Assembly: GCA_051362555.1 (NCBI GenBank)
Contig: CM120646.1
Location: 16,120,001-16,184,000 of the forward strand
DNA: 64,000 bases
DNA from: Lingula anatina
Lineage: Eukaryota > Animalia > Brachiopoda
Reading direction: 5' to 3'
Of the stretch, positions 1-64,000 are shown one piece after another. Every line of letters begins with the position of its first letter. Position 1 is the stretch's first letter. The notes under the pieces are model-generated. The model searched no databases and was not told where the DNA came from. It worked only from the letters and a program-made list of their open reading frames with translations. The position numbers were made by a program, and so were the translations under genes.

Positions 1-539
1 TTTCTCCTCTTAATTGCGGTTAAACGTAATCGCCTTTGTTAGCGCTTCCTACTACATATCCTTGACACCGTACTCGGCACCAGTAGGCTAGGGACCTGTC
101 CAGATGTGGAACAAGACTACAGATATGGATATCAGGGATTTTGGAGGAAATTGTTTGTTTGAAAGTTACCGTCTATTGAAGTGAATAACCCATTGAAATG
201 TGGGGTAATTTAACATAAAAGACGATCAAATCAAAAGGAAATAGCTTAAGACAATCCCCTGGTTTCCTTTTGGAGTGCTTTCACCTCGTTTGAATCAGTT
301 AAATAGCTGTCTTGGTCATGGAGAAAATCCAAAACCGATAACGGTATTTTTTCCCCAAAAATGGCGCAACAGCGTCATTCGTTGGACACTGCACTTCATC
401 CCTGTCTTAAATTGGCCTTTGGGAAGTATGTTTTTTTTATAAAAACCTATAAGAATAGGCCATTGTTTCTATGCCTTTGGTCGTTTTACTACTACTACTA
501 CCCTTAAGTTCCTTTCCAAAGTTCGGATGTTCTGCTTTA

Positions 540-720
540 AGTCTGCATTCCCACAGAGTTTTAGATCGATCTATCCCCCTGAAATGTCTGTCCCGCCTAC
601 TAAAAGCTGTAAGGGGGTAATTAACTATAGTGCACGCTCGGCTGACAGCAATTTAGCGTGAACCCCCAGGGACTTAGACGGATCCAGACGGATCGATCTA
701 AATTAGTGGGAATGCAGTCT
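540..720 (+). mobile_element. MITE family 1 copy (GGGGGTAATTA core, GATCGATC subterminal), PIF/Harbinger-like
   Basis: TIR CTGCATTCCCAC/GTGGGAATGCAG; homologous to 11456-11683 (inverted) and 25011-25226. Confidence 0.75.
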
Positions 721-2141
721 AAGGCTTCCCGTAGACCAAAACCAGATTGCCCACACCACAGCTAGCCAATACACCCCATACCATGACTTATGTGGGGTGC
801 GACTTGTCGGCCAGAGGCAGAAAATTTTGAAAGGCACTTCTTTCCAGCTGTTTTTATTTGAACCCTAACGCGTCCATCGTTTTTGATAACACTGAACCTG
901 CTTTAAACTGGGAACAGTACCATTTCCCAGTTGTTGGCCGGTGTCCTTGCCATCTGACTCGACGTAGCGGTTCCTGGCAGTGATCACTGGTCTCCTAACA
1001 GCGTGTCTGTAGACATTTTACTACGTAGAGTTTTCTGGTATTCAGTGTGATTTCATGTGTTAATTTATTTTAACACCTGTTTTAGTACAGTTCACACTAA
1101 AAGTAGACCATGCCAATAGGCCTACATGATTGCATCGCTTTATCGACTGACTTGTCTTCAATGAAAAGTTTTCTGGACTAAAAGTTGTACTCACAATTGT
1201 TCCTAATGTACTTCCTCGTGTTCTGTACAACTTGTTTCAAGATAAAACATTGTTAGTCATTGTGCTCGAATGTGCCAGACACATCAAACACATAGCACTG
1301 GAGGCTGTCTCACCTGTAGCATTAACGATATTGTTAATGTCCACATTTTCCAATGGCATATCCGATCATTTTAATTATTTGCAAACGCAAGAAACTCATG
1401 AGATACGACAGAATCCCTTTGGTAATCCCACGTGTAATCTATTCATGTGTGCACGAAAATTTCACAAATCACGTTATTTCGTAGGATGGACGTGCTTGTG
1501 CCAAAGGTTATGGAGGGGGACAGTAAAACCTGTAATGCCTTTATACGATTTTCCGATATGACTAAAAGCGACAAAAGCATGTTGAAGGTAGGCCTAAACG
1601 GTTTAGTTCCCTGTAATCTCTGAAGCTCAGACCGATGCAATACACCTTTTGTATAATTAGCGTTGAAGTTGCATTGATGTGTCTTGATATTAATTAAATT
1701 CTCGTGAAGAAAATCAAAAGCGAAACGAGGAAGTAAAATGTAGCCTATTTACGTGGATTTCGCCAAAGCAATAGGCCTACTTTTCTTAAAGGAAGCTAGA
1801 TCTGTATAAAAATTGACTATGTCTCCAAGCTAATTGAATTAATTAATGGAACGACAAATACTTCTAATGTACTTTCGAAGCGTAAAACAATCATAGTATA
1901 TTGACGTTTTGAAAATAAAGAAGTCTCTTGGTTGAGTAGCATGGAGAAGGAACCAACATTGTAGGCTACAAATAGTCCAAAAGCCTATTTTATAGAAAAA
2001 AAAATCCCGCGTTATCATGTTATAATTTTCTTACCCATAGTTTTTCCTGAAAAAGCTTTTTTTTCCAATGGAAGAGCTATAACGATACAACATTTAGGTT
2101 ATAAGTATGTTATGTAATTCATAAGTCAGAAATTTTGGTAA

Positions 2142-2364
2142 TACCCACTTTACACTGGACGGCGTCCTTTCTGCGACCTCTCTGCGACCATGAAATTTGG
2201 CATCGCTGTGGTCTTAATAAGGAGGCACGAGCATTGATTATGTATCAGAATGAATGCTCAATGATCGCCCAGTTGTCGGCACGTAAAGTATTATAATTTT
2301 TTAACTCTCAAATGGGGCCGTACTGCTGGACGCAGAAAGGACGCCATCCAGTGTAAAGGGGGCT
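2142..2364. mobile_element. PIF/Harbinger-like MITE upstream of gene A
   Basis: ~28-bp TIR CTTTACACTGGA(C/T)GGCGTCCTTTCTGCG, flanked by TAA on both sides. Confidence 0.8.
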
Positions 2365-2861
2365 TAAACAAACAATCCTCCATTCCCCCCCCCCCCCTCC
2401 TCTGGACGCCTTGAACTTTTCACCCCACTTTTGCAACATTGTCTAAACTTGTCGTCTGCACGAGCTACCTCGGGCAGGTCTAATGAACTACAAATGGTGA
2501 GCAGCTTTCAAGAAAGTTTTCTCAAAATGCTCTGAAACTTTCCACCTTTCATATAAGAGTTTTAATGCATTATGGTAGCCCAAGAAGTAATGAAATACAT
2601 TTGACATTTTGAAGAACTGTATCTTAGTATCGGAAAGGGTTACAATCGAATCCATCCAATCACCCCTTTTGGAGAAGTCTCTTCGCCCAAGAAACCCACG
2701 TGATAGATCTGGAAGCCCAACATGGCCGAGTGATTTAGGGGTTGTATTTTGAGCAACTTTACCGCGAAGGTGTCTGTGTGATTTCTGAAACGACCGCTGT
2801 GACTTCGAACGCCCAGACGAAATCCAGTGTACTGTTGTTCGAGAGGATTTGTAGAAAGAGA

Positions 2862-2937
2862 ATGGGGAAAGGACTTCTTTGGCGTTTTACAGTTGGAAGC
2901 ATGGTGCTGCTGGGGAGCATTTTGTCGACTTTGGCAG
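2862..2937 (+). CDS. Gene A exon 1, signal peptide MGKGLLWRFTVGSMVLLGSILSTLA
   Basis: ATG in a CpG-rich region, hydrophobic leader, strong donor CAG|GTAAGT. Phase 1 matches the exon at 27775; linkage across 24.8 kb is inferred. Confidence 0.75.
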
Positions 2938-4508
2938 GTAAGTCAGCGTGCACTGTGAGTGTTTCTTTGATTGTTTTGTGGCTTGACATTTGCTCCCGCT
3001 CCCAGTCACTTTTTAAATGAGGCGTGACGGTGTTGTTGCCTCATATTTCACTCAAGCCTTAAAAACGTTCTTTTTACTGAAACAGCCACAAATCTTTCGA
3101 GGTACTCGGATGTCAATCTCCCTGTTCTTCAAACACATGGTCAACGCATTTTAGACAGCAGCAAATTGGAAGTCAGTAGATTTAAATTAAGGAAAATTTG
3201 ATGTCATTTAGATTGAAATTACACGCGTACATTTTGTCCTTATTTGGCTGCTTCAAGCAGTGCGTTATTTGTGAACATAAAACTGATTCTGATTTGGCTT
3301 TTAAAGAGAGGTTATTATCCTGAACAAAGTTCGATGGAGTAAATAAATTTTTAAAGACCTGGCAGTGTCATGCTGTTCATCTCAAGGATGTTACCTAGGC
3401 CTGAATGAAAGTTGAATGAAAGTTGGGTATCATTTTTACAATGGAATGCCCAATATGTCTGAAGTGTAATATTTGGGGGCGTCTCGATAGTCCGAAGAAG
3501 GTTCATTGGTCCGAAAAATGGTAACATTTTTATCAGTTTTTTAATCAAGGATTCATTGGTCCGAAGATTCTATAGTGAACTTTCGGACTATTGCTACACC
3601 CCTGAATATCCTGAATCTCTCGTCCATTCAGCACGTATTATATCAGCCTGGCTTTACTCACTGATTTATACAATTGTGGAGTATGCACTTGGTAATGATT
3701 ACACTTTCAGTTATTTCAGCTGATGACCTTAAGTGTTGAAAACAGACATGTGGAGTCAGTTTTGATAATGATTGCCTTCTCATTGATCAAAATGAAATTG
3801 GCCCAGGAAGTCCTACATGTTTTAAGCGGGAGATGTAGGCTGATTGTCACTGATGGTGTCTTTGAAATATACTCATATATATATATTAAAAGAGTGGCGT
3901 TATGTCCCACACGGGACGAAGAGGAATGATGATGATGATGATATATTAAAAGAAAATAAAAACAAACCCATATTTTTTTCAATCGCTAACTATTCTAGTG
4001 GTTATTCCACACAATTTTCTCCCATTGCCCCTTTTATATTCAAACCAAGTTGAATTATATGGTAGTTAGGATGGGACTTTGTTGCGGCTCTTTTTTCCCC
4101 ATATTTGTGGAATATGAAGAAGTGAAGAAAATTGCTTTGTAAATTGATTGTTAAAAAAACTGCAGACATGGCTGTACATTTAAGGAAACAAAAAGCAGAA
4201 AATTGAAACGTGATTCATCAAGTCAAGTTCACAGAATTAATATTTACATGCTTTCATTTTCAATAGAGCTAGATCTGAAAAGAATAAAGTGTTAGATAAC
4301 CTTCATTTCATTGTGGGAGTTTGCTAGCAATAACTTTTGAAGGACAGGGGATGATTGAAAACACCTGTGCACATGCTTGCTACTGAAGAGGCTGCCTGAG
4401 GAATCAAGTGCCAGAACCTTTGTACTTTATTAGAAGGTACTTGTGAAAATATCACAAGAATAGAAGCTTCTTTAGGATGGTACATTCTTTCCTTTGATGC
4501 ACCAATCT

Positions 4509-4542
<34 letters not shown>

Positions 4543-7500
4543 TTAAAAATGATCTTATGCTTTATATGATGATAAGTCTGCACATGTCTGTACATATTAC
4601 CGTCCTGTGTCTGTTGTTGCTGTTGCCGAGCACTTTCAGTATTATATAAATTGTAAACCGTTCTAACTTCTACCATTTGTCTTCAAGCTTATAGAACTGA
4701 TGAATGTTAATAAAATACAGGTCGAGTTTGAAAATCAGTCTGATTGGACCATTTTCGAAAGTTATGCTGTTTTTTTTTCTTTTTCAGCATATTATATCCA
4801 CCATTATATAAATAAAGTGAAAACTGTTTTAACTTTTGACTTTTAACTTACAGCAACGATGAATATTCATAAAATGTAGGTCTTTAAAATTGGTTATTAT
4901 GTAATAACTGTTGAAAATGAAAATAGCACATTTTAGTACTTTTGTTACTTATTATTTTGTAACTCACAAGAATGACTGACATACAGCTCAAATTGGCAAA
5001 CTACTTGATTGGATTATTTTTCTCTCTTGTTCTCTGTACATTTGATTGCTTTGCTGCTTTATTTTTAAACCTTATGCTAAATGCTTCTCATTGAAAGGTC
5101 ACCAAGACAAAGACATGTCTTAATTTCTGGAATTGAGTCTTAATCTTATGTATCTGAATTTGGGCTTGAGGTATTTTATAACTGAGGAAATCACATTATT
5201 GGAACTTGAAGGGTGTTTAAAAATGAACAGATATGCAACTCAGCTTTGATGACAGTAATAACTGGAAATATTTTGAGGTTGTCTGGGTGATAAAGTTAAT
5301 GTTTTTAAACAATTGTAGCCAGTGTTTGTATACAGTATCATTCTTTGACTGAAAACATAACATCTGTGTAGTGTAAGTTTGTGGGGAAAGAGAACATGTT
5401 CAGAAGTGTTTCCTGAAGGTGTTGAGCAGTAAAAAGTTAATATAGGGAAAAGAAGAGAGAAAGGTGTTAATTATGAGATGTGTGGCAGGAATTGATATTT
5501 AGGTCTAACTCTTTGATAGAAATTGGTAACAGCTTAATCTGCACCCCTGGTCCACAGCATGTGATGAAGCAATCAACTTTTCAATTGTAGCCAGTTAAGG
5601 CTACCACAGTTACCAAGTATGATAGTACTGTACTCAAATAACAAACAACAGTAGTTTCAATTAGCAATGGGAGAGGAACTTTGTAATGGCAATATCCTTT
5701 GGCTACAAACATCACTTGCAGAACCAGAAATAACTGTTCTTTGAGGAATGAATATCTTGTGATGCTGTACTGTTTCTTGTTGACACAAAAAAAAATTTTG
5801 GGGATTTGAAAATTAAGAAGACCTTTTATCCCTTAAATGAGTCATTGTGAGGATGTTGTGAATAGCTAAGTCAAATCATAGAGCAGCCAACAAGATTTGC
5901 TAAGCAGACATAATCCACTTTTCCTGTGGCTAGACTATGGCCATGCTGAGGGATGTGTTTTTCTTTCTATTTTTGTTGTTTCAGTAGGAGACACATGATA
6001 TGTCTGCTGACAGTTGGTGAGATGCAGCTTTGTACTTGATGTAAATGATAAACAAAACTTTTCAAAAGGGCAGTAGGGAAGATGCATGTTATTTTCTTTT
6101 GTCAAGTAGGTATGAAGCATAGTGACATGCAGAAACCTCTTCTTTGGTGAAAAAAGAATGTTTTGACTTGCTGAATTTACACAGATTATTATGGTGCACA
6201 GTAATAAATCATGTTATTTATGAATAAATCCTGATATTACCATACTGATTATCGTTCTGTGCCTCTGCAGAATTGGGGTAATAACTGGTGTTGAGAAAAA
6301 AATGCACTTACTTGATGATGTATAGCAGTGTACTGTCTGGCTAAGGATTGCTGCATCCTGAATATCAGTTGTTCATTATATAAGAATGTGCCTCATTCCC
6401 AATTATCCCCAGACTTAATTGCAGTTACACCTAAATCTGGATCCCCTCCCCCTCCTCATGGAGGCAGGTTCAATGCCAGGTGCTAAAAAAAATGCTTTCA
6501 ACAGACCATGTAGAGGGAAAAACCCCTCTTAATCTAAGTACAGGGTAAAGAAACCAACCTTTTTCTTTATCTCAGTATTACAACTTTTGTAAACCTGATG
6601 CTGGCATAGACCAATGAAGTGTTATCATTGTTACAATGCAGAGGCTGAAGTTGAGCTTTGAAAGAGGAACATTCTTCAGCCAAGAAGAGATGAGGTCTCA
6701 GAAGTGATCATGTTGATTCATCCAATGGAAAATGCTCCCATTCTTGTTTCCTGATGAATGACTTTCATATTTTGAGGATATTTGTTATACAACAGATCGA
6801 ATTAATCCATAGTAATTAGATAAGGTTTCTATTCTTGAGAAAGCTGCCCTGCTTTAGGCAAAGTGTATTGACCAAAAGTGGGTATAAAATTAAAGACCGA
6901 GTGCAGTTTGACAACTTGGATGTATTTTGTGGTAAAATCTGCTCAAGACAGCATGGAAACCTTAAACTGTGCAATCAATTCTTATCTTATTGTTATACTT
7001 TAAGTCAACAGAAACTGATGATCAATTTTGCTCAAGTCTCTTTACTACTAATTTTTGTTCAAGATCATTGTCTGAAATTAATTTTTTTATGAAAACAGTA
7101 ATAAGGTGAAAAGTTTTGATTAAAAAAGAAGGGGAAAAAACTAATTTCTCTCTACCAAAAACTTAATCCCTAACTTTGATTTTGCAAAAACTTAGCTATT
7201 TTGCTGAGAGATCTGTTTTCTCGGTCCAGAGTCAGTGCATTCTGTACTCTCTCCAGGGAATGCATAGTCCCTTGGCTCCCTTGCCTGCTATCTGAATCTC
7301 TCGCTGTATGTTTTCCAGCCAGACAGGTGTAAGCAGATTTTAGATTTTAAGATATTTGTGATACATCTCTGCACATCTTGATTCCTGCTTAGTAATTGGC
7401 TTTGCACACTGGCTGTCTTTCTTACCTATGGGGTGTGTACTGTCATGGTTTGGGGGATCTTTTCTATTTAACGAAGAAAGTTTGGAAAGTTGCCTGATTT

Positions 7501-10500
7501 TTATCTGGGGAGTAGTTCTCTGGGTATTATTGGAAATCAGTTCTTAAGTATATATGTTGAACCAAAAGTGAGTAGTGTTTTTAGGATGAGTCTACTATTT
7601 GTAGTAACATTGGTATGGTGAGGACAGGAGGAGGGGGGGGGTCCACAATATATGTATGTATGTACATTATCATGTTTTTTACCTGGATGTTGCCCCTCAC
7701 CCATTCTTTATTTCTCTGATCCGAAGTGGATGTTATGTGGGCTTCATTTCAGGGGAAAGGTGGGGAAAGTTTGCAGCAGACTGTTCTTCAAACCAATGTA
7801 AATGTTAGCCCACTATTTAGATGTGTGGCACTGTAGGAATGTTAGGTTATTTACTGCAGAATAAGTGAAGTGGAAATAATTTATAACGTTTATGCATCTT
7901 CCAAGAAAGACAAGTGAGGTAGTGAATTTGTATGTTTTGAAGCAAAAGTGCCTCCCTTGTGGCACATTGAAAGAAGTATTATAGGCAACTGTCATGGTCG
8001 ACAGAGCTTTTTTCGACTAGTTCGGTAACAGTTTTGATTTAGCAAATTTTACTGGTACAGAGAATGTGAGTCATGACAGTGATAAGTCAACCAACTAATT
8101 TTCCAAATATATACACCGTGTGTGTGTATGTGAATATGTATATGTATTTTTTTTTTTTCATTTGGAAAATGTTTTAGTATGTAGAGATGTAAGGGGAACC
8201 TTGGGTTAAATACTGCTTCTTTCCATTCTTCTGGAAGATTGGTTTTTTAAGTGGTTTATGCTTGGGAGGTTTGTGCTGACGCATTTTGCCTTGAGAATCA
8301 TATGGGTTGTTTAAGTTAGTTGATTTGACTAACTGAAGTTGGCTGTACAGATTTCCTCGTCATTAACTCCAAATTAGACAGGGGTTGGGTCGCTCCCATA
8401 CCTTTACCCTAGCTTTCCATTGCTAGAAAAATGAGTTCAGATTCATTTCAGAGTATGTGGGAGGGGGGGGGGGGGGGCGTGAAACATACTTCGGGTTGAA
8501 TTTTCTTTCCCCTCTTAGAAAAAAGTAAGACAACAGAGGGATCACATTGGCTGCACTGTTCAATAATAATTGTCATGTAGAATGTTATCTCTGTTTTTCC
8601 CTGTTTTACAACTAATTTCAGTGTGCCTTGTTTCTTATGTAACCTTTTCCTTTGTGCTCAAAATATTTTTAATTGCTTACCAACATCAGTTCACCATCTT
8701 GATAGCAGAACCAGCTGTTGAAAAGCTTATAATCTCTCTCTAAATTAGAAAAAAAAAAAATGAACAGTTAAAAAAAAATTATGAAGGTGAGTCAGATATT
8801 TAAAAGATGTGACATATGGGCCCCGACAAGATATAATTGTAATCGTGAAAAAAACGGCAAAAAACCTGCTTATGTTGTGGGTAATTACCCTAGATGTGGA
8901 AGTGACACCCAAAGGCAATGTGTAAGTGGGGCAGGTGTAGAACCCCTTTACTGCTTAAACACTACTAGATTCTTTTTAACAAACATTAAGGGGAATTACT
9001 TTGATCTCCGGGTTATTGGGGATGTTAAAAAGATTATGAGGTAATAAATCACATTTTAAAAAGTGAAGTTGGATGGATTTGACTTCAGTTTGGGTAGATT
9101 TCGAATTGTAGTTTGATTCAACTACTTCAGAAAAGAAGTAGCAGAATGAGTGTGCACCTCGTAGAGACACTTGTCTATGAATGGGTGTTTGATATGATTT
9201 TATGGTGAACCACAACTTTCTCATGACTTATGCACAACAAAAAAACTTGCCGTTAGCCTCTGAAAATAATTCATGGTAAGGTTTTTGTAGATGGATATTA
9301 GGGCACGCACAGTTGAAAAACAAATGTGCCCAAGAAAGGGATTGATGTTATCTCATAATTCTTTTGAGATGTGATTTATTTGTAGTTGGTTGATGTCCCA
9401 GTTTTAGGAGTTTCTCATGAGGGAGATGCCAGATAGAAAGAAGGTGAAAATTTTTAACAATAAAAAAAGGAAGTCCATATTAACTCACATCATTGGGCCT
9501 TTAAAAAAAAGATACTATTTTCTATTGATAATTTAGGCTGACTGTTAACTGCGTTTACTCCTTTGAACTTCACGGAACGTCAGCTGAAGGAAGAAAGGGT
9601 TAAGGAAATGGCAGTTTTATCTTGCAAACATCTCTGCATCTCAGGACTAGAATCCTCCCGATAAAGCTTCTCTCGGGTCCAGAAACTTTGGCCAAAAATT
9701 CTGCTTATTTGCTGTGGAATATTTGCCTTGACTGCCTGGTGTTGCCTCCACCTGCTTGGCTCTGTTATGATATTTATAGGCTGTTCTAGTCTCAGTGTGT
9801 GCTACAGTGTATGTGTATTTTTGGGAAGCAAAAAGGAAAAAAAAAGAAGCTGACTGTTTGTGAAACAAGATAAAATCTTGATTTATAAATGTACTTGGTT
9901 GTGAATCTTGGGAGATATTGATGTTGTCTAGATTATTCTTGTCTGGTATGTTTGATCTTGGTATGCCAACTTATTAGTGAGTGTGCTGGGGGGGGGGGGG
10001 GGCAGAAAATTTCAAGACTTGAAACATTAACAATTACCTTACATAGTTTTTAATCTGAATCCTTGGATATATTCTGAAAATTTCTTAACTTTTTTTTTAT
10101 AAAAACAGGAAAAATAGCAAAGGGAAGGAACCACATCTACTTAATTGAATATTTGGAAATCCGCAATGGCACAGTCAGGATGCAAAACTGTCCATCATCT
10201 AAACGAACTAGCTTAGATATTGAAAAAAAAAAAGTACTATTTTTTTTTTTGGGGGGGGGGGGGACTGTGCAAATGTGGTTCGATGGCAAACACTGATTTC
10301 AGAATAATTGCTGTTTTGGTAGTAAACGTAGAATTAATTACATTTCTTTCTATTGTTAACAGTGTATTTATTTATTATGTGTATATATTTATTATGAAAC
10401 GTTGAAACTTTAACATGCTAAAAAACTCCAGAGGTTCGGTTGAATGCCTTCACCTCCTCCCTGTGCCCCCCCCCCCCCCCGGTTAATAAGGTCACATTGC

Positions 10501-13500
10501 ACAATGCCCAAACCCAAGTGTAATGGTGAAAAACTGTCAGTAAATCAATAGAGGAAAAAGGAGGGAAAACTCTTGGCTTAAAGTCCATTTTTATGAGTCA
10601 TGCTAGTACATCATGTGTATTATTGTGTTGGATATGGCCAAAAGTGAAAGTTCAGATAAATTTATTATGATAAATCCTTGGAGGTCTGTCTGAAATATGC
10701 TGTCAGGTCATATTAGAAAGGTTGCTGATTTATAAGGTACTCCTAGGGGAAGTAGAGTTGGCCACTACTTTATCTGTAAAGCCATTTTTAAACCAGATGC
10801 AGACTTCCTTCAGGTTGAAGTTAGTTTCATCTGAAAGAGAGGAAGGGGAGACTTGCTACTTATCTTATGTTTCATATAATAGCTTTTGATTGAGGTTTTA
10901 CTCATCTCTATAATTTGTCAATCATTAGCTTCGCTGTGTTCGTGATAAAAGCAGTGTCTGTTCTTTTATTCAAAACAATATGATATCTTGAAAATTTGTT
11001 GCAATAATCACCAATTTGTGAGTGATATTGAATTTACTGCTTCAATTGTACAAATTGCTATCATATTCATAAAAGAAATTTCAGAATTAAAGAAGAAATG
11101 ATTAAGTAAAAAGTTTGAACGAAATGCTTTTAGCAAGGGTTTCTAGGTGAAAGTTGATACTGAGCTTAGGAGGGAGAAGAAATTTAAATGCATATACAGT
11201 GATATGATTTGCCTTAGTAGGGGATAAAAATTCACAGAAGTCTTCCACAGCAGTGTGTTTTAAAGCCAAACTCTGTATGTGGTTGGTTCTAAATCAAACT
11301 TTCCCTCACCTCCACCAGCCATAAAACTATCAGCATAGGATCTGATCTACTGTGATTTGGCCACTCTGTGTGTGAGGAGGTTAAAGGGGGAGTGCACTGC
11401 ATGGGCAGCTTTTATTATTACTGTCTTATACTGGTTTGGAAGGCTCTGAGTCTATGGGTGCTTTCCCAGAGATTTAGATCGATCTAAAGATTAAGTTTTA
11501 GATTCGACCTAACTCCCTGGGGGTTCAGGCTAAATTGCAGTCAGCCGAGCAGACACCATAGTTAATTACCCCCTTACAGCTTTTAGTAGGCGAGACAGAC
11601 GCTTAAGCCGGCCAAGCTGACAGTAATCTAGTGAGACTCCCCACAGGGATAGATAGATCTAAAAATCTATGGAAATGGGGTGTATGAAGCTTTATTACAG
11701 TGGAGAAATTTGGGATCATAATTTGTTGTTCATTTGTATTTCTATGAGAAATATTTGAGGACTGATTATGCCCGTGGGATAAAGTAATGTGTATAGGGAT
11801 TGGAGCTAGAGAGCATTTAGATAAACCCACCATACCAGCTGGATCAGTCCAACTCTGTGGGGATTCTCATTTAAGTGTAGTCAGACACGCCTCCTCTATC
11901 AGCAAGGGGGTAATTAACTACCGTGAGCACTTGGCTCTCAGAAGCTCTTTCACTTGAGTTAAGCCCGCCGCACACGGAACATTTTTTCGCGGGCTGAAAA
12001 AAGTCGGCCGATCGGTCGTCCTGGATGAGATCAGTGCACACACATGACAAGCTGTCGCAACAAAGCACCGACTGGTGTGATGAAAGTGACGTAGCTATTA
12101 TCTCGTCCGCAAGGTGGGGCGTTGTTTCAAAATGGCTGCAATTTGTAATGATAAGAGTTAAAATTAAATGTAAGAGTATAACAAGATTACTTTAATTAAT
12201 TTAATTGAAAAATGAGCAAATTGAAATGCCCAAATTTTCTCAATCAACTCAATACTCATAGACCATAAAAATACAGCCTATAGGATGACAACAGTTTGTC
12301 AGTTTAGACAGATTTAGTCGCCTTGATGCAGTGTTACGTTGTTAAATGGTTTATGAGGCTGAAAATTAAAAAAAAAAAAAAAACTAATACTAATAGAAAA
12401 TTACTGGAGGCATCCATATTGAATTCTGACGTGGGCATGTGATATCAGATGGCGCAACCATTGGCTGAAGATAATGATCAGCGTGACAAATTGTCGTAGG
12501 AAAGCGCACACACTACGGTGCGACGTTTAAAAATCAAACATGTTTGATTCTCTCCCGACTAGTTGAAAAGTTTTTGTGGAGCAGTGCAGACAGGCCGATA
12601 TTTTGTCGTAAGTGTGTTGGCTGACGAAAAATGGTTGTGTGCGGCGGGCTGTGTGTCGGACAATTAAGGTGATTCCTCTGCACTTTGGTGAGAATCATTT
12701 TTAGAATTCCATACAGAATTTTTATTATGATAACTGTCTTAATTTTTTGAAGAATGGAAGTTGCAAAAAACATGATAAAGCTAAGAGAAACTGTTTTTCT
12801 CCCCAAAAAACTCTAAAGTCTGTGTGTGATAAGTAATATTAGTCAGACTGAAGGAATGCTGTCTCCTATCTTTGAGGAACTGACTCAATAACTTAATGGT
12901 AAGGCCAGTTGATTAAATCTTGATGTCGTCTTCCCTACAGTATTTAGGAGAGACCTTAATGAGTCATAAGCTTATGTTTAATCGAAACTTTTGGAAAGAT
13001 TTTGTTTTTCTCTCTACCAGATGGAATTTATAGTCAAACATAAAGTGAAAAAGGAGGGGGGGGGGGGGCATAAATTTGAAATATGGTTACATTACAGTCT
13101 GTCACGAACACTTCTGGGAATTTCAGATGTGATTCAGTTGTATATCTGGCTTTTGCAAACCCCTAAGCTAACACTGTTACAGTAAAGGTGTTTTAGAAAT
13201 ATGACCTTGAACTTTTACATGCAGTTCCAGACGTACCTGTGTTACACCTGCTGTGATGTAATGATAGGCTAACGTGCAGTCATGACTATAAAAGATTATG
13301 AACATCTTACTTATATATAATTTATGAAAATTTTCTTATCCAAATTTTCTCCTTATGCTTCTGCATTATTAGTCTTTGATGTCAACGTAAAATAATGAGA
13401 TTGCCAATAGATGACTATAAGCTAGCTACAGGTTATTGTATGTGTAAATTTGTTGGTATTTTCTCATCGTACAACTAAAGTATTGGTCTGAGGAATATAA

Positions 13501-16500
13501 CCATGAAGTACATGCTTTTCGAGATATGCCTCACCTATACACCTGAATAGATTGTAACTTGCTATGAATTTTTTACTAAGTGCAAAAATGATTCACAAAG
13601 ATTAAAAAAAAAATCAAGTTTATTTTTCTTTCAAGATGCATACAAAGTCAATTTTTTGCCACAAAAACCGACCAAATGCCAGCATGTAGTTTCAAGTAGT
13701 ATACCTAAGAAAATTACCAAAAGGCATTGTTTAATTTTATCCAAAGTGATGTTTGAACGGATTTTTCTGCTAGCATTCTATGCTGTATGTCAATGGGGCA
13801 GAAAAGTAGGTCACAAAAGTAGGTTAAATTTCCGACCAAAAATTTAAAGAAAGCTGCAGTCTAAAGCTCTTTTATGGCTGATTGAGTGATCTATGCAGTT
13901 TATCCCTTGGCATGTCGAATTTATTTGAGTCATATAAGAAACTAGTAGAAGTGGTTTACATGTGTTACTGGGAATCCACGCTCCATCGATGCTCGGTTCG
14001 TATGTACCTTTAAACTCCAGTTTTAACTCGATTTCGGAGCCAAAATTATGCATGTTCAAGCGAGCTAGACTGTTAAGGTATTCTGGGGATTTCTCCAGAG
14101 TGATATCATTTCCAACTTGTCTAATTGTACTTGAGGCGTTTTCTTTTGATGTTAAGTGGTGATATTAATAATTATCAGTGGATGCCTCGTGTAACCAGTT
14201 GGTGGAATCTGAACTCTGGAAGTGTTGATAAGAATCTTCAAGTACACCATGTGGAGCTTCTCATCCAACATGCTTGGATACAACCAGGAGCCGGTCCCAC
14301 TGAATAACTCAGTCATGAGTTAGATTAAACTTGAAAACCAAATATTATATTATTTTGTGTTTTTTTTTCCCCAATTGGGAATTTTTTTGAGTTAATCCAG
14401 TAAGATGAAATATATAATAAGAATAATCATTACATAATAACAAGTTACTCATACCTCTAATTTGTAAAACAAGACTATCATCCACATTTAAGTAAACTGC
14501 TCCACCCCTGCTGTGTTCTGCATGTGTGTAAAGGACTGAAATTTTCAGTGTAGAATAAGGACCATGAAACTTTTGACTGCTGTTTCATAAAATTAGATCC
14601 AGGTGGTTTGTGACTGACTGACAGTGGAGCCCACATCAAAGGAAGACAATTTAGAGGCTTACATTCTTCATCCCATTCTATCTAGCATAGAATGGTGGAT
14701 TTAGGTTAGTATTTTAGCTATGGTGACATTAAGTCAGACAGATGATGTGTAATGGTCTGCATATTCTACAAATATGCAATATCCCCACTTTCATTTAAAA
14801 AGAGAGAGAGAGAAAAAAGATTGTATCATCCCTCAACATGAACTCATACTGATCTCTAAGGGGTTTGGCAAACTTTCACGCTATCTGAAGATTGCAATAC
14901 TTTTGGCCAATAACTTGAACACTAAATAATCCCCAGTGTAGGCAGGATCATGTTCTTGGCGAGGTATGTGATGCAATCCCATGTAAACGACTGGGTCTGG
15001 TGTCTGGCTCTGTAACTACACAGCCCACTTTCTCCCCTTACATGCTGCTGCAGAACATCTGCTGCCCTGTTTTGATAACATCAGTGAGCAGGCTGCAAGA
15101 CACTGCCTCATAGGGCCTGTTCACATTGGGTGAGCGAGGAACTGTTTTCAGGCCTTACAAACGAATTGGCCCTTTACCATCTTAAGCCCGAACAATAAAT
15201 GAACGACTTTGTGAGCCCGCACAGTAAATGAAGGACTCAAACCACAAATGAATCCCACAAACTTGAAATTATTTATCATAAGCATTTGGTTCTTAATAGA
15301 TCCAGAATACCAACAGAAGCCTATGGTCGCATTCAGAACAGTGGATTTACTAGTCAGTGGGTCAAATATGGCGACCCACTAAAAAGCTTGTCGTCTAATC
15401 CGCTAATAGACACTGAATAGATTCCCCTTGGAGAAGTATTCAAGTGGGTCGGCCATGCTAGTCCACTGTTCTGAATGCGTTGTATGGCTCAGCATTGTTG
15501 GGTGCAATCACTATAGCCTGGAGGGATACGTACTCATCTACCGTACTAGGATTAAGAATGTGTACATTTACCCCGTGGACCATTTGAAGATTACACTGCG
15601 ATTAATGCGGTGGAAAATACAATAGAGAGAGTGTATAATGATAGGGTCGCTAAACGGCATATAGTATTGTTGACGGCATATAGTAACTAGCCTAATCCCC
15701 TGGTCGCCTGGGTAGCCACGCCCCCTTAGAGTACTTATGTAAACAAACGGTCTCCCGTTGCGAACTATCCTTTTGTTCAACAGCTTCGCGCGTGCAGCTG
15801 ATTATGTATGTAGTGACACTATAGCTAACTGCATATAAATTTGTGCTAGCTGTTATTTGATTCATTCTGCTGTGTCGGATGTTGTGGATCAGCCCACTGG
15901 TTCGTTGACTTATGTTTTTCTGAAGATTGGTGGTGCAGATTTTGAGTGCTTAATTATTTACCCTCCTTCTAACAAGAGAAAGGGGAAGGGAGATAAAAAG
16001 AGAGAGTGTCAAATGAAACGGGTAATGAGTAATACATTACATTAAATAAAGGGACTCGCGGTGGAAGAAACGATAGATTGTTTTGCATCAAGGTATGCCA
16101 TTATAATCCGACATGGCCCATGACATGATCCATAACATGACTCATTGTTGTATGCCTTATATTTGTGCCGACTTATATTTTACTCTCGTTCATTTCGTGA
16201 AACTATTTCCTTGAATAAAGTTTTGCCTGTATAAATTAACTTTGTGACATGAAGTAATTAATAAAACGCGCCTGTTGAAAAGGGGGCTTTTCGTAACTAA
16301 TAAAGGTTCACTATTCAGAAAAATATCGTCGCCGTTCGTCGCCGCTACCTTCAGGAAAGCGTACCCTCCGCGTGGATCACCGGCATTTTTGATTATCTGA
16401 CAAATTAGGGCAATTTACGTTTTAGCTAATAATTCTGAATTTACTAATATTTTGGACTAAATTCGATGTCAGATTCATAGCAATGAGGGAGAGCCGCCAG

Positions 16501-19500
16501 AGTAACTGTTTAATTTTCTAAACTAATCAAACTAGAACGCGTGGCGATAAAATGTGTCGTTAGATCTTGTAAACACTCAGCGAAATGCACATTGTGACTA
16601 TATTCAATGTGCCGTCACTTAATTGCTTTCTCGATTTCATTAATTGACGATAGTAATTGCAGATAACAAGGAAGAGGAAATGCTGAAGACAAAACAACGT
16701 CGGGTCTTTGTGTGACTTTCTCCCTAAACACTTTTTATGTTGCTGTCAAAGAAAAAGGAGTCTAGAAGGCGATTTTTTAAACCACTGCTGCTGCTTTTGC
16801 AGGTAGACTTCCTCGTTTATCATTTAAATGCTCCCCTCCCCCAGCAGACTTGATGCATGTACGTCTTGGTAGCTATAGTACAGATCTTGGTTCAAGTAAT
16901 GAAAGGTTTAAGCACAAAACGATAATTTGAGGCTATTTTTTAATTCAAGACAAAATTAAGTATCTATGGTGTGTGACTTTACAAAGCTTAATTTGTCCTT
17001 AAATATATATTCCAGTAGCATAGGCGAGCGACGTAATTGTAACCTCAACTTGAGGTATCCTCGATGAAAGTGGAGTACAAAAATTAACTTTTTTAAATAT
17101 CGATTACAACATGCTGTACAATGATATTGAGACTAAAGGGTTTAATGGACTTCTTTGCCTTAAAAGCAATTCATTTCAAAATTAAAAGAAACAGTTTTTT
17201 CGGGGAGCGCGGGTAGACAGTTTACGTTAGGTGATTCGTTAAAGTCGAGGAGTGTTTCACTATCAAATGTGTAAATCATATATGTCATAAAACACTATAA
17301 GAAAGTTTTTTGTTACGATCTGCAACATTTGTTCATTTATATACCAGGGCGAAGTTAAAGCCAGAGGTAAATAGAACCTAATACCGTCATCCTCCTCGTC
17401 CGTTTATTTAAATCGTCCCGCACGAAAATGCAGTAGTATCGAAGTAGCAAAGATGCATTAACGCAGTAGAGGTGTGGAGCATATTTGCAGTAGAAATGCA
17501 GTATAGCCTACTGCAATTCTACTTCAAAAATTACATAGGGTTGTACAGAGGAGGAGCATTAATACAGTAGATTAGCAGCATGATAGAAGCATGTTTCAAA
17601 TATGCTAATTAGCTCCCACATCGAAGCAGATTTGAAGCATGTTTGCAGTATGATTGCAGTAGTCTACTGCGCTGGAGTATCTACTTCGTCTTTGTGCGGG
17701 GTATCAAAACGTTTGATACACAATGTTCATTAAATTCATAATTTTGGCTATTTATAAAAACCATATTGGTACATAAAAGTTTAAGATTAGCATAAGTTAA
17801 GCAACAACCAGTATGAAGAACAGCACCCTTTTTAAATGAGGCAGGACACCCTCTTCACACTGATTATAACCTTGAGAAAGACATTATGCAACTTAAGGCA
17901 AAGGAGTTATGCAAAGTTCTTTCAACTCGTGTGTGAATACAACACATTCTTTGTCACTTTTACAAGACAATGGAGGCGAGCAAGTAGAGTAATTACTATA
18001 TACAATAAAAAGGACATTAGTATAGAAAGCTTACTTCGGGTCAGCCCTTTGCTTGTTCAAATGAAAGAGATAGATATCGCGCCGCGACTCCCTTTATTAA
18101 ACCTTCGTGTGTTTGTGTAAAAGTGTGAAAGACAGGCAACGGTCTTTAGTCGCTGTTGATATTGTTCGCGATTAATATTGAAGTATAACTGCTTCGCCTG
18201 CATGTAAACGTGTTACTTTTCCTCATGTTTTCTATATTTCTTTTTGGTGGTTGAGACAATGGGATGAGATCGATAAAAGTAAAGGTTAATCTAAACAATT
18301 AGATGCGATTTTTGTGAAATGACTTATTAAGTGATGTGCATGTACCTAGCATGTTTAAATTCTTGAATTTCTAATTTGTTAAATCTTTCATACACTGCCT
18401 CATATATGTATTACTCTCAGGCCTTCGATATTATTGTGTTACACGGGACTCCTGGAAACCTGAAGCACAGGTCTACGGAGTCTTGTTATCCTTCATGCAG
18501 TTTTATGGCTGGGATGAACACTGCGAAGTAGAAACAGGCTTTACTTAGCTTTACTTGATGCACGACAGTTTAAACAAAACCAGTCTGCAAGGCTTGCTTT
18601 GATTTGGCGTTAACCTTACACTGGTTTTAAAAAAACAAATATAAATACGTTCGATGGATTAAATGCCGGCTTCGTTATATTTTAACTAAATGCGTTCATT
18701 TGCACAGGTACACAGATAATATTTTTAAGTTGTCTGTCGTTCAGCACGCATTATAGGCGAGTAGCTAAATAGTGACGGTGATCAATCCAAGCTCAATCTT
18801 GGCAAGTATCGTTTACAAAATAGATCATGTTGAATAAACTTATAATTACGCTTTAATAAATAATCAACACACGGTTCGGTTATTGTCACTTGAAAGCTTT
18901 CGATCAAAGACGTTCAATGAAATCACAAATCATTTGACGATTAAAAAATGGACATGTTCAAGGGGCAGTTTTTGTTTCAGCTAAAGGGACTTCGGGTTCA
19001 GGTAGAGGGTTCAGTTACGTGTTTCATCGAATGATAGCATCACGCCCTAGGTCTAAGCGAGTTGAATAGAAGCTTTTTATCCAAACATCCTATTCTTAAC
19101 TACTGAGTTAGGACAAAGGTCTAGTAACATGCACTGTGCAATTACTATAATGGATCAGATGCATACTTGATTGTTTTTCCTCTGGTGTCGCACGTATGCA
19201 TCCTTTCTTGAGTGATCTAAAACAAGTCGCTAGTGTACCATGTTTCTCACTGTAGCAAAATATGTTCGACATGGTGTTTCTGAACGGCAGCCGGAGACAC
19301 AGTAATTGTATAGGCATGCTTTAAGCTTGTTCGAGAGATAATAACAGTCGGGTTTAACAATAGATAGCGAACTATAGTAAGACCCCCTCCTCTTTAACTG
19401 ATGATTTACACTTTTAATTAACCGTACTTTCGTATATTGTATGATCATACAGCCAGACTTCCCCCTGTTGCACGTTGTAGTTGGATTGTCATTGCGCCTA

Positions 19501-22500
19501 TGTCAATGCACCTCATTTAATTTCAATATTATAATATAAGCATAATTTAAGTAATATGTTATTTCCTTATTCCTCTTTCATTATCATTCATGTTTTATAA
19601 ATACTTGAACGCTTGAATGCAGATATTTCAAATTAAAACGTAAGTACATAAATAAATTATACATTTATAAATTAATGCAATAGGAATTTTTTGAGACAGA
19701 TTGATCCTGACGCTCATGCATTTCAACCAAACAAACAATAATTAGTTCAATTTTTGACTGCGGAAATTTCATATAGTATGAAATAACTGATAACAAATTT
19801 AACTAGCAGTTTGTTAGCAACACTAAAAACCAGCTGCGCGTGCCAAACTAGTGAACAAAAGGACAGTTCGCTTCGCGTGGCACGCCTTAGCATGGGTTTA
19901 GCCTCTTCAAGCTATAATCCTATCGCCGCAACAAACAATAGGGACCTTCTGGCTGATGTATCCTGCTGTTAATTACACCTAGTTACAGCAGATTGTCACG
20001 CTCGCGCTGGGCCACAGAAACCGGCATCATGGGGTTTACTCGTATTAAGTATTTTGTTATTCCACCTTAGCTATTGTGTTTGTGCGTTCGAATTTTGAAG
20101 GGATTTATACGGCCCTCCATTGTTTGTCCGCCCCCTTCTATTCACAAGATAGGGATTAAAACATTTCGAACGTTGTTACACCGGTGTACAACGGAAACAA
20201 AATTATTCCGACCACTGTATATTATTTGCTATATATCCAAGTTACACTTGTTGGATTGACTCTTAATTGATATGAATATAGTATGTGGAGCAATGGCAAC
20301 TCCCAAGCTACTTGCAAGTAATTTTAAAACTAACCAAAACGGAAGTTTTTAGACCCCCTGACCCTCCCTCCTTCCCTAGATGTGAATGGACAGAATGATT
20401 TAAAGGATTTTTGTATGTTTGTAGTTTTTTTTATTCTGTCTTTCTGTCATCCAGTTTTGAACTGGTCTAAATTCACTGTAACTGCAAAAAGTGAGATCTA
20501 GTAAGTTCATGAAAACAACATGGGCTTTGAAATGTGAGGGATGACCTGTAAAAAAGGTGATTGAATCCTTCTTCAGGAAACTTGGTCCTGATTATTATCA
20601 TCCTTCCTGTGATTTCAAGTGCTTGTGTCTCCATGGAAATGAGAGTCTCAAAGTTGCTTTCAAATATTGCAGACAAGCTTACTGCCCTTGTATATCACTT
20701 TTTTATGGACACTTTAATCAAAAGACTACTTTTCGCTGAAAATGCCCCAAAGGCATATTTTTCAGTCTTTTGAAATCCTGCAAAAATACTTGTTTGACTG
20801 AAGAAACAAAATCTCTGAAATATGAAGAAATATTCTTCTGAAGTGACTGGAAGACATAAGGTGGTCAAAATGAATCATGATTTATTAAGAAGTAAGTTAA
20901 TTAGAAATTATACAAAATAGCAAGTAGGTCCAGCAATAAAGCAAAACAACTGTGACCTTTATTTTTTATGTGAAACCAGCCATAGGTATCAAACCCTGGT
21001 GTGAACAAAGATATCTCTATCCTAAGGCTATTTCCAGAGGTCAAATCAGATTGTGATCTCAGTATATATGGTCTGTGCACATGTGACAAAACAATGTGAA
21101 ATAACTGTAAAGGAAACACTTGGATTGTTCTGCAATCACAACTCCAGCAGTGATGTAAAGCAAATAGAAGGACAAATCACAGGGAAGTAAACTGCTTGAA
21201 AGGTTGATCACAAGCACTTCTGTGGCAACCCACGCCAACTTCCAGCAGTGATGTAATGTGAAAAAGAATGAATACACATGGGCATGCTGAGAATTTTGTG
21301 GTTTTGTTGAAGAGTGGGATCTTCAAGTCTGGTGCATAATGAAGAAGAGTTAGCTTAAACCATTGCGCCAAACAGAAAAAAAAGCAAGAGAAACTGTCCA
21401 GTATTATGGTGCAGTATTATGGTGCTGGCATGCAGTATTTTCCAAATGGCTCATTGTTGAAGTTCCATTTAAAAAATGTCATTTATCGTGTATTGTTCCA
21501 TAATCATAATTTGACTGAATTTTTAAAGCTGTTCGGTTATTACAGCTTTGCTAGTGTGAACATGGCAAGGGATGTATCAGATTGCAGGGCCACCTGGTGG
21601 TAAAATCCACCTCAGCTGTTAACTGTATTGCTTCCTAATTTAGCTTCACTGATAGATAATGATTTGATAAATTTATATTATGAGTAAGGTAATTGGTTAG
21701 ATAGGGAAATGCTTTGTCAAATGTAGGGAATTCCAGATTGTTTTTCGTATAAGCTGAAAAGTATAAGACATGGACATATTGTGGAATGATTCGTGTAATT
21801 TACATTTTTGTTTGGCTATTTAAATGTGCATTCGACAGAAATGAAAAAAGAAAAAAAAAATGAATGAATGAAACCTGCGCAACACTGACCCCAGAAACAT
21901 GGTAGTAACCGTTAAAGGGCCTATACAGTGATATTTATTTATTTATTTTTAATGTAGGGTGTCATTGCTGATTAGCCGTGTTACTGAAGAGATTGTACCC
22001 AGATTCAAATTGACCAAATCCTGTTGAAAGAGATCTCTAATGGGCTAGGGAGACTTGTTTATTGGTTCAAAAAGGTCAAGGGTGTCTGGGTCAGCTGAGG
22101 GCATTTGTGATGGCTGTCAAAGTTTTCTTTTTTCAGTCACATGAAACTTGTTTTGAAGCTGATTCTCGTTTCCCTAAAATATGAAAATAATGATGTTTGA
22201 AAATTATTATAGTGATAATTGTACAGCAACAAATGATACCAAGACCGTCATAGGTGCCAGCTAAGCAAAATGCCAACCTCAGATGATTTTATGGTGGCCC
22301 ATAATGCACACCCAAGTTTCTTGTGTCAAATCTGTGCTCACTCTTTTTTTTCTGGGCAGGGTGAACAAGAACTGCTCAGTAGATTTTGTTGATAAAATAC
22401 TGGTGGGATAGAATGATGCAGTTATATTTTTCTTTGTGCAAACTTGCCTTCAAATACACAGAGCAGTAATAGCATATCACATGCACATGATGTAACTTGG

Positions 22501-25500
22501 TGTGGGGTTAAGTGGGAGCACCTGCCTACACTGCTCCTGCCCTGCCTAATTGGATTGAGTAAACAGTCAAGTGAAGTGTGGTAATAGTGATAATTACCAG
22601 AGTACACCATGGAGTTACCTCATTTAAAGAGGCATTAGATCTCTCTCTCTCTCTCTCTCTCATATGAAAGAAAAAAGAACAAGTTTGACAGTAGTACTAG
22701 AAAAACCATTGAGGATGCTATGGATAATTTTTCTGTTGACTATCTAAAAAGACTTCACTTTCCCCACAAATTATAAAATTACCAAGTTCAAATACAAACA
22801 TTGTTTCTAAAGGCTTACAATGTGGCATGGTATTGAATTTAAAAAAAATGCGGCACTGGCTTTTGGCTATTTCGGAAGTTTGTTGCACCTGCTGTTTGGT
22901 AATTGGGCATTCCCAAACCTATGAACAGAAACATCATAGGCTGAATAAGTAGAAGGCCAGACATACATTGTATTGTCTACGGAAGATGATTTCCTGGGGA
23001 GGATTTAAGAAGAAATTTTCGAAGGAAACTTTTATTTTGTTGTTTTTAATTTGCTTTTTTTGTGTCAAAACCATTATCACTTTCTAGTGTGGATACAGGA
23101 TTGCTGCTATCAGATTCCCACAGGCTCAAGGCTGAAAATTTTGTTTTGGTTGTTTAGCAGACACTTAAAGAAGAAAAACAAAACTATTTTGCCCACAGTT
23201 TTTCCAAAATAAAGTTGTCACTTAGCATTTTGGTTTTGACTGTATTATGCAGCTTTAGTGTTTGCCATCCAGGTTAATAAATGGTTTTTGGACATGTGAT
23301 GGTGATGATCAAAGAGAAAAGGTCAGTATTCTCTTGATAAGTATTCCTTAAAGACTATATGACTCCCTCCCCCCCCTCCCCCATTTTTGGTGAGTAACAA
23401 AAAGAAATTGTGTACAAAATGTTGAAATCTTAAATCTGCGTAAACTGGCCAATTAAAGGTGCTGTCTTTATAGATTAGGCCACATACACAGTGGCTATAC
23501 CTGCCTGCTGTGATTGTGATTACTCTGTAGCCACACACCTGTCTCTAGTCAGACTGCACATTACAGGGAGAGAGGGTCAGTTTGGAGGAGAATTATACTC
23601 GAGTTCTGAGTCGATTGCATCTGGCAAAGAGTTAGACTTGACTGGATGTAGTCTGTCTGGACCCCCCACCCCCAACCCCCACCCCCTTTCAATATGTGCA
23701 TAAATGGTCACGTGTGCATGCTGACACATAAGTGCACATGCTAACAAATACACACAGGCTCACGTACCCCACTTTATAAAGGAAAGAGATCATTGTTGCA
23801 GCCATATATCTGTGTCTGTATGATGGACTTGGGTGATCATTCATTCTATTAGTTGAGTGTTATGAGTTGTTGCTGCCTGGGTTTCTTAGTTGGTTAACAC
23901 TATACAGAAGGAGTACTCAAGTGATTGGTCATTTGTTTCCCAACCAGTCATCCATTTAGGCTGAAAAAGAAAAGGAGCAAACTGCAGGAGTTGACAAATG
24001 CATCAACTGTAGTGATTATACTCAGTTGCCACCTAACTCTGTAATACCATTTGGTGCTTAGTAACCATTTCTAGCAACACAGGGTCTGAACTTGTTACAA
24101 ATTCTCTGAAAGATTGCTCTTCAGATCAGATTTATGTAACCCTGAAATAAATTCACATTTCTGAAAATTTCTTCAAAGCTTTGGCCCTGTTTCAAAAAAA
24201 AAAAAAAAAGTTTACTCGAAAGTTGTTTTCACATTTACTATTTCGTTCTACAATTAAAGTTTGATCCGTTGTCTACAATCATCCTGGGAGATACATTGTA
24301 TGTGCATCAGTCCACTGTCAATCAGAAACTTCTGCAATTTCTTCCCTTTCATTCAACAGCTAGGTCACATTTCCTTGTTTAAGAGGACTGCTACTGATTT
24401 TTCTTAGGTCAAAGTAGATACAAATTTTCTGGTCTTTTAAAAACCTTAAAATGTTTGAGTCAACTTTGGACTACATTTATTTTGTGAAGTGGGACTTTAA
24501 CTTCAGATCTGTCATCTATGGGTCATGCACAGTTGCCACAAAAGTCAATTAGAAATGTGCTTGTTGCAGTGCATACAAAACCTACAGGTGTGTACACAGA
24601 GGTGCACAGATGATTAAAAAAACGTTCCGTGCCTATCCCACCAACTGGGAAGCCCACCGGGATGCAGGATGCTACTGGCACTAGTGGGTATATACGGATG
24701 GCATTATTGAAGAGGACATCCCTTGGAAGAGTTCCCATGACAGATTGATGACATCAAGTATGAGATCAGACTGGAGAAAATGTGCAAACTGTTTTCCTAT
24801 GTGATAACCTGTCTTGAAAGTGTTCGCTGACATATTAATCTATTTCTGACATTTCTTTTCTTGCAGGATTAAGTGTTTTTGAAATACAGCTGTACAAAGT
24901 GTTTACTGTTGTTGGTTCATCTTATCTGGGAGAGTAATGGACTTGCAATGCATACTACTCAGGAATACTGAAATGAATTTAAATGAGAGGAGGGTTTAGA
25001 ATTACCACTTAGGCTGTATTCCCAGAGCTTTGAGATCGATCTATCCCCGCGGGGAGTCTCACTAGATTACTGTCAGATAATCCGGCTTAAATGTCCGTCC
25101 CGCCTACCACAAGCTATAAGGGGGTAATTATTTTCGTGTCTGCTCGGCTGACAGCTATTTAGCGTGAACCCCCAGGGAGTTAGGTCGATCTAAAGTAGAT
25201 CGATCTAATCTCTGGAAATGGGGTCTTATAGTGCACAACATTACACCAGAGTCAATGAAGGTGATATTAATTTGGCAAGTTCGAGGAGTCAATACAGTTT
25301 CTTAGAGTTTCCAGAATATGAATGTCTGCTGGATGGTAGACAACATTATTTCCATATTTACGTGTAAAATAACAGTAAGTAATGTTGCTGGATTTTGTGT
25401 ACGTGATTTAATTTCTATGAACACACGCAAGGCATGCAGCAAGGGACCATTCCCAGCGCCTGCCTTACTAATTGTGGATTTTCTCAAAGTTGCAATCAAC

Positions 25501-28500
25501 TAAAGAGACTTAGATGTCTGTCATGCCTACTCAAGCTGCAAGGGGGGGGGGGGGGAGGGGTTATTATTTAATAATTAAATAATTATTGTTAAGCAGCTTT
25601 GGTAGGCGTGCCAGACATATAAGCCACTTAAGCTGAAAGCAATTTAGCGAGAAACCCCTTGGAAATAGATCGATCTTGTTAGATCTAGTTATGGGAACCT
25701 AGTCTAAAAGGGTCCACGCTTCCAGAAAAAGAAATCCTGTAAAATTGCAGGCCTGTAGCGTGAGGGTTGCCAACACTCCACATCACCTAATGAGCATTTT
25801 GACAACTAGTCAGGATCGATTCCCCTTGTTTTCAGGTGTTAATAACACATAAAACAATAAATCAGCTCATTTTGAGTACTTTGGCAACTTGGGCAACACC
25901 ATGCATATTAGTATTTTAATATGGGGATCAGAATAGCACTTTGGAGGCTAGGGTAGGGTAGTCTTGAGATGCACTGATTCATTTCTCTGACTACAAATGA
26001 CCCATGCAACAGTGAAAACTGTCAAGTTAAATTGCCTGAAATGCATTTCACCTATGTTTCGTATGTGACCTTTTTAACACTGTTGGGTAGCTGCTGCTAT
26101 TTTTGTCGAACTGGCATGATAAATTTTGCTACTTCTGTGCACTATTCACAGGAAAAGTGTTTATGGGTTCTTCCACAGGAATATCTGCCTCTGTAGCATA
26201 TTTCCCTTCCTTTGTGTATAATATAAACTTAATGCCTCATATCTTTTTGAAAAAGAAGGAGAATAATTTTTTCTTGGTCAATATTAGTAGAAAAAAGGTG
26301 CAAGATATTTATTAATTAATTTATTTAAATAAAACATTCATTTGTAAGGTCTTTGTTAGATTGTATTGTGATTAAAAATTATTTTCACGATCACCTATGG
26401 CTTTAACATTCATAACCTACCTCCTTTCCATATAAGTACCTTTCTGGTGAAATTTGTTTTAAATGAGTGAAATTTGATTAGAGATATGCCTGGCTCATCG
26501 TGGGAAAAAAAGACCTGATAAGGATGAAACATGTGAAAGATTTCCACTGACGATTCTTTTTATGATGTTCTCAGATTGCTAAAAGATTTGTTTGAGACAG
26601 CTGGCTCTTTGGCCTCATAGATAGCATTTCTAGTGGGTGAGGAGTGATTCTTGTGTTTGATTTTTTTTTTTTTTTTACCCTAATGAAAAGAAAGTTAAGT
26701 CTTGAATATAAAGATAATATACATGTAGTGAAAATTCTTCTTTAATTCAATTCTTGTGTAAATACAGTATAATTTAGGAGAGGAAAGGAAAAATCACAAA
26801 CTACATATATAATGCATTTCAGTAGAGAGCAGAATTCTAACATTTTAAATTCACATGATCTTGATGTGAAGAGAATTTAAGGGCAGGTGTCAAGTCGAAA
26901 GATGATGGAATAGAAAAAAGGCTAAATCAAATACCACAGACTCTTTTTCTGGAGAAAAACAAACTTGGACAGGCACACTTATAGTGACAGCTTGACTGAG
27001 CTTTCAAAGATGAGACTAGTAAATGTTTAGTCTGCCAATTAGCACCCTGCTTGTCTCCATCCTCTGTAGATGATACCATGGTCTCATGCAAACTCATTAT
27101 AATACTTGCATACACATTAAATTGAAACAAAGTAATATTTTGACAGAAATTCCTGAAAACCTATTTTTTTGCAAACTTTTTGAAAGAAGGATTGAATTCA
27201 TACCACAATTCATATTGGTTTGGTGGAAATAGTACAAATAGAGAGATTATGTATATACTCATAGTGCAAATTTAAATGTGATTCAATTACAGATATAAGA
27301 CATGAAAAGATGCTTTCACTACCATTATTTATGTAAAATAGAAATATTAGGCTTTAAAAGATACATATTCGTAGTACTGATTTGTATGTTAATTGGAGAT
27401 AATGGGCATTTAAAAAAATATATATATATGTGTGTGTGTGTGTGTGCGTGTGCGTGCTCTTTTGGAATAAGTTGGTTTAGATTTATGTGGGATTGTCGTA
27501 AGCCCTAATGAAAACGGTTTTGACAGACTGACGAAGAATGCTTTGCCAGTACAATGTTAACCTAATATTTTGTTTCCTTCCAAATTGCTTTCATGTCCTG
27601 TTCGATCCCTCGTTTGTTTCTTCATGAGTTGGTGACATTCACATGTAGGTAGTGACGGGAAAGGTCATTTTTGACAGAAAAAAAATGATATAATCTCAAT
27701 GACTACTTAGATATTTTGAAATCTAAATTAATCAATTGATATACAACTTTAATCTTTGTAAAATTCGGTTTCAGAATCTCCAGCACAAGAAGTTGCAGTA
27801 GAATTGGGTGATGATGTGCAGCTCAACTGTTCCTTTCCAGTTACTGAAGGTGGTAAGTTGTGGTGGTGGCTGGGGGGATAAGTATTGCAATTTACTTGAT
27901 TTTATGTTATTACTATAAGTGCGCATGCATGATATGGTATTCCCCATGCATATGCGTATTCACATACAAGAAGGGTAAAAACTGGCTTTGAACAGTCCAT
28001 CTCTTGAGAAAGCTTTTATTGGTGGTTTAGAAAACCCCTCTGGTATTGAATGTTAACAAAAAACACTTGGGTGTAAATCATGTTTGAAGCTTTACGTATG
28101 CTTATTTGTGAAGTCCGATCTTATTAGAGTTTTAAGGTAATCGGATCAGGTGCACAGTCATAGTGCAAGCATATGGAACCTTTTGAGAATTTGCATGTTT
28201 TAAGGTGTACATATGAAAACCACAGTTTGCATTGGGTGGGCCTTCACTGGTCTAGAAATAAAGAAAATTATCAATAGGTGGTACATTAACATGTGACATT
28301 TATTACTTTTTAATTAAGTCAGAGAACTTGTATGTCCCCCCCTCTTTGTGAAAACAAGAATGATTGACTGATGCATGTAGATTTTAATATATTTCATAAA
28401 ATTTAATTATATAATAATAATAAAGTTGCCTTATTTTGCTCACCTATTGTATAGTCTTTTTCTTTATAATCTAGTGATTCCTAGCTTGAACTGGCAGAAA

Positions 28501-31500
28501 CAACCAAAGATTATCTATGTAAAGGAGATAGCAGTTCATACAGACTCAAGAATATCTCTAGCAGGTAAGGATGTTGTCTGGGACAATCTTTGTAAAAGTT
28601 GATATTCAAAAAACTTTCTTAGACTACAGTTATGTTGGTCCCACAATAAGTGTGTGTGAGATAGCTCTCTATATATAATTGTACCACCAGCGTTAGCGCT
28701 GGCGGTACACATGGTTTCGGTCCCGTCCGGATCGTTCCGCCGGCTCCGCCGGACGGCTACCGTTACCGCTTCTCCTCCTAGACGGTAAGGGCCCCCGTAC
28801 CCATCTCATGGATTTAGGTCACCTATAATCTCAACTCGTTCCACGTAAAATTTGGCCTTTGTCGGTATTGGGGTCTGGGTGTGGCACTCATTACAATGCA
28901 CCCTTGTCTAAAAATGGCAAAATTAAATGCTAATTATCTACCCTACGGAAGGAGTTATGGGAAAAATTTCTATAGACGGCTTTCCAAAAGTCATATGTGT
29001 AGATTTCAAATATACCCTTGGATTTGACCTTTGACCTTTACTTCAAGGTCAAATGGGCCAAAATTTTCAAAAAAATGAAATTTTTTACGAAAAAAAATTT
29101 TTTTGCCCTGTTATTCAGACACTACACAGACTTAACCAATAATATTATTGGAAAGTGTTACCCTTCAGGTCATCTTTCATCTCCATGAATTTGGAGTCAA
29201 TCGGTGCATTTTCACGGGAGTAGCGGCCATAAGATACCGAAACTGAAAACTGTCTCTAATTCGGGAACCGTTAATGCTAGAGACCCATTCTTTTTTGCAT
29301 TTTGTAGAGCATGTAAAGCCCAACACTGAAGGTGGTCTCGGTTTTTTTGTATTCCATACGGTTTTCGAGTAACGCTGTATCAAAAAGTACATATTGGTGG
29401 TAAAAGCAAAATGTGCAGTACGGTAATGGATAATAAATTTTGAACTCTGGAAAAATAAAATATAAGGCTTGGCAAAGCAGACAACTTGTGTTCAAAAATG
29501 ACATTATTTCATCAAATTTGAACTTCTGAAACTTCAGAGCACCTCCTATTTCAAGAATTTTGACCAAAATAACATTTTCTTTATTTTAATTAATTTTTTC
29601 TGTACGAAATTTAAGGCACATTATGGTAACTCCAAAATTATAACATTTAGTCCCTTATATCTCCAAAACTGGCAGAGATAGGTCCATAGTTACTATTGAA
29701 GTTGAATAGGAAGTCATATACTGGCTATCTTTCTGTGACCTTAAAATTGACCTTTGACCTACTTTTCACCATGAACTGAACTTTGCAAATTTTGCTTCCC
29801 TTTTATCTCCAAAACTGGCTGAGATAGGTCCGTAGTTACTATTGAACTTGAATAGAAAGTCATATACTGGCAATCTAAATGTGACCTTGAAATTGACCTT
29901 TGACCTACTTTTCACCATGAATTGAACTTTGCAAATTTTGCTTTCCTTTTATCTCCAAAACTGGCAGAGATAGGTCCGTAGTTACTATTGAACTTGAATA
30001 GGAAGTCATATACAGGCAATCTATATGTGACCTTAAAGTTGACATTTGACCTACTTTTCACCATGAATTGAACTTTGCAAATTTTGCTTTCCTTTTATCT
30101 CCAAAACTGGCTGAGATAGGTCCGTAGTTACTATTGAACTTGAATAGGAAGTCATATACTGGCAATCTATATGTGACCTTAAAATTGACCTTTGACCTAC
30201 TTTTCACCATGAACTGAACTTTGCAAATTTTGCTTCCCTTTTATCTCCAAAACTGGCAGAGATAGGTCCATAGTTACTATTGAACTTGAATAGGAAGTCA
30301 TATACTGGCAATCTATATGTGACCTTAAAGTTGACCTTTGACCTACTTTTCACCATGAACTGAACTTTGCAAATTTTGCTTCCCTTTTATCTCCAAAACT
30401 GGCAGAGATAGGTCCATAGTTACTATTGAACTTGAATAGGAAGTCATATACTGGCAATCTAATTGTGATCTTAAAATTGACCTTTGACCTACTTTTCACC
30501 ATGAACTGAACTTTGCAAATTTTGCTTCCCTTTTATCTCCAAAACTGGCAGAGATAGGTCCGTAGTTACTATTGAACTTGAATAGAAAGTCATATACTGG
30601 CAATCTAAATGTGACCTTGAAAATTACCTTTGACCTACTTTTCACCATGAACTGAACTTTGCAAATTTTGCTTTCCTTTTATCTCCAAAACTGGCAGAGA
30701 TAGGTCCGTAGTTACTATTGAACTTGAATAGGAAGTCATATACTGGCAATCTATATGTGACCTTAAAATTGACCTTTGACCTACTTTTCACCATGAATTG
30801 AACTTTGCAAATTTTGCTTTCCTTTTATCTCCAAAACTGGCAGAGATAGGTCCATAGTTACTATTGAACTTGAATAGGAAGTCATATACTGGCAATCTAA
30901 ATGTGACCTTAAAATTGACCTTTGACCTACTTTACACCATGAACTGAATTTTGCAAATTTTGCTTTTCTTTTATCTCCAAAACTGGCTGAGATAGGTCCA
31001 TAGTTACTATTGAACTTGAATAGAAAGTCATATACTGGCAATCTAAATGTGACCTTGAAATTGACCTTTGACCTACTTTTCACCATAAATTGAACTTTGC
31101 AAATTTTGCTTTCCTTTTATCTCCAAAACTGGCAGAGAGAGGTCCGTAGTTACTATTGAACTTGAATAGGAAGTCATATACTGGCAATCTATATGTGACC
31201 TTAAAATTGACCTTTGACCTACTTTTCACCATGAATTGAACTTTGCAAATTTTGCTTTCCTTTTATCTCCAAAACTGGCAGAGATAGGTCCATAGTTACT
31301 ATTGAACTTGAATAGGAAGTCATATACTGGCAATCTATATGTGACCTTAAAATTGACTTTTGACCTACTTTTCACCATGAACTGAACTTTGCAAATTTTG
31401 CTTTCCTTTTATCTCCAAAACTGGCAGAGATAGGTCCGTAGTTACTATTGAACTTGAATAGGAAGTCATATACTGGCAATCTATATGTGACCTTAAAATT

Positions 31501-34500
31501 GACCTTTGACCTACTTTTCACCATGAACTGAACTTTGCAAATTTTGCTTCCCTTTTATCTCCAAAACTGGCAGAGATAGGTCCATAGTTACTATTGAACT
31601 TGAATAGGAAGTCATATACTGGCAATCTAAATGTGACCTTAAAATTGACCTTTGACCTACTTTACACCATGAACTGAATTTTGCAAATTTTGCTTTTCTT
31701 TTATCTCCAAAACTGGCTGAGATAGGTCCGTAGTTACTATTGAACTTGAATAGAAAGTCATATACTGGCAATCTAAATGTGACCTTAAAATTGACCTTTA
31801 ACCTACTTTTCACCATAAACTGAACTTTGCAAATTTTGCTTCCCTTTTATCTCCAAAACAGGCAGAGATAGGTCCATAGTTAATATTGAACTTGAATAGG
31901 AAGTCATATACTGGCAATCTAAATGTGACCTTAAAATTGACCTTTGACCTACTTTTCACCATGAACTGAACTTTGCAAATTTTGCTTTCCTTTTGTCTCC
32001 AAAACTGGCAGAGATAGGTCCATAGTTACTCTTGAACTTGAATAGGAAGTCATATACTGGCAATTTACTGTGACCTTGAAATTGACCCTTGACCTATCTT
32101 ACGAAGAACTTAAATTTGATTGTACCATATATATTTTTTGCAAAAGTTTAAAAATTCTTGTTGATTGCATTTTTACAGCTTGTCAAGCACAAAACTGGTG
32201 GCTGTGTCCCTTATTTTGTGTATGTGGGGGTCTATACGAATGCGCTTGCTCCAGCTGGTGGTACAATATTCGGAGGCGGTATCGCCTCTCTGATCCTCTA
32301 GTTTACTTTATTTTTAAAAATCTTATAATATTTTTTAAAACCCAGGCTCCCATACTTACCATTGGTTAATGAATCCATTTTTACATATACAGTTAGTCCC
32401 CCCTTTTTTTTTTTTTTTTTTTAAATAATCTCTTAAGAGATTATAACAGAGTATAGCCATCAGTGGAGGTCGCGTGGTCTAAAGACAAGCTCAGATATCA
32501 GAATAATAGCTATAACTGCCATTTTTGTGGTAAAGCAGAATATATTATATTTCTATGAGTTGTTCACAATGTTTTTATTGTGAAATATAGATCTTATACA
32601 AAGAGTTATTATCCCTTTAATGGTTTTCATGCAAGAAGTTGAAAAAAATATCCAGTCAAAAGTTAGAAGTGCTCACCTGACAGCTTTAACCCCCAGCAAC
32701 ACCATAGATTGCTGAGGGTGCTGCCATCTATTGATCATAACTGACATTACACTACTGCCTTCTTTTGGTCATAAACAGACTGCTAAACACAATTAAAGAA
32801 AGATGAAAAATACATAAAGTACATTGGCCAATATTTTGTCAGTGTTTTGACCCATATTTTTGTCGAAGGCAAATCTTGTTAATGTTATCCTTTCTTTCAG
32901 CTGATATTCCGAATGGTGTATACAATCTTGTGATCAGTGGCACTCAGTTGAGTGATAGTGGGACCTATGCGTGTGTCAACCAGGAAGGAGATGCAGAGGA
33001 AAAATTGTTCAGTTTGAAGGTTCAGTGTATGTATGGCATGGGCCATTTGGCACATATGTAGCTTGACTGTTATTGTGTATTGTGAAATCTTCACCTAGTT
33101 TTTAGATTTTTGTAGATCCAATCTGATGCTTATAGGTTTGGGAAGGACAAATTTTTGGGATAAAAAAATAATTAAAGTCTTTTTGGTATTGCTGTAATAA
33201 TAAACTATATATATTTCCCTTCGAGTTCAGAAAATTAATAATTGCATGTGTATTTTTAGTGAGGCCAACCATTGAACATTTTCCCGAAGCCCCAGTTACC
33301 AAAGTGGTTGGAGACGGCATCTCCCTAGCGTGCAATGCCTCTGGCATCCCCTCACCCACAATCACATGGAGGAAGGGGGTATGTTTATGTTCAGTCACTA
33401 AGGGCTCATTATCAATAAAACTGTCTATTTTTTGTTCTATGTAGAATGATCCATCTCCCTGGGACACTTGCTGAATGCAATCAGATTATCAAGCGGTATA
33501 TCATTATACAATTTGTATTGATACACTTTGAGAAGTTGAGGACCATAAAACTTACCTATTGTGTTGGAGAGTCCTTAAACAGGATTTGTCATGTGCAGTG
33601 TAATCTGGTAGTAATCTTTCATTCTTGGTTTTTTGTGAGATGTTTAAAGGGACTTTAATTAAGGAGTAGAGTTCTCCTTTTCACTTATTGATCTTTAGCA
33701 TTCTTTGTCCCTGTTCTCCCATTTCTTTAACAGTACTCTATCACTCATTATGAACTACACATAATTGACAGATATTAACCTTTAAGGAATCTTTAACCCA
33801 ATAGTAAATACTCTATATATCCCCGTCTTCTATATTTAAGGGTACCACCATTCCATCCCATGTGATATTTAGTCAGGATGGACAGATACTGACCATAGAA
33901 GAGGCAACGGAGACTGATAGTGGCAGCTATGAGTGTACTGCAGCCAATGGTGTCGGTTTCCCAGCTGTTAAGACTGTCATTGTCAATGTCCAGTGTAAGT
34001 TTGAATATGAACTGTCCTTAAAATTATTAATGCCCAACAGGCCTGTAGCCAACATGTTGAAAAGGGGCATCTTTTCTTGAAAAAGTGGACCTTTTTACTT
34101 CCTTAGTAGACCCAACTTAAGAGAACCTGGATCAACTTTTGATTCATAGTGGACCATTTCAGGCCAAAAGGGCAGTTCTTTTGAACCCTCTCCCCCTCCC
34201 TACAGGCCTGTCCAGTGTAAACTATTCTGCACTGTCCTTAAAGATTGCTATATGTCCAGTACAAGTTATTCTGAATTGACTTTTAATATTTCAGTTTGCC
34301 TAGTAGTGTAAGCTACATGTATATACACTCTTCTGTCATTGAAAATTGTTAGCATACTCATGCTGCTGCATTGATCCAAGTATAACATCCTTATTCACCA
34401 GCCCTTGTTGGGGTATATAATTTTGTCATTATTGAAATAGAAAAAGAAATTGCAGATGATCCATTTCAGGGCCTGGCTGAAGCCGCCGTAGTATTATAAT

Positions 34501-36424
34501 TAGTAGTAGAGTGGCCTTTTCTATGTGCATTTTTATGTCTATATCTTTTACAGTTCCACCAGAGATAGTGTTTATCAACAAGTCTCAGGTGCACACAGGG
34601 ACAACGAGACCCCTGCTTCTGCAGTGTGGAACCAAAGGGTCACCTGTGCCGGGTGAGCGAACAACACTATGACCTCTTTCACTCTGATATGATATGATAT
34701 TAAGATTCTAGCTCTTTGTTTAAAGAGTCATTTCAACTAAGCAAATAAATATCAGTTGAAGATTACTATGGCATTTTTTTCTCTATATTCAAACAGAACT
34801 GGTTAGTTGTTTTCACCAATACAACAATATCTACAGCAGATGATTTGAAATTTCCCATAGTGAGATGGGGCTATGTCAAAAATCGTGTTTTACATAAGGT
34901 AGATTACTATCATGAAAATTTTAAAAACATGGGGACGATTTTGAAAATGGATAATCAGAGTATGTTTTTGAGACCCAGCATCATATAATTTTACAGAAAT
35001 AAAATGGCACCTCCATGGTGAAAGCATTCCCACCCATTTTCAAGTAGACACAGCTAATGTTAACCAGCAGTACCTGTCCACACTTCGAGTGGAGTCTCTG
35101 CGGGGAACAGATCTCGGGGAGTACAAGTGTACAGCCAAGAATGCCTTGGGAGAGGCTGAGGCAATTGTAATTGTGACAGGTTTGTGGGGAAGAAATAGTA
35201 TTTTGTGCTTCATAATGTACTGACTTTTAATGAAAAGAAAAGAAACATTGTTAAGGGCATTTAATTTTAAATGCTTATAACATATGGAAATTCTTCAAAT
35301 GTTGAATTTTGGATAAGACAGTTTAGAAGTCAAGTTTTCAATATGGCAATTTAAGGGCTGTCATAGTGTTAGACATAGTCCAATTGCTTGAGGAATTTGA
35401 GCCTTAATGAAAACATTTTATTATTTTAGACAGTTTTCTTTTTCATTGAATTCATGATAGATTAAGCATCTTGATACTTATATTCAGGAGAACCAGAGAA
35501 TGTGACTATTACCAGTAACCCAGAGGGTCCCTTCTCTAATGAGTTTACATTGACATGGACTATAAAAGAATATGAACCAACTATTGAATATAAACTCAAA
35601 CTTAGGACAGTAAGTTTAAAGCCACTTTTTTCAGATGTACAATGAAAACTTTTTTATTTGCATAACAGTGAAGATTTACAAAGAGTGCTTTGATTTTGTT
35701 TGTTTATTTGTAAAATAAATGTATATTTATTTCCTTTAGATATTTATGATGATATTGAGATTTCAAGCAACTTAATTTGATTTGACCATCTGTCAAATAA
35801 AACATAAGTAATGTGTTATTTATTTGTATAACAGACCTAGTGTTCTCATTTTGAATGATATACTACCAATTTATCTTTCATTCAAATTCTATCAGTATGT
35901 CTCCCTGCCCACAGTGTGCCTCCTGTGGATCACCATGCACAACCACCTGTCATCCGAACTGTATAAGATACTGTATTAAATCTTACTGCAGTACATGTAC
36001 ACGTTTTGCAGACTATTTTGATTGAATTAGTTAAGTGTTTGTGTGTGTGTGTGTATTTGTATGTATATGTATGTGTGTGTGTAACCATTCTTTTATTGTG
36101 TTTTTCCTTTCCAGGTAAATGGTACAGAGGCAGGCCCCTGGGTGAATAGCTCCATCCCTGCCAAGTCTGAAGAGGGCTCCATTGAGCAGCAGCAGTCCTT
36201 CACCCTGGAGGGTTTAGAGCCCCTGATGGTGTACCAGGTGGAACTGGTAGCCAGGAATAAGTTCGGTGAAAGTGGAGTTGTGGAATTTACTTTTAAAACA
36301 GCAGAAGGTATATAAGGATGTTGTAGCCAGTTGAAGACGGTCTGATATGGAAGCATGAGCGTTCTGCACTCTCTCTCTCTCTCTCTCTCTTTTTCTCTCT
36401 CTCATTCTCTCTCTCACTCTCTTT

Positions 36425-36470
<46 letters not shown>

Positions 36471-39400
36471 AAGGGGTTTGAAGGCCTAAAAATTGCAGTA
36501 ATTTGCATGCACAGTCAAATGCAGTTGCATGCACACATATGTACACAGAAAGGTTTGTAGTCCTTATATTTTAATTAACAGGATACGAAGTCGAGGTCAA
36601 AATGGGATGTTGTACACAAAATCAGAGGACACACTATTGAAAGAAGGGAGGGAAATACTTTCTTGGTCATAACTCTGTGAGGTATAATTATAATTACTTC
36701 TGTGTGTTTCAACCTTCTCAAAAATTACTTTGATTCACAGCTGGCAAAGTCCGTCCTTCAACCACAATGTCAACAACAACGACAACAACAATGCCACCAC
36801 CAACTACAACAACAGAGATGTTACAGGGAAGCGGCTCGGGGAAGGAGGACACCAACCGTAAGTATAATTGGCTAGCATTTGAATTGAGTGTGTTCTTATG
36901 ATAGAGTAGCCTTTATGAAAAGTAGTAGTTGTAGAAATGACTTAGTTGTAGAAATAATTGCATGTTTTTGTAATATATGATGCTAAATACTAAAGATGAG
37001 TAGATAAATGATTACTTGATAGTGGTAGCATGGCTTGGTATTTATGTACAATTTTCCTTCTTTAGTCCCCAACTCCTTTATTCTCCTGTCTTTTCGTTGT
37101 GGAGTCAGCATTAGTTATATACAGATCTCACACAGAGGAGGCACTACAGTCACTTACGACTGAGAAATGACACAACATTGTTGTTGTTTCAAATTTTTAT
37201 AATGGGAATTTTTAGGGTGTGCTGTTTTCAGTAGAGAAAACCATAGCATCCAGGAATAAGAGGTCAAACCCCAACACAACTACTGTAACAGTAATTACTT
37301 CTGCCTATCTTTTCTTTCAGCTGTTATCTTGTGTGATTTCTTCACTATCTCTCTAGATTTCTGAAATCTTCTGTCTTGACATGTTTTCTTTAGTGTATAG
37401 TAATAGTACTAACATTACTGTCCAAAGTAGCTGGGAATATGAACTGTGGGGCTCGGGAGAGGTTGAAGGTAGGTGGTTTGCTTTATCAGTAGTTTTCCAT
37501 CTCAACTTCAGATCAAACTTTTCTTCTTGACCTTGTCTCCTTTTGGGGTATAATATAACACTTATATGTATCATTTCACTCTTAGCTTTTATTCTGTATT
37601 CTTTAGTTGATTTCTTTTCTGTTTTTCTATATTTTTGTTTAGTTTATTCTTCATGTGTCCCTCTCTTTCCTGTAACTCTGTAGCATGTTTTCTTAAATAC
37701 TCTCTTAGCATCAGGGGAGATAGATAATATGACTTTACCAGAGATCTCATCTGGAGAGGCAGAGGGAGACACCGTACCCACTTTAGTTTATGTAAAAGGT
37801 AGGGACTCTCTTACTCACAGGAAGAATTGTCCATTTCAGAAACATGAGCATGTAAGGGTAGAAAAGTATCTTTTGTTTTATTAATTTACTTTGAAAACAT
37901 AGATAAAACTGGTATATTCTTACAGAAAAGTGGTTATATTCTTAACTGATAACAATGAAACACATATGCCAGTCTGAAGTAACTGGAACACTGATTAAAG
38001 CATTTTGAGGTCTACTTCTATAATCTGAAAAGGCAATTAGGGCAATAATTAGATGGAAATGCTCCTGTTTTTTACACTTTCCTTTTCTAATATCAGCCTC
38101 TTTTCATACATCTAAAATGGATCAAAATTCCTTTTTTCCTAAGGTCAGATTTGAGATGAACAAAATCATCATATGTAACTGTTATAACCCTATGTGTATA
38201 ATGCCCTATCCTGATGTGTCTTGCAATTAATACATTGAAACAGACCCTTGGATCTAGGTCTGGGGTTTTTAAGAATCATCCTTTAAAGAAGGGTAAAAGG
38301 GGCCATGCCTTTTAGAAGAATCACCCTTTGCCTGTCAGGTAGATTGTAAAAATTAATTCAGGATGTATAATGAACAAAAATGTCTTCTTTGTTATAAAGA
38401 TAGTTTTGTTCTAAACAATCCTTAAATATCATTTTTTGTTCATCTTCTACTGTTACTAATTGCATGATTTTTATTTTAAAAATTAAGAAAAATAAAGAAA
38501 AAGTTGTCTTTGTTTAGTGTTAATACTCTCATTTACCTCTGTCTTAGTTTGTATTTTCCAAAGTTTAGTTGGAACTAATTTCTCTGTGAACAATTTTCTT
38601 AACCTCCATGAAATTGTTTAAGATTTGTCTGGTAGGCAATGTGTTATGTGAACAGTTGCGTACAGCGTGTCCTTTAAAATGGAAGAATTTTTTCTTCTAA
38701 GAAAAAGAAGAGAAATGCACCAGCCAAGATGGCACAAAGTTAATCAACTGAAAAGTTATAGAACTTATTATTTGTGAATTCTGAGAAGTATGAATAAAAT
38801 AGATTGAGTGATTACATGGGAAATTGTCCAATAAAATATGATCTCGTGTTTTGTCTTGGCTTAAGTTGCTATTGTTATTAAGTTGATGGAGGGTAGTAAA
38901 AGTCTCTTTTAAGTTATGAAAACAAAATAGTACTACTGTTAAAAAATCAATTTTTTTGTTGAAAATTTTGGTATAAAGTAGCAACCAGATAATGTTTTTA
39001 AACAAAAGATTGGAGGTTTCTTTTTAGGTTCTGTCTATTCTTTCTTTCTTTCTTTCTTTCTTCTAACCTGTAACTTGTAGAGTTTGCTGAAGTAGCTAAC
39101 ACAACAAACATGGGCGAGGAAATAATACCAGTGACAAAGTTAGAAGGTGAGGACTTCCAATTTAGATCACACTAGCATATTTTTCAGTTAAATAACTGGT
39201 TTTCCACCAAGTTGATGACTTGGGAATTGAAGATATTATTGTAATTTTCATTGTCCTCAAGTAAGTGCATACAATCAAACTGGGACATTGTATTTTTACC
39301 AAATACTAGTTTGTTTGAAATTGGATATCAATTATGATTTTGAGAAGTGTTTTCAGTTATGTTTGACTTTTTTAACAAAACTTACCTTGTGAGCCCAGAT

Positions 39401-42121
39401 TATTCCCTAGACATTTAGCAAACAATATGTGCTGGAGAGCATCTAGCCAGGGGCCTGTTTTACAAGAGAATAAATTTTTTTCTTAAATTTTGAGACCAAA
39501 TGTGTGTACCTTCATGTCCAGAACAACTAGGTCTGTATTAGTCCATTGAATAATAACTACTATTAGTCTTTAAGTATTTTCTTACATTTTGGGGAACAAG
39601 CCCCAAGAAGTAAACTACTCCTGATTTTTTCTCTGACACTATACACCTTAATTTACATTTTGAGACCTATATTTCTTCAACATAAATGAAATAAGATCTA
39701 AAAGTGGCTTTAAGGGACCATTCCCAGACCCTCTCATACTAACTGTCGATCGATCTCCGAGGGGATTCTCGATAAATTGCAGTGAACTTACTGAAGCTGC
39801 TAGGGGGTAATTCATTATCGTTTAACCGATTCAGTAAGCCTCTTAAGCTGAAAGCAATTTAAGAAACCCTTGGATAGGGATCGATCCTGTTAGATCAATG
39901 TAGGTATGGGAACCCTGTCTAAGTCTGATACATGTATGAGACACCATGCCAGCAGCTAAAAGTCCAAGCATCACACAGTGGAGAAATTGATCCAATGCAA
40001 CTTGGTTTTTGCTGACATTTTAATTAGACAACTATTTGTTTTCTTTTATGTGTGTGATATGTTTGAAAGCAATCATTTATTAACAGAAATGGTAGTAAAT
40101 ATTTAGACGCATAACCTTCAAAATATGTTTGGGTCACTTGGTTAAGAATAATAACAGAACTAATAGTGTGTTAGGGGTGTAATAATGTGAAAACAACTGA
40201 TAGAATGCATGTCTATACTGCAAAATATATATTACCTAATTCAAGCATGTTGATTTTAAAATTAAATTTCTTAGAACCCAACTCAACAGCTAGTGAGCCA
40301 GGGGCTAGTACACCAGGTGGAGCCACTAAGATGACACCAGAGGGCACCACTATGGTACCCTTGACTTGTAAGTGCATGACAGGACCATCCAAAGGTTTTG
40401 TGTGCATGAAGGGCATTATTGGTGCATTTTATAGGTTTATGATGTTAGCATGGTTGTTGATGCTCACTGTCCGTCACAACTGTTTCCAAATTTTATGATT
40501 TCATCTGTGTTGAAAACCATTGTACATTAACCTAAATACATGTGGAAACTCTTTGAGGGGTTAGAACTCTTCTTTTTTGGTTGGGGTCCTAGATACCTCT
40601 TAGAAATCTGGAGAGCTGGTTTTTAATGCCTGGGAGAATTATCAAGACTCATCAAAGGGTCCACATTTTAACCTCAAATTGCTTGGTAGATGAAATCATA
40701 ACAAGAAAGAACCGTTGTTGAAGTTACATGTCACCAGGAGAATGGGGCTTCAGTTTTATCATTGCATTTTCACATAGCTGTAAGGATGAGTGTGAATTTG
40801 TATGGCTTGTTTTTAAATTTTTCTTTTTTTCCAGCAAAGTTACCTGTCTGATCTGATGAATCTCAATTGTGTTGATTTCAGATGGGTTTTCCAGTACTGA
40901 GGACATACAAAATACTACAGGTTTTATTGAATAGTATTTTTAATGCTTTGCTTTTTGTGTATAACCACATACAAAGGTGTCACTGATATTTCTTATTTTG
41001 AAATTGAGTTGGTAAAATATGTTGTAGAGGGAAGGGCTAGACTTCAGGGATGTGATTTGTCTGGGGATTTTCCTGACTTCAGGGGATTTCATTCTTTTAT
41101 AACCAATATATTTTATATAGTTCAGGTGAGGAGTATCAGTAGACATTTTTAACATGAAAAACAAAGGGCTTTCAGTATGCTTAAACTTTCAGCTTCAGAA
41201 ACAAAATCTTATGCAGTTTCAGCTTTCTGGTGTTATTTTTCCTTTGAAGCTCTTTTCATTCTTAATAAAAAGCATGTCATTCTTGTCACAAATCTGAAAA
41301 TATGTGCTTATAATATATAATTAACATAGTAATTTTGTATCAATAATGTTTTTCATTTTCATTCAAATTTTATTGTGATTTATTTATTCTGAAACTTACA
41401 GATGCCAGTCTGTTTATGTTGGGATGGTACGCTTTTATACCTCTGATGATTCTCTGCATCTTTGAGCCGTTTTCTCTCAGAGCTTCTGATAGATGTATAC
41501 TTCTTACTGCTGGCAGTGAAAATTGAATGCCTTACCCCAGCTTATAAAAGACATGCCCCTTTTTAAACCTTTCTTATAGTCCCAGTGCAAAACACTTGCT
41601 TCCTACTCATAATATGGCAGTTTTACACATTAGATTTTTTTTCCCTTATCCACTGGTTTTTTTCATATAATACAGGTTGAAGCAGGGGAAATAAGCTATT
41701 TTGACCATTGAAGGCCTTTATGGCATATCAGATGTTACAGTGTTAATCAAAAGAAAAAAAAATTGCTCAACAAATTATTCTCATATATTTTTCTGCCAGC
41801 TGAAGCTAAATAAATGTATCATTGATGCCAATTATTTTACATGTTAATAATTAGGGGTAGATATTTTTTATTAATTATTTTCTTATTTCATCAGATGGTT
41901 GCATAAATTTAAAAGAAAAAATCTGGGTACATTTTGGAATAATATCAAACTAGATAGTTCTATTGTTATCACATAATATGATTGTCATTATTATTATAAT
42001 TATTATTATTTCAGCCACCCCCAAGGAGCCTGGAAAAGTAAGAGATGTGGCTTCTTCGAAAATTGCCTCCATTTCCATCACCATAGTGACTGTCACCCTA
42101 GCAACGCTATTGTTCTCATAA
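2862..42121 (+). CDS. Gene A: Klingon/Wrapper-like (IgLON-related) cell-adhesion protein, SP + 3 Ig + FN3 + Ser/Thr stalk + GPI signal, ~570 aa, 15 coding exons
   Basis: Exons 2862-2937, 27775-27852, 28475-28564, 32901-33026, 33260-33378, 33841-33994, 34554-34652, 34997-35179, 35488-35609, 36115-36307, 36741-36857, 37709-37798, 39081-39146, 40275-40367, 42015-42121. All are GT-AG with compatible phases and join into a 1713-nt ORF. Ig motifs: VQLNC..LNW..DSGTYAC; ISLAC..ITW..DSGSYEC; LLLQC..IKW..DLGEYKC. FN3 motif: TLTW..Y..LEPLMVYQVELVARN. 3Ig+FN3+GPI is the Drosophila Klingon/Wrapper architecture. Confidence 0.88.
3476..3601. mobile_element. Short MITE remnant with GTCCGAA repeats
   Basis: GGGGCGT..GATAGTCCGAA / TTCGGACTATTG..ACACCCC imperfect TIR; internal TTCATTGGTCCGAA repeats. 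Confidence 0.55.
11456..11683 (-). mobile_element. MITE family 1 copy (inverted)
   Basis: Reverse complement aligns with 25011-25226 and 540-720. Confidence 0.75.
11962..12650. mobile_element. ~690-bp MITE with 14-bp perfect TIR, Harbinger-like
   Basis: AGCCCGCCGCACAC (11962) / GTGTGCGGCGGGCT (12637-12650); follows TTA; CpG-rich. Confidence 0.75.
15328..15479. mobile_element. Small MITE, 18-bp perfect inverted termini
   Basis: CGCATTCAGAACAGTGGA / TCCACTGTTCTGAATGCG. Confidence 0.65.
17417..17700. mobile_element. CMC/EnSpm-like MITE (CCC termini, 2-bp TSD)
   Basis: CCCGCAC(G/A)AA TIR, GT duplicated on both flanks, internal GCAGTAG/GAAGCA repeats. Confidence 0.65.
25011..25226 (+). mobile_element. 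MITE family 1 copy
   Basis: TTCCCAGAG..AGATCGATCTA / TAGATCGATCT..CTCTGGAAA ends; shared core with 540-720. Confidence 0.75.
25442..25705 (+). mobile_element. MITE family 1 related subfamily
   Basis: AGGGACCATTCCCAG ... ATGGGAACC.AGTCTAA; closely matches 39712-39921. Confidence 0.65.
27775..27852 (+). CDS. Gene A exon 2, Ig1 N-part (ESPAQEVAVELGDDVQLNCSFPVTEG)
   Basis: tttcag acceptor, gtaagt donor, G.DVQLNC B-strand motif. Confidence 0.9.
28475..28564 (+). CDS. Gene A exon 3, Ig1 middle (VIPSLNWQKQPKIIYVKEIAVHTDSRISLA)
   Basis: ctag/gtaagg boundaries, C-strand Trp, D.R.S motif, phase 1-1. Confidence 0.88.
28679..32303 (+). mobile_element. Non-autonomous Helentron-type element (HINE/DINE-1-like) with central tandem array, in gene A intron 3
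   Basis: 5' subTIR TTGTACCACCAGC (28679) with an adjacent inverted copy GCTGGCGGTACA, then a GTCC-like low-complexity tract. 3' subTIR GCTGGTGGTACAA (32254-32266), hairpin GAGGCG-gtat-CGCCTC (32273-32288), CTAGTT end. Confidence 0.85.
29655..32096. repeat. Tandem array of 146-bp monomers, ~16.7 copies
   Basis: CTCCAAAAC recurs every 146 nt from 29661 to 31997 (17 starts); monomers are highly similar. Confidence 0.97.
32435..32620 (-). mobile_element. Truncated second copy of the Kolobok-like MITE
   Basis: Reverse complement of ~59790-59975, ending AAGAGTTATTATCCCTTTAA. Confidence 0.7.
32901..33026 (+). CDS. Gene A exon 4, Ig1 C-part (YNLVISGTQLSDSGTYAC)
   Basis: tttcag/gtatgt boundaries, D.G.Y.C motif. 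Confidence 0.93.
33260..33378 (+). CDS. Gene A exon 5, Ig2 N-half (ISLACNASGIPSPTITW)
   Basis: I-set C.A.G.P.P.I.W motif; tttag/gtatgt. Confidence 0.93.
33841..33994 (+). CDS. Gene A exon 6, Ig2 C-half (LTIEEATETDSGSYECTAANGVG)
   Basis: Phase 0 acceptor taag, donor gtaagt, D.G.Y.C.A.N motif. Confidence 0.93.
34038..34210. mobile_element. MITE with CAGGCCTGTAG termini (hAT-like)
   Basis: CAGGCCTGTAG / CTACAGGCCTG 11-bp TIR; TSD not recognisable. Confidence 0.55.
34554..34652 (+). CDS. Gene A exon 7, Ig3 N-part (FPPEIVF...LLLQCGTKGSPVP)
   Basis: tacag/gtgagc boundaries, in frame. Confidence 0.9.
34997..35179 (+). CDS. Gene A exon 8, Ig3 C-part (IKWHL...STLRV...DLGEYKCTAKNALG)
   Basis: ttacag/gtttgt boundaries, Ig motifs. 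Confidence 0.92.
35488..35609 (+). CDS. Gene A exon 9, FN3 N-half (EPENVTITS...FTLTW...IEYKLKLR)
   Basis: ttcag/gtaagt boundaries, FN3 Trp and Tyr. Confidence 0.9.
36115..36307 (+). CDS. Gene A exon 10, FN3 C-half (FTLEGLEPLMVYQVELVARNKFGES)
   Basis: Classic FN3 L.P...Y...V.A.N..G.S motif; ccag/gtatat. Confidence 0.92.
36369..36470. repeat. (CT)n/(CA)n microsatellite
   Basis: Direct inspection. Confidence 0.95.
36741..36857 (+). CDS. Gene A exon 11, Thr-rich mucin-like stalk (STTTTTTMPPPTTTTEMLQGSGSGKEDTN)
   Basis: cacag/gtaagt boundaries, phase 1-1. Confidence 0.88.
37232..37356 (+). CDS. Gene A putative alternative terminal exon T1 (LEKTIASRNKRSNPNTTTVTVITSAYLFFQLLSCVISSLSL*)
   Basis: ttttcag acceptor, phase-1 frame open to TAG with a hydrophobic C-terminus. 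No transcript evidence. Confidence 0.4.
37709..37798 (+). CDS. Gene A stalk cassette exon (PSGEIDNMTLPEISSGEAEGDTVPTLVYVK)
   Basis: ctcttag/gtaggg boundaries, 90 nt, phase 1-1, acidic with SG motifs. Confidence 0.65.
39081..39146 (+). CDS. Gene A stalk cassette exon (EFAEVANTTNMGEEIIPVTKLE)
   Basis: Long pyrimidine tract and ctaac branch point, tgtag/gtgagg boundaries, 66 nt, phase 1-1. Confidence 0.7.
39712..39921 (+). mobile_element. MITE family 1 related subfamily
   Basis: Same termini and TTAAGCTGAAAGCAATTTA block as 25442-25705. Confidence 0.65.
40275..40367 (+). CDS. Gene A stalk exon (EPNSTASEPGASTPGGATKMTPEGTTMVPLT)
   Basis: cttag/gtaagt boundaries, 93 nt, phase 1-1, S/T/P-rich. 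Confidence 0.8.
41402..41526 (+). CDS. Gene A putative alternative terminal exon T2, transmembrane-like (YASLFMLGWYAFIPLMILCIFEPFSLRASDRCILLTAGSEN*)
   Basis: ttacag acceptor after a T-rich tract; the phase-1 frame gives a ~20-aa hydrophobic segment and a short tail. Confidence 0.5.
42015..42121 (+). CDS. Gene A terminal exon T3, GPI-signal-like (STPKEPGKVRDVASSKIASISITIVTVTLATLLFS*)
   Basis: tttcag acceptor, small-residue omega region then hydrophobic end, followed by a long U-rich 3'UTR. Confidence 0.85.
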
Positions 42122-44756
42122 CTTATGGCCTTTGTATCAGTTGCTAAGCAACATTACATAACCTTTTAGATAAATACAAAAACTTTGCTGCACTAAAGAT
42201 AAACTGCATATTCTTGGGGAAAGTATGTTAATGTAGAAATGAATATCTTCACCATCAAAACTTAACACTGATTGCGTATCCTGCAATGGGAGATCCATTT
42301 TTTTAATCCTCGCACACTGTAAAATCTGATATTCATTAAATTTTTTCTCTGCATTTATTTATTTATTATTTTAAATACTTAATTTGATGTCTTAAGTCTG
42401 TTATTATTTTATTTATTTTATTCTATTTTATTTTTTTTGAGGGGGGATAACTTACAGGAGTCAGTTGATCAGAATTATCAGCTCTGTTGCTGAAGAACCA
42501 TTTCAGCAAAGAGATTTAATGATTAAACTAACTTGTTACTCTATTTATAAGAATGGTCAATTTAGGAAAGGTGGAAAAGGCTTTACTGCAGGCCCCTTGC
42601 ACAGTTGAAGTTCAGCATTAGCTATAGCAGGTTTAGTAGAATCATTAGGTTTTTGCATATTTAGTTTATGTATGTATTATGTTACTGTGACTTCCCATGC
42701 CTTGTTTTGTTTTTGTTGTGGTTTTGATGAATTTAGTACACAAAATTAACATTTTTTCAGTTTGATTATATTGTAATTTTTGTACTGCAGAAAATGTGGT
42801 TGTAAGGATGACAAATTGGTTCATCTAGAAGCTTATGCATTGTCAAAGTGATCAGCGTTTTGTTGCCTAATGTAGATTTCTCAAATAGTTTTTTTAATTG
42901 ATGGTATTACTGCAGCAGTATATATGACTCAGTAGCATCTTAAGCACTTGATCAGTGAAAGGAAGTTTACCCACAAAGTGTATATTGTGTACATCTTCCT
43001 TAATTGTAAATTAATAGCATGACTGCAGCAGTACATATGGCATCATAATAATTTTAGTATTTTGTTTGAGAAAGAAGGCCGAATCCTAGCCATTTTCCCC
43101 TCATAATGTTTGTTCATCTCCTTTCTGTTTTATATTTCATTAAGCTCTGAAAATCACTTCTTAATAAAAGTAGAAATGACAGGAACTTAGCCCAGGTTTT
43201 AAAAGTGTGGTTATGTAACTTCATTATAAAAAATAACCTGCCCTGAAAGGTGCTGGTGCTATGCTTTTCATGTAGATAATATATGGGCTGAGCAAGATCT
43301 TTTTTAATTTGCACACAAGCTGATGTTTTCCACTTGTCTGCTGTCCCTGTGCAACATTTTTTTCAAATTTTGGTTAATTTGCATTCACTTTAAGTTAGAA
43401 GATGTTATCTGTTCTAACATAGCCAAAATGAAGTTCATGATAAATTTTTGTCTTTTTATCTTGTGATTTAGCTTGATATTGCTCCTTGAAGTGTTTTTAG
43501 TCATGACTTTGAAGTTATTTTTAAATATATTTCAAGATCTTGTTTCACTTTTTTTTGTAAAGTGATTTGTTTTGCAATAAGCATGCTTAAAGTAAGCTTG
43601 TTACTTAAGTGTATAGGAAAAAGTAATTATTACGTTCACTCAAGGCTTGTGGTAACATATTAAATTCAAACTTTTTTTTTGTTCTATTTTTTGTTATTCT
43701 ATTGTAGTTAACTTGAGTTAAAGGTTTTTTATTTTTATTTTATTTATTTATTTTACGAAGATGTGCAGCTTTGTGGTGGTATTGTGCTTCATGTTTGAAA
43801 AGATGGACTTAATGTCAACGATTTTAGAAACACTTCAAATGCCATGACATGGATAGATAGATAAATTTTTCTACTACTACTATTACTTGCAGTAAAAGTA
43901 GTACTTGTTCTCAAGGGCAGACTGCAGTCTTAAAGCCTGGGAGAGGTTATTTTGTGTTTACATTTTATCTTTAAAACGTTTTATATAATTATTATTGTTA
44001 ATTTTTTACTTCGTCTTTATTACACAGTTTTAATCCCTGTATGTATGGCATAAGTTGATGCATTACCAAATGGGTCTCGCGTGCACTCTCAAGCAGAACC
44101 TGTTCTCCTTATTTCCGTCAAAGATTTGCTCAGTTTCTTGTTCTTGTCGCCTAGATGATGTATACAGCTGTGACATACTCTCTGTGAGGGTATACACTGT
44201 AGTTTTGATTGAAGCTGTTTAACTGTTTTATGCTTATCATCTATGTTTGCAGTCTATAGAGGAATGAGGTTTTTTCCACTTACAGGGGAGAGAAGGGAGT
44301 TAAAATCTAGTTGAGTAAGCAGTTAAAATTATTATACAGACACACTATGTCTGTATATATTTTGATCTTTATCTGTCATTGCCGTCTGACACATCTGTTG
44401 TTCAGTAAAAAGGCAGGTTCCTTTTTAAAATTGACGTGATAATTTTTTTTAAACTGAAGCTCTTCATTTCTTCCATGTATCTTGGCAATGTTTTGCTTAA
44501 TGATATTAAGTGTCTGTACATTTGCCAGCTTTGCTGTCTAGATAAAAAACAATCTGCCTTCAAAACATGCCATTTATATTTTATATGTGTAAGGTTGTAA
44601 GTGGCCATTAATTTCCTTTTCAATTGTTCCCTTGTATGATTTATTGGTAACTAACTTACATTGCATTTTAGAAAACGCCTTGTTATAGGTTGAAGTGAAC
44701 CTCATTGCTTTATTGAGACATTTGATATCTGCTTTATGTACTGTAAACCTTTTTAT

Positions 44757-44762
44757 AATAAA
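44757..44762 (+). terminator. Candidate polyadenylation signal (AATAAA) of gene A
   Basis: AATAAA at the end of a T-rich ~2.6-kb tract, where strand bias switches to A-rich. Confidence 0.45.
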
Positions 44763-45946
44763 TGGTTTTGAACTTATAAAGTTAGACTTTTTACACTCAA
44801 AAATTGCAAAAAAAAAAAAAAGTATGCTGCTACTTTTAGCTTATTCCTAAATGGAAAAAAATGTTTTTATCTTACATATGAATCATTTTATTTCTGAATC
44901 CATGTTAAACCATACATTATTAACTACAGAGTGCTAAAAGATCTATTCTTAAAAAATACCATGCCTCTGTCTGCTGTCTTTTATTTTACAATAGAACTTG
45001 TGACAAAATCCTCAAAGATTCCCGTAACACGGGTGAATAACTATCCTTACGATGATTCAAGAAAATGCATTTTGAACTGCATCATGGCTACACGCCAAAA
45101 TGCTCTTGAGGGCCACCTTACAAGTTTCTCCAACTTGGCTAAACCTAGCCCAAATCACTTAATAGGCATTTCAGCAACCAAAAAGAAAAATTGGTAGCAA
45201 TAAACCTCCTCCACAATAAATGGCTATGGATAAAGCATCTAGCTAAAAGCAATAATCAAGTCCTAGTTTGAATCGAGTTATGCGCTGGAGTTTCCAAGGT
45301 TACCAGTCATCAAACTAAAATTCAAAGTTTACGACTTTTACCTGAGGAAGTTTCTTACTTTTTAAAAAAGTGTAAATAGTCACTAACAGTTAAAAGCTAA
45401 CTAACGCCATTAATTTTAAATTTCTTTGATTGTAAAAATATACATTCTCTAGATGTAGACATTCGAGTATAAAGATACATAATACTTTATGTACAGTGAA
45501 TACATAGCAACATTATTTTTACTTGTTCATGTATAATTTTTCTATAAAAAACTGTGTAAAATATGTATACCATTGCTATGCAGTCTAAAAATTAATATGT
45601 ACATTTTTTTTTCTGGGCAGACATGCTTCTGGCTACATGAACCTTAAACTGATGATATCAGTATGACACGAAGAGATTAAAGGATTTATGAGCTTGTTGT
45701 CACAGGCAAAAGTAATAATCAAAATTTTCTTTTATAGCTAGTTCCCCTTCCATAAAAGATGAACTAGCATCATAAAATAGTTAACCATTACAAAGTGAAC
45801 TTGGGACAAGCGTCATATGATTCAATGACATGCCAAAACCAAATCAAAAAACTATAAATCAATGCGTTCATCGAACCTTTTTAAGCACCCAGTCCAGTGA
45901 GAATTTTGTAAAAAATTCCAAAGAAGTGGTAATATATATATACATA

Positions 45947-46170
45947 CTGACAGTCAATGAAAACGCATCATTTATTTATCAAATAATATTTTAAGTTCCT
46001 TAAGCACATATGGAAAAAAAAAAACAATTTTCGTGTGAAATATGAAATAGTGGTCAGCCCACTCTCTTATGACCAAACAAATGCATTTGTACTCGTTTGT
46101 ATATGGTTGGAATCGATTCTCGGTAAAAAAAGTACAAGAAAGTTTTCTGATGCATTTTCATTGACTGTCA

Positions 46171-46171
<1 letters not shown>
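45947..46171. mobile_element. Tc1/mariner-like MITE (TA TSD)
   Basis: 24-bp TIR CTGACAGTCAATGAAAA(C/T)GCATCA with TA flanks and TA runs. Confidence 0.75.

Positions 46172-46214
<43 letters not shown>
46172..46214. repeat. (TA)n microsatellite
   Basis: Direct inspection. Confidence 0.95.
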
Positions 46215-46218
<4 letters not shown>

Positions 46219-47111
46219 TTGTATTTACATGGAAAAGGATGTCCTGGTATGGAGTGGCAGCTGCGTAATGGACAGCATACAAGATGGTCTTTGTACTAAA
46301 TCTTGGACCCTATTTACACCCATTGGTAGACTGACTGAACTAATGCAATTTAAGAAGACTCACATGCAATAACAGGAGGGTTTTTACTGCCTTTCACAAG
46401 TTCTCCACAAATTTGCTTTCTGCTTTTTTAATGAGTTCATTGGCTATGTCAAGCACAGCATTGGGAAGGAAGGGAATATCTAGTTTTGTACAGTTTTGCT
46501 AATATAGAATACACCTGGATCTTAAGACAACTGCTTACCCAGCTAAAATATTCAATCTTCACTGAAACTGAAAATGTTATGAAAGTATACAACCGTTGAG
46601 CTTATTTCAAATTTATGCTTATAAAAAATAGTTTCAAATTTTTAGTTGGCCAAGTCATGCAGAGATGACTGGTCAGCACTACAAAATTAGCGGGGATAAC
46701 AGAAAAGTGGACATCTTTATCCTTCCCTTTCTCTTTTAATTATTTATCTAATTTTTGCCAGTTCCTGCATGCTGTCCCTACATGTAAAAATAGTAAACAA
46801 CAGTCCTTTTGTCTCACATTCACTACAGTCCTCACTCTTGTGATGCTTGAAAATTTGGTCTTTTAAATATATATAAAAAAAACATCTAAAGATGCTTCTC
46901 ACATCACATCATCTTCATTTTCTGAAATTAAATGAAACATATATGTCAAACCACTAACAGAAAATACTGAATGAAAAGTAATATAATGTTCGAATTCCTT
47001 TAAATTTTATTATCATCAACACCATAATCATCCACTATTATCATAAATATTGCTATTTGAAGAATGAAAATTCCAGATGAGACAAATTCACTCATCGAAG
47101 GATACTACCTA

Positions 47112-47221
47112 CTATGAAAGGCTCCAGAATAATAGCAGCAAAAGCAGTGATACAAAACCACTGAGTGTTGTGGCTCCACTCACAGCCCCTGCTATCTGAT
47201 CAGGTTGCGCTGTATTTGTCT
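47112..47221 (-). CDS. Gene C exon 8, GPI signal
   Basis: ETNTAQPDQIAGAVSGATTLSGFVSLLLLLLFWSLS*. Confidence 0.88.
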
Positions 47222-49961
47222 CTGAAATAAATAGAGGTCAGGGGTCAAGACTTGTTTAAAAGCTTGAAATCAACCAGAAACAAGCCAAGCCAGTCTTAAA
47301 ATTTAAACTATAGGCAAATTTTACAATGGGAATTTTTTTAAAAAATAATTTTAATATTTGGTCCACTTCTACTAGATGGTCCACTTCTACTAGTACTAGA
47401 TGATTTCATAATAGTCCACTGGAATAGAGTAGTTAATATGTTATGTGACCTTGTCAATATACAGTATTTGGTTTTAAGGGTGTTTTTCAGTGTTACAATC
47501 ACATTCATTAAGCTTTTATTACACAACCTTTCTTCTTTTCTTTTTTCTTCCACTTTATGAAAATCAGGTTTTGATCTATTTTAATTCCTAATGTTAGTAC
47601 TTTAAAATCTGCCCACAAATTATTCACTTGACCCCCCATTTCACCAAGCTACTCACCTTCTAATTTGATGGTCAAGGAAGAGCTACCTTTATTATTTGAA
47701 ACACTGCATGTGTAATAACCATAGTCATCACTAGATACACTGTTAATGACATACTTTGCCGTGGCTTCACTGTTGGCTCTTTGTAAGAAACGATAATCAC
47801 TGTAAAAGAAAAGAATGTAAGATTTTCATTTATTATAATGAAATATTACTTAATAAAACTTTAAAACCCATTACATCAACTGTCATTAACTGAATTAAAT
47901 TAGTTATGATATAAAGCAATGCAAAGCAAGGATTTTTAACTTGCTAGGCAATAAAACAAGGCAAATATTTATTGGCTGTCCAGTAATTTGGTTTCTTACA
48001 TGGTAATATATTCATGTTAATCATATATTACAAATTTAAAGAAATTAATATCTGAAGTGACCAGTTTATTTCAACAAATTGAAAGTATGTAGCTAATTGA
48101 ACCTTGAATTGGAAAAAAATCTTGTCAGACTTGTCTTTGTAAGTTAAAATAATCATCTGCACTTTATTACATTCAAACTGCAACAGCACCCAAATGCACA
48201 AAAATTTGCCATAATTTAGAACAACCTATCAGATGTGTTGTTGCTTGCAATTTTCTGTGTGATAATGTAAACCAGACTTTGATTGGCAGATTCAACTTTC
48301 AACACACACCAATCAGGGGTATCAGCAGAAGTCTTAAAGATGTTCAGCACTTGCAAAAAGAGGACAACTTACCCTGAAGTTAGATCTTGAGAGCCACTGT
48401 CTTTTAACTTACTGAAAGACCACACAACATCTCCAGATTCAACATTGGGATTGGCCAAGATAAAACACAGAATAGAAATTTTGTGCCCTTTTTTCTGAAG
48501 GGCGACATGTTCATTTTCTCTATTCAGGTATGGCGAACTGAGAACAGGGGTGACTGGAATTGTATTAAAAAAAATAATAACAGAAATGAAAATAAACAAC
48601 TGAAAAATGATGACTGAAACTGACATTACAGCTGCAAGGTAACCTTTTGAAAGATTTAAAAAAACTGCATATATGTGTTTTTCTTTTAAAGCAAAACAAT
48701 TTCATCTTCAGTTTGTAACTACTGTTATAAAACTGAAAATAATTTACCCATATTAAAAATTTTCTCAGTTGATAAAATCTGTATTGGAATAATAACAAAT
48801 GTGAGCCACTAACGCCACCATTTGATAAAATGCCATATATTACAATGAAAAAATAAGGCTCTTAATCATCTGACTGTCTAATGCTGTGCAAGTGTGAGTT
48901 AGATTCTTACAATCAACAATGAGCTGTACTTCAGTTGTGGCCACACCAACCCTGTTGGTGGCTTCACAGCGGAACAACCCCATGTCTTCTGCCTTGGCAC
49001 TTCTTATGTCCAACTTTTCTCCAATATACTGTAAAGAAGCCAATTAAGAGTTCAACATCCCCAGTGTCAATGCCAATTTTATACCAATCTGCAACCATGC
49101 CTTCATCTTCCTGTGAACCTTTACGCTTATGTTTTTTTGTTTTTTTTTGACAATGATGCAGCTGTCATATTTGCATCCACGTTTAAAAGCAATCATTTGT
49201 GAAGATCTGTTTCACAACAAATTCAGCAGGTTTTCTGGTAGAAGATGAACTATATTTGCAAAAACCCAGGCTTTTGCAACATTTTTAGTGGGCACAGAGA
49301 GTGACATCAGTCAGTTCTACAGTTTCAGAATTTATACACTCAGTCTGAAGCTTTTTAACTTTAAAGTGCAGTGTTTTAGTCTGTTAATTAAAGTACTCCT
49401 TATTCAATGTAGGGACTCTATAATGTTCAACTTCCCTAATCTTTTTCTGCCTCACATTGACAGTAGTATAGATAAATAAGGCTTGTGAAAATAAAAACAA
49501 CGATTACTTGCCTCTTCTCCACCACCTGGCATCATGCCGCCTCCAACTCTCTCCCATTTAATTTCTGGTGCAGGAGACCCCGATGCTTTACACAGTAGGG
49601 AAGTGTGCTTGTCTTCGTCTACCTGCGCTACTTGGGTGGTTTGCATTTTCAGAATTTTAGGAGCATCTGTAAAAAAAAATTATATATATATATATATATA
49701 TATAACAAGCGTGCATGTGGTACAGTGCTCAACTGTCCGTAGCATTCATGCCCAATTAAAATTAATAAATAAATAAAAAAACAAGAGACATGTATCAACC
49801 CCATAAGTGCCTTCACGCTGTGTAGATAAACGGCTAAAACTCCATTTTCAAAAAAAAAAAAACCTCCTGACGATCGGGCATACCTTCTGAAACTCAGAGT
49901 CGGGGTTGATACATGTCTCTCGATTTTTTTAATTTATTTATTAATTTTAATTGTGCATAGT

Positions 49962-50031
<70 letters not shown>

Positions 50032-51714
50032 GATTGAATGTCCACTCCTGTTTCACAATGAGGCCATTTAAACATATATAGATTATGAATACTTTCTACT
50101 TTCACTATATTAGACCACCTCATCATGACCTATTACCTGCTGAATTAAAATGAAAATAATTGTCTCTGAGCAAACTGAAACTGGAAATCGTGCAACTTAC
50201 CATAGACTATCATTCTTTTGCTTGCAAAAATCTGTGTCTTTTGTGTGACATAAATATAGCAGCGATAATCCCCTTCGTCTGTCTCCTTGATGTTCCGAAC
50301 ATCCAGTATCCAGGTGCTGGGCTCCTTCTTTTCGATTTGATATTTTGTTTTGTCGTAGACAGTTGTATCAAAGGAGATGGGAACTTTTGTGCCATTTTGA
50401 ATTTTCTCATAACTGACCTAAATGGGAAAAGTGAAAAGCTTGAGCTTTGCTTATCAAAAGTATTTTGCTACAAGCAGGTTGTTGACTACTTAGTAATTCT
50501 ACTTATCATTTCTTTAAAACAAAAGGAGCTTTTTAAAAAACAGAAGTTTTATGCCAAAATTACATCTACAGGTAACTTAATTACAAGTATGGCACCTCAC
50601 ATATGATACTGAATTAGATCAACAAATCTGGTTCAGAAGCAAAAGTGAAAAAGTGAAATAAATCTAATATGAACAGCCTGCAAATTACAAACTTTTCAGG
50701 GCCTGTCTTTTGAAAATTAGCAAAATATGCCACTGTCTACTATATCAAAAGTCCCACCTTACCAGAACCTTGATATGTCCAACATTTTAAAGCCATGCAA
50801 TTCGATATTGTAAATACGAAATTTCAATTTCATTTTTTTAAAGATAAAGCTGACATGAGAAAAATATCCACCACCTGTTTAACAAGAAAAGAGCTTTTCT
50901 TTTTCCTGACACCATTTTCATTTGCCATTTTTTTATATTTAAAGTACTGTAAAATTTTGTTACTTTGTAAGAAGAAAATAATTTAATGTGATTACTAGTA
51001 TTATCATTATTATTAAATTACTGATGATAATAATCACATTACATTAGTTTACCTACCGAGGACTGTTTAGGCATGTCTTCAACAGTACAATTTAGGGAGA
51101 CAACAGGCACATGGGTTATCAAAGTTTCTGGACGATTAAATGGTTCCATGAAGTTCAAATAAACCTTGGGATCAGTTTGGGCAGACACTGAAACAGATAA
51201 TAAAAATGGTTGCTATCCATACCAATAACCACCACTGAGGTACTTGTAAAAGAGAATCAGTCTACTTCTATATTTTGTACAGCGTCAAACCCCCCCCCCC
51301 CCACCCATACACACACACACTCACACACAAACGGAATAAAAGGGGATTGTAATGCACATTTAGCTGCCCCATTTAGTTTCATTGGATTTGATGTCATGGG
51401 GAATATTTAAAAGGAGGAAAATATACTGTAAAACACTGTGAAAAGGTCCATAACTATAATTTTACCCTTGTTTGCAAGAGGCACTATACAATTACTGTAA
51501 ATGCTTTGTAAAAGCAAAATATGTATGTCACATACTATTCCTTCAACCTTTTTTCGATTCCTGTCAAATACAGATAGGTCTAAAAAAAGATTCCAAAGTT
51601 GGTACCAGCCTGTAAATTAGTCATCTCAAGCATAGTGAAAAAAAACTTTCTCCTTAAATACACACCTGTCGCCAAATAAGCCAGGAATACAATCCCAACG
51701 ATATCACTGGCCAT
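47112..51714 (-). CDS. Gene C: Lachesin/IgLON-like 3-Ig GPI-anchored protein, ~367 aa, 8 coding exons
   Basis: Exons (minus) 51714-51666, 51187-51057, 50417-50201, 49666-49512, 49028-48911, 48553-48373, 47799-47657, 47221-47112 join into 1104 nt in frame. SP MASDIVGIVFLAYLATVSA. Ig motifs VSLNC..DEGDYRC, SLLC..IKW..DMGLFRC, ISILC..VVW..DYGYYTC. Tail ...GAVSGATTLSGFVSLLLLLLFWSLS*. Confidence 0.9.
47657..47799 (-). CDS. Gene C exon 7, Ig3 C-half
   Basis: DDYGYYTCSVSNNKG; tacag/gtgagt, phase 2-1. Confidence 0.92.
48373..48553 (-). CDS. Gene C exon 6, Ig3 N-half
   Basis: ISILCFILANP...VVW; tccag/gtaagt, phase 1-2. Confidence 0.9.
48911..49028 (-). CDS. Gene C exon 5, Ig2 C-half
   Basis: YIGEKLDIRSAKAEDMGLFRCEATNRVG; tacag/gtaaga. 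Confidence 0.92.
49512..49666 (-). CDS. Gene C exon 4, Ig2 N-half (ends at GC donor)
   Basis: SLLCKASGSPAPEIKWER; donor GAG|GCAAGT. Confidence 0.9.
49748..49958. mobile_element. MITE with ~55-bp inverted arms in gene C intron 3
   Basis: ATG.CCAATTAAAATTAATAAAT...GAGACATGTATCAACCCC and its reverse complement at 49902-49958. Confidence 0.7.
49964..50031. repeat. (GT)n(AT)n compound microsatellite
   Basis: Direct inspection. Confidence 0.95.
50201..50417 (-). CDS. Gene C exon 3, Ig1 C-part
   Basis: VSYEK...ISFD...KYQI...WILDVRNIKETDEGDYRC; tttag/gtaagt. Confidence 0.92.
51057..51187 (-). CDS. Gene C exon 2, Ig1 N-part
   Basis: VSAQTDPKVYLNF...VSLNCTVEDMPKQSS; tttcag/gtaggt. Confidence 0.88.
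51666..51714 (-). CDS. Gene C exon 1, signal peptide
   Basis: MASDIVGIVFLAYLAT, donor gtgtgt, phase 1. Confidence 0.8.
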
Positions 51715-52379
51715 TCTTCTTTTCTACTGCCGTCTTCAGCTCCTTGAAAAAACTCACAGCAACATACACAGATCCGTTAAAAATGCAAAACTTTGGTGTC
51801 CTTTCCTCACCTGTAGAATTTGAGACACCGGAAATAAACAGGTGTCCGTTGAGCATGCGTCAAGGTGATTCAAACTATTTCACACATTCCATTCAGTTTA
51901 GGTCAATTTAGTCGTCGAATCCATGGGACAATGGGCGTTTAATTGCATATTTCCTTCATTTCATTTTCATCAAAACAAGAAAAAAATAAATTTGAATAAA
52001 GTTGATTGGGTTTGCATTGTACATGTACTAAATTGACGGAGTTGACGCGCCCGCGTAAACAGGCATTGTACTGGTTGTAGGTAAAATTAGGAATGCAGGT
52101 GTGTTAGCCAGTATAGTGGAACGTTGCGTGGGCTGAATTATCAAATTATTCGTTCTTGCAAGACGCTTATTTTCGGATTTGAATTTCGAGTGACCCATTG
52201 CCATATTTAAGTGTGCTCATTGGCATTTTAACAACAATTACAGATATATATATTTTTTAATTTTAAAAGACATATGCATGTATTCAAGTTGAAAAAAAAA
52301 AAAAAACTGCAAAACGGTGTAGGTCTATTGAATTATATCGCAGTCTACGATATAATCCCCTGGTCTATTCAGGAGGAGC

Positions 52380-52381
<2 letters not shown>

Positions 52382-52430
<49 letters not shown>
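52382..52430. repeat. poly(T) tract
   Basis: Direct inspection. Confidence 0.9.
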
Positions 52431-52431
<1 letters not shown>

Positions 52432-55400
52432 TACAGGCAAATGTCTCTACCTCGTTATGTTGGAATAATGCGACATTAAACATTACCAGTTCTTTAATAA
52501 GACCATTATAAGTAAATTAAAAACCAAATGGTAAAGTGAATGAGAGCAATAAAAAAATGATAATTTACAAGTCGCTAACCAAGGCTAAATTCCGGAAACT
52601 GTATTGCTATCTGGCTGTTATCACGAGTTACAATTAAAAGGCTTAGGAAAAATATGTCTTTTTACAAATAGAATGATTTAGGTTATAGCCTAAGCCCTTG
52701 GTGTTTTAAGTGCATTTACAGCTTGGACGAATAATACTATCCGTCCAAGTTTTCAGGGAGCTCGTGCCAGACTTATTGCTGCACCCAGTCTATTAAATTT
52801 GCGTCCAGACAAACCCACGCCCCCCTTTTTTGTTATCTTATCATTTACTATCTATTTTTTAAAATCCTGACAGGATTCTGATTGTAATGATTTCAAAATG
52901 AAAAAAAGAGATTTTTCAATGTAAGATTTATTATTATTATTATTATTTTTTTTTTTTTTTTGTGGTTTTTCATAGTTAGATGGGTGCATATGGCCACAGT
53001 TTAATCCAAGTGAAATTCTCATTGAAGAGGTCAGTTTAGGGAAGGTTGTCTCGACAAAAATTGACATAAAAGATTTCCATAAAGGCGCATTACAAACTTG
53101 GAACTGATTTTCGATAGATTGAACGTCTGATCCAATGAATCATGAAAGGTCTTTTTCTAATAAAATCCCACAAAACATGTCTTTCCTGATAACATTTCTT
53201 ATGCAAATTGAACAAAATAACAACAATATTGTAATTTTTAAGTAATTTATTTCTTCATTTGGGAGTTCTAATGGAAAATATACTAATAACAACCTGAAGC
53301 AATTCACCTGGCCCATAGGCTGAAAAGATTTTGGGGTGATCTTGCTATGTTGATGTAAAATACAATTTTTAAAAATAATGTTATCAGTAAATGATTCTGG
53401 TTGTATTCCCTGATAGGCAATAGTCCACTCTGCCTCAACCTAGTGACATGTTACTGCTATAAAGCCTTTATGACCACCAATAAAAATTTATGACGAATAC
53501 ATTTGGAAATGCCTCAATTTGATCTTAACAAGCAGGAGGGGCATGCAGCCTTACATTCAACACATTCACAGACATTACCATTGTCAACTTGGATTTTTTT
53601 TACTTCAAAGACAATATATTTGGTAAGCCAAGCACTCCTGTTAGGTCACTGACTGTTATAAAATGCTACGATATAATTAAGCTACATAATCCAAATAGTT
53701 ACAAAGATTATGAAAATCAGCTGAGTTCTGCCATTTTTAAGTTACATAAGGTCCACTCAAACAAGAGAGCACTCTAGTACTACAAGCCATCTTTAAGCAA
53801 ACTGGTATAGAAGGGATTAATTTACCATCAGAAATTAGCTCATCATTTCGATCATAATCTAACTATGTAACAAGTCCATCTATATATGATGTATAAGTAT
53901 TTTCTGGCAAAGTAAAATTTGTTAAAAGCCCATTTTGCCATTTTTATGAGCCTTTGTTGGCTTGGTCATAAAGTAATAGTGCATATAATTACAATAGTAA
54001 AATATTAATGAGGAATATCAATCATCAAAATGACTTATGTACATATGACCACGTTATAATGATTATATTTGCCACAATGTTATCAATATCTTGCAGAAAT
54101 ATGGCAACAAAAACCTAAGAAAAAATGCTTCCCATGTTAAAACTGTAAATAGTATATCAGTGAACCTATAATATCCTGGTAAAATATACACATTATTTAC
54201 GTGAAAAAACAGGAATTGGACTCAACAAACTTCCAATTATATACAGGACATGCAAAAGATACATTTTTTTGGAAAAAAATATCTCAACCAATCTACAATG
54301 GTGAAATAACCATTTTACAAGTAATGGTCCAAGGAAAGGCATTTACAGCCAGAATAGCACCCCCCTCCCCCCCCTTCAACCACGAGTGACATGGTTCACT
54401 TAAACGGAAAAACCTTATCAGCCGAGTTGTGCACTTAGTATAAAGCAACAGTTTTTCTTCATATCTACAGCCTTCTTTGCGTTAGAAGTGCATTGCATTT
54501 TTAAAAATTAAGCTGTAAATTGTAGAAAAATTACTTCTTTAATCTTAGAACAATAAGTATACCTTGTACATCCAAGTAATGTTTATTAAAAATAACATGT
54601 CTAATTGCTAATTGTATTTTGTTAAATCTTAAAAATTAGGCCCAGGGAACGCAGTCCTCTGCAACATACACTTCATACATGCGGTACGTGTTGGAAAAAT
54701 GGTTATCATACAAATTGTCCTTTTATAATTTCTAAATAAAATAAAGTATCATGCAAAGACACCTTTCGTAAAATTCAGTACATTAGGTATCTTAGACAGT
54801 CCTGGCCACTTATGTTTATATTTTATTTTTTTTTTTGTATTTACAATGCTTATGAAATGGCTATCCTTTGTCATAAAAAAATTGTTAAGAGTAGGCCTTT
54901 TAATGTCTAGTGTTACATGACCTGGGCCTACAAGAACCTTCAATAAAAATGGCATTGGTTTGAAAAAAATATTAGAACTGATTAAGATTTATTCTACTAA
55001 CTACAAAATTGTACTGTTTGACAGTACGTGGCACAGGTAATATAACACTCCTGTTTCATTCTTTCCATTCACAACCAGTGCAAAAATACTAATTTGTAAA
55101 TTTTACAATTAATGTAGGCCTTGGACCAAAAAAAAAAAAAAAAATCTGTCACAACCTTAATGAGTGAAATTACACATATGATGGAAGAAAATAAATTTAA
55201 ATTTCTTAAGATAAGGAATCTTTAAACTGAGATAAATTAATTATCACATCATAAGCAATTTGTATATTCAGTGTTCTCAATATTCAAAAGCTAGTAAAAT
55301 GCACACAGGAATGGATACATATTTTCTCAAAATGCCCCAGAAATTTAATGCATCTAGACACAGAATTTCAAATCAACAAATATATCCAAAGATTGGTTGT

Positions 55401-56204
55401 GGTTTAAAAACAATATTGAAATTGTTGGTGTATTACAAGCCAAAAACTAATGTCTTCTATGCTCCTAAGTACATAATTTATATTTTTGTAACATACACAA
55501 TGGTTGTGTCTTGAACATCCAGTCATAAAAGTTGAAGACATAAAGTCTTTTTTTTTTTGGAGTGCTGCAATGTTAAGAAACAAACCCTCCACTATGCCTG
55601 GACAAATTACTAGCACTGATATCTATTGCAGGTCAGATCACTGACTGGGAATGATAAAACTTTTCAGTTACATTTAGTACATCTCTATTTTTTCTTTTTT
55701 AATCAAAATTGTGGTGTATATATCGCACATTTGCATCTTAATGTGAATCAGATTCACTAGTTCCACTTGCATGAAATGCCTTAAATATCATAACAATCAT
55801 ATGGCCTATAAACCATTTTTATATTAATTTTTTTATATTAATGTTTCAATTTTTAGTCCTATCAACACACACACACACAGCCAAAAGAAAAAAGGTAGGG
55901 AATGCCTTTAAATAAAAAAAAAATCAACAGTACCACCAACTTTGCCATGCTTTGATTCCATACTGCATTCAATTCAAAATAAGTCTTTCTTCAAAAATTT
56001 TAGTTTGTAACACACCACAATGACATAATTTTTTCATAATAATTTCAAGCAGAGATTAAAAAAAAAGCCCCCTGATCTTCAAGTTCATTTTACTGAACAT
56101 TCCCCTCTTCTTGCTTTTATAAACTGCCCTAGCTGGTTTCACGTCACTCCTCTCCACTCCAGCATAATTTATCTGGGAATCTCATCCTTATTTTTGATAC
56201 TTGG

Positions 56205-56341
56205 TCACTCATATCTGACAAGACAGACGGCTGCAGTCAACACCAAAATAATAGAAATGGCAGAAGGGAGATTGATTTCACATCCTGACCTGATACTTGG
56301 TCCTAAATTGGGACAGGCAGGCCCCTGACATTCATCAGATT
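56205..56341 (-). CDS. Gene B exon 8, Cys motif + GPI-like tail
   Basis: ESDECQGPACPNLGPSIRSGCEINLPSAISIILVLTAAVCLVRYE*. Confidence 0.88.
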
Positions 56342-56414
56342 CTGAAATCAATGATTTAAAGAAGTCACATATCTGCCCAGCTCTATCTCTGGAATCGCAT
56401 ATCATTCCATTATT

Positions 56415-56462
<48 letters not shown>

Positions 56463-58609
56463 TTTCCCTTTATGTCTGTGCCAAGACAATATCTACTTCC
56501 TGAATTTTAACATAATTATATCGAAATATTTAAGTATAACAGGCACTTCGATTCATAACAAAGTATTCTTGAAATTAACCATCATGATAACAATTTGTTT
56601 TACAATACTCACAACTAGATATACAAATGGACCATTTCATTGTAAAAAAAATTATTGTTATTAAAATGTTGTGAGTCATTCATGGATAAGTGTGCATTCA
56701 TAAAAATCAAAGCCTATTCGTTTAATACTTACCCAAAAGCATCACCGTGCTTGTTGTGCGGCCATATTTGTTGTAACCCTCACATTCGTACCGTCCATAA
56801 TCGGTACTTTCGACATCAAATATTCTAAGATATAAAAATGAATCTGATACATCCATATTAGGATAACCATGACCAGACACAACCTCGATACTGTAGTCAT
56901 TATCTGTATGCAATTTTTGGCGATAGCCGTCAGCCGACACTCTGTACCAGGCAAATTCTGGTAATGGCTCACCTGAAAAATTTGATCAAATATTTTTTGA
57001 AGAAAACTTAGAAGTTGATTCCCAGTCCAAAAACATAGAATTGAGGAAGTCACAAAGAGACTTTTTTTATTAGCAAGCCCCATGAAAATATGTTGTTTGG
57101 TGGTAACATAAAAATATATTGTTTGGTGGTCAATGTCAATGAGAATCAAACCCATCACCTTACAAGTTAAAAAGCCCAAATTTCATGTAAGAGAGTCATC
57201 TAAAAAGAGAGACAGTCCTTGACACAGCCTATAAACTATCTTCTGAACACCCATAAGTTTATGTGAAAAGGCCTTTAGTAATGCCACATCTACCACAATA
57301 AGCTACCAAAGAAAAAGAACATCAGTGCAGCTATTTTCATCATATTGAATATACAACTTGAAATGTACACCAACAATCTTTAATAGTACTTATTAAATAT
57401 CTTACAATCCACAAACAATCCATATCATCACTTGCTAACTTTTTACCTGAGATTATACACTCCAGTGTAACTTCAAATGAACCTGGGGCTTGGTACCTCT
57501 CTTTAAATGATGCCTTTCCAGTTGGCTTAAAGGCCACTACTAATTTAACCGTAGCTTCGGCTGGTTGATTGACATCATTATTAGCAGTGCACCTGTATGA
57601 GCCTCCAGCATCCCTCGTTACATTTCGCAGGGAAAGTGTGGTATTCTAGATGGATAAAACGTTGTATGTAGAAGTTATACAATAACATATTTACAGTCAG
57701 TTCTGCATTTTGGGTACATATTGCTGGACTAGGTTGCTGTTTCTTAAAAATCTACCAGAATAATTGACTTTTCAATTAAACAATTCATTTTCAAGTCTCA
57801 AAATCTATTGAACAGTTCAACGGTACTATAATATATGGGTTTTACCCACCACATAAATTCCTTCAGAAGAAAGTGATTTTCTACTACCCACAACTCATTG
57901 CTAGACCCATTCTTGCACTTAGAATCTATATTCTATTCCAACTGTAATTTAATGATTTACTTCTAGATAATTGATTGGCCACGTCTCCCTCTCCCTTTCA
58001 TAAGGAACTATCAATGAAAGATACTTCCTAAAAAGTTATATTTGAGGGGATTTACAATTTTTAGTCTAAATTGGAAATGGTGGGTAGCTAAGCAGTATAT
58101 GTATAGACATAGAATACATTGCTATATAATATGAAAATGTAGAAAATATGACTCCATATGAAAATTTCAAACACGTAAAATGAAAATTTAATTTAGACTT
58201 ACACTGAGGGAGTAAACCTCCCCAGGGAGCGGCAGTGGGCTCCCATTAAGCCTAGTCCATGTGACCACTGGGGTGGGGGTCCCAGCAGCGGTACAGGTCA
58301 AATTAACATCCTTACCCCTCTCTACCTCCACTGATGCTGGAGCATGAATGATATATGGTCTAACTAGAAAAAGAGAACAGATACAAAAGATAAAATCAAC
58401 AAGTAAAATTAAAATTTCTGTGCACTAATTTCCAGCTCTTGGTCACATTTTTTTGGGGGGGGGGATAGCCTGAAAGAATTAATGAGGTGCAATTTTCCTT
58501 CACAATTCAAACAAATATATTGGTCATTTACTTAATGCACAGTCACATTTTTGCCACAATAAAGTATAAAATTGAATTTTCCTTAAAGACTTGCAAACTG
58601 TGACTTCGG

Positions 58610-58691
<82 letters not shown>

Positions 58692-61600
58692 AATCCCTGC
58701 TGTTTTACACTTTGAAATGCAAAGTTAAGGTCATAAAATTATGGCTACCATCTGTAGATTACGATAATAATCTATCATGAAAACTGTAAGGTGAGTGTTT
58801 TGAAACAAATTGGATATTTAAAATTATGCACCCAGTTTTATCTTGATAATAATTCACAAAATCATAATGCTGCTACAGGCCATTATTTAGGCATCCCAAA
58901 ACAAGGCCCTGAACAAGAGGCAGTTATACTAAACCTTATATTGGAAGTATAAAATACTGTCAAACACAGTCTTATCTTTTTACAATACATACTCCAAGGA
59001 TATTTGAAATATATACCATAGCAGCACAGCAAACAAATGAATGACTCAGATTAGATAAGACATATGTAAATAAGCTGAGCTGAGTGCTACTTAAACATAC
59101 CATGGCTGGCTGACCCGCTAGTTCTGGATATTATAAAGGGAGAGCAAAACATTTTATGACCCCCCCCCCCTCCAAGCAAATGAGACAATTTCAAAAAAAA
59201 ATTAGTGCCATTTAGAGCAATTAAAACCTATGAAAAAGCATAATTTGAATCTTCTCTCTGTCTTTGTGCAATTCTGTGGGCTGGTGCCAAAATCACCAAA
59301 TAGGGAGGGAGATGGGTAAGGTTAACCTTTGATTAATGAGCACAAAACCACCCATTCCATACTTTACAAATAAGCATAAATCCACCCACCCTAAACTTAA
59401 AAAAAATTTTTTTTTGCATAATTCCAAAAGAAAACAAGTCCAATTTGATAAAAGAACTAATTAAATATCTCACACACCAAGATTAAGATTTTCACAGTAT
59501 ATACATACAGTGGAATGGGTATAGCATGGGTATTAGCAACAAGCCGAAACTTTACAAATAGCTTACCAGGGATGGTTAGGAGCCCAACCTTGCACGGGTA
59601 CAAGCTGGGGTTAGTTCCTTGAATGGTCACCTTGCAGATATACTGGCCACTGTCGGACTGTTCAAGCTGATTGATGACCAGAGTGGATAAGGTATTCTGA
59701 TTTTCCGGATCAGTTGTTATCTCAATCTCATACTGAAAGTGAAAGTGGGTCACCAATTATTTCTTACGCTATGTTTAGAATAGGATAGATTAAAGGGATA
59801 ATAACTCTTCGTATTAGACCTATATTTCACAATAAAACGTTGTGAATAACCATAGAAATATAATATTTTGTTTTACAACAAAAAACAGCAGTGATAGCTT
59901 TTATTCTGATATCTGCGCTTGTCTTCAGATCACGTGACCTCCATTGATGGCTATACTCTGTTATAATCTGTGAAGAGATTTTATCAAAAAACCAAACTTT
60001 TTAGAAAAAAAACAAGGACTAACTTTGAATGTAAAAATGGATTCATTAACCATTGGTAAGTATGGGAAAATTGTTTTTTACTCCAGGAAAATTCATTTTT
60101 TGGCCAGAACGAAGAGTTATTATCCCTTTAATATCACCCAATGGATGGAGCCACCAGCCACTTAAATGCATTCAATTGGGGAAAGAACCCACTCCAATTT
60201 TTTTTTAACAACAGAAGTCACATATTTCATAAAAGAAACAAGAAAAAATGCCTTGGATAGTGTTTTGAATGAAAGAGTTGGAATGAATGAGGTAAAATTG
60301 GTGTGTCTGAAAAAAGGTAAACGTACTGTAACCATAAAGGTGCACCATTTATTTTTAAAGACTACATCTATACTCACCCTTTGTTCTTCATGATCAAAAA
60401 TAACCTCTTGGTCCCCAGCGTAGAGATGTCGATCTTCATGATACCAGTGAATCTAAAATAATACAACATATTTCATGCTCTTTATACAGGGTCCTCTTTA
60501 TAAAACTTTCTGAAATTCATAAATCAGTCCTTGGTTAAAGACAGAAACATAAATTTGGTTCTATTTCGGTCCTGGATAAATGTGTAGTACTAGTAGTCTA
60601 CTTGATTTATATATCTGGCTATATGACAAACTAACTTGCCAAATCTCACATTTGGTGAATCAGACCCAGCAAGCTTTCTTTTACTGGACTTCTACTGGTT
60701 AACCTCAAGTAAAATTGAAAGTTAAAAAAGAAAACCATTACTTTTGATGGAAATATAAGAAATAAAAATCAGAAATATTCAGTTCATATTTGTCCATGCA
60801 GAATATATTATGAATAATTTACACCTTACATTATGGACAAGCCAATTTTTTTTGAGAAATGCCAAAAATAAAAAAAGAAACACATAGGGAGGAAAAAAGG
60901 GAGCATTTGGATAATTCCATCATACTAGCTGGATCAATCCAATTCTACAAGAGATTCCCCCAGAGAGCAATCACTGTAATGGTCATATCTGATATACACC
61001 TAGAGCTGGTAGGGGATATATAAGCCAAAAAAGCTAATTACCCCTTAGCTGCTAGTCAGACAATTAAGCTGATTACACTGCATGCAATTTAGTGAGAATT
61101 AATCCCCTGCAGAGTTGGGTCGATTCATCTCATATGATGGGTTTAACTGAACGCTCCCTACGCAATACTTACAACATTACTTTGAAGCTGGCTTACAACA
61201 CACGTAAGTCTGGCTGTGCCAGCAATGGCCACAACTTCTGGAATGATTTCTTGGGTGATTTTAGTTTGTGACCCAGACTGGCCACTGTTACTCCCACATC
61301 CTGCTACAGAAAAAAAAAGAGATCATTTTATTAATTGCCCACTTGTGCGCGCACGTTTCATATGTAAACATCTGGTCTTGACTGCGATTCGGAGTTCACT
61401 CCTATTTAACCCAGCTCCCAATTTGGGTTTATTTCGACCCCAGTCAGGGGTAAGTCGTCCGTTCACATTAGAAAAGTTAACAGTGATAGGACTGAGGTCA
61501 GGCCTTGACTGCGGTCCAAAGTGCTAGTGTGAATAGCCTATGTGTGAGTTTTTTTGTTTGACCAAGTTTTAGTTTGAAGTTAAGGCAAGTGCCATGGAAG

Positions 61601-62605
61601 TACTGATCTGCTTTTAAAACAATGGCGGGCGCAAAGGTATGTTTAGTCACGCTCACATTTTTTAAGACTGTGTTTTTACATACATTAACTTTTTGGCCCT
61701 CTTATTTGCTTTGCTCAATTGAATTCTTCTGCATGCCTACCATAGCTTTGCAGCCATCTTCTTTACATAGGTTTTAAAACAATTCTGACAAAAAATGACT
61801 GTTTCTCTTTGGATTTCTGTTTTTTCTGCTTTTTTTTTTTTTTATAAATTAAATGGAAAGGCCGAAATATATCATAATCAAAAGGTTGACAACTTTTCGT
61901 TTGGCCAAAAAATAGATTTCCCAAGGGTAAAGGACAATTTCCCCATATCTAGTTTTTGAATTAAAATGCTAATCTACACCGAGTTAATTATGTGGGAACT
62001 TTGTCTCTGCCATTCAAATAAATTAGTTTGGAAATTTACCAACCTATTATTGGTATATTTTTTAAAGAAGCCTTAAAGTTTCATTTGAAAAACAACTTAA
62101 AATTAGTAAATGATACCAAACTAATTGATTTGAGTAGCGAAGACATTTCTCAAAGTCCCCACACAAATTAATCACAGACTTTTATGGGGGGGGGGGGGGG
62201 GGGGTACTGAAAAAGTGCCAATATTAAAACCAATTTTGGTCCAATTTTTCGCTTTATAGTGTATATTAGTGCGGTGTTACCAAGACCAAGGACGTATAAT
62301 ATATACGTCCTTGCCAAGACCTTGTATTTTCTTTCATTTTAGATTAATATTTATAAACATTTCAAGGTGAAACTGAAAGCCAAGTGTTGGACCAACGGTC
62401 ATTTAATTTTCTCAAAAGTTTATCAGATTTTTGTACCAGCGTTCAATCATTAGAAAGTGATGGTAAAGGCTTGACTTTCAAAATTTAAACCATTGAAGTT
62501 GAACTGCGCCATTTTGCCAGTTTAAACTTTTTACCTGCCATTAATGTACTTACCACCACTGCTTGTCCCAATAAGCATGATAATACACAGAGCTTGTTCC
62601 CACAT
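56205..62605 (-). CDS. Gene B: Lachesin-like 3-Ig GPI-anchored adhesion protein, ~386 aa, 8 coding exons
   Basis: Exons (minus) 62605-62554, 61303-61173, 60452-60378, 59732-59567, 58363-58203, 57645-57447, 56972-56733, 56341-56205 join into 1161 nt in frame. SP MWEQALCIIMLIGTSSG; three Ig domains; Lachesin-like 'YQAPG..VTLEC' and post-Ig3 'ECQGPAC' motif; hydrophobic C-terminus. Confidence 0.92.
56416..56460. repeat. poly(A) tract (poly-U in gene B intron 7)
   Basis: Direct inspection. Confidence 0.9.
56733..56972 (-). CDS. Gene B exon 7, Ig3
   Basis: GEPLPEFAWY...LRIFDVESTDYGRYECEGYNKYG; ttcag/gtaagt. Confidence 0.93.
57447..57645 (-). CDS. Gene B exon 6, Ig2 C-half + Ig3 start
   Basis: LSLRNVTRDAGGSYRCTANNDV...YQAPGSFEVTLECIIS; tctag/gtaaaa. 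Confidence 0.92.
58203..58363 (-). CDS. Gene B exon 5, Ig2 N-half
   Basis: VNLTCTAAGTPTPVVTWTR; tctag/gtaagt. Confidence 0.93.
58612..58688. repeat. (TA)n microsatellite
   Basis: Direct inspection. Confidence 0.95.
59567..59732 (-). CDS. Gene B exon 4, Ig1 C-part
   Basis: STLVINQLEQSDSGQYICKV; ttcag/gtaagc. Confidence 0.93.
59794..60127. mobile_element. Kolobok-like MITE (TTAA TSD, AGG termini)
   Basis: TTAA-AGGGATAATAACTCTTCGT ... ACGAAGAGTTATTATCCCT-TTAA. Confidence 0.82.
60378..60452 (-). CDS. Gene B exon 3, Ig1 middle
   Basis: IHWYHEDRHLYAGDQEVIFDHEEQR; tttag/gtgagt. Confidence 0.9.
60915..61146. mobile_element. Diverged MITE family 1 relative
   Basis: CCATCATA..AGCTGGATCA start is shared with 11826-11960; TAATTACCCC core; TATGATGG end. 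Confidence 0.5.
61173..61303 (-). CDS. Gene B exon 2, Ig1 N-part
   Basis: AGCGSNSGQ...IAGTARLTCVVSQLQSNV; tgtag/gtaagt. Confidence 0.9.
62280..62320. mobile_element. 27-bp palindrome with 7-bp direct repeats (P-element-like footprint)
   Basis: CCAAGAC-[CAAGGACGTATA ata TATACGTCCTTG]-CCAAGAC. Confidence 0.6.
62554..62605 (-). CDS. Gene B exon 1, signal peptide
   Basis: MWEQALCIIMLIGTSSG, donor gtaagt, phase 1. Confidence 0.85.
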
Positions 62606-62699
62606 TTTGATTGTTTGATTTACTTGGAATAAACCTGGAATGTAATCTTTAAAAACAAACACACACACGCAGGTAAGGTCTCTAGTACGGCTCCCAGAA

Positions 62700-63100
62700 C
62701 AGGTATTTTTAAGTCAAAGCATTGATGACCTCATTTTCACCTGTCACGTGACCACGTGGGTGCATGCCGGGAATAGCTCAGTGACTCACCTGTACAGAGT
62801 TTACGCACCTGGATAACTAACACCTGACTCAGGTTCCGCACAAATACATGTATCAAGCGATGATTTTGAACCAGATATGCGTCTAAACCTAACTTATTCC
62901 TATATTTTCACAAATGTCTTTTGTATTATCTTACTACAAATAACGATAAAATAACCATTAAATAATTAATTAATCCTTTTTCTCATCGTACAGATGTGGC
63001 CTATTGAGCAGTCGGACGTGGATAAAATGAGTCACGAAAAGCGTCTGTGCAACGGTGTCGCGAATCCACGGCATCAAGAAAGGGAGTCTTCCCACCCCTT
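62700..63100 (-). promoter_or_regulatory. Putative promoter/5'UTR region of gene B
   Basis: CpG-rich. E-boxes CACCTG/CACGTG cluster at 62738-62760; TGA(C/G)TCA at 62782, 62825, 63028; minus-strand donor CAG|GTGAGT at ~62790 suggests a non-coding first exon. Confidence 0.4.
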
Positions 63101-63290
63101 TCCGTTTCCCCTGTAGTATTACACAATGGCGTTGTATATATTTTTTCCTTAATAGAGAATAATTTGGTTTCTAGACTTTATAAATTGTTTTGAAAATTGG
63201 GAAAGCTGCAAAGAAATAGTTTAGAAAATTTGGGGCAGAACGCAGGTCAAAACATAACTAGCTAAGAATGACTTTTCTTGGCATCATTTA

Positions 63291-63524
63291 TGCCCCTATT
63301 TCACACAGACCACGAATCCCACGAATCACCAGGAATTGACAGATTTCAGGATTCGTGGTTGAATCGTAATCAGTTCGTGAAGTTCTTAACAGATTCGTAT
63401 ATATTCGTAGTCAGTTCTTGCAACTCTTGATCAATTACGAACTGATTACGATTCAACCACGAATCCTGAAATTTGTCAATTCCTGGCGATTCGTGGGATT
63501 CGTGGTCTGCGTGAAATAGGGGCA
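63291..63524. mobile_element. Young foldback MITE (Harbinger-like) with ~88-bp near-perfect arms
   Basis: TGCCCCTATTTCAC(A/G)CAGACCACGAATCCC... inverted at the other end; TTA/TAA flanks. Confidence 0.85.
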
Positions 63525-64000
63525 TAACACATCTAACATACGACAGTAGGCCTACCATTTGGCATATCGATGTCCATACTAAAATACAAATTTAACGTTT
63601 ATATTTAGACCACTCTAGACGAGTTAACTGTTATATTTTTAGAATGAAAACATGAGGGACTATCTTAACGTTGAAACTTTCTTTAACACAGATAAAAAGG
63701 CCCGTAGCTGTGAGGAAAGACGCCTGACATACTGGTAATATTATGTGTCATCTGGCGGAGATCGATACTGAAAGTGGTTGTCACGCACACCTACAAAGCG
63801 GAGGGTCAGTTGAATCACCGTGATTAGGCAAAATCACTTTAACAGAGACAGGCGACTGCCCCTACGTAATACATAGATTGCTAAAGTGTTAATCACCTAC
63901 GGACATAAGAATTTTACTTTACATAACAACTTCTAACAGCCAAAAGTTAGTTTTAAACATAGGTGCCCACATCAAATGGTATTATTTACGATGTATATAG

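What the first reader, a model, noticed from the sequence alone, without database searches (positions are those of the whole stretch)
36741..42121. Modular stalk-and-anchor splicing system in a Klingon/Wrapper-like adhesion gene
Seen: after the FN3 domain come four symmetric phase-1 exons (117, 90, 66, 93 nt), so any can be skipped in frame. Three separate phase-1 acceptors each open onto a hydrophobic C-terminus and a stop: T1 37232-37356 (GPI-like), T2 41402-41526 (~20-aa TM-like segment plus short tail) and T3 42015-42121 (GPI-like). Known: NCAM and Fasciclin II switch between GPI and TM isoforms through alternative last exons, whereas Klingon/Wrapper/IgLONs are normally GPI-only. Inference: one ectodomain may be displayed at tunable heights with GPI, transmembrane or shed anchoring, a combinatorial system I do not know to be described for this family in deuterostome invertebrates.
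Basis: partly seen in the sequence, partly recalled or inferred. Interest (0 to 1): 0.8.

Follow-up and report, generated by a model that had tools for sequence, protein, structure and literature searches.

The report
Brachiopod adhesion protein with spliced stalk
A brachiopod cell-surface adhesion gene has six short in-frame stalk exons that RNA reads show are included or skipped, which likely changes the protein's height and its number of predicted sugar-chain sites, while the two proposed alternative membrane anchors were not seen in the reads.

Summary
The gene is Lingula anatina (brachiopod, a protostome, not a deuterostome) XP_013389209.1: signal peptide, three Ig, one FN3, Ser/Thr/Glu-rich stalk, GPI-type tail, IgLON/DIP (Wirin)-like by fold. 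Skipping is shown: run X4 splices exon S1 both to 37394 (4 reads) and to 40882 (6 reads); X1 and X2 have no sense-strand depth in the S2, S3 or S4 bins. The stalk runs from about 39 to 161 residues, and predicted Ser-Gly/acidic glycosaminoglycan sites from 2 to 5. The anchor switch is unsupported: no junction into T1 or T2 reached the listing threshold in four runs, against 33, 39, 18 and 0 upstream junction reads; RefSeq uses T3 only. T2-like ORFs arise by chance in 35% of simulated introns, T1-like in 13%. T1 stays open; T2 is probably intron. Closest precedents: CADM1 stalk exons 8/9/10 and CD44v3. Verdict: real stalk splicing of a known kind, new for this gene; the three-anchor system is not supported.

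The parts
2862..2937 (+). First coding exon (signal peptide); followed by a 24.8-kb intron
   Evidence: First 25 residues of XP_013389209.1 map here
27775..36307 (+). Nine core exons: V-type Ig, two I-set Ig, one FN3 (27775-27852, 28475-28564, 32901-33026, 33260-33378, 33841-33994, 34554-34652, 34997-35179, 35488-35609, 36115-36307)
   Evidence: One open frame with six Cys; exact match to P0162; Pfam V-set, I-set, fn3; four upstream junctions listed in RNA
36741..36857 (+). Stalk exon S1, 117 nt, Thr/Pro-rich with two Ser-Gly sites; not seen skipped
   Evidence: Junction 36307->36741: 33, 18, 39, 0 reads in X1, X4, X2, X6; in RefSeq
37232..37356 (+). T1: candidate alternative GPI-type last exon with an RNKR motif; unconfirmed
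   Evidence: ORF present; no junction listed; not in RefSeq; chance 13%; codon score between intron and exon
37394..37468 (+).
   Evidence: Junction 36857->37394, 4 reads in X4; in RefSeq; motifs
37709..37798 (+). Stalk cassette exon S2, 90 nt, two Ser-Gly sites
   Evidence: 6 reads at 37773 in X4, 0 in X1, X2, X6; in RefSeq
39081..39146 (+). Stalk cassette exon S3, 66 nt
   Evidence: Junction 39146->40275, 6 reads in X4; in RefSeq
40275..40367 (+). Stalk cassette exon S4, 93 nt, Thr/Pro-rich
   Evidence: Same junction; in RefSeq
40882..40920 (+).
   Evidence: Junction 36857->40882 skipping S1b-S4, 6 reads in X4, shorter side 39 nt; in RefSeq
41402..41526 (+). T2: hydrophobic ORF after a good AG; probably intron sequence
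   Evidence: ORF present; no junction listed; not in RefSeq; chance 35%; intron-like codon score
42015..42121 (+). T3: the used last coding exon, GPI-type signal; 3' UTR continues to about 44700
   Evidence: Sense depth 16.7, 16.6, 24.6, 2.9 in bin 42041-42260; UTR depth to 44675; C-terminus of RefSeq protein

Best explanation
This Lingula anatina gene encodes a three-Ig, one-FN3 adhesion protein, likely of the Wirin (IgLON/DIP/Klingon) family and predicted to be GPI-anchored through its one used last exon T3, whose stalk is lengthened or shortened by skipping in-frame cassette exons, which likely tunes its reach from the membrane and its predicted glycan load. Shown: six symmetric phase-1 stalk exons; two different junctions out of S1 in one sample; absence of the middle exons from two other samples; T3 expressed. 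Inferred from depth only: the direct S1-to-T3 junction (masked by the tool). Predicted: a disordered, O-glycosylated stalk of about 39 to 161 residues; 2 Ser-Gly/acidic glycosaminoglycan sites in the short form and 5 in the long form; effects on adhesion distance or protease access as in CADM1. T2 is likely intron sequence; T1 is at most a minor or tissue-restricted exon.
For:: X4 has 36857->37394 (4 reads) and 36857->40882 (6 reads), both GT..AG, and 39146->40275 (6). X1 and X2 have 33 and 39 reads on the upstream junction, sense depth 15-25 in the S1 and T3 bins and 0 in the S2, S3 and S4 bins. X5 and X7 have depth in the S2, S3 and S4 bins where X1 has 0. RefSeq protein has all six stalk exons plus T3, no T1 or T2; all six stalk exons and T3 score exon-like (+0.09 to +0.40; background median -0.16); 5 Ser-Gly sites, each with at least 2 acidic residues within 6, P 0.00075 in 20,000 shuffles; 3 of 5 lie in S1b/S2; no regular structure over most of residues 411-595; best 8 Foldseek rows are IgLONs; best 12 VIA-align rows are IgLONs or DIPs (Z 18.4, rmsd 3.0, 264 aligned for NEGR1), NCAM1/2 at Z 14.3-14.6.
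Against: Read numbers are small (about 6 in 100 of each run read; 4-6 reads per stalk junction, all from X4). Junctions into 42015 were masked (3 joints dropped at repeats), and S1b->S2 and S4->S5 were not listed, so the full six-exon form rests on RefSeq. Tissues are unknown; the X1/X2 versus X4/X5/X7 difference follows study and could reflect library type or population. T1 or T2 use below roughly 7-18% (X1, X2) or 15-31% (X4) is not excluded, nor use in unsampled tissue. T1 and T2 acceptors score inside the range of real ones (5.4 and 8.0; real 2.7-8.6 leave-one-out). Ig1 alone listed no IgLON or DIP among its best 60 PDB sequence hits. The FN3 and stalk of the model have pLDDT under 50, so it does not prove disorder. 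Ser-Gly motifs alone do not prove a chain is attached (PMC8418075).
Confidence: 0.75

Rival explanations
1. Stalk splicing plus a real second GPI-type last exon T1, used at low level or in unsampled tissue; its RNKR motif would let a furin-type protease release the ectodomain.
For: T1 has a polar half and a hydrophobic end like T3; only T1 and T3 meet that shape among 28 acceptors in 36858-42224, and 0 of 56 in intron 1. First 60 nt are 45% A, 13% T against 38-41% T in nearby introns; first 18 codons beat 91% of background. X1 and X2 have depth 0.95 and 1.76 in bin 37201-37420; X1 and X4 reads stop near 38307.
Against: No 36857->37232 junction listed in 4 runs; not in RefSeq; reads also lie upstream of the T1 acceptor and similar depth occurs in other intron bins; 13% chance by simulation with post hoc criteria; similarity to T3 not significant (192 of 2000 shuffles); no AATAAA before 38491.
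Confidence: 0.22
2. One reading: T1, T2 and T3 are all regulated last exons giving GPI, transmembrane and shed forms on a variable stalk.
For: T2 has a strong acceptor (8.0), a 19-residue hydrophobic stretch and a 20-residue tail; X1 has about 4 reads' worth of depth in 41381-41820 and an AATAAA lies at 41809. NCAM and Fasciclin II do this (10.64898/2026.03.13.710942).
Against: No junction into 41402 listed; T2 is 39% T like flanking intron, codon score at the background median (55% higher); 35% chance; three more hydrophobic AG-led ORFs lie within 200 nt downstream (41481, 41580, 41586); the tail begins Glu-Pro with no basic cluster; X4 depth 0.05 in that bin.
Confidence: 0.06
3. Stalk variation is tolerated splicing noise or allele/population difference in a fast-evolving linker, without regulated function.
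For: Stalk junctions come from one run; X4 also has 5 unspliced reads at 36878 and patchy intron coverage; no relative could be compared; sample differences follow study.
Against: X1 and X2 skip the middle exons almost completely while X4 includes them in roughly a third to a half of reads (upper bounds); all five cassettes keep frame; Ser-Gly/acidic sites are enriched. All internal stalk exons being phase 1 is also the usual phase of Ig-family genes (recalled), so symmetry alone is weak evidence either way.
Confidence: 0.2

Closest known systems
Wirin family (IgLONs, DIPs, Dprs, Klingon, Wrapper, Lachesin); PMC6525511 passages, PMC10084454 passages, PMC10863630 passages
   Same: V-type plus two I-set Ig in register with IgLON/DIP, hydrophobic C-terminus without a cytoplasmic domain; the paper reports Wirin subfamilies in brachiopods; neighbour gene is annotated neurotrimin and aligns in register at 29% identity.
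   Different: Has an FN3 domain and a stalk of up to 161 residues from six exons; no such cassette stalk turned up for a Wirin in my searches. Orthology to Klingon/Wrapper untested.
CADM1/SynCAM1/Necl-2 stalk exons 8/9/10; PMC5385562 passages
   Same: Three-Ig adhesion protein whose membrane-proximal stalk is built from small alternative exons, one of them Thr-rich; works as a stalk-length and glycan switch.
   Different: CADM1 is transmembrane, has three cassettes, and the effect on ADAM17 shedding was shown by experiment; here the anchor is predicted GPI, there are five cassettes and function is untested.
CD44 exon v3; PMC2199889 abstract
   Same: An alternatively spliced stalk exon adds glycosaminoglycan attachment.
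   Different: CD44 is not an Ig protein; here the sites are motif predictions and the short form still has two.
NCAM / Fasciclin II and Drosophila Elff (CG33543); 10.64898/2026.03.13.710942 passages
   Different: NCAM/Fas II have 5 Ig + 2 FN3; no anchor switch was seen here; fold search ranks IgLON/DIP above NCAM.

Membership tests
Wirin (IgLON/DIP/Klingon/Lachesin) | N-terminal V-type Ig plus two further Ig domains in register with IgLON/DIP | tested here: met
   Pfam V-set 30-122 and I-set; IgLONs and DIPs match residues about 22-312 as one stretch; top 12 VIA-align rows IgLON/DIP. The model was folded with two neurotrimin-like rows, which may favour this.
Wirin (IgLON/DIP/Klingon/Lachesin) | Ig1 closest to Wirin Ig1 by sequence | tested here: inconclusive
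   Ig1 alone: weak generic V-set hits, no IgLON or DIP among the best 60 of 535 shown
Wirin (IgLON/DIP/Klingon/Lachesin) | Hydrophobic C-terminus, no cytoplasmic domain (GPI signal) | tested here: met
   T3 ends in a 19-residue stretch of KD 2.05 with no tail; expressed. Actual GPI attachment not testable; predictors are unreliable for this family (PMC10863630).
Wirin (IgLON/DIP/Klingon/Lachesin) | Falls inside the Wirin clade in a phylogeny (the family's definition in PMC6525511) | not tested
Klingon/Wrapper subfamily | 3 Ig + 1 FN3 + GPI layout (Klingon layout recalled, not from a call) | tested here: met
   but Elff of the NCAM group has the same layout, so it does not decide membership
NCAM / Fasciclin II | Five Ig plus two FN3 domains | tested here: not met
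   Three Ig, one FN3
NCAM / Fasciclin II | GPI versus transmembrane isoforms by alternative splicing | tested here: inconclusive
   No T1/T2 junction listed in 4 shallowly read runs; low-level or tissue-restricted use not excluded
CADM1-type spliced stalk | Small in-frame exons between the last folded domain and the anchor, variably included | tested here: met
CADM1-type spliced stalk | Isoform sets shedding or adhesion properties | not testable with these tools
   Needs expression and shedding assays
Cell-surface proteoglycan (splice-dependent, CD44v3-like) | Ser-Gly sites with nearby acidic cluster | tested here: met
   5 of 5 sites, shuffle P 0.00075; motif definition from PMC8418075
Cell-surface proteoglycan (splice-dependent, CD44v3-like) | Glycosaminoglycan chain actually attached | not testable with these tools
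   Needs lyase digestion or glycoproteomics

The most novel reading that the evidence does not exclude
A lophotrochozoan Wirin is a splice-tuned proteoglycan: five cassette exons set a stalk of 39 to 161 residues and 2 to 5 glycosaminoglycan sites by tissue or stage (the S1b-S2 join itself creates an E-A-S-G site matching the stringent C. elegans motif), and a second last exon T1 carrying an RNKR cleavage motif yields a released form. That would give an IgLON-type recognition head an adjustable reach, glycan coat and release route from one gene.
Probability: 0.15. Interest if true: 0.55.

Novelty: new member of a known kind. Interest (0 to 1): 0.3.

Why it matters
RefSeq lists one isoform for this gene, so the skipping shown here is unannotated in the protein collection searched. 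It extends the CADM1/CD44-type spliced stalk to a GPI-type, Wirin-like protein in a brachiopod and gives a compact test case of whether stalk length or glycosaminoglycan load tunes IgLON-type adhesion. The more striking claim, a GPI/transmembrane/shed switch in this family, is not supported, which removes most of the surprise.

Tried and rejected
No whole genome is held for the window, and no eukaryote genome collection is available, so T1/T2 conservation could not be tested. No RNA holder was listed by index; 9 same-species raw-read runs were offered, 6 were laid (X1, X2, X4, X5, X6, X7), X3, X8, X9 were not. One search covered a repeat-rich intron that swamped the joint table (15 shown, 115 hidden), so X5 and X7 give depth only. 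FN3 exon search: 0 hits among 28 candidates, explained by the cluster representative being a 199-aa partial copy; it also suggests, weakly, that no separately clustered isoform with this exon is in the collection. HMMER with the Ig3 half exon gave only multi-Ig proteins at 27-45% identity. Metagenome scan: 333 pattern matches, none confirmed. Rfam 34000-46000: 0 matches. Repeat search showed no long intronic pairing or exon duplication in 36300-42300. T1 as a duplicate of T3: 192 of 2000 shuffles score as high, rejected. My first acceptor comparison made T1 look weaker than all real acceptors; leave-one-out scoring removed that, so it is not used against T1. The codon test is biased against hydrophobic exons (true signal exon scored -0.24), so it is weak evidence against T2. 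The apparent CG..TA joint 34649->34994 is likely the GT..AG intron 34653-34996 shifted by an allele. Papers naming this accession or a Lingula/brachiopod Klingon, IgLON or Lachesin: 0. Earlier scan findings: none. NetGPI and DeepTMHMM are not available here.

Full report
Identity. A neighbouring exon matched neurotrimin of Lingula anatina at 99%; an Ig-half profile of this gene found a 199-aa Lingula protein whose cluster of 2 holds XP_013389209.1, 608 aa, named neural cell adhesion molecule 1. All 16 exon translations from 27775 to 42121 match it exactly, and its first 25 residues map to 2862. Pfam gives V-set, three I-set stretches and one fn3. An AlphaFold2 model (mean pLDDT 51, Ig part mostly 60-89) matches IgLONs in the best 8 Foldseek rows and IgLONs or DIPs in the best 12 VIA-align rows, NCAM lower. 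Ig1 alone by sequence was uninformative and no tree was built, so 'Wirin-like' is likely and 'Klingon ortholog' is untested; Drosophila Elff shares the layout.

Observation. The four stalk exons and the three terminal ORFs are at the stated coordinates and in frame. RNA junctions revealed two more symmetric phase-1 exons, S1b 37394-37468 and S5 40882-40920, both in RefSeq. The stalk is thus S1, S1b, S2, S3, S4, S5: 161 residues, 19% Thr, 12% Glu, 11% Ser. After the FN3 core there are 74 residues with S1 alone, 87 with S1+S5 and 195 with all six, GPI signal included.

Stalk splicing. laid X1, X4, X2, X6 on 36101-42700 (about 6 in 100 of each run). Four joints were listed: 36307->36741 (33, 18, 39, 0 reads), 36857->37394 (X4, 4), 36857->40882 (X4, 6; marked 'between: not known', shorter side 39 nt, the length of S5) and 39146->40275 (X4, 6). 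One sample therefore uses two acceptors for the S1 donor, one of which skips four exons. X1 and X2 show sense depth 15.2 and 20.8 in the S1 bin, 16.7 and 24.6 in the T3 bin and 0 in the S2, S3 and S4 bins, so a direct S1-T3 form is inferred; the junction itself lies at a repeat the tool masked (41975-42015; 3 joints dropped). X6 barely expresses the gene. In one search, X5 and X7 had depth in the S2, S3 and S4 bins (1.18, 1.35, 1.25; 0.45, 0.97, 0.88) where X1 had 0; their joints were hidden by truncation. Tissues are unknown and the pattern follows study, so 'differs between samples' is shown and 'tissue-regulated' is not.

Anchors. T3 is expressed, with a UTR to about 44700. No joint into 37232 or 41402 reached the threshold of 3 reads from 2 starts; neither acceptor is near a tandem repeat, so masking is unlikely. 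The 95% upper bounds are 9%, 7%, 15% (X1, X2, X4) if there were no reads and 18%, 15%, 31% if two were hidden. Depth over T1 (0.95, 2.88, 1.76, 0) and T2 (1.2, 0.05, 0, 0) is like that in other intron bins. T-rich introns readily encode hydrophobic peptides: 5 of 7 hydrophobic ORFs behind good acceptors in this gene's introns are neither T1 nor T2. In 300 Markov simulations a T2-like ORF arose in 35%, a T1-like one in 13%, both in 7.7%; intron 1 has 2 and 0 among 56 acceptors (criteria fitted after seeing T1 and T2). T2 has intron-like base and codon composition. T1 is different: polar A/C-rich first half, hydrophobic end, RNKR motif (furin consensus recalled), codon score above 79% of background. 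I put T1 at about 0.25 as a real minor exon and T2 at about 0.1. RefSeq carries neither and names no isoforms.

Mechanism. The likely product is a GPI-anchored, IgLON-like head on an extended glycosylated spacer whose length is set by splicing. The stalk has five Ser-Gly sites, each with two or more acidic residues within six positions (P 0.00075 against composition shuffles), the usual glycosaminoglycan acceptor context; such motifs are not proof of occupancy (PMC8418075 passages). Two sites are in S1 and three in S1b/S2, so skipping would cut them from five to two; the S1b-S2 join forms E-A-S-G, the stringent C. elegans motif quoted in that paper. Every cassette from S1b to S5 also has an N-glycan sequon. 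These functional steps are predictions.

Comparison. CADM1 builds six variants from stalk exons 8/9/10, and exon choice with O-glycans sets ADAM17 shedding (PMC5385562 passages); ALCAM is a similar case (PMC5816644, search listing only); CD44v3 adds heparan sulfate by splicing (PMC2199889 abstract). IgLONs are shed by ADAM10 and a secreted CEPU isoform is cited (PMC10606101 passages). NCAM and Fasciclin II make GPI and transmembrane isoforms (10.64898/2026.03.13.710942 passages). Dprs, DIPs and Klingon are GPI-anchored and hard to tell from transmembrane by prediction (PMC10863630 passages). Wirins include brachiopod members (PMC6525511 passages; 7 supplement files searched without this accession; tree datasets not held as text could list it). 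My searches found no report of a cassette stalk in a Wirin or of this gene; the library lacks most subscription papers.

Verdict. Interest 0.3.

Noticed in passing
window 36858-38307: X4 has continuous depth of about 3 from the S1 donor to about 38300 (5 unspliced reads at 36878), and X1 and X4 reads both stop near 38307 with no AATAAA nearby. Read-through of S1 would end in a stop at 36899-36901 after a short hydrophobic tail, a possible secreted form. Could be retained intron, an intronic 3' end or a haplotype difference.
   Followed up: partly
window 47110-51710, minus strand: Convergent three-Ig gene with a GPI-type tail; RNA supports introns 47222-47656 and 46922-47112, the latter just after the stop codon in the 3' UTR. 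Its 3' UTR meets this gene's near 44700.
   Followed up: partly
window 56208-62668, minus strand: Three-Ig gene matching Lingula neurotrimin XP_013389206.1 / XP_013389202.1; with the two genes above it forms a local cluster of three IgLON-like genes.
   Followed up: partly
window 29653-32096: Tandem array of a 146-bp unit, 16.7 copies, 95% matches, inside a repeat of about 28680-32620 in intron 3 that draws hundreds-fold, strand-biased RNA depth, probably from copies elsewhere.
   Followed up: no
window 2938-27774: First intron of 24.8 kb after the signal-peptide exon, against 0.3-4.3 kb for the others.
   Followed up: no
P0159 (XP_013387630.1): A 199-aa partial copy identical to this protein over its first 163 residues, on a different, 143-kb contig; likely an uncollapsed haplotype or a truncated duplicate.
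   Followed up: no
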